A DNA stretch of 64,000 nucleotides from Escherichia coli (GTDB lineage: Bacteria > Pseudomonadota > Gammaproteobacteria > Enterobacterales > Enterobacteriaceae): assembly GCF_003018235.1 (NCBI RefSeq), contig NZ_CP027437.1. One strand, 5' to 3'. A program made the translations under genes and the position numbers. The notes beneath the pieces are model-generated. The model was not told the origin of the DNA. It saw only the letters and a list, made by a program, of their open reading frames with translations, and made no database searches. Below are positions 1 through 64,000 of the stretch, in pieces; within the stretch, counting starts at the first letter, position 1; each line of letters starts with the position of its first letter.

Positions 1-168
1 AACGGCTTTCACCGCTTCGCCAATAGCATTAAAACGACCGGTAACCACTACACGGTCAAAAGGTTTAACCGCTGCCGCTTGCTCCGGTGTCAGTTCTGTT
101 GCTGCGTTAACGGAGAATGCCGTAGCAGAAAGCAGTGCCGACGCCAGGAGGGTGTTCTTAAGCTTCAT
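1..168 (-). CDS. ydgH: YdgH (DUF1471 periplasmic protein), 5' part only; gene continues beyond window start
   Basis: Reverse-strand translation from ATG (complement of 166-168) gives MKLKNTLLASALLSATAFSVNAATELTPEQAAAVKPFDRVVVTGRFNAIGEAVKAV (signal peptide plus mature N-terminus); position upstream of pntA. Confidence 0.75.
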   Translation of the reverse strand, partial: MKLKNTLLASALLSATAFSVNAATELTPEQAAAVKPFDRVVVTGRFNAIGEAVKAV

Positions 169-628
169 AAAAATAATCCTTCGCCTTGCGCAAACCAGGT
201 ACTGGTATTGTTATTAACGAGAAACGTGGCTGATTATTGCATTTAAACGGTGTAACTGTCTGCGTCATTTTTCATATCACATTCCTTAAGCCAATTTTAA
301 TCCTGCTCAAATGACCGTCTATGCTTAAAAAACAGCCGTATCAGCATCAATACTACTGAAGCAACTGAATTGTATAAGTTAATTTAATGTTAAGTAGTGA
401 TTCGTGCCGGGGCGATGTCTCGTTTTACCTGACCGTCGAAGACAATTATCAGTCTTTATCCGGCGTTCTAAGGTGTTTATCCCACTATCACGGCTGAATC
501 GTTAATATTTTGCGAGTTCACGCCGAAATACTGATTTTTGGCGCTAGATCACAGGCATAATTTTCAGTACGTTATAGGGCGTTTGTTACTAATTTATTTT
601 AACGGAGTAACATTTAGCTCGTACATGA

Positions 629-2224
<1,596 letters not shown>

Positions 2225-2231
2225 GGGGTAA

Positions 2232-3623
<1,392 letters not shown>

Positions 3624-3627
3624 CCCT

Positions 3628-3656
3628 GACGGCCTCTGCGGAGGCCGTCACTCTTT
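3628..3656. terminator. Hairpin between convergent pntB and tqsA, likely bidirectional rho-independent terminator
   Basis: gacggcctc-tgc-gaggccgtc perfect 9-bp stem immediately after pntB stop, followed by T-rich tract. Confidence 0.6.
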
Positions 3657-4682
3657 ATTGAGATCGCTTAACAGAACGGCGATGCTTTGACCTCCCGCTG
3701 TTTGTTCAAGCGCAATTTTGACAATAATTGTCAACGGCACGGAAAGCAGCATACCCACCGGTCCTAACAACCATCCCCAAAAAATCAACGACAAAAATAC
3801 CACCAATGTCGAAAGCCCCAGCCCACGTCCCATGATGCGCGGCTCCAGAATATTGCCGAAGACCAGATTAATCAGCAGATATCCCGCCAGCACCAGCAAC
3901 GCTTCGTAGAAGCCATTAAACACCAGTACCTGAGCGATAGGGGGGATTGCCGCGAGAACTGAACCAATATTCGGGATGTAATTAAGCGCAAAGGCCAGCA
4001 ATCCCCAGACAAAAGCGAAGCGAACATCGAGTGCGGCGAGCATCGCCCAGGCGACCAGGCCGGTGATGATGCTGATGGCTGTTTTCAGCACCAGATAATG
4101 AGACACACTGTCAATCGCACGCTGAATCGCCGCCATCCCTTCAACCGGACGCGCCATCATTTGCTGAAATTTTCCGGGCAATTGTGGCACTTCGAGCAAC
4201 ATAAACAGCACCGTCAGCAGCAATAAAAATATTGATGACATGGCATTAGATAACTGCGTCAATAAGTTGGTGAGCAACGTCATCGCCGCGTTCGGATCAA
4301 TGTAATGCGCCAGTTGGTCAACTGAGACATCAATCCCTACGCGTTGCAACAACGGTTCAATCGCTTGCAGCGGCGTCATAATAGAGTTGCGATATTGCGG
4401 TAACGTCCGCGTCAACTCGTTGAGCGCGGAACCCAGATAAGCTAATAGCAACACCATCGCCATCACGATGATGGTCATCAAAATCGACACTGCCAGTACA
4501 CGCGGCACACGCCAGCGGACCATGTGTTGCACCAGCGGGTTAAGAATAACAGCAATAAATAATGCGAGAATAAACGGCACGATGATCTCGGCGGCAAAAC
4601 GGATACCGCAGAGAATAATGACCAGCATTCCCAACATAATGACGATTTTTAGGCCATTGAGCGTGATGATCGGCTTTGCCAT
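3648..4682 (-). CDS. tqsA: AI-2 exporter / AI-2E family transporter TqsA (YdgG)
   Basis: 344-aa polytopic membrane protein; size and synteny match ydgG/tqsA. Confidence 0.85.
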
Positions 4683-5093
4683 GCTTGTCCCCGTTTTTTC
4701 TTCCTTTGCTAATAATAATGTCTTTTTCGCTCCGTCATCATAACGAAAATCAAACCGCTCAGGTAAAGAAGTGAAAATATTTTGAGTTAATTCTTAAGCT
4801 ATGATACAAATCAGGCGTGTTCAACTACCGAGGACAATTATCATCCGCGATGACGAGAAGCAACACTGCGGATAATTGTAATATTATGGACAATTTGTTC
4901 AGGACGTTATTTTCTACATTTACCCATCTTCGTACCTCATCCACTATCTTGCTCGTAGGTGAGCAACACTGGCGCAACGCGCTTTAGTCCTTACTTCTGC
5001 CTAAGCTTGCGCCATGCGCGGAGCTTGACCACTTTACTTTGGTTTCGCTGAATTAAGCGAAAATTAAAATAATTCTCTTGCAGGAGAAGGACA

Positions 5094-5459
5094 ATGTATA
5101 TTTATTGGATTTTATTAGGTCTGGCTATTGCTACAGAAATTACCGGTACGCTGTCCATGAAATGGGCGAGCGTCAGTGAGGGAAATGGCGGCTTTATTTT
5201 AATGCTGGTGATGATTTCTCTGTCGTATATATTTCTCTCTTTCGCCGTTAAAAAGATCGCCTTAGGCGTGGCTTATGCGCTGTGGGAAGGTATCGGTATT
5301 TTATTTATTACCTTGTTTAGCGTTTTGTTATTCGACGAAAGTTTATCGCTGATGAAAATTGCCGGGTTAACCACCCTGGTGGCCGGGATTGTGTTGATCA
5401 AATCAGGTACCCGTAAAGCGCGTAAACCTGAACTGGAGGTGAACCATGGCGCAGTTTGA
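5094..5459 (+). CDS. mdtJ: Spermidine export protein MdtJ (SMR family)
   Basis: 121-aa four-helix SMR-type protein, [35 protein letters not shown]; overlaps mdtI start. Confidence 0.9.
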
Positions 5460-5775
5460 ATGGGTTCACGCCGCCTGGCTGGCATTGGCAATCGTGCTGG
5501 AAATCGTTGCTAACGTTTTTTTGAAATTTTCTGACGGCTTTCGTCGCAAAATATTTGGCGTGCTCTCTCTGGCGGCGGTGCTGGCTGCCTTTAGTGCGCT
5601 TTCTCAGGCCGTTAAAGGGATCGACTTGTCTGTCGCTTATGCATTGTGGGGCGGATTTGGTATTGCCGCCACGTTAGCCGCAGGTTGGATCTTGTTTGGT
5701 CAACGGTTAAATCGTAAAGGCTGGATTGGCCTGGTCTTGCTGTTGGCTGGAATGATCATGGTGAAACTTGCCTGA
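5446..5775 (+). CDS. mdtI: Spermidine export protein MdtI (SMR family)
   Basis: 109-aa SMR-type protein translationally coupled to mdtJ (14-bp overlap), RBS GGAGG. Confidence 0.9.
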
Positions 5776-5813
5776 TGAACACGCTGCCCGCGCTGTCGGG
5801 CAGCGTTTGAACA

Positions 5814-6635
5814 TTATTTTTGCGACAGTTGATCCAGCCTGTCGCGAAAACCGGTAACAGAAATGGCCCGGTTATCGGCGCGCCAGCGATCTTTCGCGGC
5901 AGGAGCCGAACTTTGCACCCCAATTAATTGCCAGCCGTCATCGGTATGCAACATCAGAGGCGAACCGCTGTCACCCGGCAAGGTATCGCACTGATGCGAC
6001 ATCACCGACGTTTGCGCCCAGCCAGTCACTTCACAGTTTTGATGACTGTACAACGTATCGAGATGATCTTCAGGGTATCCCGCCTGAGTCACTTTACGAC
6101 CTGCCGCTTTTAATGCGGCGGTAAGCGCGGCTTTATCTCCCTCAAATAACGGCAATGGTGTAATGCCAGAAGGGGGATTACGTAGCACAATCAAACCGAA
6201 GTCCCACGGCGCAGCTGCGGGAGGAACAATCCAACCATCCCCATCTGCTTTTAACCGCTTTCCCAGTGTCGGGTCAACGCGGCCTTCTATGTCGTGGATC
6301 TCATAGCGCCAAAGACCTTTATTTGACACGAAACGCAGCGCTACCGCTTTATCGGCTTTACCCTTTGGCGGCGTCAATAAACAGTGTCCTGCCGTTAATG
6401 CCAGATTGGGTGCAATCAGCGTCGCCGTACATAAATTGCCGCTGGCCGTTTCCAGTTGGCCAACCGCATCCCACGGTGATTGGGTCGTGTCATTCACTGG
6501 CACACGATCATCATGACCAAAAAACAGGGTGCTGACCTCATCGTTTGCCGATTTGGCAACGTCTGGTTTATCTGCAAACACAAAAGCAGACGTCAAACTA
6601 ATTGCACCCAACACTACAGCAATGGTTGTACGCAT
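5814..6635 (-). CDS. ydgD: Secreted trypsin-like serine protease YdgD (peptidase S1 family)
   Basis: 273 aa, signal peptide [21 protein letters not shown], catalytic-type motifs TAGHC and GDSGSP. Confidence 0.85.
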
Positions 6636-6910
6636 ATCACACTCTGGTGGGTAATTATGATTATTAAAAGCAAACCCTCATAAATACTATAGACGGGACG
6701 GGATGAAAGTGGGAGTAAAATCAGATAACTACGATCAGGAAAGATAAAAACGGGCGGCAATCAGTGCGCATAAAATAAGGATGATAAGAATGAACTCAAA
6801 GCGATAACGGCCCACCATACTACCCTCCGCTAAAGGCGGTGCTAAACGTTATCCGCTTAGCACCGTAATTTTCAGGCGCGAGGGGGCGCGCCAGCATTAC
6901 TATTGATAAC

Positions 6911-7219
6911 TTACGCTGCGGGTTGTGCAGCAGGTTTTGCCGGTTGCTGAGGGCTGTGTTTCTTGGCGTGTTTCTTCGCTGCCTGCGCTTTTTGTTCAGG
7001 AGCTTTCTGTTCAGCTTTGGCATTTTTATGATGCTTTTTAGCCGCCTGCGCTTTCTGGGCAGGTGCTGCTTTATGCTGTTTTTTATGATGTGTGGTTTTC
7101 GCCGGCGCTGCTTTGGTGGTCGTCGCAGTCGGAGCAGGTGTGGTCGCAGTTTCTGCAGCAAAGGCAGCAGAAGACAGACCCATAGCAGCGGCAACAACCA
7201 GAGCTAATACTTTTTTCAT
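6911..7219 (-). CDS. asr: Acid shock protein Asr
   Basis: 102 aa from [21 protein letters not shown] (start codon complement at 7217-7219); His/Lys/Ala-rich repetitive periplasmic protein; track ORF 6911..7246 carries a 9-aa upstream extension. Confidence 0.85.
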
Positions 7220-7642
7220 TGTCATACCCTCAATTTGTTTTTTCATTTAACCCCACTGCGGGGCCGTTGAAATAACTATATCCCTGGGAATGGCAGACTT
7301 CCGTGAGTGGTTGGTTTCAGCGTGTAACGATATGTACAAACGCTGAATAAATTACAGCGTTGATAATAACGTATTGTGACTTAAGGGAAATTTAGCTACC
7401 AATAATAGTAGTCTTGATCAGGTTAACTATTTTACTACTTACAAAGCGGTAGAATAACTGCGCATCAGTAATAAATGACACACAGCAAAATGAATCCGTT
7501 TATTTGGGTACTTATAATCCTGATGACACTAGATGCGCTGCGGGAATTGGCTGGCGCTTCGTCTATTTTAGGATGGCTATTAACGTTGGTTTGAGCAGGC
7601 AATAAGTCCGGATGGGTATTTACCGCAGTCCGGACTTATTTT

Positions 7643-8896
7643 TCAGGCGTGCAGACGACGATGCAAACGCGTCCCGACCAGCAGAGCAATGACCAGCATC
7701 AGAGCAATAAATGCGCCGACGCCGTTCCAGCCATAGTTATGCCAGAAAACACCACCCAGCGTCCCGGCAATACTCGACCCCAGATAGTAACTGAACAGAT
7801 ACAGCGAGGAGGCCTGGCCTTTAGCGCGTTTTGCGCGGGGGCCGATCCAGCTGCTGGCAACGGAGTGGGCTGCGAAGAATCCGGCTGAGAAGAATAACAT
7901 TCCGGCAAAGATCAGCCACAGCGAGCTAAATAAGGTCATCAGTAAACCAAACAGCATAACCCCCGTCGAAAACAACATCACCGGACCGCGCCCATAGCGG
8001 GTGGTCATTGTTCCGGCTTTGGGTGAGCTCCATGTACCGGTCAAATAAGCCAGCGATAATAAGCCAACCACGGCCTGGCTGACATGCCAGGGGGAGAGCA
8101 TCAACCGATAGCCGATGTAATTAAACAGCGTGACGAACGACCCCATCAGCAAAAAGCCTTCTGCGAACAATAACGGTAATCCCCGGTCACGCCAGTGCAG
8201 ACGAAAGTTGATAAACAACGTCTTAGGTCGCAGCGAAGTCGGGCGAAAATGGCGTGATTCAGGGAGGATTTTCCAGAACATTAACGCCGAGGCCAGCGCG
8301 AAACAACCGATTGCCGCCAGCGCAATTCGCCAGTTGAAAAAGTCCGTGAAGACACCGCTAATTAAGCGTCCGCTCATGCCGCCAATTGAGTTGCCGCTGA
8401 TATACAACCCCATCGAAAAGGCCACGAAACTGGGGTGGATTTCCTCGCTAAGATAAGTCATGCCAACAGCTGCTACGCCACTTAACGAAAGCCCAATCAA
8501 GGCGCGCATAATCAAAATGCCGTGCCAGCTGGTCATCATTGTCGAAAGTAACGTACAAATGGAGGCCAACAGTAGCGCCGTGACCATCACTGGTTTGCGA
8601 CCAATGGCATCGGATAACGGGCCAGTAAACAGCAAACCGATAGCCAACATCGCCGTGGAAATGGACAGTGAAATACTACTGTTCGCGGGCGTTAAGCCAA
8701 ACTCCTGCGAAAGCACCGGAAGGATAGGTTGCACACAATAGAGAAGTGCGAAGGTTGCCAGTCCGGCAGAGAACAGCGCCAGGGTGACGCGCATAAATTG
8801 CGGCGTACCGCGTTTAATAAATTGATTTGGCTGAGAAATGCTTTGCTTGTCAGTGTCGCTTGCCGGAGCGCCATCAACAGTTGTAGTACGGCTCAC
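7643..8896 (-). CDS. ynfM: MFS transporter YnfM
   Basis: 417-aa 12-TM major facilitator; synteny between asr and ynfL. Confidence 0.85.
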   Translation of the reverse strand: MSRTTTVDGAPASDTDKQSISQPNQFIKRGTPQFMRVTLALFSAGLATFALLYCVQPILPVLSQEFGLTPANSSISLSISTAMLAIGLLFTGPLSDAIGRKPVMVTALLLASICTLLSTMMTSWHGILIMRALIGLSLSGVAAVGMTYLSEEIHPSFVAFSMGLYISGNSIGGMSGRLISGVFTDFFNWRIALAAIGCFALASALMFWKILPESRHFRPTSLRPKTLFINFRLHWRDRGLPLLFAEGFLLMGSFVTLFNYIGYRLMLSPWHVSQAVVGLLSLAYLTGTWSSPKAGTMTTRYGRGPVMLFSTGVMLFGLLMTLFSSLWLIFAGMLFFSAGFFAAHSVASSWIGPRAKRAKGQASSLYLFSYYLGSSIAGTLGGVFWHNYGWNGVGAFIALMLVIALLVGTRLHRRLHA

Positions 8897-9002
8897 TTGA
8901 AATCCTTGCTAAATATGCCTGTGGATCAGGCTTATGAATAGATTAGGAAAATGGAATTGTTCTGTCTAATATATTAATAATCTCAAATAAGATGTTTTAA
9001 AT

Positions 9003-9896
9003 ATGAATATTGAACTTCGTCATCTGCGTTACTATGTTGCTGTTGCAGAAGAGCTGCATTTCGGGCGCGCCGCTGCCCGCCTGAATATTTCGCAACCGCC
9101 GCTAAGTCAGCAGATTCAGGCACTGGAGCAACAAATCGGTGCCCGACTGCTGGCACGAACTAATCGCAGTGTATTGCTGACGGCAGCAGGAAAACAGTTT
9201 CTTGCAGATAGTCGGCAAATCCTGTCTATGGTGGATGACGCTGCCGCTCGCGCTGAAAGACTGCATCAGGGTGAAGCGGGGGAGTTGCGCATTGGTTTTA
9301 CTTCGTCCGCTCCTTTTATTCGGGCGGTGTCCGATACGTTATCGCAGTTTCGCCGTGATTATCCCGATGTCCATTTACAAACCCGCGAAATGAACACTCG
9401 CGAGCAAATCGCTCCGCTCATTGAAGGAACGCTGGATATGGGATTGCTGCGTAACACAGCGTTACCGGAGACGCTTGAACACGCAGTCATCGTCCATGAA
9501 CCGCTTATGGCGATGATCCCGCACGATCATCCCCTGGCAAATAACCCGAGTGTAACGCTGGCTGAACTGGCGAAAGAACCCTTTGTCTTTTTTGATCCGC
9601 ACGTAGGGACAGGGCTGTATGACGATATTCTCGGACTGATGCGACGTTACAATTTGACGCCCGTCATCACTCAGGAGGTGGGTGAGGCAATGACCATCAT
9701 CGGTCTGGTTTCCGCTGGTCTGGGTGTTTCAATTTTGCCTGCGTCATTTAAACGTGTTCAGCTCAACGAAATGCGCTGGGTGCCGATTGCTGAAGAGGAT
9801 GCGGTTTCTGAAATGTGGTTGGTCTGGCCGAAACACCATGAACAAAGTCCGGCTGCGCGTAACTTTCGTATTCATCTGCTGAATGCTCTCAGGTGA
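9003..9896 (+). CDS. ynfL: LysR-family transcriptional regulator YnfL
   Basis: 297 aa, N-terminal HTH MNIELRHLRYYVAVAEELHFGRAAARLNISQPPLSQQIQALE, divergent from ynfM. Confidence 0.85.
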   Translation: MNIELRHLRYYVAVAEELHFGRAAARLNISQPPLSQQIQALEQQIGARLLARTNRSVLLTAAGKQFLADSRQILSMVDDAAARAERLHQGEAGELRIGFTSSAPFIRAVSDTLSQFRRDYPDVHLQTREMNTREQIAPLIEGTLDMGLLRNTALPETLEHAVIVHEPLMAMIPHDHPLANNPSVTLAELAKEPFVFFDPHVGTGLYDDILGLMRRYNLTPVITQEVGEAMTIIGLVSAGLGVSILPASFKRVQLNEMRWVPIAEEDAVSEMWLVWPKHHEQSPAARNFRIHLLNALR

Positions 9897-10030
9897 GGGA
9901 AATTTCAGCGAAAAAGCCCGAAAAATGTGCTGTTAATCACATGCCTAAGTAAAAATTTGACGACACGTATTGAAGTGCTTCACCATAGCCTACAGATTAT
10001 TTCGGAGCGCGAAAATATAGGGAGTATGCG

Positions 10031-11251
10031 GTGGTTGCTGAAAATCAGCCTGGGCACATTGATCAAATAAAGCAGACCAACGCGGGCGCGGTTTATCGCC
10101 TGATTGATCAGCTTGGTCCAGTCTCGCGTATCGATCTTTCCCGTCTGGCGCAGCTGGCTCCTGCCAGTATCACTAAAATTGTCCGTGAGATGCTCGAAGC
10201 ACACCTGGTGCAAGAGCTGGAAATCAAAGAAGCGGGGAACCGTGGCCGTCCGGCAGTGGGGCTGGTGGTTGAAACTGAAGCCTGGCACTATCTTTCTCTG
10301 CGCATTAGTCGCGGGGAGATTTTCCTTTCTTTGCGCGATCTGAGCAGCAAACTGGTAGTGGAGGAGTCGCAGGAACTGGCGTTAAAAGATGACTCGCCAT
10401 TGCTGGATCGTATCATTTCCCATATCGATCAGTTTTTTATCCGCCACCAGAAAAAACTTGAGCGTCTGACTTCGATTGCCATAACCTTGCCGGGAATTAT
10501 TGATACGGAAAATGGTATTGTACATCGCATGCCGTTCTACGAGGATGTAAAAGAGATGCCGCTCGGCGAGGCGCTGGAGCAGCATACCGGCGTACCGGTT
10601 TATATTCAGCATGATATCAGCGCATGGACGATGGCTGAGGCCTTGTTTGGTGCCTCACGCGGGGCGCGCGATGTGATTCAGGTGGTTATCGATCACAACG
10701 TGGGGGCGGGCGTCATTACCGATGGTCATCTGCTACACGCAGGCAGCAGTAGCCTCGTGGAAATAGGTCACACGCAGGTCGACCCGTATGGGAAACGCTG
10801 TTATTGCGGGAATCACGGCTGCCTCGAAACCATCGCCAGTGTAGACAGTATTCTTGAGCTGGCACAGCTGCGTCTCAATCAATCCATGAGCTCGATGTTA
10901 CATGGACAACCGTTAACCGTGGACTCATTGTGTCAGGCGGCATTGCGCGGCGATCTACTGGCAAAAGACATCATTACCGGGGTAGGCGCGCATGTCGGTC
11001 GCATTCTTGCCATCATGGTGAATTTATTTAACCCACAAAAAATACTGATTGGCTCACCGTTAAGTAAAGCGGCAGATATCCTCTTCCCGGTCATCTCGGA
11101 CAGCATCCGTCAGCAGGCCCTTCCTGCGTATAGTCAGCACATTAGCGTTGAGAGTACTCAGTTTTCTAACCAGGGTACGATGGCAGGGGCTGCGCTGGTA
11201 AAAGACGCGATGTATAACGGTTCTTTGTTGATTCGTCTGTTGCAGGGTTAA
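10031..11251 (+). CDS. mlc: ROK-family global repressor Mlc (DgsA)
   Basis: 406 aa starting at GTG (MVAENQPGHIDQIKQTNAGAVYRLIDQLGPVSRIDL), ROK zinc motif CYCGNHGCLE. Confidence 0.9.
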   Translation: MVAENQPGHIDQIKQTNAGAVYRLIDQLGPVSRIDLSRLAQLAPASITKIVREMLEAHLVQELEIKEAGNRGRPAVGLVVETEAWHYLSLRISRGEIFLSLRDLSSKLVVEESQELALKDDSPLLDRIISHIDQFFIRHQKKLERLTSIAITLPGIIDTENGIVHRMPFYEDVKEMPLGEALEQHTGVPVYIQHDISAWTMAEALFGASRGARDVIQVVIDHNVGAGVITDGHLLHAGSSSLVEIGHTQVDPYGKRCYCGNHGCLETIASVDSILELAQLRLNQSMSSMLHGQPLTVDSLCQAALRGDLLAKDIITGVGAHVGRILAIMVNLFNPQKILIGSPLSKAADILFPVISDSIRQQALPAYSQHISVESTQFSNQGTMAGAALVKDAMYNGSLLIRLLQG

Positions 11252-11375
11252 CATTTTTTAACTGTTCTACCAAAATTTGCGCTATCTCAATTTGGGCCAG
11301 GAAAGCATAACTTAGACTTTCAAGGTTAATTATTTTCCTGGTTTATATTTGTGAAGCATAACGGTGGAGTTAGTG

Positions 11376-12071
11376 ATGCTGAAGCGTTTCTTTATTACCG
11401 GTACAGACACTTCTGTAGGGAAAACGGTGGTTTCCCGCGCATTGCTACAAGCGTTAGCCTCCCAGGGAAAAACGGTTGCGGGATATAAACCCGTAGCGAA
11501 GGGGAGCAAAGAGACACCCGAAGGGCTGCGTAATAAAGATGCCCTGGTGTTGCAGAGTGTTTCAACCATCGAACTGCCTTATGAAGCAGTTAATCCTATC
11601 GCGTTAAGCGAAGAAGAAAGTAGCGTGGCGCACAGTTGCCCAATCAATTACACCCTCATTTCAAACGGCCTGGCAAACCTGACCGATAAAGTCGATCATG
11701 TGGTGGTAGAAGGGACTGGCGGCTGGCGCAGTCTGATGAATGATTTGCGTCCGCTCTCTGAATGGGTGGTGCAGGAACAACTGCCGGTGTTGATGGTTGT
11801 CGGTATTCAGGAAGGTTGCATTAACCATGCACTGCTAACAGCTCAGGCGATCGCCAACGACGGGCTACCGCTCATTGGCTGGGTGGCTAACCGAATCAAT
11901 CCAGGACTGGCGCATTATGCGGAAATCATTGATGTGCTCGGTAAAAAACTTCCGGCACCGCTCATTGGTGAACTGCCTTATCTGCCGCGCGCCGAACAGC
12001 GTGAACTGGGGCAATACATCCGCTTAGCTATGCTTCGCAGTGTGCTGGCGGTAGATAGAGTCACGGTGTAA
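11376..12071 (+). CDS. ynfK: Dethiobiotin synthetase paralogue YnfK (BioD-like)
   Basis: 231 aa from [17 protein letters not shown] (P-loop), RBS GGTGGAG before ATG 11376; track ORF begins 12 nt earlier. Confidence 0.85.
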
Positions 12072-13280
12072 CGTCCGCGAAATTACCGACGCAATTACGC
12101 AGGCAATCAATAAACCGGGGAGTAGCTGATACTCCCCGGTCATTTCACATATCATCAACGTCGACATAATCGGCGCGTGCGTGGTTGCCGCCAACAGTGT
12201 CGCCATCCCGGTAAATCCGAGTAAAAGCGTAATTTCTTCGCCATCAGGGAACCATAATCCCAGGCTACGACCATACAACATGCCAATGGCAAGACCGATA
12301 AATAGCGTCGGTGTAAAGACACCACCGGGCGCGCCAGAACCACTACTCGCCAGCACGGCAAACAGTTTACAGAGGAAGATCCCGGCAATGATCATTAACA
12401 GTGGCGGGGCGGTTAAAAAGGATTGTACGGTGCTATAGCCGTTGCCCCACACTGCAGGTGTGAACAGGGAAAGCAGACCCACGATCAACCCGCCCAGTGC
12501 CAGTTGCCAGGGCGGCGCAAGTTTGAGACTTACAAATCCACGATGACAGGCGTTCATTAACGTTAACAACAGTGGTCCGCACAGACCTGCCAGCACACCT
12601 GTACTGATAATCAGCGCATAGTCACGAGCCTGAACCGTCACTGAGAGTTGTACGCTGTAGAGTAACGCGTCGCTATGATTAATCAGATTGCTAACCAGCA
12701 ACGCCACGACGGCGGAAATAATCACCGGGCCGAGAGAGGCCAACATCATAGTGCCAAACAGCACTTCGGCTATAAATAAACTGCCAGCAAGCGGGGCGCG
12801 ATAGGCCGCAGCCATTCCCGCCGCAGCTCCACAGGCGATCCATAATTTCCACTCCTGGCGTGGCGTAAAACGTTGGACAAAACAGGAGGCGGCAAGGGCA
12901 GCTAAAAGAATCATCGCACCTTCGCGACCAATTGCACTGCCGCTGGTTACTACCAGCAGAGAGGCAAGCGATTTAACCAGGCTTGCTGCGTAATCAAACT
13001 GCCCATCGGTTTGTAACGCTTCCATGTAATCGGTCGGCGCATGAGGGCGTTGCTGGGTAAATTTCTGCCAGCCCATCAGCAACAAACCCGCCGCCAGTCC
13101 GCCGAGCGCCGGAGTTAGCAGCCGTCGCCACGGGGAAAGATTTGTCGCTGCATTGACCAGACTGCCCGAGTCATTATTGAGGAACAACCACTCCAGTAGC
13201 AGCATCGTATGACGAAACCCGGCAACGGCAAAGGCCGCGAGAATACCGACGACTGTTGCGATAAGCAGACGGCGGAACAT
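12024..13280 (-). CDS. clcB: Voltage-gated ClC-type chloride channel ClcB (YnfJ)
   Basis: 418 aa from [22 protein letters not shown] (start complement 13278-13280); ClC motifs GSGAPGG and GREGA; 3' end overlaps ynfK 3' end by 48 bp. Confidence 0.85.
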
Positions 13281-13473
13281 AGTGCGCAGATCCGGATAGA
13301 TGTGTAGATGATGCATGAGCAGAAATGGGCAATGAAACACGGGCGACTATTTTGCGGCAAAAGAGGCCAGACGCAAAAGCAGTGCGTGCTTTAAGAGATA
13401 AAAAACGTGACACTGTAACCTATTATTGCCGAATTGCGCGTAATCGCCACCATCCGGCAATATTACGGTGATC

Positions 13474-14088
13474 CTATCGAAAGAGTGGTTTAACCGCGAC
13501 AGGAATTAACAGTTGTGATTGCCATTGCGCCAGCGTTAAGCGAGCCAGTTCACCCAGTGCACGGTAGAAAGGGTGTTCTGCTTTTTCGATAAAAACGTCA
13601 AGAAAACGTGTTGACCACGGAAAAAGGTGCCATGCCAGCAATTCTTCGCATTCTGTCTGGCGACCATTCTCCGCCAACCACGCAGCCATCAACAGCAGTG
13701 AACCAAAATGATCTTCCGGTTCGTTTTGCTGCATTTCAAACTGAATGCCTTTCTCGCGCATCCACTGACGAAGTGCCAATGTTGAATCGCCAAACAGCAC
13801 AGATTCGCGATCCAGCCAGACCGACCCCCACGGCGGTGATGGCAGAGCCCACGGACCGACAAACAAACGCTGCCAGGCCTGGGCGCGAGTCTCTTCACTC
13901 TGTGCCTGAAAAGCCGTCACCAGCGGCGCTAATGACGCTTCTGGTAGAGGCCACTGAGTTTCCCAGCCGTCACGGGTGAGTACCGCAACCAGGGGGGCGG
14001 CTTCCGCACTCTCTGGAGCGTAATAAAACAGCGCGCCCAACACGCGCGCCGCGACAGAAAAATTATCTTGCTGTGAAAAATGGGTCAT
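13474..14088 (-). CDS. dmsD: Tat proofreading chaperone DmsD
   Basis: 204 aa from MTHFSQQDNFSVAARVLGALFYYAPESAEAAPLVAVL; last gene of the ynfEFGH-dmsD cluster. Confidence 0.9.
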   Translation of the reverse strand: MTHFSQQDNFSVAARVLGALFYYAPESAEAAPLVAVLTRDGWETQWPLPEASLAPLVTAFQAQSEETRAQAWQRLFVGPWALPSPPWGSVWLDRESVLFGDSTLALRQWMREKGIQFEMQQNEPEDHFGSLLLMAAWLAENGRQTECEELLAWHLFPWSTRFLDVFIEKAEHPFYRALGELARLTLAQWQSQLLIPVAVKPLFR

Positions 14089-14130
14089 TCCTAACATCCT
14101 GAAATGTGCGGGTTGCCCCGCACCAATTTG

Positions 14131-14985
14131 TTAACCTGCAATAGCCATTCCTACCGTCATGTGCAGGCCATAAAAGAGCACACGCCCGATCATCTCACCG
14201 CCAAGTATGAGGATTAGCCCCAGAACAAGTCCGGCAACGTGAGGTTCACGGCGACGAATGAGCGGACAAAGCCAGCATCCTAGACCTGTGCATAACAATA
14301 CCACACGCCAGACCTGTAAGGAGGCGTAATCTGGTACCAGTGCGCTGGCTTGTTGTACGGATGAGTGAATAGACGCCAGAGACAAACCTTGCAGCACAAT
14401 CACCCCGGCACAAGCGATCAGCGCCAGAACGCTAATGATGGCAAATGGTGTGGTATTAAATGTAACGCGGGCTGCCCGCAGAATTGCAGCAGCAAGTATT
14501 GGACCGCTCAATAATACTGTCAGGAAGAAAGCCAGCGTAGTGTAACCGTTATGCCAGGTTGGCACAGTGTCGATTTGATACACGCCGGTCATCATCCAGA
14601 CGAAAATGACGCCGAGCGCCATGCTGACAAGTAACCAGAGTTTCCCCAACGCTTGCGGCATTTTACCGATGATCGCCACCAGCCACCATAATCCGCCAAC
14701 GGCAAAAAATATTGAACCGGCAGCAATCTCGTTACTCAGACCAGAAGCTCCGATTCGATTCAGCGAGTTAAACGCCCGCAGTGGCGATCCCAGGTGCATG
14801 ACAGAGGCAATAAACCCGATGCCCATCAACAGCCAGAGGAAAAACATGCCACGAACAATGTGCTGACGGTCTGCGTCATTTTTGGCGGCGAACCAGCCAA
14901 TTCCGCTAACAATCAGCGCGCCTACTACGCATTGACCCAATACGGTAAAGATAACCAGTGGCCATTCATGCCATCCATTTCCCAT
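14131..14985 (-). CDS. ynfH: DMSO-reductase-type membrane anchor subunit YnfH (DmsC paralogue)
   Basis: 284 aa from MGNGWHEWPLVIFTVLGQCVVGALIV; 8-TM anchor; track ORF has an 80-aa unsupported upstream extension overlapping ynfG. Confidence 0.85.
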   Translation of the reverse strand: MGNGWHEWPLVIFTVLGQCVVGALIVSGIGWFAAKNDADRQHIVRGMFFLWLLMGIGFIASVMHLGSPLRAFNSLNRIGASGLSNEIAAGSIFFAVGGLWWLVAIIGKMPQALGKLWLLVSMALGVIFVWMMTGVYQIDTVPTWHNGYTTLAFFLTVLLSGPILAAAILRAARVTFNTTPFAIISVLALIACAGVIVLQGLSLASIHSSVQQASALVPDYASLQVWRVVLLCTGLGCWLCPLIRRREPHVAGLVLGLILILGGEMIGRVLFYGLHMTVGMAIAG

Positions 14986-14986
14986 T

Positions 14987-15604
14987 TTACACTTCCTCCG
15001 GATTAGCCAGATAACCAGTGGTATCGCCGGTCGGGCGGCTGTTGGCGTTAGGTTTGATAACGATATTGGGTTTTGTGAAATGCGCGCGCGGCAGTGGCGC
15101 GACGGCAGCCAGAGTGCCGTGCTTCTGGCGCAGCTCTTCAATTGGACCGAACTCAAGTGCACGCAGCGGGCAGGATTCGACGCATATGGGTTGTTTCCCC
15201 TCGGCGACGCGCGAATAACAACCATCGCACTTCGTCATGTGCCCTTTTTCAGCATTGTACTGTGGCGCGCCGTACGGACAAGCCATGTGGCAGTAGCGGC
15301 AGCCGATACAAACATCTTCATCAACCACCACAAAGCCATCTTCACGCTTATGCATTGCGCCGCTGGGGCAGACTTTTGTACATGCGGGGTCATCGCAATG
15401 GTTACAGGAGATGGAGAGATAATAAGCGAACACGTTCTGGTGCCAGACGCCATTATCTTCCTGCCAGTCGCCGCCAGCATATTCATAAATACGGCGGAAA
15501 CTGACTTCCGGGCCAAGATCTTTAAAATCTTTGCACGCCAGTTCGCAGGTTTTACAGCCAGTACAGCGGCTGGAATCGATAAAAAATCCATATTGTGTGG
15601 TCAT
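14987..15604 (-). CDS. ynfG: DMSO-reductase-type 4Fe-4S subunit YnfG (DmsB paralogue)
   Basis: 205 aa with four ferredoxin-type Cys clusters (CTGCKTCELAC, CNHCDDPACTKVC, CIGCRYCHMACP, CDGCYSRVAEGKQPICVESCP). Confidence 0.9.
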   Translation of the reverse strand: MTTQYGFFIDSSRCTGCKTCELACKDFKDLGPEVSFRRIYEYAGGDWQEDNGVWHQNVFAYYLSISCNHCDDPACTKVCPSGAMHKREDGFVVVDEDVCIGCRYCHMACPYGAPQYNAEKGHMTKCDGCYSRVAEGKQPICVESCPLRALEFGPIEELRQKHGTLAAVAPLPRAHFTKPNIVIKPNANSRPTGDTTGYLANPEEV

Positions 15605-15614
15605 GGGCTACTCC

Positions 15615-18038
15615 TTAAACCTTTTCGATCTGGACAAGATTGCTGTGCGACGGGTTTCCCTTTGCCAGCGGTGAAGGGCGGTGAGAGGTCAGAATATTGA
15701 TACTGCCGCCGTGATCGACCCGGTCACCAAACATATCCGCTTTAAGCCACGCACCTTGCCCGATGGCGGTAACGCCAGGCAGAATACGCGGAGTCACTTT
15801 TGCGGCAATCAGCATTTCTCCATTATTGTTAAATACCCGCACGGTATCGCCATGACGGATACCGCGTGCCTGAGCATCAATAGGGTTTATCCACACCTCT
15901 TGTGGGCAGGCCTGCTGTAACACATCAATATTGCCGTAGCTGGAGTGGGTACGCGCTTTGTAGTGGAAGCCCGTTAGCTGCAGTGGATAGGTTTTCCGCA
16001 GGGGATCGTCCCAGCCATCAAAACCTGGGGTATACGCAGGAAGGGGATGAATAATTTCATCTTTTTTCAATTCCCAGGTATCCGCAATCGTCGCCAGTCG
16101 TTCAGAATAAATTTCGATTTTCCCCGAAGGTGTTTTCAACGGGTTTGCCTGTGGATCTTCACGGAATGCGCGGAAAGCGACGTAGTGTTCTTCCGGGCAT
16201 TTTTTCTTAAAGATCCCGGTCGTTTTCATCTCCTCGTAGTCGGGCATCTCAGGGTTACGTTCCTTCGTTTTCGCATGGAGATATTTGATCCATTCGTGCT
16301 GACTGCGGCCTTCAGTAAAGGTTTGATAAACGTCTGGTCCTAAGCGTTTGGCGACTTCACTCAGCATCCAGTAGATGGGTTTGCGTTCAAATTTTGCTGA
16401 GGTTGCGGGTTGGGCGAGGATCACATAGCCCATATTCCCGGCAGATTCGTGAGAGATAAGGTCTTCTTGCTCTGTTGGCATCAGGTCGGGCAACAGGATA
16501 TCGCAATACTTAGCCGAGGCAGTCATGAAGTGGTCAATGCCAACAATCATCTCGCACTTGCTGTCATCCTGAAGCACCTCATGGGTGTGATTGATGTCGC
16601 CATGTTGATTGATCAATGTGTTACTGGCGTAGCACCATAAAAACTTGATGGGGACATCCAGTTTTTCTTTTCCACGAACACCATCACGGGTCGCGGTCAT
16701 TTCCGTACCGTGGTCGATGGCATCTGTCCATGTAAAGACGGAAATCTGCGTTTTAACAGGATTCTCAAGCATCGGGAACCATTCTACCCCCAGATCCCAG
16801 CTACCTTCGCGTACACCTGAGTTGCCGCCGTTTATGCCGACGTTACCGGTGAGAACGGAAAGCATGGCAATAGCGCGGGACGTTTGTTCGCCGTTGGAGT
16901 GTCGTTGTGGCCCCCAACCCTGACAAATATAAGCAGGTTTTGCTGAACCGATCTCTCGTGCCAACTGGATAATTTTTTCTGCCGGGATGCTGGTGATTTT
17001 TGCTGCCCATTCCGGCGTTTTAGCTATGCCGTCAGGCCCTTCGCCCAGAATATAGGCTTTATAATGCGCGTTACGTGGTGCGTTGGCGGGCAGCGTTTTT
17101 TCATCGTAACCAACACAATATTTGTCGAGAAATGGCTGATCGACCATGTTTTCAGTAATCAGTACCCAGGCAATCGCACAGGCCAGTGCGCCATCGGTGC
17201 CTGGGCGAATTGGCAGCCATTCATCTTCACGCCCGGCAGCAGTGTCGTTATAACGTGGATCGATGACGATCATGCGTGCGTTTGAACGTTCTCGGGCTTG
17301 CTCGACGTAGTAAGTGACACCACCGCCGCTCATCCGGGTTTCTGCCGGGTTATTTCCGAACATAACGACCAGTTTCGTATTGGCTATATCATCCGGGCTG
17401 TTGCCATCATTGGCACCGAACATATAACTCATTGCGGCACTGATTTGAGCGGTACTGTAGCTGCCATAGCGACTGAGAAAACCACCGCAAGAGTTCATCA
17501 GACGGTACGGGACGTTCGAGTTGGTGATGTTTCCGCCATCTACGCCTGTTCCGTACAGGACATGTACAGCCTCATTGCCGTATTCTTTCAGGATCCGCCG
17601 AAGATTATCACTGATGGTATCCAGGGCTTCATCCCAACTTATCCGTTCAAATTTACCTTCACCGCGCTTGCCGACGCGCTTCATGGGATATTTCAACCTA
17701 TCAGGATGATTCATCCGTCGGCGGATAGAGCGCCCGCGTAAACACGCCCGAACCTGATGATTACCGTAGACGTCGTCACCTGTCGTATCAGACTCCACCC
17801 AGTACACGGTGTCATCTTTCACATGCAAACGTAACAGACAGCGGCTCCCGCAGTTAACGGTGCAGGAACTCCAGACCGCTTTCTCTTCTACCGGTGCCTC
17901 TGCCGCTCGGACCATTTGGGAAAATGGCAGAGTGAAAGCACTGCTTGCCAGCGCAAGACTGCCAAGTGCGGAGGTTTTCATCAGACTTCTACGGCTGATT
18001 TCAGCCTTCATGAGCGCCTCTGTGGTATGGATTTTCAT
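15615..18038 (-). CDS. ynfF: Molybdopterin oxidoreductase catalytic subunit YnfF (DmsA paralogue, selenate/DMSO reductase family)
   Basis: 807 aa from MKIHTTEALMKAEISRRSLMK (twin-arginine signal), N-terminal Cys cluster CTVNCGSRC, molybdopterin-binding domains. Confidence 0.9.
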   Translation of the reverse strand: MKIHTTEALMKAEISRRSLMKTSALGSLALASSAFTLPFSQMVRAAEAPVEEKAVWSSCTVNCGSRCLLRLHVKDDTVYWVESDTTGDDVYGNHQVRACLRGRSIRRRMNHPDRLKYPMKRVGKRGEGKFERISWDEALDTISDNLRRILKEYGNEAVHVLYGTGVDGGNITNSNVPYRLMNSCGGFLSRYGSYSTAQISAAMSYMFGANDGNSPDDIANTKLVVMFGNNPAETRMSGGGVTYYVEQARERSNARMIVIDPRYNDTAAGREDEWLPIRPGTDGALACAIAWVLITENMVDQPFLDKYCVGYDEKTLPANAPRNAHYKAYILGEGPDGIAKTPEWAAKITSIPAEKIIQLAREIGSAKPAYICQGWGPQRHSNGEQTSRAIAMLSVLTGNVGINGGNSGVREGSWDLGVEWFPMLENPVKTQISVFTWTDAIDHGTEMTATRDGVRGKEKLDVPIKFLWCYASNTLINQHGDINHTHEVLQDDSKCEMIVGIDHFMTASAKYCDILLPDLMPTEQEDLISHESAGNMGYVILAQPATSAKFERKPIYWMLSEVAKRLGPDVYQTFTEGRSQHEWIKYLHAKTKERNPEMPDYEEMKTTGIFKKKCPEEHYVAFRAFREDPQANPLKTPSGKIEIYSERLATIADTWELKKDEIIHPLPAYTPGFDGWDDPLRKTYPLQLTGFHYKARTHSSYGNIDVLQQACPQEVWINPIDAQARGIRHGDTVRVFNNNGEMLIAAKVTPRILPGVTAIGQGAWLKADMFGDRVDHGGSINILTSHRPSPLAKGNPSHSNLVQIEKV

Positions 18039-18098
18039 CATTACTCACTTATTGCTTTTCAAACAAAATGTCATGTCAGAATTTATGGTTGTAGTGGG

Positions 18099-20524
18099 TT
18101 ATATTTTTTCGATCTCGACCAGATTAGTGTGCTGCGGGTTTCCCTTCGCCAGTGGTGAAGGGCGCAGAGTGGTTAGCGTATTCACACAGCCGCCATGGTC
18201 GATTTTATCGCCAGACATATTGGCCTCGTGCCAGGCTCCCTGGCCCATAGCGCTAACCCCAGGGAGAATGCGTGGTGTCACTTTGGCTGGTAGCCGAACT
18301 TCGCCACGATGGTTATACACCCGCACCATATCGCCGTTGGCAATCCCACGTTTCTGTGCGTCTATAGGGTTGATCCACACCTCCTGACGGCAGGCAGCCT
18401 TCAGGACATCAATGTTGCCGTAGGTCGAGTGAGTACGGGATTTGTAATGGAAACCGAACAGTTGCAGTGGAAAGGTACTACGTTCAGGGGAGTCCCAGCC
18501 TTCAAAGGTTGAGGCATAAACCGGCAGTGGGCTTATCACTTCATCTTTTTCCAGTTCCCAGGTACGGGCAATTTCCGCCAGCTTGCTGGAATAAATTTCA
18601 ATCTTACCGGAAGGCGTTTTAAGTGGATTTGCCTCGGGGTCGTCACGAAATGCTTTGTAGGCGACAAAATGACCATTGGGATCTTTACGCTTATAGATAC
18701 CCATTTTTTTCAGTTCGTCGTAAGACGGTAACGCCGGATCTTTGGCAAGCATTTTGGCGTACAGATGTTGTAACCATTGTTCCTGCGTGCGACCTTCTGT
18801 GAACTTTTGATAGACGTCAGGTCCAAGACGTTTCGCGACCTCACTCAGGATCCAGTAAATCGGTTTGCGTTCGAATTTTTCGCTGGTGACTGGCTGAAGG
18901 AAAATGAGATATCCCATGTTACCGGCGTAGTCGTTAGGAATAATATCTTCCTGCTCAACGGTCATCAGGTCTGGCAGCAGAATGTCGGCATATTTTGCCG
19001 ATGAGGTCATAAAGTTTTCGATGACCACAATCATTTCGCATTTCGATTCGTCCTGCAGAATTTCATGCGTTTTGTTGATGTCAGAATGCTGATTAACGAG
19101 GGTATTTCCCGCATAGTTCCAGATGAACTTAATGGGCACATCCAGTTTATCTTTGCCCCGGACACCGTCGCGGATTGCCGTCATTTGCGGGCCATGATCG
19201 ATAGCATCTGTCCAGCTGAAGCAGGAGATTGACGTTTTGACCGGATTATCCAGCACCGGTAGGCGTTCTATGGTAATGGTATAGGTCGATTCACGCGCGC
19301 CACTATTCCCGCCGCTGATGCCGACATTGCCCGTCAGAATAGGCAACATCGCAATAGCACGTGCAGTCAGCTCGCCGTTTGCCTGGCGTTGCGGTCCCCA
19401 GCCCTGGCAGATATAAGCGGGTTTTGCTGTGCCAATTTCACGCGCCAGTTTGATGATACGGTCCACCGGGATACCGGTAATTTGCGAAGCCCACTGCGGC
19501 GTTTTCGCTGTTTTATCGTCACCTTCACCAAGAATATAGGCTTTATAGTGACCATTTTTTGGTGCATCTGCGGGTAAGGTTTTTTCGTCATAGCCGACGC
19601 AGTATTTATCGAGAAAAGGTTGATCAACGAGATTTTCGTTAATCAATACCCAGGCAATACCCGCAACCAGCGCGGCATCGGTGCCCGGGCGAATAGGTTG
19701 CCATTCGTCTTCACGACCAGCAGCTGTATCGGTATATCGCGGATCGATAACAATCATTTTGCGTTCGATTTCTCGCGCGCTTTTTCAAGAAGATAAGTGA
19801 TGCCACCGCCGCTCATGCGGGTTTCTGCCGGGTTGTTACCAAACATCACGACCAGCTTGCTGTTTTCAATATCCGTGGTGCTGTTGCCATCATTACTGCC
19901 GTAGGTGTAGGGCATGGCACAGGAAATTTGCGCGGTGCTGTAGGAGCCATACTGGTTGAGTGAACCGCCGTAGCAGTTCATCAGGCGTTTGACCGCCGAG
20001 GCGGATGGCGAAGAGCGGGTCATATTGCCGCCAACGATCCCTGAAGAGTACTGAATATATACAGCCTCATTGCCATATTGTTCGACGGTTTTTTTCAGGC
20101 TACTGGCGATAGTATCCAGGGCTTCATCCCAGCTAATCCGTTCGAATTTGCCTTCGCCGCGTTTGCCCACGCGTTTCATTGGGTAATTCAAGCGATCGGG
20201 ATGATTAATACGCCGACGGATGGAGCGACCGCGCAAACAGGCACGTACTTGATGATTGCCATACTCGTCGTTGCCGGTGTTGTCAGTTTCCACCCAGGTC
20301 ACTTCATTATCTTTAACATGCAGACGAAGTGCACAGCGGCTACCACAGTTGACGGAACAGGCACCACAGAGCACTTTCTCGCTGGCCTGTTGTACCGCTG
20401 CCGCTGCACTGCGCAGGGTGAACGGTAAAGAAAAACCGCCTGCAGCCAGCGCCAGAGAACCTATCGCGGTAGATTTAACGAGTGTTCTGCGGCTGATGCC
20501 CACCATTTGTTCATTTTTGGACAT
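18099..20524 (-). pseudogene. ynfE: ynfE (DmsA-type catalytic subunit) interrupted by a 1-bp frameshift in a homopolymer run
   Basis: Two adjacent ORFs in different frames (19754..20524, 256 aa, twin-arginine N-terminus MSKNEQMVGISRRTLVK; 18099..19757, 552 aa, begins MIVIDPRY) together align collinearly with intact YnfF; junction reads gca aaa tga ttg on the coding strand, where the paralogue has an in-frame ...NAR-MIVIDPRY. Confidence 0.75.
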
Positions 20525-20623
20525 AACTCACTCCCTGTTCTTTATCGTTATATAAAAGTTTATATATTGAATATTTAGCGCGCTAACAATAGAGGGAGTC
20601 TACCTATTTTGGGTTAAGAATTA

Positions 20624-20637
20624 TTAATCCATATCAA
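20624..20637. promoter_or_regulatory. Candidate FNR-type site upstream of ynfE operon
   Basis: TTAAT-CCAT-ATCAA, one mismatch from TTGAT-N4-ATCAA, centred ~106 bp upstream of ynfE start codon; anaerobic-respiration operon context. Confidence 0.3.
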
Positions 20638-20722
20638 TAGAAGGGTATGAGTAATAAGGTGGGATTATGTTGTATGTTCAAATCGCCGGATGTGTCGTAT
20701 CCGGCGTGCAGTCGATAATGTG

Positions 20723-21028
20723 TTACTGCGGTTCGGCAGGCGCGCCATCCTGGGTAGACTGCGCGGGAGCAGAGACGTTACCGCTGGTGGTGCGGGTGTA
20801 GAGAATTTTATGCGTATCATTAGCGCAATGCCCGACGACCTGGGAATCAGGCTGATCAACCTGGTCATTGGGTACAATACTTAACGTGAAGCTGCTTTCG
20901 GGTACGCCATTATTGATAATGCGCTGTGATATATCGCTCTGTATGCGCTCACAGGATCCCGGCGCGGCGAGTACCGCGGGTGAGGCGAGGGCGAGCAGAA
21001 GCGCGGCACAGCAGGTTGAGAGTTTCAT
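20723..21028 (-). CDS. ynfD: Secreted DUF1161-type protein YnfD
   Basis: 101 aa from MKLSTCCAALLLALASPAVLA (signal peptide); synteny between ynfE and ynfC. Confidence 0.75.
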   Translation of the reverse strand: MKLSTCCAALLLALASPAVLAAPGSCERIQSDISQRIINNGVPESSFTLSIVPNDQVDQPDSQVVGHCANDTHKILYTRTTSGNVSAPAQSTQDGAPAEPQ

Positions 21029-21135
21029 CATAAGCTCCTTACGCGAAGATAACTTCTCTAAGCATAGCATTTAACGTGTAAAGTACTGTATTTGCTACTA
21101 TGATTGAGAATCATCTCTACTCTCTGGTGACTGTT

Positions 21136-21846
21136 GTGAAATACAAATTACTGCCATGCTTACTCGCGATATTCCTCACAGGATGTGACCGCACAGAGGT
21201 AACACTTTCCTTTACCCCTGAGATGGCCAGTTTCTCTAATGAATTCGATTTTGATCCGCTGCGTGGTCCGGTAAAAGATTTCACTCAGACATTAATGGAT
21301 GAGCAAGGTGAAGTGACGAAACGTGTTTCGGGGACTTTGTCGGAAGAAGGCTGTTTTGATTCACTCGAATTACTGGATCTGGAAAATAATACCGTGGTTG
21401 CCCTGGTACTGGACGCCAATTATTACCGTGATGCCCAGACACTGGAGAAAAGAGTTCGTTTGCAGGGAAAATGCCAGCTAGCAGAATTACCTTCTGCCGG
21501 GGTGAGTTGGGAAACCGATGATAATGGCTTTGTGATTAAAGCCAGCAGCAAACAGATGCAGATGGAATATCGCTATGATGATCAGGGTTATCCGCTGGGT
21601 AAAACCACGAAAAGTAACGACAAAACATTATCTGTTAGCGCTACGCCATCAACGGATCCGATCAAAAAATTAGATTACACAGCGGTTACTTTACTGAATA
21701 ATCAAAGGGTTGGTAATGTAAAACAGAGCTGTGAATATGACAGTCACGCCAATCCGGTGGACTGTCAGCTAATCATTGTTGATGAAGGAGTAAAACCCGC
21801 CGTCGAACGGGTTTACACCATCAAAAATACTATCGATTATTATTAA
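21136..21846 (+). CDS. ynfC: UPF0257 lipoprotein YnfC
   Basis: 236 aa from GTG 21136 giving MKYKLLPCLLAIFLTGCDRTEV (lipobox LTGC); no in-frame ATG at the expected start. Confidence 0.75.
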   Translation: MKYKLLPCLLAIFLTGCDRTEVTLSFTPEMASFSNEFDFDPLRGPVKDFTQTLMDEQGEVTKRVSGTLSEEGCFDSLELLDLENNTVVALVLDANYYRDAQTLEKRVRLQGKCQLAELPSAGVSWETDDNGFVIKASSKQMQMEYRYDDQGYPLGKTTKSNDKTLSVSATPSTDPIKKLDYTAVTLLNNQRVGNVKQSCEYDSHANPVDCQLIIVDEGVKPAVERVYTIKNTIDYY

Positions 21847-21848
21847 TG

Positions 21849-22409
21849 CTATTGTGCGGTCGGCTTCAGGAGAGTCTGACCCGGTATTTTGTGCTCTGCC
21901 AGATACTGATGCTGGAATATGCACATGCGAATGGCATTCCGATATTGACCATTAATAAAGAACTCATGCATCAATTCACCTTCAACCGTAAAGCCAAGCT
22001 TGCGGTAAATGTGAATCGCTTTTTCATTCTCTTTATCGACGATCAGATACAGCTTATAGAGATTGAGAACGGTGAAGCCATAGTCCATTGCTAATTTTGC
22101 GGCACGCGTTGCCAGACCTTTCCCCTGATATTCCGGGGAGATAATTATCTGAAATTCTGCGCGGCGATGAACATGGTTAATTTCCACCAGCTCCACCAGA
22201 CCGGCTTTTTCGCCGTCACATTCCACCACAAAGCGCCGTTCGCTCTGATCGTGAATATGCTTATCGTACAGATCAGAGAGTTCAACAAAGGCTTCGTAGG
22301 GTTCCTCAAACCAGTAACGCATCACACTGGCGTTATTGTCGAGTTGATGTACATAGCGTAAATCTTCACGCTCCAGCGGGCGTAGCTTAACACTGTGGGC
22401 GCTTGGCAT
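21849..22409 (-). CDS. speG: Spermidine N1-acetyltransferase SpeG (GNAT family)
   Basis: 186 aa [41 protein letters not shown]...; GNAT fold motifs. Confidence 0.95.
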
Positions 22410-22443
22410 AACGTGTCCTTACATTCCTTAAATCAATAACAGG

Positions 22444-22785
22444 TTATGGGGTAATAACGCGGCCAGTTCGACGGTCCAGGCAGCGCAAAGTATTTGGCTC
22501 CCAGTAGGCATTGATGTTGGCGCTTTGCTCACATTTATCGCGGTTATCAAAAGCGGCGTCGGCTTTATCCCACTCTTTTTCAGTGCGTTTATTCACTTTC
22601 TGGCGCAGATTGCGCGTGTCATTCCATTGCTCTTTTTCCATAGCGGCGTGCTGGCGGCTTTGTGCACTGTCGCCAGACTCAATCACCAGTTTGTTAGTTT
22701 CGGCATGAACAGTTGTGCTCAATGCCAGTGTGCAAGGCAGCAGAAAAGCGAGCAGGCCAATTCGTTTGCTGAGAGTAATTTTCAT
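22444..22785 (-). CDS. ynfB: Secreted DUF1283-type protein YnfB
   Basis: 113 aa, signal peptide [28 protein letters not shown]; synteny next to speG. Confidence 0.8.
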
Positions 22786-22919
22786 AATTCATTCCCTGTA
22801 TGAATGATTAAAGGTGATTCTACACCATCCACTGCGAACGCAAAACGTACCAGGAGGATGTTTATATTGATGATATTATGTCGTCCTATAACTATACATG
22901 ATGTCAATAAGTGACAAAG

Positions 22920-23246
22920 ATGATTAAAACAACGTTACTATTTTTTGCTACTGCGCTGTGTGAAATTATTGGATGCTTTCTGCCCTGGTTGTGGTTAAAA
23001 CGAAACGCCAGTATCTGGCTGTTACTTCCGGCGGGGATTTCTCTGGCACTGTTTGTCTGGTTGTTAACGTTGCATCCTGCGGCGAGTGGGCGTGTTTACG
23101 CGGCTTATGGTGGCGTTTATGTCTGCACGGCGTTGATGTGGCTGCGCGTTGTGGATGGCGTGAAACTGAGTCTTTATGACTGGACGGGGGCGTTGATTGC
23201 GCTTTGCGGCATGTTGATCATTGTTGCGGGCTGGGGGCGCGCGTAA
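22920..23246 (+). CDS. ynfA: UPF0060 inner-membrane protein YnfA
   Basis: 108 aa from [26 protein letters not shown]; four TM helices. Confidence 0.8.
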
Positions 23247-23451
23247 GGACATAAATCCATTTTATCAATAAGATACAAGGAAGTGTCAGCTGACAAAAGG
23301 TATTCTATTTCATCTTTTGTCAACCATTCACGGCGCAAATATACGCCTTTTTTTGTGATCACTCCGGCTTTTTTTGATCTTCATGCTTGTATGGTAGTAG
23401 CTCAGTTGCGTAGATTTCATGCATCATGACAAGCGATGCAAGGAATCGAAC

Positions 23452-24666
23452 ATGAAGATCGTAAAGGCTGAAGTTTTTGTTACCTGTCCGGGGCGTAATT
23501 TCGTCACATTAAAAATCACCACTGAGGACGGTATTACGGGCCTTGGGGATGCCACCCTCAATGGACGTGAGCTTTCCGTGGCCTCTTATTTGCAGGATCA
23601 CCTTTGTCCGCAGCTTATTGGTCGCGATGCGCACCGTATCGAAGATATCTGGCAGTTTTTCTATAAAGGTGCTTACTGGCGTCGCGGTCCGGTTACGATG
23701 TCGGCCATTTCAGCGGTTGATATGGCGCTGTGGGATATTAAAGCCAAAGCTGCCAACATGCCGCTTTACCAGTTACTCGGCGGCGCGTCTCGTGAAGGGG
23801 TGATGGTTTATTGCCATACCACCGGTCACAGTATTGATGAAGCTCTGGATGATTATGCTCGTCATCAGGAGCTGGGATTCAAAGCCATCCGCGTGCAGTG
23901 CGGAATCCCTGGTATGAAAACCACCTACGGCATGTCGAAAGGTAAAGGTCTGGCTTATGAACCCGCAACTAAAGGACAGTGGCCGGAAGAGCAGCTGTGG
24001 TCGACGGAGAAATACCTCGATTTTATGCCGAAATTGTTTGACGCGGTACGTAACAAGTTTGGTTTTAATGAACATTTGCTGCATGACATGCACCATCGCT
24101 TAACGCCTATTGAAGCGGCGCGCTTTGGTAAAAGCATTGAAGATTATCGCATGTTCTGGATGGAAGACCCGACGCCTGCGGAAAACCAGGAATGCTTCCG
24201 TCTCATTCGCCAACATACCGTCACACCCATCGCGGTGGGTGAAGTCTTCAACAGCATCTGGGACTGCAAGCAACTGATTGAAGAGCAACTTATCGATTAT
24301 ATCCGCACTACGCTGACCCACGCGGGTGGCATTACCGGTATGCGCCGGATTGCCGATTTTGCTTCGTTGTATCAGGTACGTACTGGCTCACACGGTCCTT
24401 CCGATTTGTCACCAGTCTGCATGGCTGCGGCGCTGCACTTTGATCTGTGGGTCCCCAATTTCGGTGTCCAGGAGTACATGGGTTATTCCGAACAAATGCT
24501 TGAAGTCTTCCCGCACAACTGGACTTTCGATAACGGCTATATGCATCCGGGAGACAAACCGGGTCTTGGCATCGAATTCGATGAAAAGCTGGCGGCGAAA
24601 TATCCCTATGAACCTGCTTATCTACCAGTCGCACGTCTGGAAGATGGCACGCTGTGGAACTGGTAA
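23452..24666 (+). CDS. rspA: Starvation-sensing protein RspA (enolase superfamily, D-mannonate/altronate dehydratase-like)
   Basis: 404 aa from [40 protein letters not shown]; track ORF carries an 11-aa upstream extension. Confidence 0.9.
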
Positions 24667-24677
24667 GGAGTAAGATA

Positions 24678-25697
24678 ATGAAAAGCATATTAATTGAAAA
24701 ACCGAATCAACTGGCGATTGTCGAACGTGAAATACCCACCCCGTCAGCGGGTGAAGTACGAGTAAAAGTAAAACTTGCCGGAATTTGTGGTTCAGATAGC
24801 CATATTTATCGTGGGCATAATCCTTTTGCGAAATATCCGCGCGTCATTGGTCATGAATTCTTTGGCGTCATTGATGCAGTGGGTGAAGGCGTGGAAAGCG
24901 CCAGAGTCGGTGAACGTGTTGCAGTCGATCCGGTGGTCAGCTGTGGGCATTGCTATCCGTGCTCTATAGGTAAACCGAACGTTTGTACGACACTGGCTGT
25001 ATTAGGTGTGCACGCTGACGGTGGTTTCAGTGAATATGCCGTGGTGCCGGCAAAAAATGCGTGGAAAATTCCTGAAGCAGTGGCCGATCAATATGCGGTG
25101 ATGATCGAACCTTTTACCATTGCGGCTAACGTTACCGGTCATGGTCAACCGACTGAAAATGATACCGTTCTGGTTTACGGTGCCGGTCCAATCGGCCTGA
25201 CGATCGTTCAGGTATTAAAAGGCGTCTATAACGTTAAGAATGTGATTGTTGCCGATCGCATTGATGAACGACTGGAAAAAGCGAAAGAGAGCGGGGCAGA
25301 CTGGGCGATTAATAACAGCCAGACACCGCTTGGCGAGATTTTCGCTGAAAAAGGCATAAAGCCGACATTAATTATCGATGCGGCTTGTCATCCTTCAATC
25401 CTGAAAGAAGCCGTAACGCTGGCTTCTCCAGCGGCACGTATTGTATTGATGGGCTTCTCCAGTGAACCGTCTGAAGTGATTCAGCAAGGAATTACCGGAA
25501 AAAAACTCTCTATTTTCTCTTCACGCTTAAATGCAAATAAATTTCCGGTCGTTATCGACTGGTTAAGTAAAGGGTTAATTAAACCAGAAAAATTAATTAC
25601 CCATACGTTTGATTTCCAGCATGTTGCTGATGCCATTAGTTTATTTGAACAGGATCAAAAACATTGCTGCAAAGTCTTACTCACTTTTTCTGAATAA
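24678..25697 (+). CDS. rspB: Zinc-dependent alcohol/sugar dehydrogenase RspB
   Basis: 339 aa from MKSILIEKPNQLAIVEREIPTPSAGEVRVKVKLAGICGSDSHIYRG; MDR zinc-ligand motifs; RBS AAGGAG. Confidence 0.9.
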   Translation: MKSILIEKPNQLAIVEREIPTPSAGEVRVKVKLAGICGSDSHIYRGHNPFAKYPRVIGHEFFGVIDAVGEGVESARVGERVAVDPVVSCGHCYPCSIGKPNVCTTLAVLGVHADGGFSEYAVVPAKNAWKIPEAVADQYAVMIEPFTIAANVTGHGQPTENDTVLVYGAGPIGLTIVQVLKGVYNVKNVIVADRIDERLEKAKESGADWAINNSQTPLGEIFAEKGIKPTLIIDAACHPSILKEAVTLASPAARIVLMGFSSEPSEVIQQGITGKKLSIFSSRLNANKFPVVIDWLSKGLIKPEKLITHTFDFQHVADAISLFEQDQKHCCKVLLTFSE

Positions 25698-25754
25698 TAC
25701 CAATAACGGCGAGTAAGTAGTACGCATCTTACCTCTTTTTTAGAGATAACCATT

Positions 25755-25883
25755 ATGACAATAGAAAAACACGAAAGAAGCACTAAGGATTTGGTGAAAG
25801 CAGCAGTATCGGGATGGCTGGGCACTGCGCTTGAATTTATGGATTTCAAGAGTCATACGTGTCAACTATTTGATAAATATTAA
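25755..25883 (+). pseudogene. ydfJ: 5' fragment of MFS transporter gene ydfJ truncated by prophage insertion
   Basis: ATG 25755 opens MTIEKHERSTKDLVKAAVSGWLGTALEFMDFKSHTCQLFDKY*, a typical MFS N-terminus ending 1 nt before the integrase stop codon; Qin is known to split ydfJ in K-12. Confidence 0.5.
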
Positions 25884-25884
25884 A

Positions 25885-27180
25885 TTAATTTTTCATTGCT
25901 TCGTTATGGGGCATGGTTGGGGCAAACTCGCTTAACTGTGTATTTAACAAAGCTACCTGTGCATTATTGTTTTCAGACATCCATTTTCCGTATACCTGAA
26001 ATACCATTTGCGCATCTGCATGGCCCATCTGGTTTGCTATAAATGCCGGGTTAGCACCAGCTGTCAGCGACCAGCAGGCATAAGTATGTCTCGACTGATA
26101 TGATTTTCGATGGCGGAGTCCGGCACGTTTTATCGCTGCGTCCCACATCTGCCTTATTGAGTCAACGGTAAAATGGTCACCATAATTTTTTACTCTCGCT
26201 GACACTTCAGGTTGAAAAACAAAGGTGCATTTTTGTTTTTCTGTTCTGCCATACTCTCTGAGGTGAACATCAATGATATGCTCTTTGCTCAGTCTCGTTA
26301 ATGTCATCTGACTCCGGAGAGCGTCGATTGCTGGCTTAATAAGATGAATGACCCGATTGGTTCCCGCCTGTGTTTTTGGTACCGTGAAACGGTCTTTTGC
26401 TAAATTTCTCCTGATCATCATTGTTCCATTTTTCAGATCTATGTCCTCCCATCCAAGTGCACACAGCTCACCAGGGCGAACGCCAGTATAAACAGAAACA
26501 CACCATAAATTTTTTGCTTGCTGATTTCTGCACGCATCGATAAGACGGATAAATTCCTCCCGCGAAAGAGGATCCGGAATGGTTCTTGATTCCTTTAATG
26601 GCGAGATCCCCTTAAACGGATTATCTGGCAGGTAACCGTTATCAACACCAAACTGGAACACGGCGTTAAGATTTGTCATGTAATTATTTACAGTTACAGC
26701 CGATCTCCCTGGTTGTGTAACAATATAGTTACTTTTGGGGATCTGGTATCCAGTCAGTAGCTCTTTACGAACCTCCAGTAATTTTTCTTTATTAATCGAT
26801 GAGGCAAGATTTTTTTCACCGATTATGCTCAGGATATTTTTGATGACGGCACGGTATGTGTTGAGTGATGTTTTGGCGACTTCAGTTTCTTTCAGTGCCA
26901 GAAATTTTTCAGCCAGTTCTTTTATGGTTAAATCTTGTCGGGCCTCACCAAATTTTTCCAGATTGCGTGAGGAGGGAAACTGTTTTGCATAGTCGAAAAC
27001 ACCAGTTTTTATTGCGTAACAAACAGAGGAGCGTAGTTCACCTGCAACGCGCCTGTTTTTTGCTGTGTCAGGAACCCCCAGATTTTCCCTGACTCTTACG
27101 CCTTTATAAACAAACCAGATACGTAATTTCCATCCATGGTTTTCCACGCCTGTCGGATATTTCATTTCAACTTCTCTCAT
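25885..27180 (-). CDS. intQ: Prophage tyrosine integrase (lambda Int family), apparently intact
   Basis: 431-aa ORF (alternative start MKYPTGVENHGWKL at 27165); C-terminal catalytic region with R...HxxR...Y residues (RHRKSYQSRHTYACW... MGHADAQMVFQVYGKW); adjacent to attachment junction. Confidence 0.85.
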   Translation of the reverse strand: MREVEMKYPTGVENHGWKLRIWFVYKGVRVRENLGVPDTAKNRRVAGELRSSVCYAIKTGVFDYAKQFPSSRNLEKFGEARQDLTIKELAEKFLALKETEVAKTSLNTYRAVIKNILSIIGEKNLASSINKEKLLEVRKELLTGYQIPKSNYIVTQPGRSAVTVNNYMTNLNAVFQFGVDNGYLPDNPFKGISPLKESRTIPDPLSREEFIRLIDACRNQQAKNLWCVSVYTGVRPGELCALGWEDIDLKNGTMMIRRNLAKDRFTVPKTQAGTNRVIHLIKPAIDALRSQMTLTRLSKEHIIDVHLREYGRTEKQKCTFVFQPEVSARVKNYGDHFTVDSIRQMWDAAIKRAGLRHRKSYQSRHTYACWSLTAGANPAFIANQMGHADAQMVFQVYGKWMSENNNAQVALLNTQLSEFAPTMPHNEAMKN

Positions 27181-27199
27181 TAGTTAGTGTGGCTTTTAG

Positions 27200-27451
27200 T
27201 CAAGTAAGATGACGTCTTGGTCTCGCTGATGCCTGGCGCAAAATCCAGCGATCAATTTCTTCCAGGTTGTAAAAGCATGGACTGTTATCCCATGGCATAC
27301 CGTCATGAGCGACATGCTTATATTCCCTTCCTTCCATAAACGATTTTTCCCGGGCCTTTTTTAACGTACCTTTTTTTATTCCTTTCAGCGCAATTAACTG
27401 CTCTTCGGATACCCATTTGCCGGGAGAGACAATCATGATTACTTCGCTCAT
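27200..27451 (-). CDS. Putative excisionase / small DNA-binding protein
   Basis: 83-aa basic ORF immediately upstream of int on the same strand, the usual xis position; sequence itself is not diagnostic to me. Confidence 0.5.
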   Translation of the reverse strand: MSEVIMIVSPGKWVSEEQLIALKGIKKGTLKKAREKSFMEGREYKHVAHDGMPWDNSPCFYNLEEIDRWILRQASARPRRHLT

Positions 27452-27523
27452 CGATTTCTTTATCTCTTACATCAGACGAGCGCCGGTTGCAGAATACCAG
27501 TCACAACCGGCGACAGTTGAACA

Positions 27524-29995
27524 TTAAGAATCAGCCTGACTCGGGATCAGTTTTTGCCAGATAACTGAAACGTATTTTGCCTGGTAACGGGCGTCATCAA
27601 GTGCATTATGGCGCTCACCTTCGAATGGAATAGCCGTTCTGGCATCGAAGTCTATGGCTTTCCCCAGCTCAACGATTGTGCGTACATCGCGATCGTTGTA
27701 GTAACGCCACGGGCAGGGGATCCCCTGCCGTTCGTATGAACGGCGCAAAATCGTGTTGTCGAAGTTGGCTCCATTTCCCCAAACCTGAACAAAAAATTCA
27801 CCGGAGTTTTCGTCGATAAATTCCCGCAATTGTAACAGTGCATCATCTAACGGGATTTCATCGGTCATAATGGCAGATTGCGCTTCGCGTGATTGCTTAA
27901 GCCACCATTTAATGGTGTCCCGATCAATGACTCCGCCAGCAGTTTCCAGATCGATAGTCTTACTAAATTCCGGTCCCATATCTCCGGTTTGCGGATCGAA
28001 AAATATTGCACCTATTGAGATGATCGGGGCATCAGGATTTTTTCCCATGGTTTCAAGGTCGATCATTAGATGGTCACACGTCCTGCTGGTGGATGTGATT
28101 TCGTGATGACCGTTCACCTTAATTGAGTGATCTGCCGTCTCGCCAGTTTCATTATCGCTATTGTGATGCTGATTGCCGCCAGTGTTCTCCTTGTGTGGAT
28201 GTTCAGCGCCTTCCATTTCCTCCGGATCATCTTCCTGAACTTCAACCTGATACTCTTCATCGAATGTTTCTTGGTATGTTGCGTCGCCCATCACCGCGCC
28301 ACAATCAGGGCAGTTGCCGCCGCCGGTCTGACCGCAGGCGGTGCAGACTTTTTCCACTTCCTGTTGCGCCACTGGTTCAGGCTGTTTCGTTTCTGGCTCG
28401 TTTTGTAACGCATTTGTGCTGTTTTGTTCCGCTTTTTGGTAGTTCCGTTCCGATTCATGCTGGTTCTGGTTCACAGAATCGCGGGTCTGGATCCCCTTAA
28501 CCCATTTCGGATCATTCGGGTCACTAATCCCTTCAACAAATTCACCACGTGATGCAGCAAGCAACTTATCGGCGTCAGGCTGGCTGATATTGGCTGCCTG
28601 CATAATTTTGTTTACTTCGTCAGCGGTAACTTTTATCGGCTCTGGTTGTTCTGAATCTTCAGCGGTATCTACATTTTGCGGTAAGCCCGTGTATGTGCCA
28701 TTTTTTCGGGCAAAATATTCTTCTTTTGTGATTTCAGTGGCGCCAGCAGCCAGTGCCTTATCCAGACCAGAAAGTTTGTTTGCGCGACCGTATTTTTCTC
28801 CGTCCTTATCTGCGAAGAGGAAATAGAACGGCCCCTCACGCTCTACAGATGGTTCAGCTTCCGGCGCGGTTTCATTTTTTGGGATATCAGATACCTCAGT
28901 TTCCACTGCATCAGTTTGTGTTTCTGATGACTGGAGAACATCAACAGTGCCCAGGTCTGTTTCTTCATTCTCAAACACGCCCTTTGTCGTCAGGTATTCG
29001 CAGATATATTTGTTCAGTGCTATGGGATCTTTGTGAATGTCGATCGGACGCTCACGGACAAGGCCAAAAATAGTCTGGCGGTCGTAGCGAAGGGCATCAG
29101 GCTGTTTGCGCATTGATGCCGAGATACGCTTCCAGTCTTCGCGGTCGTTGTCGATAACTTCTTTTTTTGCCCAGCGATGGATGCTGCCGTCAATGTTTCC
29201 GGCATCCACATCACCAGGCCAGAGAGCGTAGGCCAGTTCGTCATCCAGTGTTTTCCATGTCTGCTTGTATTCGCGATGAATGGCAGCAATGACCGGGCTG
29301 ATTTTTCCTGTTGAATTTTCAGTGTACTGTTGATTGGCTCTGGCGCGGGCGAGATCAACAACAGACGTGTATTTTCCGGTTTCCTTGCGTTCACCTTCGC
29401 GACGTTTTTTCCAGATGCGCATCTCTGCCTGAATTTCGGGCCATTTAGCACCAGGAATACATTTATGCTTAACCCACCCAATGGCGTGCAACTTAAGCTC
29501 CGGATACATGGCGTTAACTTCTGGCATTTTCATCAACGCTTCAACGATATGTCCGTCGAATGTTGCCATGTCTTCCTGCAACAATTCCTGTGCGCTAATA
29601 ACCATATCAACGGTGATGTTTTCACATGTGTCGAACTTAACCATGACAGCGTTCTGTACTTCAGGGGCCAGCTTGTCAAAAGTGACGTTCATCGGATCGG
29701 ATTCAGTCTCAACCGGGACAAAAGAAGCAGACTCCTCATCCCAGCGGTTTTCCTGCATATATTCAGCATCCCATGAATCGAGGGCAGGGCGGGGTATGCC
29801 AGGTTTATCCTCGCAGACAATAAATTTATAAGCGCAGTCCTGAGCAGCCGGATAATGTTCCAGGAACTGCCAGTGAAATTTTGCTCGAGCACGGCGTTCG
29901 TCGCCAGCTTCAATGGCTGTGGCTACAGCCACAGCGCCTTCTTCCCTTGTTGCCAGTTCGTCAGGAATAGCGGCGCAAATAAAGACTTTACTCAT
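27524..29995 (-). CDS. Large prophage protein with C-terminal DnaQ-like 3'-5' exonuclease domain (full-length YdfE-like; annotated in related prophages as exodeoxyribonuclease VIII)
   Basis: 823 aa; C-terminal ~190 aa carries exonuclease-type acidic motifs (MIDLETMG, WGNGANFD, HNALDDARYQ); central CxxC...CxxC (CTACGQTGGGNCPDCG); acidic low-complexity linker. Confidence 0.7.
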   Translation of the reverse strand: MSKVFICAAIPDELATREEGAVAVATAIEAGDERRARAKFHWQFLEHYPAAQDCAYKFIVCEDKPGIPRPALDSWDAEYMQENRWDEESASFVPVETESDPMNVTFDKLAPEVQNAVMVKFDTCENITVDMVISAQELLQEDMATFDGHIVEALMKMPEVNAMYPELKLHAIGWVKHKCIPGAKWPEIQAEMRIWKKRREGERKETGKYTSVVDLARARANQQYTENSTGKISPVIAAIHREYKQTWKTLDDELAYALWPGDVDAGNIDGSIHRWAKKEVIDNDREDWKRISASMRKQPDALRYDRQTIFGLVRERPIDIHKDPIALNKYICEYLTTKGVFENEETDLGTVDVLQSSETQTDAVETEVSDIPKNETAPEAEPSVEREGPFYFLFADKDGEKYGRANKLSGLDKALAAGATEITKEEYFARKNGTYTGLPQNVDTAEDSEQPEPIKVTADEVNKIMQAANISQPDADKLLAASRGEFVEGISDPNDPKWVKGIQTRDSVNQNQHESERNYQKAEQNSTNALQNEPETKQPEPVAQQEVEKVCTACGQTGGGNCPDCGAVMGDATYQETFDEEYQVEVQEDDPEEMEGAEHPHKENTGGNQHHNSDNETGETADHSIKVNGHHEITSTSRTCDHLMIDLETMGKNPDAPIISIGAIFFDPQTGDMGPEFSKTIDLETAGGVIDRDTIKWWLKQSREAQSAIMTDEIPLDDALLQLREFIDENSGEFFVQVWGNGANFDNTILRRSYERQGIPCPWRYYNDRDVRTIVELGKAIDFDARTAIPFEGERHNALDDARYQAKYVSVIWQKLIPSQADS

Positions 29996-30088
29996 TTTGT
30001 TTTAACCTCATGACAGATTTAAGGATGAACAAATCCCTGCTATTGCTGGCATATAAGAATGAAACCGGATATTTATTACGGAACTGTT

Positions 30089-30280
30089 TTAAAGACCTGC
30101 CGGGATTTCGATATTATCCTGGTGAATAACTTTATCGACCGGGTAACAGTTACCGGGAATTTTCTGTTCGGTTGCTGCAGTCATACACTCCTGTATTGTC
30201 CTGTGAACACTGACTGCAATATCAACTGGCTCTCCGGAAACAAGAAAAACTGTCAGAACAAGCGCAAATGCTGAATTCAT
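30089..30280 (-). CDS. ydfD: Small prophage protein YdfD
   Basis: 63 aa from MNSAFALVLTVFLVSGEPVD (signal-like N-terminus); start overlaps dicB stop by 4 nt (ATGA); size and synteny match Qin ydfD. Confidence 0.55.
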   Translation of the reverse strand: MNSAFALVLTVFLVSGEPVDIAVSVHRTIQECMTAATEQKIPGNCYPVDKVIHQDNIEIPAGL

Positions 30281-30465
30281 TGTGCACATCCTTTTGGCAT
30301 CAGACGTAAACGAGCCAGCATTGAAACAATGCATATTTTATTTAATAGCTCCCGTTCTTGTTTTCTCTTGTTAATGGCATCTTCAGTAAATACAGGGTTA
30401 CTGATAGTGACACCAATTTCAAAACAACCTTCAGACGTATTAACGTTTGGTAATAACGTTTTCAT
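30277..30465 (-). CDS. dicB: Cell-division inhibitor DicB
   Basis: 62 aa MKTLLPNVNTSEGCFEIGVTISNPVFTEDAINKRKQERELLNKICIVSMLARLRLMPKGCAQ matches my recollection of DicB; located downstream of dicF. Confidence 0.8.
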   Translation of the reverse strand: MKTLLPNVNTSEGCFEIGVTISNPVFTEDAINKRKQERELLNKICIVSMLARLRLMPKGCAQ

Positions 30466-30636
30466 TATCGCGTCCTCAACAATGAATTTTGTGATGCAGT
30501 GCCTGGTGCCTCCAGGTGACGTTAACCAGTTAACAATTAACGCCGGATACAGAGAATCCACCCATAACACTGTTTTTGGTTTTAACTGTTCCGCGTGCGC
30601 TTAGCCGCATTCACCGCATCACAAAACTCACTTTAA

Positions 30637-32872
<2,236 letters not shown>

Positions 32873-32934
32873 TTACCAGATTTAGACATCTGTTTCCGAT
32901 AGCCCGTTCTGATGCTACACTTTTTGCTATTTTC

Positions 32935-33621
32935 ATGAACCTCATAAACACATTTATGACTGTTGCTGATTTCAAACGCCCCAAATTGGAGCTCCCAAAC
33001 GGGGCAAAAAAACTATTACTGCACTCTTGCTGTGCTCCATGTTCCGGTGAAGTGATGGAGGCGCTTCAGGCCTCGGGAATCGACTACACCATCTTTTTCT
33101 ACAACCCGAACATTCATCCTCAGAAAGAGTATTTAATTCGTAAGGATGAGAATATTCGCTTTGCTAAACAACACGGCGTGCCATTTATTGATGCTGATTA
33201 CGACACAGACAACTGGTTTGAGCGAGCCAAAGGAATGGAATGGGAGCCTGAACGAGGGATCCGTTGTACCATGTGTTTTGACATGCGTTTTGAGCGGACT
33301 GCGCTGTATGCCGCTGAAAATGGTTTCAGTGTGATCAGTAGCTCACTGGGCATTTCACGCTGGAAAAATATGCAGCAGGTTAACGACTGTGGACGGCGAG
33401 CCGTCGCGTATTATCCGGGCATGGTGTACTGGGATTATAACTGGCGAAAGCAGGGCGGCTCTTCCCGCATGATTGAAATCAGCAAGCGCGAACAATTCTA
33501 TCAGCAGGAATATTGTGGCTGCGTGTATTCACTGCGCGATACCAATCTACACCGCAAATCTCAGGGACGCCCTCTAATCAAAATTGGTCAACTCCACTAC
33601 GGTAAAGAAGGGCAGGAATGA
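32935..33621 (+). CDS. DUF208 / QueH-like protein (putative epoxyqueuosine reductase)
   Basis: Motif [16 protein letters not shown] near N-terminus plus conserved Cys at CTMC and YCGCVYS; start uncertain (ATG 32935 or 32956, no clear SD; track ORF from 32842). Confidence 0.6.
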
Positions 33622-33702
33622 TTTTATATTATGCCAACAACGGAGCGTAGCAGTGTTTCTATATATAGTACGCCTACCTTAATTTTCAAATAATCATGAT
33701 TA

Positions 33703-33739
33703 ATGAGCAGGTCATCAGTGCAAGCAATGACCTGCTCAT
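33703..33739. repeat. Perfect 13-bp inverted repeat (hairpin or operator-like palindrome) downstream of queH-like gene
   Basis: atgagcaggtcat-cagtgcaagca-atgacctgctcat; followed by cttgttg, weak U-tract. Confidence 0.4.
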
Positions 33740-34236
33740 CTTGTTGAAATTAGAGGAAATCTTGAAGCCATGATATGGCTTAAAATAACGTTTGATTATT
33801 TTACCTGCTGTTTGTCCCTGGTTTAAAGTCGGTTGTCTGATTTGATTACGCGCAACTGACGCTTACGTATTGAAGTAACGAGCACGAAGACACATATTTA
33901 TCAGTGCCTGTATACGTCAAGAGCAGGAGATTTATGTGCTGGTTCTCAAATGCACGCTGGCTATTGTGGCTGTAATGGCAATTTATTGTCTTGTTATTGT
34001 TCTTATGGATCACCTTACTGATTGATTTCATATTGGCGAGGTAACGGTAGTTAAGTAGAATGGCTGCGGGTGCTTGAGGCTATCTGCCTCGGGCATGAAC
34101 ACCAACGGCAGATAGAGAAAAGCCCCAGTTAACATTACGCGTCCTGCAAGACGCTTAACATTAATCTGAGGCCAATTTCATGCTAGACACATGTAGGTTA
34201 GCCTCTTACGTGCCGAAAGGCAAGGAGAAGCAGGCT

Positions 34237-34392
34237 ATGAAGCAGCAAAAGGCGATGTTAATCGCCCTGATCGTCATTTGTTTAACCGTCATAGTGACGG
34301 CACTGGTAACGAGGAAAGACCTCTGCGAGGTACGAATCCGAACCGGCCAGACGGAGGTCGCTGTCTTCACAGCTTACGAACCTGAGGAGTAA
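34237..34392 (+). CDS. hokD: Hok-family type I toxin HokD (RelF)
   Basis: 51 aa MKQQKAMLIALIVICLTVIVTALVTRKDLCEVRIRTGQTEVAVFTAYEPEE; RBS AAGGAGAAG; overlapping upstream mok-like frame from 34180. Confidence 0.85.
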   Translation: MKQQKAMLIALIVICLTVIVTALVTRKDLCEVRIRTGQTEVAVFTAYEPEE

Positions 34393-34459
34393 GAGACCCG
34401 GCGAGGGAGAAATCCCTCGCCACCTCTGATGTGGCAGGCATCCTCAACGCACCCGCACT

Positions 34460-34486
34460 TAACCCGCTTCGGCGGGTTTTTGTTTT
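34460..34486 (+). terminator. Rho-independent terminator after hokD
   Basis: aacccgc-ttcg-gcgggtt followed by tttgttttt. Confidence 0.6.
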
Positions 34487-34608
34487 TATTTTCAACGCGT
34501 TTGAAGTTCTGGACGGTGCCGGAATAGAATCAAAAATACTTAAGTAGCGCGCAGGGATAAGAGGGATGGTCCCTTAAAGGGGAGAGCTAATTATCCGGAA
34601 GGATTCTG

Positions 34609-34860
34609 ATGATGAACATCGAAGAACTGCGTAAAATTTTTTGTGAAGATGGCCTCTATGCTGTGTGCGTTGAAAATGGAAATCTTGTTAGTCATTACCG
34701 CATTATGTGTTTGCGAAAGAATGGGGCTGCGTTAATTAATTTTGTGGATGGTCGAGTGACAGACGGATTTATCTTGCGCGAAGGTGAGTTTGTCACTTCA
34801 TTACAGGCACTGAAAGAGATCGGAATAAAAGCAGGCTTTTCAGCTTTTGCAGAAGAATAA
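34609..34860 (+). CDS. rem: Small prophage protein, Rem-like by position
   Basis: 83-aa ORF between hokD and ydfU, the Qin position of rem (same length); sequence not independently recognised. Confidence 0.4.
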   Translation: MMNIEELRKIFCEDGLYAVCVENGNLVSHYRIMCLRKNGAALINFVDGRVTDGFILREGEFVTSLQALKEIGIKAGFSAFAEE

Positions 34861-34926
34861 ACTCATCTACAATCTTGCGCGGGGCTGAACTCCCGCTGAG
34901 TAACACCGTGCCACCGGAGAAAACCG

Positions 34927-35205
34927 ATGGCACGCAACGTAAAATATTACAATTCTGATAATTCGCCCGTTCTTGCCTGCACGCACGAGCGGTATTCTCA
35001 CGCATTCAAGTCTGAATGGTTCCAGCACCCTCCATGCACTGAAGAGCAGGCTGAATGGATAATTCAGTGTTACCGCAGGCGCGGATACGAGGTTAAGAAA
35101 GCCCTTAGTCTCGACTACCGTCACTGGATAATCTCAGTCAGATTGCCTTACTCCGAACGCCCACCGCGTCCGTCCCGTACATTCCAGCAACGCATCTGGA
35201 GGTAA
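34927..35205 (+). CDS. Hypothetical prophage protein
   Basis: 92-aa ORF with RBS GGAGAAAA; stop 1 nt before GTG start of ydfU (translational coupling). Confidence 0.4.
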   Translation: MARNVKYYNSDNSPVLACTHERYSHAFKSEWFQHPPCTEEQAEWIIQCYRRRGYEVKKALSLDYRHWIISVRLPYSERPPRPSRTFQQRIWR

Positions 35206-35206
35206 C

Positions 35207-36256
35207 GTGCGGGTATTACTTCGACCTGTTCTGGTACCGGAACTCGGGCTGGTGGTCGTTAAGCCGGGCCGTGAATCCATGCCGGTATTCCACAATACCC
35301 GGGTACTGGTGGAGCCGGAACCGAAAAGCATGCGTAATCTGCCGTCCGGGGTCGTTCCTGCCGTTCGCCAGCCGCTGGTGGAAGACAAAACATTGCTGCC
35401 GTTTTTCAGTAACGCACGGGTAATTCGTGCTGCTGGTGGTGCTGGTGCATTGTCTGACTGGCTGTTGCGCCATATTAAATCCTGCCAGTGGCCACACGGC
35501 GATTATCATCACAGTGAAACCGTTATTCACCGTTATGGTACCGGCGCAATGGTGTTGTGCTGGCACTGCGACAACCAGCTGCGTGACCAGACATCCGAAT
35601 CACTCGAGCAACTTGCTCATCAAAACCTGTCAGCATGGATGATTGACGTCATCGGTCACGCAATAAGCGGTACGCAGGAGCGTGAATTATCTCTGGCTGA
35701 ATTATCCTGGTGGGCGGTCCGCAATCAGGTGGCGGACGCGCTACCGGAAGCGGTATTACGTCGCTCGCTGGGATTACCAGCGGAAAAAAACTGCTCGGTG
35801 TACCGCGAAAGCGACATCGTACCGGGAGAGCAGACCGCCACCAGCATATTGAAACAGCGCACAAAAAATCTTGCACCGTTGCCTCACGCCCACCAGCAAC
35901 AAAACCCATCACAGGAAAAGACGGTGGTAAGCATCACCGTTGATCCAGAGTCTCCGGAATCTTTCATGAAGCTGCCTAAACGTCACCGTTGGGTTAAGGA
36001 GAAATACACACGCTGGGTTAAGACACAGCCGTGTGCTTGCTGCGGTATGCCAGCCGACGATCCGCATCATCTGATTGGTCACGGGCAGGGCGGAATGGGA
36101 ACCAAAGCACATGATCTCTTTGTGTTGCCTTTGTGCAGAAAGCATCACGACGAGCTGCATGCGAATACCGTGGCATTTGAAGAGAAGTATGGCTCCCAGC
36201 TGGAGCTGATATTTCGTTTTATCGATCGTGCGCTGGCAATAGGCGTACTGGCGTAA
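35207..36256 (+). CDS. ydfU: DUF968 prophage protein YdfU with C-terminal HNH-like motif
   Basis: 349 aa from GTG with RBS CTGGAGG; C-terminal CACCGMPADDPHHLIGHGQ...CRKHHDELH resembles HNH/zinc-hook; size and synteny match Qin ydfU. Confidence 0.65.
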   Translation: MRVLLRPVLVPELGLVVVKPGRESMPVFHNTRVLVEPEPKSMRNLPSGVVPAVRQPLVEDKTLLPFFSNARVIRAAGGAGALSDWLLRHIKSCQWPHGDYHHSETVIHRYGTGAMVLCWHCDNQLRDQTSESLEQLAHQNLSAWMIDVIGHAISGTQERELSLAELSWWAVRNQVADALPEAVLRRSLGLPAEKNCSVYRESDIVPGEQTATSILKQRTKNLAPLPHAHQQQNPSQEKTVVSITVDPESPESFMKLPKRHRWVKEKYTRWVKTQPCACCGMPADDPHHLIGHGQGGMGTKAHDLFVLPLCRKHHDELHANTVAFEEKYGSQLELIFRFIDRALAIGVLA

Positions 36257-36269
36257 GTGGAGAACGAGC

Positions 36270-48024: not shown

Positions 48025-49532
48025 TGGCAATTCTTGATGATGTGATTGGCGTTTTTTCACCAGGATGGAAAGCGGCAAGGCTGCGTTCCCGAGCGGTGAT
48101 CCAAGCTTATGAGGCCGTAAAAACGACGCGGACACACAAAGCCCGACGGGAGAACCGAACTGCCGACCAGTTAAGCCAGTACGGGGCCGTGTCGTTACGT
48201 GAGCAGGCCCGTTACCTTGATAACAACCACGATCTGGTCATTGGTGTATCTGACAAGCTGGAAGAACGGGTGGTGGGGAAAAACGGGATTATTGTCGAGC
48301 CACATCCGGTATTACGCAATGGTGCCATTGCCCGTGACCTGGCAGCGGAGATACGTACCCGATGGAGTGAATGGTCTGTCAGTCCGGAAGTCACCGGGCA
48401 GTTTACCCGTCCGATGCTGGAACGTCTGATGCTGCGTACCTGGCTGCGCGATGGTGAGGTGTTTGCCCAGATGGTTTCCGGGCGCATAAACAGCCTGACG
48501 CCTTCTGCCGGTGTTCATTTCTGGCTGGAGGCGCTCGAGCCGGACTTTATTCCCATGACCAGTGATGAGAGCAACAGGCTGAATCAGGGCGTGTTTGTTG
48601 ATGACTGGGGGCGTCCCGAAAAATATCTGGTGTATAAAAGTCGTCCTGTATCCGGACGGCAGATGGAAACCAAAGAAGTGGATGCAGAGCGAATGCTGCA
48701 TCTTAAATTTGTTCGCCGTCTGCACCAGATGCGCGGGACGTCTTTATTGTCCGGTGTGCTGATCCGCCTCAGCGCCCTGAAAGAGTATGAAGATTCTGAG
48801 CTGACTGCAGCAAGGATCGCCGCTGCTCTGGGGATGTACATCCGGAAAGGCGACGGACAGAGCTATGAAACGGATGGTAATGACAGCAAGGAGAATGAAC
48901 GCGAGCTTACCATTCAGCCAGGCATTATTTACGACGATCTGAAACCCGGCGAAGAAATCGGAATGGTGAAGTCGGATCGTCCCAATCCTAACCTTGAAAC
49001 TTTTCGTAATGGTCAGTTGCGTGCCGTGGCGGCGGGCAGTCGTCTGAGTTTTTCCAGTACGGCACGCAACTATAACGGCACTTACAGCGCCCAGCGTCAG
49101 GAACTGGTTGAGTCTACTGATGGCTACCTGATCCTGCAGGACTGGTTTATTGGTGCCGTCACCCGCCCGATGTATCGTGCCTGGCTGAAACAGGCTGTGG
49201 CATCCGGTGTTATCAGGCTACCCCGCGATCTTGACCGTTCTTCACTGTATACCGCGGTGTATTCCGGACCAGTGATGCCGTGGATTGACCCTGTTAAGGA
49301 GGCTGAGGCCTGGAAAATCCAGATTCGTGGTGGAGCGGCGACAGAATCAGACTGGGTACGTGCTGGTGGTCGTAATCCGGATGATGTCAAACGTCGGCGC
49401 AAGGCCGAAATTGATGAAAACCGCAAGCTGGATCTGGTATTTGATACCGATCCGGCCAGTGATAAAGGAGGCAGCAGTGCCGCAACGAAACGACAGGAGC
49501 CGCAGCACACCGACGACCAGTCCGAAGAATAA
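48024..49532 (+). CDS. Portal protein (lambda gpB-like)
   Basis: 502 aa from MAILDDVIGVFSPGWKAARLRSRAVIQAYEAV; track ORF carries an upstream extension overlapping W. Confidence 0.8.
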   Translation: MAILDDVIGVFSPGWKAARLRSRAVIQAYEAVKTTRTHKARRENRTADQLSQYGAVSLREQARYLDNNHDLVIGVSDKLEERVVGKNGIIVEPHPVLRNGAIARDLAAEIRTRWSEWSVSPEVTGQFTRPMLERLMLRTWLRDGEVFAQMVSGRINSLTPSAGVHFWLEALEPDFIPMTSDESNRLNQGVFVDDWGRPEKYLVYKSRPVSGRQMETKEVDAERMLHLKFVRRLHQMRGTSLLSGVLIRLSALKEYEDSELTAARIAAALGMYIRKGDGQSYETDGNDSKENERELTIQPGIIYDDLKPGEEIGMVKSDRPNPNLETFRNGQLRAVAAGSRLSFSSTARNYNGTYSAQRQELVESTDGYLILQDWFIGAVTRPMYRAWLKQAVASGVIRLPRDLDRSSLYTAVYSGPVMPWIDPVKEAEAWKIQIRGGAATESDWVRAGGRNPDDVKRRRKAEIDENRKLDLVFDTDPASDKGGSSAATKRQEPQHTDDQSEE

Positions 49533-49545
49533 TTCCTGGTTCAGG

Positions 49546-51504
49546 ATGCAGGCTGGTCACCAGAGTGACGCGGATATTTATATTTATGACGAGATTGGTT
49601 TCTGGGGTGTTACAGCGAAGCAGTTTATCAGTGATCTGAATGCACTGGGCGATATCACCCACATTAATCTCCATATTAATTCACCGGGTGGCGATGTCTT
49701 TGAAGGCATCGCCATTTTTAATGCGCTGAAAACACATGGTGCGTCCATTACCGTTTATGTCGACGGTGTGGCGGCGTCAATGGCGTCGGTCATTGCGATG
49801 GTGGGAAACCCGGTCATTATGCCGGAAAACACTTTCATGATGATTCATAAACCATTTGGCTTTACGGGCGGTGATGCGGAGGACATGCGCACCTATGCCG
49901 ACCTGCTCGATAAAGTTGAGGCGGTTCTGTTACCCGCTTATGCACAGAAAACCGGGAAAACCACCGATGAAATTGCTGCCATGCTGGCGGATGAGACCTG
50001 GATGTCCGGTGCCGAATGTCTGGCACATGGATTTGCTGATCAGGTAACGCCAGCCGTTAAGGCAATGGCATGTATTCAGTCAAAACGTACAGAGGAATTT
50101 AAAAAGATGCCGGAATCCATTCGAAACATGATTACTCCGCCACGCAACAGTGCTCCACGCGTACAGGATGATGAACCTGCAGCCTCCCGGACGCCAGTGC
50201 AGGCAGCAGCACCCGTGGTGGATGAAAACAGTATCCGTGCGCAGGTACTGGCAGAGCAAAAAGCGCGTGTAAACGGTATTAATGATCTGTTTGCCATGTT
50301 TGGCGGGCGTTATCAGACTCTGCAGGCTCAGTGTCTTGCCGATCCTGAATGTTCGCTGGAGCAGGCCCGCGAAAAGCTGTTGAACGAGATGGGGCGCGAG
50401 TCCACGCCATCCAATAAAAATACCCCGGCTCATATTTATGCCGGTAACGGTAATTTTGTGGGGGACGGGATCCGCCAGGCGCTGATGGCGCGTGCCGGAT
50501 TTGAAAAAACCGAACGTGATAATGTCTACAACGGGATGACCCTGCGTGAATATGCCCGTATGTCACTGACTGAACGGGGTATTGGGGTTTCCAGTTATAA
50601 CCCGATGCAGATGGTCGGTGCGGCGTTCACACACAGTACGTCTGACTTCGGTAATATTCTGCTGGATGTTGCGAACAAAGCCATTCTGCAGGGCTGGGAA
50701 GATGCTCCTGAAACCTATGAACAGTGGACGCGGAAAGGTCAGTTGTCTGATTTTAAAATTGCCCATCGTGTGGGTATGGGGGGCTTCAGTGCTCTGCGTC
50801 AGGTGCGTGAAGGGGCGGAATATAAATACGTCACCACCGGAGATAAACAGGCCACTATTGCACTGGCGACCTATGGCGAGCTGTTCAGTATCACCCGTCA
50901 GGCCATTATCAATGATGATCTGAATATGCTGACCGATGTCCCGATGAAGCTGGGCCGTGCGGCGAAATCCACCATTGCCGATCTGGTTTATGCCATTCTG
51001 ACGTCTAACCCGAAAATCTCCACAGATAATGTAAGTCTGTTCGATAAAGCGAAACATGCAAACGTACTGGAGAGCGCTGCAATGGACGTGGCATCGCTGG
51101 ATAAAGCCCGCCAGTTGATGCGCGTTCAGAAAGAGGGGGAGCGTCATCTGAATATTCGTCCTGCGTTCGTACTGGTACCGACGGCGATGGAGTCTGTTGC
51201 TAACCAGGTCATTCGCTCCTCAAGTGTCAAGGGGGCTGACATTAACGCCGGTATTATTAACCCGGTGAAAGATTTTGCGACCGTTATTGCAGAGCCTCGT
51301 CTTGATGATAACAGCCAGACCACCTTCTACCTGGCTGCGTCCAAAGGCTCCGATACGATTGAAGTGGCTTATCTCAACGGTGTGGATACGCCATATATTG
51401 ATCAGATGGAGGGCTTCAGTGTGGATGGCGTGACAACGAAAGTGCGTATTGACGCCGGTGTCGCGCCAGTTGATCACCGCGGTCTGGTGAAATGTACGGC
51501 GTAA
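49546..51504 (+). CDS. Prohead protease (ClpP/S49-like) - scaffold - HK97-fold major capsid fusion protein
   Basis: 652 aa from MQAGHQSDADIYIYDEIGFWGV; N-terminal ClpP-like domain (INSPGGDVFEGIAIFNAL...ASMASVIAM), Ala/Gln-rich coiled linker, C-terminal ~350-aa capsid domain. Confidence 0.75.
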   Translation: MQAGHQSDADIYIYDEIGFWGVTAKQFISDLNALGDITHINLHINSPGGDVFEGIAIFNALKTHGASITVYVDGVAASMASVIAMVGNPVIMPENTFMMIHKPFGFTGGDAEDMRTYADLLDKVEAVLLPAYAQKTGKTTDEIAAMLADETWMSGAECLAHGFADQVTPAVKAMACIQSKRTEEFKKMPESIRNMITPPRNSAPRVQDDEPAASRTPVQAAAPVVDENSIRAQVLAEQKARVNGINDLFAMFGGRYQTLQAQCLADPECSLEQAREKLLNEMGRESTPSNKNTPAHIYAGNGNFVGDGIRQALMARAGFEKTERDNVYNGMTLREYARMSLTERGIGVSSYNPMQMVGAAFTHSTSDFGNILLDVANKAILQGWEDAPETYEQWTRKGQLSDFKIAHRVGMGGFSALRQVREGAEYKYVTTGDKQATIALATYGELFSITRQAIINDDLNMLTDVPMKLGRAAKSTIADLVYAILTSNPKISTDNVSLFDKAKHANVLESAAMDVASLDKARQLMRVQKEGERHLNIRPAFVLVPTAMESVANQVIRSSSVKGADINAGIINPVKDFATVIAEPRLDDNSQTTFYLAASKGSDTIEVAYLNGVDTPYIDQMEGFSVDGVTTKVRIDAGVAPVDHRGLVKCTA

Positions 51505-51524
51505 ACGTCGCAGACAACAACTCT

Positions 51525-51547
51525 GATGGCCCGTAAGGGCTTTTTTT
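51525..51547 (+). terminator. Possible rho-independent terminator after capsid gene
   Basis: Short hairpin ggccc-gtaa-gggc followed by ttttttt. Confidence 0.4.
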
Positions 51548-51590
51548 GTACCTGAAATCAGCCTCTGAACGGGGCTGTGCGGAGACAGTT

Positions 51591-51914
51591 ATGGCAAAGA
51601 ATTTTGTAGAAGAAGGAAAAACGGTGGCGATTGTTGCCAGTGCAGCCATCAGCAGCGGAGATCTGGTGCAGGTGGGTGATGTTTTTGCGGTGGCGCTGAC
51701 CGATATTCCACAGGGTGAAACAGGCGACGGCATGACCGAAGGTGTGTTTATCCTGCCTAAACTGAAAACGGATGACATGAAAACGGGTAAGAAGGTTTAT
51801 CTGAAGTCCGGAAAAGTTCAGCTGACTAACAGCGGCTCTGATCCGCTGGTCGGGGTTGTCTGGGCAGATGCCGGAACCAGTGCAGAAGAAGTGCCGGTAA
51901 AACTCAATGTCTGA
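51591..51914 (+). CDS. Small head protein (decoration or head-completion protein, unassigned)
   Basis: 107 aa from MAKNFVEEGKTVAIVASAAISSGDLVQVGDVFAVALTDI after RBS GGAG; position directly after capsid gene. Confidence 0.5.
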   Translation: MAKNFVEEGKTVAIVASAAISSGDLVQVGDVFAVALTDIPQGETGDGMTEGVFILPKLKTDDMKTGKKVYLKSGKVQLTNSGSDPLVGVVWADAGTSAEEVPVKLNV

Positions 51915-52182
51915 TCCCTTTTCCCGGCTGGCAGCGCGTATGGATGCGATCACGGTCAGAAAGATGGGAAAGACAGCCTCGATTAATGATGTCGATATGG
52001 CTGTGATCCCGGGCGAAACACTGGCAGAGCTGAATGCTCTGTCCGGACCTGCGGTCTCTCTGGTGGTGTTTTCTTCGGGATACCGCCCACGGCGCGGGGA
52101 TCGCGTTGTTTATGACGGACAACAATGGACGGTCACACGGCATGAACGTTTTAACGGTAAGCCAATGATCTTTATTGAGTAA
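51907..52182 (+). CDS. Head-tail connector / head completion protein (FII-like position)
   Basis: 91-aa ORF overlapping the previous gene by 8 nt, upstream of gpZ homologue. Confidence 0.5.
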   Translation: MSDPFSRLAARMDAITVRKMGKTASINDVDMAVIPGETLAELNALSGPAVSLVVFSSGYRPRRGDRVVYDGQQWTVTRHERFNGKPMIFIE

Positions 52183-52193
52183 AGAGGTGTGGG

Positions 52194-52772
52194 ATGAAGG
52201 GGCTTGAGAATGCCATCCGCAATCTGAACAGCCTTGATACCCGTATGGTGCCACAGGCCAGCGCATGGGCGATAAACCGTGTGGCACAGAAAGCGGTCTC
52301 GGTTGCCACCCGGCAGGTTGCCGGGAATACCGTTGCGGGAGATAACCAGGTGAAAGGGATCCCCCTGAAACTGGTACGTCAGCGTGTCCGGGTGTTTAAA
52401 GCCAGTCCGTCAGGAAAAATGACGGCCAGGATCCGCGTTAACCGGGGCAATCTGCCCGCCATTAAGCTGGGGACAGCCCGGGTCAGACTGGCCCGGCGTG
52501 GTGGAAAACTGCAGTACCGTGGCAGTGTGCTGAAGGTGGGTAAATATCTTTTCCGGGATGCGTTTATTCAGCAACTGGCGAATGGTCGCTGGCATGTGAT
52601 GCGGCGTATTGATGGCAAAAATCGTTACCCCATTGATGTGGTGAAAATCCCGCTGTCCGGACCGCTGACACAGGCATTTGAAGATGCCCGCGACCACATC
52701 ATTGCTGCGGAAATGCCGAAACAGCTGGGGTATGCACTGAAACAACAACTGAGGTTATGGCTGACCCGATGA
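52194..52772 (+). CDS. Minor tail protein Z (lambda gpZ-like)
   Basis: 192 aa, same length and position as lambda Z; RBS GAGGTG. Confidence 0.7.
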   Translation: MKGLENAIRNLNSLDTRMVPQASAWAINRVAQKAVSVATRQVAGNTVAGDNQVKGIPLKLVRQRVRVFKASPSGKMTARIRVNRGNLPAIKLGTARVRLARRGGKLQYRGSVLKVGKYLFRDAFIQQLANGRWHVMRRIDGKNRYPIDVVKIPLSGPLTQAFEDARDHIIAAEMPKQLGYALKQQLRLWLTR

Positions 52773-53170
52773 ACCGGCATACACAAATCCGCCAGGCCGT
52801 ACTGGCACGCCTTCGGGAACAGTGTGGAGACAGCGCCACGTTTTTTGACGGGCTTCCGGCATTTATTGATGTGCAGGAACTGCCTGCCGTGGCGGTGTGG
52901 CTGAGTGATGCTCAGTACACCGGAAAAATGACGGATGAAGATGACTGGCAGGCTGTTCTGCATATTGCCGTCTTCATCCGGGCACAGGCACCGGATTCAG
53001 AGCTGGATATGTGGATGGAGAGCACCATTTTCCCTGCCCTGAATGATATACCGGCACTTTCCGGACTCATCGACACCCTGATCCCACTCGGTTTTAACTA
53101 TCAACGTGATAATGAGATGGCCACCTGGGCGATGGCGGAAATCACGTACCAGATCACGTACACGAATTAA
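52757..53170 (+). CDS. Tail terminator protein U (lambda gpU-like)
   Basis: 137 aa, overlaps Z stop, precedes major tail gene. Confidence 0.7.
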   Translation: MADPMNRHTQIRQAVLARLREQCGDSATFFDGLPAFIDVQELPAVAVWLSDAQYTGKMTDEDDWQAVLHIAVFIRAQAPDSELDMWMESTIFPALNDIPALSGLIDTLIPLGFNYQRDNEMATWAMAEITYQITYTN

Positions 53171-53180
53171 GGAGGTGGTA

Positions 53181-53924
53181 ATGACCACACCAAATCCACT
53201 GGCAAAGACGAAAGGTGCGGGGACGACGTTCTGGATGTATACCGGCAACGGCGATGCGTTTGCGAACCCTTTGTCGGACACTGACTGGCTGCGTCTTGCG
53301 ATGGTGAAGGATCTGCAACCTGGCGAAATGACCGCTGATGCAGAAGATGACACTTATCTCGATGATGAAGATGCAGACTGGAAAACGACAACCCAGGGGC
53401 AGAAATCCGTTGGTGATACTTCGGCGACGCTGGCCTGGCGTCCGGGTGACAGCGGGCAGAAAAAACTGGTTCAGTTGTTCGACTCCGGTGAAGTCTGCGC
53501 GTTTCGTATCAAATATCCCAACGGCACTGTTGATGTTTTCCGTGCCTGGCTGAGCTCACTGGGTAAAACCATTGCCTCAAAAGACGTGATGACCCGCACT
53601 GTGAAAATCAGCGGTGTGGGGCGTCCGTATCTGGCAGAGGAAGGCACTGAAACCGTGAGCGTTACCGGGCTGACAGTATCACCGGCGTCTGCCAGTGTAA
53701 AAGTGGGAGCAACCACCACGCTGACCTTTACAGTAAAACCTGACGGAGCCAGTGACAAAGCGATCAGTGTGCATTCGTCAGATCCACAGACTGCCACGGT
53801 TACCCTGAACGGACTTGTGGCCACGGTAAAAGGCGTGAAGCAGGGCAGTGTCAGCATTGTGGGCATGACCGCTGACGGGAATTTTGTGGCTGTGACTGCG
53901 GTGACTGTCAGCGCAGCAGGTTAA
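53181..53924 (+). CDS. Major tail protein V with C-terminal Ig-like (Big_2-type) domain
   Basis: 247 aa from MTTPNPLAKTKGAGTTFWMY after RBS AAGGAGGTGG; C-terminal beta-rich repeat VSVTGLTVSPASASVKVGATTTLTFTVKPDGASDKAISVHSSDPQTATVT. Confidence 0.8.
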   Translation: MTTPNPLAKTKGAGTTFWMYTGNGDAFANPLSDTDWLRLAMVKDLQPGEMTADAEDDTYLDDEDADWKTTTQGQKSVGDTSATLAWRPGDSGQKKLVQLFDSGEVCAFRIKYPNGTVDVFRAWLSSLGKTIASKDVMTRTVKISGVGRPYLAEEGTETVSVTGLTVSPASASVKVGATTTLTFTVKPDGASDKAISVHSSDPQTATVTLNGLVATVKGVKQGSVSIVGMTADGNFVAVTAVTVSAAG

Positions 53925-53981
53925 CAGGACGATACTCATCATTTGCCCCGGTTATGCGGGGCTTTTTTGCAGGTGGAGAAC

Positions 53982-54371
53982 ATGATGTTTCTGAAACAGG
54001 ACACGTTTAATTATGAAAAACAGTCCGTGGTGCTCAGTGAGCTGTCCGGGCTGCAGAGAATTGAATATCTGACGTTTGTTCAGCAGCGAACGGCAAAGTT
54101 TGATGCCGGGGAGGGAGAACTGCCGGAGGCTGAACGACAGATTGCTTTTCTGCGGATGGGGATGGATATCAATGCCTGGCTGGTTTCCCGCTCACTGTGG
54201 AATGCGGATCAGTCTAAGGATGTAGAGACGCTTTGCGCATCCGTTATTACAACATGGTCGTATGATGCCCTGGGTGCGGGGGCGGAGATGGTTCTGTCGC
54301 TGAGCGGTATGGGGGCCATTGATAATGCCGTGGATGATGAGCATGAGGCGCTGACGCCGGAAAAGTCCTGA
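53982..54371 (+). CDS. Tail assembly chaperone G (lambda gpG-like)
   Basis: 129 aa from MMFLKQDTFNYEK after RBS GGTGGAG; followed by -1 frame T ORF. Confidence 0.75.
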   Translation: MMFLKQDTFNYEKQSVVLSELSGLQRIEYLTFVQQRTAKFDAGEGELPEAERQIAFLRMGMDINAWLVSRSLWNADQSKDVETLCASVITTWSYDALGAGAEMVLSLSGMGAIDNAVDDEHEALTPEKS

Positions 54372-54709
54372 CGCGGGAAATGCAGTTTGTCATGCGGCTT
54401 GCCCGGGAGTTCCGGCGGGCAGACTGGCGGCGGATGCTGTCGGAAATGTCGGCCACTGAGCTTGGTGAGTGGGGCGATTATTTCCGGATGCAGAGCTTCA
54501 GTGATGTGTGGATGGATGCGCAGTTTGCCTCGCTGAAGGCATTGATCGTGATAATGGTGTCCGGCAGCAGTGATGCTGCGGTGGCTGATTTCAGCCTTTT
54601 ACCGGAAGAGAACGGGATACCGGAGCGAACGGACGAAGAACTGATGCATCTTGGGGAAGGTATTTCCGGAGGTGTGCGTTATGGAGCAGATAGCCAACCT
54701 GGTCATTGA
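54359..54709 (+). CDS. Tail assembly chaperone T portion, expressed as G-T fusion by programmed -1 frameshift
   Basis: T frame is -1 relative to G and is open only from 54347 (three stop codons at 54335-54346); candidate slippery heptamer G_GAA_AAG at 54359-54365, just before G stop. Confidence 0.65.
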   Translation, partial: GKVLTREMQFVMRLAREFRRADWRRMLSEMSATELGEWGDYFRMQSFSDVWMDAQFASLKALIVIMVSGSSDAAVADFSLLPEENGIPERTDEELMHLGEGISGGVRYGADSQPGH

Positions 54710-57700
54710 TTTGGGGATTGATGCGGCAGAGTTTAAAAATGAAATTCCCCGTATCAAAAACCTTCTGAATGGTGCAGCCAGCGATGCAGAACGGTCTTCT
54801 GCCCGTATGCAGCGTTTTATGGAGCGTCAGACTCAGGCCGCCCGGCAGACAACGCAGGCAGCTTCTTCGGCTGCAACAGCCGCATCCGTCCATGCGCAGA
54901 CGGTGGAGAAGAACGCACAGGCTCATGAACGCATGGCCCGCGAGGTGGAGAAAACCCGCCAGCGCATGGAGGCACTGAGCCAGAAAATGCGCGAGGAACA
55001 GGCGCAGGCCATGGCTCTGGCGGAGGCTCAGGATAAAGCGGCTGCTGCGTTTTATCGTCAGATTGACAGTGTGAAACAGGCCAGTGCGGGGCTGCAGGAA
55101 TTACAGCGTATTCAGCAGCAGATCCGACAGGCCAGAAACAGTGGCGGGATTGGTCAGCAGGATTATCTGGCGCTGATTTCTGAGGTTACTGCGAAAACCC
55201 GTGTTCTTACACAGGCTGAGGAAGAGGCTACCCGACAGAAAGTGGCGTTTATCCGTCAGCTTAAAGAGCAGGCAACCCGCCTGAATCTTTCATCTTCTGA
55301 GTTGCTTCGTGCTAAGGCAGCCCAGCTGGGGGTAAGCAGTGCTGCAGAAGTGTATATCCGCAAAATGGAGCATGCAGGAAAAGCCACGCATTCGCTGGGT
55401 CTGAAAAGTGCATCAGCCCGCCAGGAGATAGGCGTTCTGATAGGTGAACTGGCCCGCGGCAATTTAGGGGCGCTGAGGGGATCCGGGATAACGCTGGCTA
55501 ACCGTGCCGGATGGATAGACACACTGATGTCACCGAAAGGCATGATGCTTGGCGGGGTTATTGGCGGTATTGCCGCGGCCGTCTATGGTCTGGGTAAAGC
55601 CTGGTATGACGGTCAGAAGGAGGGGGAAGAATTTAACCGCCAGTTGTCGCTGACGGGGCATTATGCCGGAGTCACTGCCGGGCAGCTGTGGACGCTCAGT
55701 CGTGCTATTTCCGGGAATGGTATCACGCAACATGCTGCAGCCGGTGCGCTGGCTCAGGTGGTGGGGAGTGGTGCATTTCGTGGAAACGATATCGGTATGG
55801 TGGCGAGAGCTGCCGCACAGATGGAGCGATCGGTTGGCCAGTCGGTCAGCGATACCATAAATCAGTTTAAGCGGCTGAAGGATGATCCTGTAAATGCCGC
55901 GAAGGCTCTGGACAATGAGCTGCATTTTCTTACTGCCACTCAGCTTGAGCAGATACGCGTCCTTGGGGAGCAGGGGCGGTCCAGTGATGCTGCACGGATA
56001 GCCATGTCTGCACTGGCAGAGGAAACCGGTCGGCGTACTGCGGATATTGATAATAACCTCAATGCGCTTGGCAGTACGCTGAAGTATCTGTCTGATTTGT
56101 GGAGTCGTTTCTGGGATGCGGCCATGAATATTGGTCGTGAAGACTCGCTGGATGAACAGATTGCCGCTTTACAGGAGAAAGTGTCGCGGGCGAAAAGACT
56201 CCCCTGGACGGCATCATCTTCTCAGGTTGAATACGATCAGCAGCGTCTTAACGATCTTCAGGAGAAAAAACGCCAGAAGGATTTGCAGGATGCAAAAGAG
56301 CAGGCAGAGCGGAATTATCAGGAGCAACAGAAACGCCGTAATGCTGAAAATGCTGCACTGAACCGGATGAATGAAACGGAAGCAGCACGACATCAGCGTG
56401 AAATTGCGCGTATTAATGCCATGCAGTACGCCGATCAGGCTGTCAGGGATGCGGCGATACAACGTGAAAATGAACGTTACGAGAAAGCCCTGGCATCCGG
56501 TAAGAAAAAAACACGCGAAACCCGTAATGATGAGGCCACCCGGTTATTGCTGCAGTACAGTCAGCAACAGGCACAGGTGGAAGGACAGATTGCTGCTGCC
56601 AGACAGTCAGTAGGCATTGCCACGGAAAGGATGACAGAAGCGCATAAACAGCTTCTGGCTCTGCAGCAGCGCATCAGCGACCTAGACGGGAAAAAACTTA
56701 CGGCAGATGAAAAGAGTGTGCTGGCCCGTAAAGATGAACTGATTCAGGCACTGACGCTGCTGGATGTAAAACAGCAGGAGCTTCAGAAACAGACGGCACT
56801 CAACGAGCTGAAGAAAAAAACAATTCAGCTGACCAGTCAACTGGCTGAAGAAGAGCGCGCTCAGCGTCAGCAACATGACCTGGATATCGCCACGGTGGGT
56901 ATGGGTGATCAGCAGCGACAGCGATATCAGGTACAACTGAGTCTTCGCCAGAAATACCAGCAACAGCTGGAGCAGTTGAGGCGGGATAGTGAGCAGAAAG
57001 GGACATATAACACGGATGACTACAGAAAGGCCGAGCAGGCGCTGACGGAGAGCCTGAACCGACAACTGAATGAGAATCGCCGTTACTGGCAACAGCTTGA
57101 AGTTGTGCAGGGTAACTGGAAAAACGGAGTCCTGCGTGCATTTCAGGATTTTACCGTGGATGCAGATAATACGGCAGAAACAGCAGAACAGGTGTTCTCG
57201 TCAGCCTTCAGCAACATGGGAAATGGCCTGGCAACTTTTGTCACTACCGGCAAACTCAATTTCAAATCCTTCACCTCTTCTGTGCTGTCAGATATGGCGA
57301 AAATCCTGGCGCAGGCAACCATGATGAAATCGATAAAAGGGATTGGCAGTGTACTGGGATTTGATCTCAGCAGCCTTTCCCTGAATGCCAATGGGGGGAT
57401 TTATCAGTCTGCTGATTTGAGTCGTTACAGTGGCACGGTGGTTAACCGTCCGACGTTTTTTGCTTTTGCAAAAGGCGCGGGTGTGATGGGGGAAGCGGGA
57501 CCTGAAGCCATTCTGCCATTGCGTCGTGGTGCTGACGGTAAGCTGGGGGTTGTGGCGGATATTGGGGGTTCAGGTATGGCGATGTTTTCCCCGCAGTACA
57601 ACATCGAGATCAATAACGATGGCACGAACGGGCAGATAGGTCCGGCTGCCCTGAAGGCGGTTTATGACCTCGGGAAAAAAGCGGCAGCGGACTTTATGCA

Positions 57701-57746
57701 ACAGCAGGCCCGTGATGGTGGTCGGTTAAGTGGAGCATATCGGTAA
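54681..57746 (+). CDS. Tail tape measure protein (lambda gpH-like)
   Basis: 1021 aa from MEQIANLVIDLGIDAAEF after RBS GGAGGTG; long coiled-coil Gln/Ala/Arg-rich central region, Gly-rich C-terminal part. Confidence 0.85.
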   Translation: MEQIANLVIDLGIDAAEFKNEIPRIKNLLNGAASDAERSSARMQRFMERQTQAARQTTQAASSAATAASVHAQTVEKNAQAHERMAREVEKTRQRMEALSQKMREEQAQAMALAEAQDKAAAAFYRQIDSVKQASAGLQELQRIQQQIRQARNSGGIGQQDYLALISEVTAKTRVLTQAEEEATRQKVAFIRQLKEQATRLNLSSSELLRAKAAQLGVSSAAEVYIRKMEHAGKATHSLGLKSASARQEIGVLIGELARGNLGALRGSGITLANRAGWIDTLMSPKGMMLGGVIGGIAAAVYGLGKAWYDGQKEGEEFNRQLSLTGHYAGVTAGQLWTLSRAISGNGITQHAAAGALAQVVGSGAFRGNDIGMVARAAAQMERSVGQSVSDTINQFKRLKDDPVNAAKALDNELHFLTATQLEQIRVLGEQGRSSDAARIAMSALAEETGRRTADIDNNLNALGSTLKYLSDLWSRFWDAAMNIGREDSLDEQIAALQEKVSRAKRLPWTASSSQVEYDQQRLNDLQEKKRQKDLQDAKEQAERNYQEQQKRRNAENAALNRMNETEAARHQREIARINAMQYADQAVRDAAIQRENERYEKALASGKKKTRETRNDEATRLLLQYSQQQAQVEGQIAAARQSVGIATERMTEAHKQLLALQQRISDLDGKKLTADEKSVLARKDELIQALTLLDVKQQELQKQTALNELKKKTIQLTSQLAEEERAQRQQHDLDIATVGMGDQQRQRYQVQLSLRQKYQQQLEQLRRDSEQKGTYNTDDYRKAEQALTESLNRQLNENRRYWQQLEVVQGNWKNGVLRAFQDFTVDADNTAETAEQVFSSAFSNMGNGLATFVTTGKLNFKSFTSSVLSDMAKILAQATMMKSIKGIGSVLGFDLSSLSLNANGGIYQSADLSRYSGTVVNRPTFFAFAKGAGVMGEAGPEAILPLRRGADGKLGVVADIGGSGMAMFSPQYNIEINNDGTNGQIGPAALKAVYDLGKKAAADFMQQQARDGGRLSGAYR

Positions 57747-58075
57747 TGGAGACGTTTCACTGGAAAGTGCGCCCGGATATGAATGTGGTATCAGAGCCGA
57801 AAGTGGTGACAGTGAAGCTGGGCGATGGTTATGAACAGCGTCGTGCGGCGGGACTGAATAACCAGTTGTCGACTTACAGCGTGACGATACGTGTTCGTAA
57901 ATGTGAACACCCATCTTTAAAAGCCTTTCTGGAACGGCACGGTGGCGTCCGTGCATTTCAGTGGACGCCACCTTATGACTGGAAACCGATCAGGGTGGTT
58001 TGTCGTAAATGGTCGGCAAGCGTGGGGGCGCTGTGGGTAACCATAACGGCAGATTTTGAACAGGTCGTGGCATAG
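57746..58075 (+). CDS. Minor tail protein M (lambda gpM-like)
   Basis: 109 aa, same length as lambda M; start overlaps H stop. Confidence 0.8.
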   Translation: METFHWKVRPDMNVVSEPKVVTVKLGDGYEQRRAAGLNNQLSTYSVTIRVRKCEHPSLKAFLERHGGVRAFQWTPPYDWKPIRVVCRKWSASVGALWVTITADFEQVVA

Positions 58076-58084
58076 GAGGCTCTG

Positions 58085-58783
58085 ATGCAGGATATTCCAC
58101 AGGAAACACATCATGAGACGACACGCCTCACTCAGTCAGCCCAGGTGGTGCTATGGGAAATCGATCTGGCAGAGGTCGGTGGTGAACGTTATTTTTTCTG
58201 TAATGAGCAGAACGAAAAAGGTGAGCCGGTTATCTGGCAGGGGCGGCAGTATCAGGTATACCCCATTCAGGGGACGGGATTTGAACTGAACGGCAAGGGC
58301 AGTGCTGCCCGTCCGACACTGACGGTTTCTAACCTGCACGGCATGGTCACCGGGATGGCGGAAGACCTGCAGAGTCTGGTCGGAGGAACGGTGGTCCGGC
58401 GTAAGGTTTACGCCCGTTTTCTGGATGCGGTGAACTTCGTCAACGGAAACAGTGACGCCGATCCGGAGCAGGAGGTGATCAGCCGCTGGCGCATCGAGCA
58501 GTGCAGCGAACTGAGCGCGGTGAGTGCCTCTTTTGTACTGTCCACGCCGACGGAAACGGACGGTGCCGTTTTTCCGGGACGTATCATGCTGGCCAACACC
58601 TGCACCTGGACCTATCGCGGTGATGAGTGCGGTTATCACGGTCCGGCGGTCGCGGATGAATATGATCAGCCGACGTCCGATATCACGAAGGATAAATGCA
58701 GCAAATGCCTGAGCGGCTGTAAGTTTCGCAATAACGTCGGCAACTTTGGCGGCTTCCTTTCCATTAACAAACTTTCGCAGTGA
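58085..58783 (+). CDS. Minor tail protein L (lambda gpL-like)
   Basis: 232 aa, same length as lambda L; C-terminal Cys cluster CSKCLSGCKF. Confidence 0.8.
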   Translation: MQDIPQETHHETTRLTQSAQVVLWEIDLAEVGGERYFFCNEQNEKGEPVIWQGRQYQVYPIQGTGFELNGKGSAARPTLTVSNLHGMVTGMAEDLQSLVGGTVVRRKVYARFLDAVNFVNGNSDADPEQEVISRWRIEQCSELSAVSASFVLSTPTETDGAVFPGRIMLANTCTWTYRGDECGYHGPAVADEYDQPTSDITKDKCSKCLSGCKFRNNVGNFGGFLSINKLSQ

Positions 58784-59532
58784 ATCCCATGACAGAGACA
58801 GAATCAGCGATTCTGGCGCACGCCCGGCGATGTGCGCCAGCGGAGTCGTGCGGCTTCGTGGTGAGAACACCGGAGGGGGAAAAATATTTTCCCTGCGTGA
58901 ATATCTCCGGTGAGCCGGAGGAGTATTTCCGGATGTCGCCGGAGGACTGGCTGCGGGCAGAGATGCAGGGTGAGATTGTGGCGCTGGTCCACAGCCACCC
59001 CGGTGGTCTGCCCTGGCTGAGTGAGACCGACCGGCGGCTGCAGGTGCAGAGTGATTTGCCGTGGTGGCTGGTTTGCCGGGGGGCGATTCACAAGTTCCGC
59101 TGTGTGCCACATCTTTCCGGGCGGCGCTTTGAGCACGGGGTGACGGACTGTTACACGCTGTTCCGGGATGCTTACCATCTGGCGGGGATTGAGATGCCGG
59201 ATTTTCATCGCGAGGATGACTGGTGGCGTAACGGTCAGAATCTCTATCTGGATAATCTGGAGGCCACAGGGCTGTATCAGGTGCCGTTGTCAGCGGCGCA
59301 GCCGGGCGATGTGCTGCTGTGCTGTTTTGGTTCATCGGTGCCGAATCATGCCGCCATTTACTGTGGTGACAGCGAGCTGCTGCACCATATTCCTGAACAA
59401 CTGAGCAAACGAGAGAGGTACACCGACAAATGGCAGCGACGCACACACTCCCTCTGGCGTCACCGGGCATGGCACGCATCTGCCTTTACGGGGATTTACA
59501 ACGATTTGGCCGCCGCATCGACCTTCGAGTGA
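58780..59532 (+). CDS. Tail assembly protein K (JAMM/Mov34 + NlpC/P60 domains)
   Basis: 250 aa; JAMM motif VHSHPGG and NlpC/P60-like Cys-His region; overlaps L stop. Confidence 0.8.
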   Translation: MNPMTETESAILAHARRCAPAESCGFVVRTPEGEKYFPCVNISGEPEEYFRMSPEDWLRAEMQGEIVALVHSHPGGLPWLSETDRRLQVQSDLPWWLVCRGAIHKFRCVPHLSGRRFEHGVTDCYTLFRDAYHLAGIEMPDFHREDDWWRNGQNLYLDNLEATGLYQVPLSAAQPGDVLLCCFGSSVPNHAAIYCGDSELLHHIPEQLSKRERYTDKWQRRTHSLWRHRAWHASAFTGIYNDLAAASTFE

Positions 59533-60077
59533 AAACGGGGTCCGAAGCCATCCGGGCGCTGGCCATGCAGATCCCGGCGTTTCGTCAGAAACTGAGCGAC
59601 GGCTGGTACCAGGTACGCATTGCCGGGCGTGATGCAGGTGAAACCGAATTGTCTGCCCGTCTTAATGAGCCGCTGGCAAATGGTGCCGTGATCCACATCG
59701 TGCCGCGTCTGGCGGGAGCTAAAAGTGGCGGTGTGTTTCAGGTGGTGCTGGGGGCGGCGCTGATTGCGGTGGCATGGTGGAACCCTGTGGGCTGGCTGGG
59801 TGCCGCGGCTGTATCGGGCATGTATGCGGCAGGGGCCAGTATGATCCTGGGCGGAGTGGCGCAGATGCTGGCACCGAAAGCCAGGACGCCCACGGCAGCA
59901 AGTACAGATAACGGCAAACAGAACACCTATTTCTCCTCACTGGATAACATGGTTGCCCAGGGCAATGTTCTGCCCGTTCTGTACGGTGAAATGCGCGTGG
60001 GGTCGCGGGTGGTCTCTCAGGAGATCAGCACGGCAGACGAAGGGGATGGTGGTCAGGTTGTGGTGATTGGTCGCTGA
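59430..60077 (+). CDS. Tail assembly protein I (lambda gpI-like)
   Basis: 215 aa MAATHTLPLASPGMARICLYGDLQRFGRRIDLRVK...; overlaps 3' end of K in another frame. Confidence 0.75.
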   Translation: MAATHTLPLASPGMARICLYGDLQRFGRRIDLRVKTGSEAIRALAMQIPAFRQKLSDGWYQVRIAGRDAGETELSARLNEPLANGAVIHIVPRLAGAKSGGVFQVVLGAALIAVAWWNPVGWLGAAAVSGMYAAGASMILGGVAQMLAPKARTPTAASTDNGKQNTYFSSLDNMVAQGNVLPVLYGEMRVGSRVVSQEISTADEGDGGQVVVIGR

Positions 60078-60137
60078 TGAAAAACGTTTTATGTGAAACC
60101 GCCTCCGGGCGGTTTTGTCGTTTATGGAGCGTGAGGA

Positions 60138-63100
60138 ATGGGTAAAGGCAGCAGTAAGGGGCATACTCCGCGCGAAGCGAAGGACAACCTGAAGTCCACG
60201 CAGTTGCTGAGTGTGATCGATGCCATCAGCGAAGGGCCGGTTGAAGGTCCGGTGGACGGATTAAAAAGCGTGCTGCTGAACAGTACGCCAGTGCTGGACA
60301 CTGAGGGGAATACCAACATCTCCGGCGTCACGGTGGTGTTCCGGGCCGGTGAGCAGGAGCAGACTCCGCCGGAGGGGTTTGAATCCTCCGGTTCCGAGAC
60401 GGTGCTGGGTACGGAAGTGAAATATGACACGCCGATCACCCGCACCATCACGTCGGCAAACATCGACCGTCTGCGCTTTACCTTCGGTGTGCAGGCACTG
60501 GTGGAAACCACCTCAAAGGGGGACAGGAATCCATCGGAAGTCCGCCTGCTGGTTCAGATACAGCGTAACGGTGGCTGGGTGACGGAAAAAGACATCACCA
60601 TTAAGGGCAAAACCACCTCGCAGTATCTGGCCTCGGTGGTGGTGGATAACCTGCCGCCGCGCCCGTTTAATATCCGGATGCGCAGGATGACGCCGGACAG
60701 CACCACAGACCAGCTGCAGAACAAAACGCTCTGGTCGTCATACACCGAAATTATCGATGTGAAACAGTGCTACCCGAACACGGCACTGGTCGGCGTGCAG
60801 GTGGACTCGGAGCAGTTCGGCAGCCAGCAGGTGAGCCGTAATTATCATCTGCGCGGGCGTATTCTGCAGGTGCCGTCGAACTATAACCCGCAGACGCGGC
60901 AATACAGCGGTATCTGGGACGGAACGTTTAAACCGGCATACAGCAACAACATGGCCTGGTGTCTGTGGGATATGCTGACCCACCCGCGCTACGGCATGGG
61001 GAAACGTCTTGGTGCGGCGGATGTGGATAAATGGGCGCTGTATGTCATCGGCCAGAATTGCGACCAGTCGGTGCCGGACGGCTTTGGCGGCACGGAGCCG
61101 CGCATCACCTGTAATGCCTGGCTGACCACACAGCGCAAGGCGTGGGATGTGCTCAGTGATTTCTGCTCGGCGATGCGCTGTATGCCGGTATGGAACGGGC
61201 AGACGCTGACGTTCGTGCAGGACCGGCCATCGGATAAGGTGTGGACCTATAACCGCAGTAATGTGGTGATGCCGGATGATGGCGCGCCGTTCCGCTACAG
61301 CTTCAGCGCCCTGAAGGACCGCCATAATGCCGTTGAGGTGAACTGGATTGACCCGAACAACGGCTGGGAGACGGCGACAGAGCTTGTTGAAGATACGCAG
61401 GCCATTGCCCGTTACGGTCGTAATGTCACGAAGATGGATGCCTTTGGTTGTACCAGTCGGGGGCAGGCACACCGCGCCGGGCTGTGGCTGATTAAAACGG
61501 AGCTGCTGGAGACGCAGACCGTGGACTTCAGCGTGGGCGCAGAAGGGCTTCGCCATGTACCGGGCGATGTCATTGAAATCTGCGATGATGACTATGCGGG
61601 GATCAGCATCGGCGGGCGCGTGCTGGCGGTGAACAGCCAGACCCGGACGCTGACGCTCGACCGTGAAATCACGCTGCCATCCTCCGGTACCACGCTGATA
61701 AGCCTGGTTGACGGAAGTGGCAATCCGGTCAGCGTGGAGGTCCAGTCCGTCACCGACGGCGTGAAGGTGAAAGTGAGCCGTGTTCCTGACGGCGTTGCAG
61801 AATACAGCGTGTGGGGGCTGAAGTTGCCGACGTTGCGCCAGCGCCTGTTCCGCTGTGTGAGTATCCGTGAGAACGATGACGGCACGTATGCCATCACTGC
61901 CGTGCAGCATGTACCGGAAAAAGAGGCCATCGTGGATAACGGGGCGCACTTTGACGGCGACCAGAGCGGCACGGTGAATGGTGTCACGCCGCCAGCGGTG
62001 CAGCACCTGACCGCCGAAGTCACCGCAGACAGCGGGGAATATCAGGTGCTGGCGCGCTGGGACACGCCGAAGGTGGTGAAGGGCGTGAGCTTCCTGCTCC
62101 GTCTGACCGTAACAGCGGATGACGGCAGTGAGCGGCTGGTCAGCACGGCCCTGACGACGGAAACCACATACCGCTTCAGGCAACTGGCGCTGGGGCGTTA
62201 CACGCTGACGGTCCGGGCGGTAAATGCGTGGGGACAGCAGGGCGATCCGGCATCGGTATCGTTCCGGATTGCCGCACCGGCTGCGCCGTCGCGGATTGAG
62301 CTGACGCCGGGCTATTTTCAGATAACCGCCACGCCGCATCTTGCGGTTTATGATCCGACGGTACAGTTTGAGTTCTGGTTCTCGGAAACGCGGATTACCG
62401 ATATCAGGCAGGTTGAAACCACAGCCCGCTACCTTGGCACGGGGCTGTACTGGATAGCCGCCAGTATCAATATCAAACCGGGCCATGATTATTACTTTTA
62501 TATCCGCAGTGTGAACATCGTTGGCAAATCGGCATTCGTGGAGTCCGTCGGTCGGGCGAGCGATGATGCGGAAGGTTACCTGGATTTTTTCAAAGGCAAG
62601 ATAACCGAATCCCATCTCGGCAAGGAGCTGCTGGAAAAAGTCGATCTGACGGAGGATAACGCCAGCAGACTGGATGAGTTTTCGAAAGAGTGGAAGGATG
62701 CCAACGATAAATGGAATGCCATGTGGGCTGTCAAAATTGAGCAGACCAAAGACGGCAAACATTATGTCGCGGGTATTGGCCTCAGTATGGAGGACACGGA
62801 GGAAGGCAAACTGAGCCAGTTTCTGGTTGCCGCTAACCGTATCGCGTTTATTGACCCGGCAAACGGGAATGAAACGCCGATGTTTGTGGCGCAGGGCAAT
62901 CAGATATTCATGAACGACGTGTTCCTGAAACGCCTGACGGCCCCCACCATTACCAGTGGTGGAAATCCACCGGCATTTTCCCTGACACCGGATGGGCGGC
63001 TGACGGCGAAAAATGCCGATATCAGCGGTAACGTGAATGCGAACTCCGGGACGCTCAACAACGTCACGATTAACGAGAACTGTCGGGTTCTGGGAAAACT

Positions 63101-63533
63101 GTCCGCGAACCAGATTGAAGGCGATCTCGTTAAAACAGTGGGCAAAGCTTTCCCCCGGGACTCCCGTGCACCGGAACGGTGGCCATCAGGGACCATTACC
63201 GTCAGGGTTTATGACGATCAGCCGTTTGACCGGCAGATTGTTATTCCGGCGGTGGCATTCAGCGGCGCTAAACATGAGAGAGAGCATACTGATATTTACT
63301 CCTCATGCCGTCTGATAGTGCGGAAAAACGGTGCTGAAATTTATAACCGTACCGCGCTGGATAATACGCTGATTTACAGTGGCGTTATTGATATGCCTGC
63401 CGGTCACGGTCACATGACGCTGGAGTTTTCGGTGTCAGCATGGCTGGTAAATGACTGGTATCCCACAGCAAGTATCAGCGATTTGCTGGTTGTGGTGATG
63501 AAGAAAGCCACCGCAGGCATCAGTATCAGCTGA
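60138..63533 (+). CDS. Host specificity / central tail fibre protein J
   Basis: 1131 aa (lambda J is about the same length); RBS GAGGAATG; fibronectin-III-like central repeats. Confidence 0.85.
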
Positions 63534-63553
63534 ATTTTATAACCCATATACGG

Positions 63554-63578
63554 GCACCAGAAATGGTGCTTTTTTTTT
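63554..63578 (+). terminator. Rho-independent terminator after J
   Basis: gcacca-gaaa-tggtgc followed by ttttttttt. Confidence 0.75.
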
Positions 63579-63599
63579 GCAGAAAAGCGAGAGGTAATT

Positions 63600-64000
63600 A
63601 TGCGTAAACTTTATGCCGCCATTTTGTCCGCAGCCATTTGTCTGGCCGTATCCGGTGCGCCTGCATGGGCATCTGAACATCAGTCCACGCTGAGCGCGGG
63701 GTATCTTCATGCCTCGACGAACGTTCCCGGCAGCGATGATCTTAACGGGATTAACGTGAAATACCGTTATGAGTTTACGGACACACTGGGGCTGGTGACG
63801 TCATTCAGCTATGCAGGAGACAAGAATCGCCAGCTTACCCGTTACAGCGATACCCGCTGGCATGAAGATTCCGTTCGTAACCGCTGGTTCAGCGTGATGG
63901 CGGGGCCGTCTGTGCGCGTGAATGAATGGTTCAGCGCGTATGCGATGGCGGGTGTGGCTTACAGCCGTGTGTCGACTTTCTCCGGGGATTATCTCCGCGT
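63600..64000 (+). CDS. lom: Lom/Ail-family outer membrane protein, 5' part (gene continues beyond window end)
   Basis: [59 protein letters not shown]... signal peptide plus beta-barrel strands; RBS GAGAGG; position after J as in lambda. Confidence 0.75.

What the first reader, a model, noticed from the sequence alone, without database searches (positions are those of the whole stretch)
54335..54385. G-T tail chaperone frameshift site is tightly constrained and uses G_GAA_AAG rather than lambda's G_GGA_AAG
The -1 (T) frame has three stop codons at 54335-54346 and G stops at 54369-54371, so the programmed slip must occur within 54347-54368. The only slippery candidate there is GGAAAAG (54359-54365). 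P-site re-pairing GAA to GGA needs a G-U wobble at the middle position, so the efficiency may differ from lambda.
Basis: partly seen in the sequence, partly recalled or inferred. Interest (0 to 1): 0.4.

Follow-up and report, generated by a model that had tools for sequence, protein, structure and literature searches.

The report
Common lambdoid tail-chaperone frameshift site
This is the ribosomal -1 frameshift site that joins the two tail-assembly chaperone genes (G and T) of a lambda-like E. coli prophage; its G_GAA_AAG slip sequence differs from phage lambda's by one base but is already annotated in phages N15 and phi80 and is the commonest form in this gene family, so it is ordinary.

Summary
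Three TGA stops close the -1 (T) frame at 54335-54346. G stops at 54369-54371. G_GAA_AAG (54359-54365) is the only place in the 22-nt overlap where an A-site tRNA can re-pair.

The two ORFs are lambda gpG and gpT homologues (Pfam PF06894, PF06223). They lie between the tail-tube gene V and the tape-measure gene H. The heptamer sits at exactly the position of lambda's G_GGA_AAG, with no gaps in the alignment.

It is not unusual. GenBank records for N15 and phi80 already label GGAAAAG as the G-T slippery sequence. In my census of 71 non-identical intact junctions, 59 use GGAAAAG and only 3 use lambda's GGGAAAG.

The 15 nt CC-GGAAAAG-TCCTGA are invariant across relatives whose G proteins are only 57-66% identical. 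The ATG at 54380, used by every database annotation to start T, has almost no Shine-Dalgarno sequence. It is present in only 23 of the 59 GGAAAAG junctions.

I found no conserved stimulatory RNA structure and no consistent upstream SD-like element.

In vitro work used G GAA AAG as a "less slippery" control. Efficiency cannot be settled from sequence.

Verdict: real, correctly interpreted, already known, low interest.

The parts
53181..53924 (+). Major tail tube protein gene (lambda V homologue with a C-terminal Ig-like domain), immediately upstream of G
   Evidence: Pfam Phage_TTP_12 E=7e-67 and Big_2 E=2e-12. Annotated as major tail protein V in near-identical phages.
53945..53972 (+). Terminator-like hairpin GCCCCG-GTTATG-CGGGGC followed by TTTTTT, between V and G
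   Evidence: Terminator scan. The same feature is annotated as a rho-independent terminator in mEp460, Ayreon and N15.
53982..54371 (+). Gene G, tail assembly chaperone (129 aa from ATG 53982; a second ATG lies at 53985; stop TGA 54369-54371)
   Evidence: Pfam Phage_TAC_2 (lambda gpG) E=3.8e-40. ORF list and frame check.
54335..54346 (+). Three TGA stops in the -1 (T) frame (54335, 54338, 54344) that set the 5' limit of the permitted slip window
   Evidence: Frame translation.
54345..54348 (+). Weak SD-like GAGG, 10 nt 5' of the heptamer; a possible minor stimulator, not conserved
   Evidence: Anti-SD scan. It is strong in some sub-clades (AAGGAGGTG, GAGGTG), only 4 nt here, and absent in phi80, HK225 and lambda.
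54357..54371 (+). Invariant 15-nt block CC-GGAAAAG-TCC-TGA, made up of the heptamer, one sense codon and the G stop
   Evidence: This is the longest invariant run in the 307-nt junction segment among 8 representatives whose G proteins are 57-100% identical. It is invariant in nearly all intact IMG/VR relatives; the one exception, L007, reads TCA for TCC.
54359..54365 (+). Slippery heptamer G_GAA_AAG, the -1 programmed frameshift site
   Evidence: It is the only A-site re-pairing position in the overlap. It is positionally homologous to lambda G_GGA_AAG. The same heptamer is annotated as the slippery sequence in N15 and phi80.
54365..54709 (+). T part of the G-T fusion, read in the -1 frame after the slip (114 aa; predicted GT = 242 aa; stop 54707-54709)
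   Evidence: Pfam Phage_tail_T E=5e-14. The fused GT aligns with lambda GT at E=2e-41 and the junction is ungapped. Product built.
54380..54382 (+). T-frame ATG that all database annotations use as the start of a stand-alone T; probably an internal Met codon of GT
   Evidence: Annotations. Best anti-SD pairing is -1.1 kcal/mol. It is CGG in L066 and is present in only 23 of 59 GGAAAAG junctions.
54392..54394 (+). Second T-frame ATG (the Met of the conserved F-V/A-M-x-LARE motif)
   Evidence: Weak SD, -4.3 kcal/mol at 10 nt. The position is Leu in lambda, phi80 and Kp4865-4.
54681..57746 (+). Tape measure protein gene (lambda H homologue); its start overlaps the 3' end of T
   Evidence: Pfam TMP_2, Tape_meas_lam_C and TMP_4. 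Strong SD GGAGGTG, -13.1 kcal/mol.

Best explanation
This is the programmed -1 ribosomal frameshift site of a lambda-type tail assembly chaperone pair. Most ribosomes translate G (129 aa) and stop at TGA 54369. A minority slip back one base while GAA (Glu) and AAG (Lys) occupy the P and A sites. tRNA-Lys moves from AAG to AAA, which is a fully cognate and even preferred pairing. tRNA-Glu moves from GAA to GGA, which needs a G-U pair at the middle position. Translation then continues with GTC CTG ACG... to give a 242-aa G-T fusion.

By analogy with lambda, the G part binds the tape measure protein H and the T part recruits the tail tube protein V. A fixed low GT:G ratio is needed for tail assembly.

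Shown here: the gene identities, the frame geometry, the uniqueness of the site, its positional homology with lambda's site, and its conservation. Inferred: that the slip actually happens, its frequency, and whether tRNA-Glu really re-pairs or only tRNA-Lys slips.
For: (1) G and T match PF06894 and PF06223 and lie between V and H.

(2) T is in the -1 frame. It is open for only 22 nt of overlap, and that overlap holds a single A-site-slippery position.

(3) The fused GT aligns with lambda GT at E=2e-41. Downstream of the slip-site Lys, VLTREMQFVMRLARE aligns without gaps to lambda's VFDGELSFALKLARE, so the heptamers occupy the same position.

(4) At that position relatives carry G_GGA_AAG, A_AAA_AAG, C_CCA_AAA, G_GCA_AAA or G_GAA_AAG. 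The sequence is always slippery for tRNA-Lys even though the encoded residues differ.

(5) GGAAAAG is found in 59 of 71 unique intact junctions. CC-GGAAAAG-TCCTGA is the longest invariant run although G diverges to 57% identity.

(6) The N15 (AF064539) and phi80 (FN582354) records annotate GGAAAAG as the 'slippery sequence for -1 translational frameshift'.

(7) A stand-alone T start is unlikely. There is almost no SD (-1.1 kcal/mol) and the ATG is not conserved.

(8) mEp460, cdtI, Ayreon, Tritos and HannyBb carry this junction at 97-99% identity and are deposited as complete phage genomes. That they are viable, tail-producing phages is my inference, not a result.
Against: There is no experimental evidence for this clade.

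In a reconstituted system G GAA AAG gave mainly 0-frame product and was described as 'less slippery' than G GGA AAG (PMC6924986).

In vivo, the A_AAG tetramer alone was barely above background (0.147% against 0.112%). It needed a pseudoknot to reach 5.6% (PMC4066793).

I found no stimulator. The downstream fold has z=-0.25 against shuffles, there is no family-wide consensus structure, the upstream SD-like element is inconsistent, and there is no Rfam match.

In this clade T does have in-frame ATGs (54380, 54392), and every database record annotates T as an independent gene.
Confidence: 0.88

Rival explanations
1. T is an independent gene translated from its own ATG (54380, or 54392), as annotated in RefSeq/PGAP and in all deposited phage genomes of this clade. 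No frameshift is needed.
For: An in-frame ATG lies 9 nt after the G stop, and all records call T from it. The Met at 54392 is widely conserved among GGAAAAG relatives.
Against: The SD is negligible for 54380 (-1.1 kcal/mol) and weak for 54392 (-4.3 at 10 nt), against -7 to -13 for G, V and H. ATG 54380 is CGG in L066 and is absent in 36 of 59 GGAAAAG junctions. Lambda, phi80 and Kp4865-4 have Leu at the 54392 position. This rival does not explain why the T frame opens just upstream of an invariant slippery heptamer. From established knowledge of lambda, cited in PMC5009743, T acts only as part of GT, because the G part tethers it to the tape measure.
Confidence: 0.07
2. The frameshift occurs, but as a single-tRNA event. 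Only tRNA-Lys slips on A_AAG (the tetramer or NNA_AAG hexamer type). tRNA-Glu in the P site does not genuinely re-pair with GGA.
For: Relatives with G_GCA_AAA_TAG (L130-135, L145) cannot re-pair the P-site tRNA-Ala, yet they keep the same architecture. A_AAG is the most efficient tetramer in E. coli. IS1222 (G_CGA_AAG) and Bacillus cdd (A_CGA_AAG) use such sites (PMC5009743).
Against: The G at heptamer position 1-2 is conserved (GG in 59 of 59 GGAAAAG sites, and in GGGAAAG and GGCAAAA), which hints at some role for the -1 P-site codon GGN. PRFect authors note that GAA to GGA is fully complementary if G:U is allowed (PMC10885494). Sequence alone cannot separate the two, because the peptide product is identical.
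Confidence: 0.35
3. The heptamer is conserved only because of double protein-coding constraint in the G/T overlap. It is not a recoding signal.
For: The 15-nt invariant block lies in a stretch read in two frames.
Against: The G C-terminal tail is otherwise highly variable. Other family members encode different residues at the same place (AGK, SKK, DPK, LAK) yet always keep a Lys-slippery sequence. The chance of an in-frame A_AAG there is about 1%.
Confidence: 0.03
4. RNA polymerase slippage on the A-run, rather than ribosomal slippage, produces a -1-shifted mRNA.
For: None specific. The site contains AAAA.
Against: The run is only four A residues. The lambda homologue is an established ribosomal frameshift.
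Confidence: 0.01

Closest known systems
Phage lambda G / G-T tail assembly chaperone frameshift (G_GGA_AAG; Levin, Hendrix and Casjens 1993; Xu, Hendrix and Duda 2004, 2013, 2014, as cited in PMC5009743)
   Same: Homologous G and T domains (PF06894, PF06223). Same gene order V-G-T-H. T is in the -1 frame. The slip site is at the identical aligned position, with tRNA-Lys moving AAG to AAA in the A site. No stimulatory structure turned up in my scans here (lambda was included in the family-wide alifold and anti-SD scans).
   Different: Heptamer base 3 is A, not G, so the P-site codon is GAA (Glu) rather than GGA (Gly). Re-pairing therefore needs a middle-position G-U. G stops one codon after the heptamer instead of five. 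T here has an in-frame ATG soon after the junction; lambda has none there (its first T-frame Met is the one in AREM).
Phage N15 genes 14/15 and phage phi80 gene G-T (GenBank AF064539, FN582354); also HK225, mEp237, Kp4865-4 and Fels-1
   Same: Exactly the same heptamer, GGAAAAG, at the same aligned position. It is explicitly annotated as 'slippery sequence for -1 translational frameshift' in N15 and phi80.
   Different: Their T domains are closer to lambda's (54-62% identical, against 38% for this clade). In N15, HK225 and phi80 the G stop lies five codons downstream, not one.
A_AAG tetramer / NNA_AAG hexamer -1 frameshift sites in bacteria (IS1222 G_CGA_AAG, Bacillus cdd A_CGA_AAG; Sharma 2014, PMC4066793; Atkins 2016, PMC5009743)
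   Same: The slip is driven by the single E. coli tRNA-Lys re-pairing from AAG to AAA. The P-site codon is not of the XXY type.
   Different: Per Sharma 2014, the A_AAG tetramer needed a pseudoknot to rise well above background. I found no stimulator here.
E. coli dnaX frameshift (A_AAA_AAG with upstream SD and downstream hairpin)
   Same: The same A-site codon and tRNA. A GAGG lies 10 nt upstream of the heptamer; PMC6924986 describes an upstream SD-like stimulator in dnaX (the 10-nt dnaX spacing is from memory, not checked).
   Different: The SD-like element is only 4 nt here and is not conserved. There is no downstream hairpin. The expected efficiency is a few percent or less, not about 50%.

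Membership tests
Lambda-type G/GT tail assembly chaperone with programmed frameshift | Two overlapping ORFs located between the major tail (tube) gene and the tape measure gene | tested here: met
   V 53181-53924, G 53982-54371, T frame 54347-54709, H 54681-57746.
Lambda-type G/GT tail assembly chaperone with programmed frameshift | Sequence homology of the two parts to gpG and gpT | tested here: met
   PF06894 E=3.8e-40; PF06223 E=5e-14. BLASTP of fused GT against lambda GT: E=2e-41, 34% identity.
Lambda-type G/GT tail assembly chaperone with programmed frameshift | Downstream ORF in the -1 frame with a slippery sequence inside the short overlap, at the position homologous to lambda's | tested here: met
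   22-nt overlap, a single A-site-slippery site, and an ungapped alignment to lambda's site.
Lambda-type G/GT tail assembly chaperone with programmed frameshift | Downstream ORF lacks its own translation start | tested here: inconclusive
   ATGs exist at 54380 and 54392, but their SDs are negligible or weak. ATG 54380 is present in only 23 of 59 relatives.
Lambda-type G/GT tail assembly chaperone with programmed frameshift | A G-T fusion protein is made at a low fixed ratio to G and is required for tail assembly | not testable with these tools
   This needs a reporter assay, western blot or mass spectrometry, and phage genetics.
Canonical X_XXY_YYZ tandem-slippage heptamer | The first three bases are identical, so the P-site tRNA re-pairs with a change at the wobble position only | tested here: not met
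   The heptamer is G_GAA_AAG. P-site GAA to GGA differs at the middle base. It fits PRFect's 'twofour' class.
Z_ZZN tetramer (A_AAG) -1 frameshift motif | The A-site codon ZZN is preceded by Z, so its tRNA re-pairs cognately in the -1 frame | tested here: met
   A_AAG at 54362-54365 in the G frame.
dnaX-type stimulated -1 frameshift | Upstream SD-like sequence about 10-14 nt 5' of the site | tested here: inconclusive
   GAGG lies 10 nt upstream in the window. It is strong in some sub-clades and absent in others.
dnaX-type stimulated -1 frameshift | Stable downstream hairpin or pseudoknot 5-9 nt 3' of the site | tested here: not met
   The MFE is no better than shuffles (z=-0.25). There is no family-wide consensus structure and no Rfam match.

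The most novel reading that the evidence does not exclude
Biophysical work treats G_GAA_AAG as a poorly slipping control, yet it is the predominant and possibly ancestral shift site of the lambda-type G/T family. If so, either it depends on an unrecognised local stimulator, or these phages run on a much lower GT:G ratio than lambda's roughly 1:30. One candidate stimulator is the near-invariant 3' context YCC followed by a stop, found one codon after the heptamer in 55 of 59 cases.
Probability: 0.15. Interest if true: 0.4.

Novelty: already known. Interest (0 to 1): 0.15.

Why it matters
There are two modest practical points.

**Annotation.** None of the database records I inspected for this clade joins G and T. 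That covers three phage records (Ayreon, mEp460, PhiR55_1) and one PGAP-annotated genome (strain C5). T is called there as a stand-alone 109-aa protein, or shorter in Ayreon. The 12 other listed E. coli hits also name G and T as separate products. 1,846 of 5,426 complete E. coli genomes carry this module. The real product is almost certainly a 242-aa G-T fusion.

**Efficiency.** In my sample the natural 'default' shift site of lambda-like tail chaperones is G_GAA_AAG, not the textbook G_GGA_AAG. The same sequence has been used in vitro as a low-slippage control. Measuring its in vivo efficiency in native context would show how much GT these phages need. It would also show how much a middle-position G-U in the P site costs.

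Neither point changes current understanding of tail-chaperone frameshifting.

Tried and rejected
**Downstream stimulatory structure.** A single-sequence fold of 54359-54450 gave -32.7 kcal/mol, z=-0.25 against shuffles. Alifold found a fold only among close relatives, driven by sequence identity, and nothing across all GGAAAAG phages or the whole family. Rejected.

**Upstream SD-like stimulator.** The anti-SD scan found AAGGAGGTG in the L055 clade and GAGGTG in L001, about 8-10 nt upstream. The window has only GAGG, and phi80, HK225 and lambda have none. It is not a conserved feature.

**Curated RNA family.** No Rfam match at E<=1 in 53000-55500.

**Phage tRNA genes that might alter decoding.** None in the window.

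**Other slip positions in the overlap.** None allows A-site re-pairing.

**Stop-codon collision or 'shifty stop' role for TGA 54369.** I considered this, but the stop is not adjacent to the slipping tRNA. It does apply to the G_GCA_AAA_TAG relatives.

**Transcriptional slippage.** Rejected because the run is only A4.

**Literature I could not reach.** Xu, Hendrix and Duda 2004 (Mol Cell) and Licznar et al. 2003 (EMBO J, NNA_AAG series) are not held. I could not check whether they list or measure GAA_AAG. Bock et al. 2019 (PMC6787027) has no middle-position data, so its free-energy model cannot be applied.

**Corrections during the work.** I first used wrong coordinates for the G start (53983 instead of 53982) and for the second T-frame ATG (54389 instead of 54392). 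Both were corrected.

Full report
**Observation**

- In the G frame the text reads ...GAT GAT GAG CAT GAG GCG CTG ACG CCG GAA AAG TCC TGA, with the stop at 54369-54371.
- In the -1 frame there are TGA codons at 54335, 54338 and 54344.
- The -1 frame is then open from 54347 to a stop at 54707-54709.

A -1 shift that links the two frames must therefore occur between 54347 and 54368. I enumerated all seven P-site/A-site codon pairs in that stretch. Only G_GAA_AAG (54359-54365) lets the A-site tRNA re-pair (AAG to AAA). Its P-site codon changes from GAA to GGA, a difference at the middle base only.

In-frame A_AAG occurs at 38 of 20,126 codon positions in the long ORFs of this window. The chance of one falling in the six available positions is about 1%.

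**What the genes are**

| Gene | Coordinates | Evidence |
|---|---|---|
| G (upstream ORF) | 53982-54371 | Pfam Phage_TAC_2, lambda gpG, E=3.8e-40 |
| T (-1 frame ORF) | 54347-54709 | Pfam Phage_tail_T, E=5e-14 |
| V (tail tube, Ig-like domain) | 53181-53924 | Phage_TTP_12, Big_2 |
| H (tape measure) | 54681-57746 | TMP_2, Tape_meas_lam_C, TMP_4 |

The region is 97-99.8% identical to phages mEp460, cdtI, Ayreon, Tritos, HannyBb and PhiR55_1. It is also 95% or more identical to a prophage segment in 1,846 of 5,426 complete E. coli genomes. So it is a very common lambdoid tail module.

None of the records I inspected joins G and T. They call T as a separate gene, from the ATG at 54380 in mEp460, PhiR55_1 and strain C5, and further downstream in Ayreon.

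**Homology of the slip site with lambda's**

I built the predicted fusion: 128 residues of G through the Lys, then 114 residues of the T frame. It aligns with lambda GT at E=2e-41.

After the slip-site Lys, the window reads VLTREMQFVMRLARE and lambda reads VFDGELSFALKLARE. There is no gap between the heptamer and the conserved T domain. The window's GGAAAAG and lambda's GGGAAAG therefore occupy the same aligned position and differ by one base.

**What relatives use at that position**

Representatives of the lambda T family from the phage collection:
- G_GGA_AAG: lambda, PhiR12_5 and an Stx2a phage.
- A_AAA_AAG: an Stx1a phage and CP-1639.
- C_CCA_AAA: Vibrio phage HY01.
- G_GAA_AAG: HK225, phi80, Klebsiella phage Kp4865-4, Salmonella Fels-1 and the mEp460 clade.

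The GenBank records of N15 (AF064539) and phi80 (FN582354) carry a misc_feature labelled 'slippery sequence for -1 translational frameshift'. Its coordinates read GGAAAAG in both. The heptamer has therefore long been recognised as a G-T shift site.

Two scans of IMG/VR viral contigs gave 155 anchored loci and 71 non-identical intact junctions:

| Heptamer | Junctions |
|---|---|
| GGAAAAG | 59 |
| GGCAAAA | 5 |
| GGGAAAG | 3 |
| AAAAAAG | 2 |
| CCCAAAA | 1 |
| GGAAAAA | 1 |

The sample is biased toward relatives of the query. Even so, it shows that G_GAA_AAG is the usual form and lambda's the minority.

**Conservation**

I compared eight representatives whose G proteins are 57-100% identical. 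The longest invariant run in the 307-nt junction segment is the 15 nt CC-GGAAAAG-TCC-TGA (54357-54371). The codons just upstream vary freely.

Members of the wider family encode different residues at the site (AGK, SKK, DPK, LAK, PEK). All of them keep a sequence on which tRNA-Lys can slip. That argues for selection on the nucleotide motif rather than on the peptide.

**Frameshift or independent start**

- The ATG at 54380 has essentially no Shine-Dalgarno pairing: -1.1 kcal/mol, against -7.0 for G and about -13 for V and H.
- That ATG is CGG in L066.
- It is present in only 23 of the 59 GGAAAAG junctions.
- A second Met codon at 54392 is more widely conserved. It is part of the F-V/A-M-x-LARE motif, is Leu in lambda, phi80 and Kp4865-4, and has only a weak SD at long spacing.

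In lambda, gpT acts only as the C-terminal part of gpGT, and the GT:G ratio of about 1:30 is needed for tail assembly (PMC5009743). I put independent initiation as the main route to T at about 7%.

**Mechanism and efficiency**

The likely event is the standard one. With GAA in the P site and AAG in the A site, the single E. coli tRNA-Lys re-pairs with AAA. tRNA-Glu sits on GGA with a G-U pair in the middle position.

- Peng et al. 2019 used AUG GAA AAG as a sequence 'unfavorable for slippage' because of this second-position mismatch. They saw mainly 0-frame product, unlike with G GGA AAG (PMC6924986).
- Sharma et al. 2014 found the A_AAG tetramer barely above background without a stimulator and 5.6% with a pseudoknot (PMC4066793).
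- The PRFect authors note that GAA to GGA is fully complementary if G:U is allowed, and they list a 'twofour' motif class for tail chaperones (PMC10885494).

I looked for a stimulator and found none that is conserved.
- The downstream fold is no better than shuffled sequence (z=-0.25).
- No consensus structure spans the family.
- The upstream SD-like element is strong in some sub-clades, only GAGG in this window, and absent in phi80, HK225 and lambda.
- No Rfam family matches.

Relatives carrying G_GCA_AAA_TAG cannot re-pair the P-site tRNA-Ala at all. That suggests the tRNA-Lys slip is the essential element in this family. Sequence cannot tell whether tRNA-Glu contributes here.

**Verdict**

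The feature is an ordinary, already recognised variant of the lambdoid G-T frameshift site.

Two small points remain. The records I inspected for this very common prophage module annotate T as a stand-alone gene. And the natural 'default' heptamer of this family is one that in vitro work treats as poorly slippery, so its efficiency in native context would be worth measuring.

Noticed in passing
L130-L135, L145 (IMG/VR relatives); slip position about 39 nt upstream of the LARE codons: A sub-clade replaces the heptamer with G_GCA_AAA followed directly by the G stop TAG; L134 has G_GAA_AAA_TAG. The P-site tRNA-Ala cannot re-pair. This looks like a single tRNA-Lys slip on A_AAA with a stop codon in the A site ('shifty stop'), giving ...AK-IAARE....
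   Followed up: partly
window 54366-54371 and relatives: In 55 of 59 GGAAAAG junctions the G stop lies exactly one codon after the heptamer. The intervening codon is TCC or CCC in 54 of 59. The base that is both position 2 of that codon and the synonymous third position of the T-frame Val/Ala codon is C in 56 of 59. This could be nucleotide-level selection on the 3' context, or just shared ancestry.
   Followed up: partly
window 53945-53972: There is a strong terminator-like hairpin (6 G-C pairs, then TTTTTT) between the tail tube gene V and G. The same feature is annotated in mEp460, Ayreon and N15, and as a stem-loop in HK225. It could lower transcription of G, T and H relative to V.
   Followed up: partly
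L054/L055 clade and L001 (about 8-10 nt 5' of the heptamer): Some sub-clades carry a very strong SD-like sequence (AAGGAGGTG, -13 kcal/mol; GAGGTG, -9.2) upstream of the heptamer, at a spacing resembling the upstream SD-like stimulator described for dnaX. The window has only GAGG (54345-54348).
   Followed up: partly
window 54660-54709: The conserved C-terminal T motif GGVRYG (tcc gga ggt gtg cgt tat gga) contains the strong SD GGAGGTG and the ATG of the tape measure gene H (54681). The same arrangement is seen in lambda. Part of this peptide's conservation may reflect the H translation start.
   Followed up: no
window 54380; RefSeq, GenBank and PGAP records: The four records I opened for this clade annotate T as a stand-alone 109-aa protein (shorter in Ayreon) rather than as a G-T fusion with ribosomal slippage. 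The 12 other listed E. coli hits also name G and T as separate products. Lambda's RefSeq record also lists T without a join.
   Followed up: yes
L006, L032-L034, L037: L006 and L032-34 have single-base indels inside T that break the frame, from decayed prophages or assembly errors. L037 has an unrelated sequence replacing G right up to about 20 nt before the heptamer, which may be a recombination junction.
   Followed up: no
window 49285-51504: There is a 739-aa ORF upstream of the tail genes. By eye, its N-terminal part looks like a ClpP/S49-type prohead protease and its C-terminal part like a major capsid protein. This would be a protease-capsid fusion; I did not test it.
   Followed up: no

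Follow-up and report, generated by a model that had tools for sequence, protein, structure and literature searches.

The window, a stretch of 64,000 nucleotides from the Escherichia coli contig NZ_CP027437.1 (assembly GCF_003018235.1), carries at positions 54681-57746 on the plus strand an intact tape measure gene, a homologue of lambda H encoding 1021 aa (open reading frame and translation). The gene lies downstream of the tube protein gene, between the G/G-T pair and the gpM homologue, within a complete lambda-type tail module whose order Z-U-V-G/T-H-M-L-K-I-J was read from Pfam domains and by comparison with phage mEp460. The surrounding features are:

30846..32800, plus strand: IS100 (IS21 family) in place of the prophage immunity/replication region (Pfam rve/HTH, IstB)
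45198..52182, plus strand: terminase, portal, fused ClpP-protease/capsid gene and head-tail genes (Gifsy-2-type head module), intact (tblastn and RefSeq)
52194..53170, plus strand: Z and U homologues (tail completion, tail terminator; Pfam Phage_tail_U; 97.8-99.5% identity to mEp460 Z and U)
53181..53924, plus strand: major tail tube protein, lambda V homologue, 247 aa (Pfam Phage_TTP_12 and Big_2; 95.5% to mEp460 V)
53982..54371, plus strand: tail assembly chaperone G (Pfam Phage_TAC_2, E=5e-40; 97.7% to mEp460 G)
54380..54709, plus strand: T part of the G-T frameshift chaperone (Pfam Phage_tail_T; 98.2% to mEp460 T)
57746..63533, plus strand: tail tip genes M, L, K, I and J (Pfam; all full length compared with mEp460)

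The head and tail genes of the window are intact from terS to J (18/18). Head-module proteins are 94-100% identical to those of mEp460, full length and gapless by tblastn, and a near-identical locus is annotated in RefSeq; the tail tip genes encode Phage_min_tail, Phage_tail_L, JAB plus NlpC/P60, Lambda_tail_I and gpJ domains. Relative to G, T is read in the -1 frame, which is open from 54347; the sequence shows a candidate slippage site (G GAA AAG at 54359-54365), and a G-T fusion would be made by frameshifting if the pair behaves like lambda G/GT.

The tape measure reading frame starts at ATG 54681, which follows a GGAGG at 54668-54672 with a spacer of 8 nt, and its stop codon ends at 57746. 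We preferred this codon over TTG 54651 because of its ribosome-binding site and because the equivalent ATG is the annotated start of near-identical copies in GenBank (mEp460) and RefSeq; TTG 54651, which would give the longest ORF (1031 aa), has no comparable ribosome-binding site and was rejected. The 1021-aa protein matches the Pfam families TMP_2 (E=1.8e-49, 168.7 bits) and Tape_meas_lam_C (E=4.7e-22, 78.3 bits), both well over cut-offs, as well as TMP_4 (E=6.8e-17). Lambda H (NC_001416 10542-13103, 853 aa, the length also given in PMC12617516) aligns co-linearly by BLASTP with E=2e-50, and phmmer matched the lambda gpH chain 8iyk_H in the PDB with E=4.8e-49. Judged by these matches, the homology to lambda gpH is far above chance and clearly identifies the protein as a tape measure; that it is a lambda-family tape measure of the same kind as that of mEp460 is near certain. 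The first-pass annotation had put the protein at about 20% longer than the ~853 aa of lambda H, and this is confirmed by a length ratio of 1.197 (19.7%).

Within the protein, the following parts were delimited:

54807..55280, plus strand: extra N-proximal block (about residues 43-200), missing from lambda H (alignment A1)
55362..55958, plus strand: TMP_2 domain (residues 228-426; Pfam PF06791, E=1.8e-49)
55539..55619, plus strand: Gly/Ala-rich hydrophobic segment (residues 287-313), counterpart of lambda gpH 116-140
57111..57335, plus strand: Tape_meas_lam_C domain (residues 811-885; Pfam PF09718, E=4.7e-22)
57636..57728, plus strand: C-terminal helix (residues 986-1016; phmmer match to PDB 9e7m_Ha, E=1.8e-5)

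Lambda gpH (PDB 8IYK chain H) belongs to the same family, has the same neighbour genes and, at about 25% identity, shares this architecture of an N-terminal segment, TMP_2, a hydrophobic segment, a long middle predicted to be helical, Tape_meas_lam_C and a C-terminal tip-binding helix. The hydrophobic segment, whose lambda counterpart is treated in PMC12617516, gives a Kyte-Doolittle peak at residues 287-305 (lambda 113-136), and it is here that BLASTP pairs residue 289 with lambda residue 122. At the other end, BLASTP finds the lambda C-terminus INNDGTNGQIGPAALKAVYD nearly identical to the C-terminal helix region of our protein. Residues 986-1016 correspond to lambda gpH 818-849, which binds gpI in the tail tip (PMC12617516, PMC10721106), and are predicted to form a gpI-docking helix; a gpI homologue is also encoded. 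In an AlphaFold2 model of low confidence (mean pLDDT 50), DSSP assigns nearly all of the chain up to residue 886 to helix, and the 1021 residues include only 9 prolines, none of which falls between residues 24 and 284. In alignment A1, which comprises six proteins, the Gly-rich region close to where H would be cleaved to H* is longer in lambda than in our protein.

Nearly all of the additional 168 aa over lambda H form a single block, as the lambda gap in alignment A1 falls at about residues 43-200. By BLASTP, residues 289-1021 (733 aa) are co-linear with lambda 122-853 (732 aa), and the N-termini can be aligned too (2-56 with 3-57); Pfam domains are offset relative to lambda by +174 at the start of TMP_2 and by +184 at Tape_meas_lam_C. 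Lambda gpH thus lacks about 160 aa here and carries, after the block position, a short insert of ~23 aa. The block contains no proline and four glycines and is rich in A, Q, R and E. DSSP of the low-confidence AlphaFold2 model gives helices at residues 15-153 and 159-201, separated by the glycine cluster NSGGIG (residues 154-158). Because it is a single proline-free stretch predicted to be helical, the block appears ruler-like rather than a globular add-on, and Pfam gave no match there to an enzymatic domain or to a globular domain of any other kind. That the block arose by recent duplication of the protein's own coiled middle was considered and rejected (best self-similarity E=1.2, and a marginal match to lambda H with E=0.05).

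Neither the gene and its annotation nor the ruler principle is new. Copies in the isolated phages mEp460_ev081, mEp460, Ayreon and Tritos, whose records label the gene tape measure, are 3066 bp each and align without gaps at 98.5-99.7% DNA identity (99.7% for mEp460_ev081 and 98.5% for Ayreon). The mEp460 tape measure gp13 (AFM76050.1) is likewise 1021 aa long, with 98.3% amino acid identity, no gaps and the same G/T and M neighbours. From this group, which takes in mEp460_ev081, Ayreon, Tritos, cdtI and PhiR47_1, the window copy differs by point substitutions only; unlike theirs, it belongs to a chromosomal prophage of the Qin type, whose early region IS100 has disrupted. A copy at ≥80% coverage occurs in 1,825 of 5,426 complete E. 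coli genomes, about one third.

The block itself was found by tblastn in 37 phage records, including phi80, Gifsy-1/2, Fels-1 and mEp043/213, and also in Aeromonas pAEv1818. In phi80 (AFV29155.1, 1045 aa), Gifsy-1/2, Fels-1 and mEp043/mEp213 it is 47-68% identical over about 150 aa (E 1e-20 to 4e-36), within tape measures of 975-1086 aa that are 31-63% identical overall; individual carriers measure 995 aa (Gifsy-2), 1086 aa (mEp043) and 975 aa (pAEv1818). The segment before the C-terminal helix is of the GEAGPEAILPL type in our protein and in Gifsy-2 and of the GKYEPAGIVHRGEFVF type in lambda and phi80, and both phi80 and mEp043 have lambda-type C-terminal segments. Since phi80, Gifsy-1/2, Fels-1 and mEp043 have the same block, lambda is, by sequence comparison, the short form within its own tape-measure family and not the norm. 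The protein in the window is a standard lambda-family tape measure of the long-N-terminus subtype, found in mEp460/cdtI/Ayreon phages and more distantly in phi80, Gifsy-1/2 and Fels-1.

The tape measure gene belongs to a Qin-type lambdoid prophage at the rspB/ydfJ locus. The rspB|int junction is reproduced in the window, which is 98.4-99.5% identical to RefSeq loci carrying dicB, hokD, ydfU, Q (ydfT), cspB/F/I, essD and rrrQ/rzpQ, and Pfam recovered integrase, DicB, Hok and QueH within it; its Q gene lies at 36270-37022. The right prophage junction (tfaQ, pinQ, ydfJ) lies past the window end. Where comparator prophages have 3.78 kb with ydfA, a dicA-like repressor, cro/dicC, ydaT, an O-like gene and DUF977, the window has an IS100 that matches the copy of this element in strain STEC299 at 99.2% identity across 1955 bp and whose istA has a nonsense codon at 31743-31745. 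Searches with blastn and tblastn gave no matches to those immunity/replication genes anywhere in the window, and the functional immunity/replication region that an inducible prophage requires is therefore absent from it. Because IS100 replaced the repressor, cro and replication genes, particle production is doubtful; the window copy by itself is unlikely, on its gene content, to be induced or to make particles, and would be a poor source of them. The earlier proviso that a longer tail would follow only if the particle is assembled therefore carries more weight than had been supposed, although all late genes are intact.

To translate protein length into tail length, we drew on systems in which both are available. 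Lambda tails change in length when H carries deletions or duplications, and loss of 114 aa from the TM4 tape measure makes that tail ~20 nm shorter (PMC1796659); a value of 1.5 A per residue is cited in PMC8624392. By cryo-EM, the lambda tube has 31 discs spanning 132.7 nm (PMC12617516) or, in an alternative count, 32 rings (PMC10721106). The tape measure of phage T1, gp38 (PDB 9L9P chain B, 957 aa), is homologous over residues 88-894 (E=8e-29) and likewise has a longer N-terminal region than lambda gpH, but T1 differs in being a virulent phage of distant sequence with another tube protein that has disulfide links. Its tube, by cryo-EM, has about 34 rings with a rise of 42 A. Together, lambda and T1 give a calibration of 26.7-28.1 aa per tube ring, although from lambda to T1 an additional 104 aa is accompanied by only 2-3 more rings, somewhat below proportional. 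At the ~27-28 aa per ring of lambda and T1, a ruler of 1021 aa should therefore produce a predicted tail tube of about 36-38 rings, or roughly 153-160 nm, versus 31-32 rings and 133 nm in lambda.

The only EM tail length that we found in the literature for a phage with this 1021-aa tape measure comes from the Ayreon genome announcement, which gives a tail of 'about 120 nm' as a rough figure, stated without particle number or calibration. This is shorter than lambda and contradicts the longer-tail prediction. The phi458 paper shows EM but does not state a tail length, the mEp460_ev081 paper contains no EM, the Lula 2010 paper offers no data on tails, and the FhuA-phage and Tai papers contain nothing on phi80 tail length. 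Youderian's thesis, as discussed by Katsura and Hendrix in 1984, reportedly describes phi80 tails longer than those of lambda, with the determinant in gene H. The first-pass proposal that this phage, if assembled, would have a longer tail than lambda is thus upheld in part: it follows the ruler rule, and the proline-free, predicted helical block and the lambda/T1 calibration agree with it, but the Ayreon figure does not.

If assembly proceeds as in lambda, several copies of the tape measure, largely alpha-helical by prediction, would be held extended by the G and G-T chaperones, with their C-terminal helices anchored in a tip complex of the gpI/L/M/J homologues. The V homologue would then polymerise around the tape measure until its N-terminal end is reached, whereupon the U homologue would cap the tube. 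The extra block, predicted to be helical, may in this way add tube rings, and both its ruler function and the number of rings are to be read as predictions. We consider the reading as a whole, a long-N-terminus lambda-family tape measure with the longer-tail prediction included, to be probably correct.

An alternative that we regard as unlikely is that the block does not count as ruler length, being folded back as a hairpin, removed, projected into the neck or used otherwise (for example in channel formation or interaction with a host factor during DNA injection), so that tails would be about as long as in lambda or shorter. The reported Ayreon tail, with a tape measure of identical length, would fit such a block; the glycine cluster breaks the block into two predicted helices that could fold back at the confidence of the AlphaFold2 model; tape measures also act after assembly, in injection (PMC12617516, PMC10721106); and the ring increment from lambda to T1 is less than proportional. 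Nevertheless, the whole-protein lengths of lambda and T1 both give 27-28 aa per ring, and the extra residues of T1 compared with lambda are also N-terminal to the hydrophobic segment, yet its rings are more numerous. The block, moreover, has neither proline nor a recognisable globular domain, and the Ayreon figure is below even lambda and is therefore more likely imprecise than informative. The broader proposition that the tail ruler leaves the block uncounted in mEp460, phi80 and Gifsy tape measures alike, as the Ayreon tail would suggest, seems to us improbable. A reading of the gene as a pseudogene in decay, left over in a cryptic prophage and with a length of no functional significance, would accord with the loss of the immunity and replication region to IS100 and with Qin of K-12, a known cryptic remnant at the same locus (PMC12529663), but is hardly credible for an uninterrupted ORF that has exactly the length found in viable phages, is gapless at 98.3% amino acid identity and stands among late genes that are all full length.

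On the preferred reading, in which the block serves as ruler length, a single discrete block, predicted to be helical, separates lambda from its relatives and lets the ruler rule be tested cleanly on natural variants, with a predicted gain of 5-6 rings. The only tail length published for the mEp460-type group misfits that rule and deserves re-measurement. Should the ruler prove to ignore the block, tail length would no longer follow tape-measure length in a group of E. coli phages that is very common, and the block would serve some other function, for example in genome injection.

Both the position and the length assigned to the tape measure gene in the first-pass annotation were borne out, and the features considered here are as follows:

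54681-57746, + strand: tape measure gene (lambda H homologue), ATG at 54681, stop ending at 57746, 1021 aa
Residues 228-426 of the tape measure: TMP_2 (Pfam, E=1.8e-49)
Residues 616-693 of the tape measure: TMP_4 (Pfam)
Residues 811-885 of the tape measure: Tape_meas_lam_C (Pfam, E=4.7e-22)
54807-55280 (~residues 43-200): N-proximal extra block, from a six-protein alignment

A GGAGG motif lies upstream of the ATG (54668-54672), and the stop codon shares one base with the ATG of the next gene. Lambda H has 853 aa (10542-13103 in NC_001416; PMC12617516 gives the same length), and the protein is thus 19.7% longer, in agreement with the ~20% noted at first. It matched lambda H at E=2e-50 with 25% identity (BLASTP) and the lambda gpH chain of PDB 8IYK at E=4.8e-49 (phmmer), and by Pfam its gene is preceded by homologues of lambda Z, U, V, G and T and followed by M, L, K, I and J. 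The gene is already known and very common. Ungapped matches over the full 3066 bp, all annotated as tape measure, were found in mEp460_ev081 (99.7% DNA identity), mEp460 (98.8%), Ayreon and Tritos (98.5%) and the cdtI phage (96%), while 1,825 of 5,426 complete E. coli genomes have a copy (at least 80% of the gene covered), named 'phage tail tape measure protein' in RefSeq. A separate 238-bp match, 98.7% identical to window 56415-56652 (tape measure nt 1735-1972), lies unannotated at the extreme end of the 254-kb record of Aeromonas jumbo phage AP1 (MT713136.1, 251326-251563), which suggests misassembly or contamination of that record, or a recent transfer.

Residues 289-1021 (733 aa) are co-linear with lambda 122-853 (732 aa), and the N-termini also pair (lambda 2-56 with 3-57 in the BLASTP alignment). 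TMP_2 starts at residue 228 versus 54 in lambda, and Tape_meas_lam_C at 811 versus 627. Taken together with the lambda gap at ~residues 43-200 in the alignment of six proteins, these offsets place essentially all of the additional 168 aa in a single N-proximal block. The block lacks proline and has four Gly residues, while Ala, Gln, Arg and Glu are abundant in it; a Pfam search gave no domain, and the remainder of the protein shows no significant similarity to it. DSSP on a low-confidence AlphaFold2 model (mean pLDDT 50) assigned helices at 15-153 and 159-201, with NSGGIG as the sole break. Beyond it, the hydrophobic segment at 287-305 is the counterpart of lambda 113-136, and the C-terminal helix is nearly identical to the gpI-docking helix of lambda.

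The N-proximal block is shared by phi80 (tape measure of 1045 aa), Gifsy-1, Gifsy-2 (995 aa), Fels-1, mEp043/mEp213 (1086 aa) and one Aeromonas phage (975 aa). By these alignments the 1021-aa gene is therefore not unusually long; within this wider family it is lambda that is short. In the mEp043 tape measure (3249-6509 of its sequence, 1086 aa), the block is combined with a lambda-type segment of ~23 aa (AQFTDIATSIAGG...) and an additional insert of ~45 aa, so that the N-terminal third of the family has several independent length variants. The C-terminal region is mosaic (window ~57340-57600, residues ~890-960): Gifsy-2 shares the NRPTFFAFAKGAGVMGEAGPEAILPLRRG segment of the 1021-aa protein, whereas lambda, phi80, mEp043 and pAEv1818 have GGKYEPAGIVHRGEFVFTKE in its place, and the last helix is lambda-like again.

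The first reading had also proposed a longer tail than that of lambda. The underlying ruler rule is well established: duplications and deletions in lambda H lengthen and shorten tails, and removal of 114 aa from the TM4 tape measure gives a tail ~20 nm shorter (PMC1796659); a commonly used ruler value is 1.5 Å per residue (PMC8624392). Lambda has 31 gpV discs over 132.7 nm with its 853-aa tape measure (PMC12617516; 32 rings in another study), and T1 has ~34 rings with a rise of 42 Å and a 957-aa tape measure (PDB 9L9P chain B), which is homologous to the 1021-aa protein (E=8e-29) and likewise has its surplus over lambda N-terminal to the hydrophobic segment. The two phages give 26.7-28.1 aa per ring, so that phages with a 1021-aa tape measure would be expected to have ~36-38 rings (~5-6 above lambda) and a tube of ~153-160 nm. 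However, the only direct tail length found for a phage with exactly this tape measure length is that of Ayreon, whose genome announcement describes 'long flexible tails (+/-120 nm)'. This value is shorter than lambda and fits no version of the ruler rule, and although we regard it as imprecise, it leaves the longer tail only partly supported: a reasonable textbook inference, refined here by the position of the block and a predicted ring number.

From the small terminase to J, all 18 of 18 genes are full length relative to the viable phage mEp460 (89-100% amino acid identity; 94-100% and ungapped for every gene but J, which has 16 gapped positions), and the late region is thus intact. At 49546-51504 the head module departs from lambda: it is Gifsy-2-like, a single fused gene encoding both the ClpP-type prohead protease and the major capsid protein, whereas the tail module attached to it is of lambda type. 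T is read in the -1 frame with respect to G, and this frame is open from 54347, with the G stop at 54369-54371; in GenBank and RefSeq, G and T each have their own gene annotation. A candidate slip site, G GAA AAG, lies at 54359-54365 (within 54347-54380), in contrast to the canonical G GGA AAG of lambda.

The tape measure gene belongs to a full-length prophage related to the cryptic Qin of K-12. This prophage is inserted beside rspB, and its genes include int, xis, exo, dicB, queH, hokD, ydfU, Q, cold-shock and lysis genes. A low-GC stretch at 36000-46000 (36-46% GC versus ~52% in its flanks) holds the Qin-type accessory genes that lie between Q and the terminase (cspF, cspB, ynfU, lysis genes, cspI, ymcF, ynfN and gnsB), as judged from an alignment with the annotated locus of W12-1. 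Between dicB and queH, comparator prophages have a 3.78-kb immunity/replication region, replaced here by an insertion sequence:

30846-32800 (context 30277-33621): complete IS100 (IS21 family), 1955 bp

The istA of this element is interrupted by a nonsense codon (TGG to TGA, 31743-31745); its istB is intact. The genes of the replaced region (ydfA, a dicA-like repressor, cro/dicC, ydaT, an O-like replication gene and DUF977) left no trace anywhere else in the window. With the repressor, early promoter region and replication genes missing, normal induction and Q-dependent late expression appear doubtful, and the prophage is probably non-inducible despite its intact late genes. mEp460, Ayreon and Tritos, isolated phages with this same tape measure, are therefore better material for electron microscopy of tails than the prophage itself.
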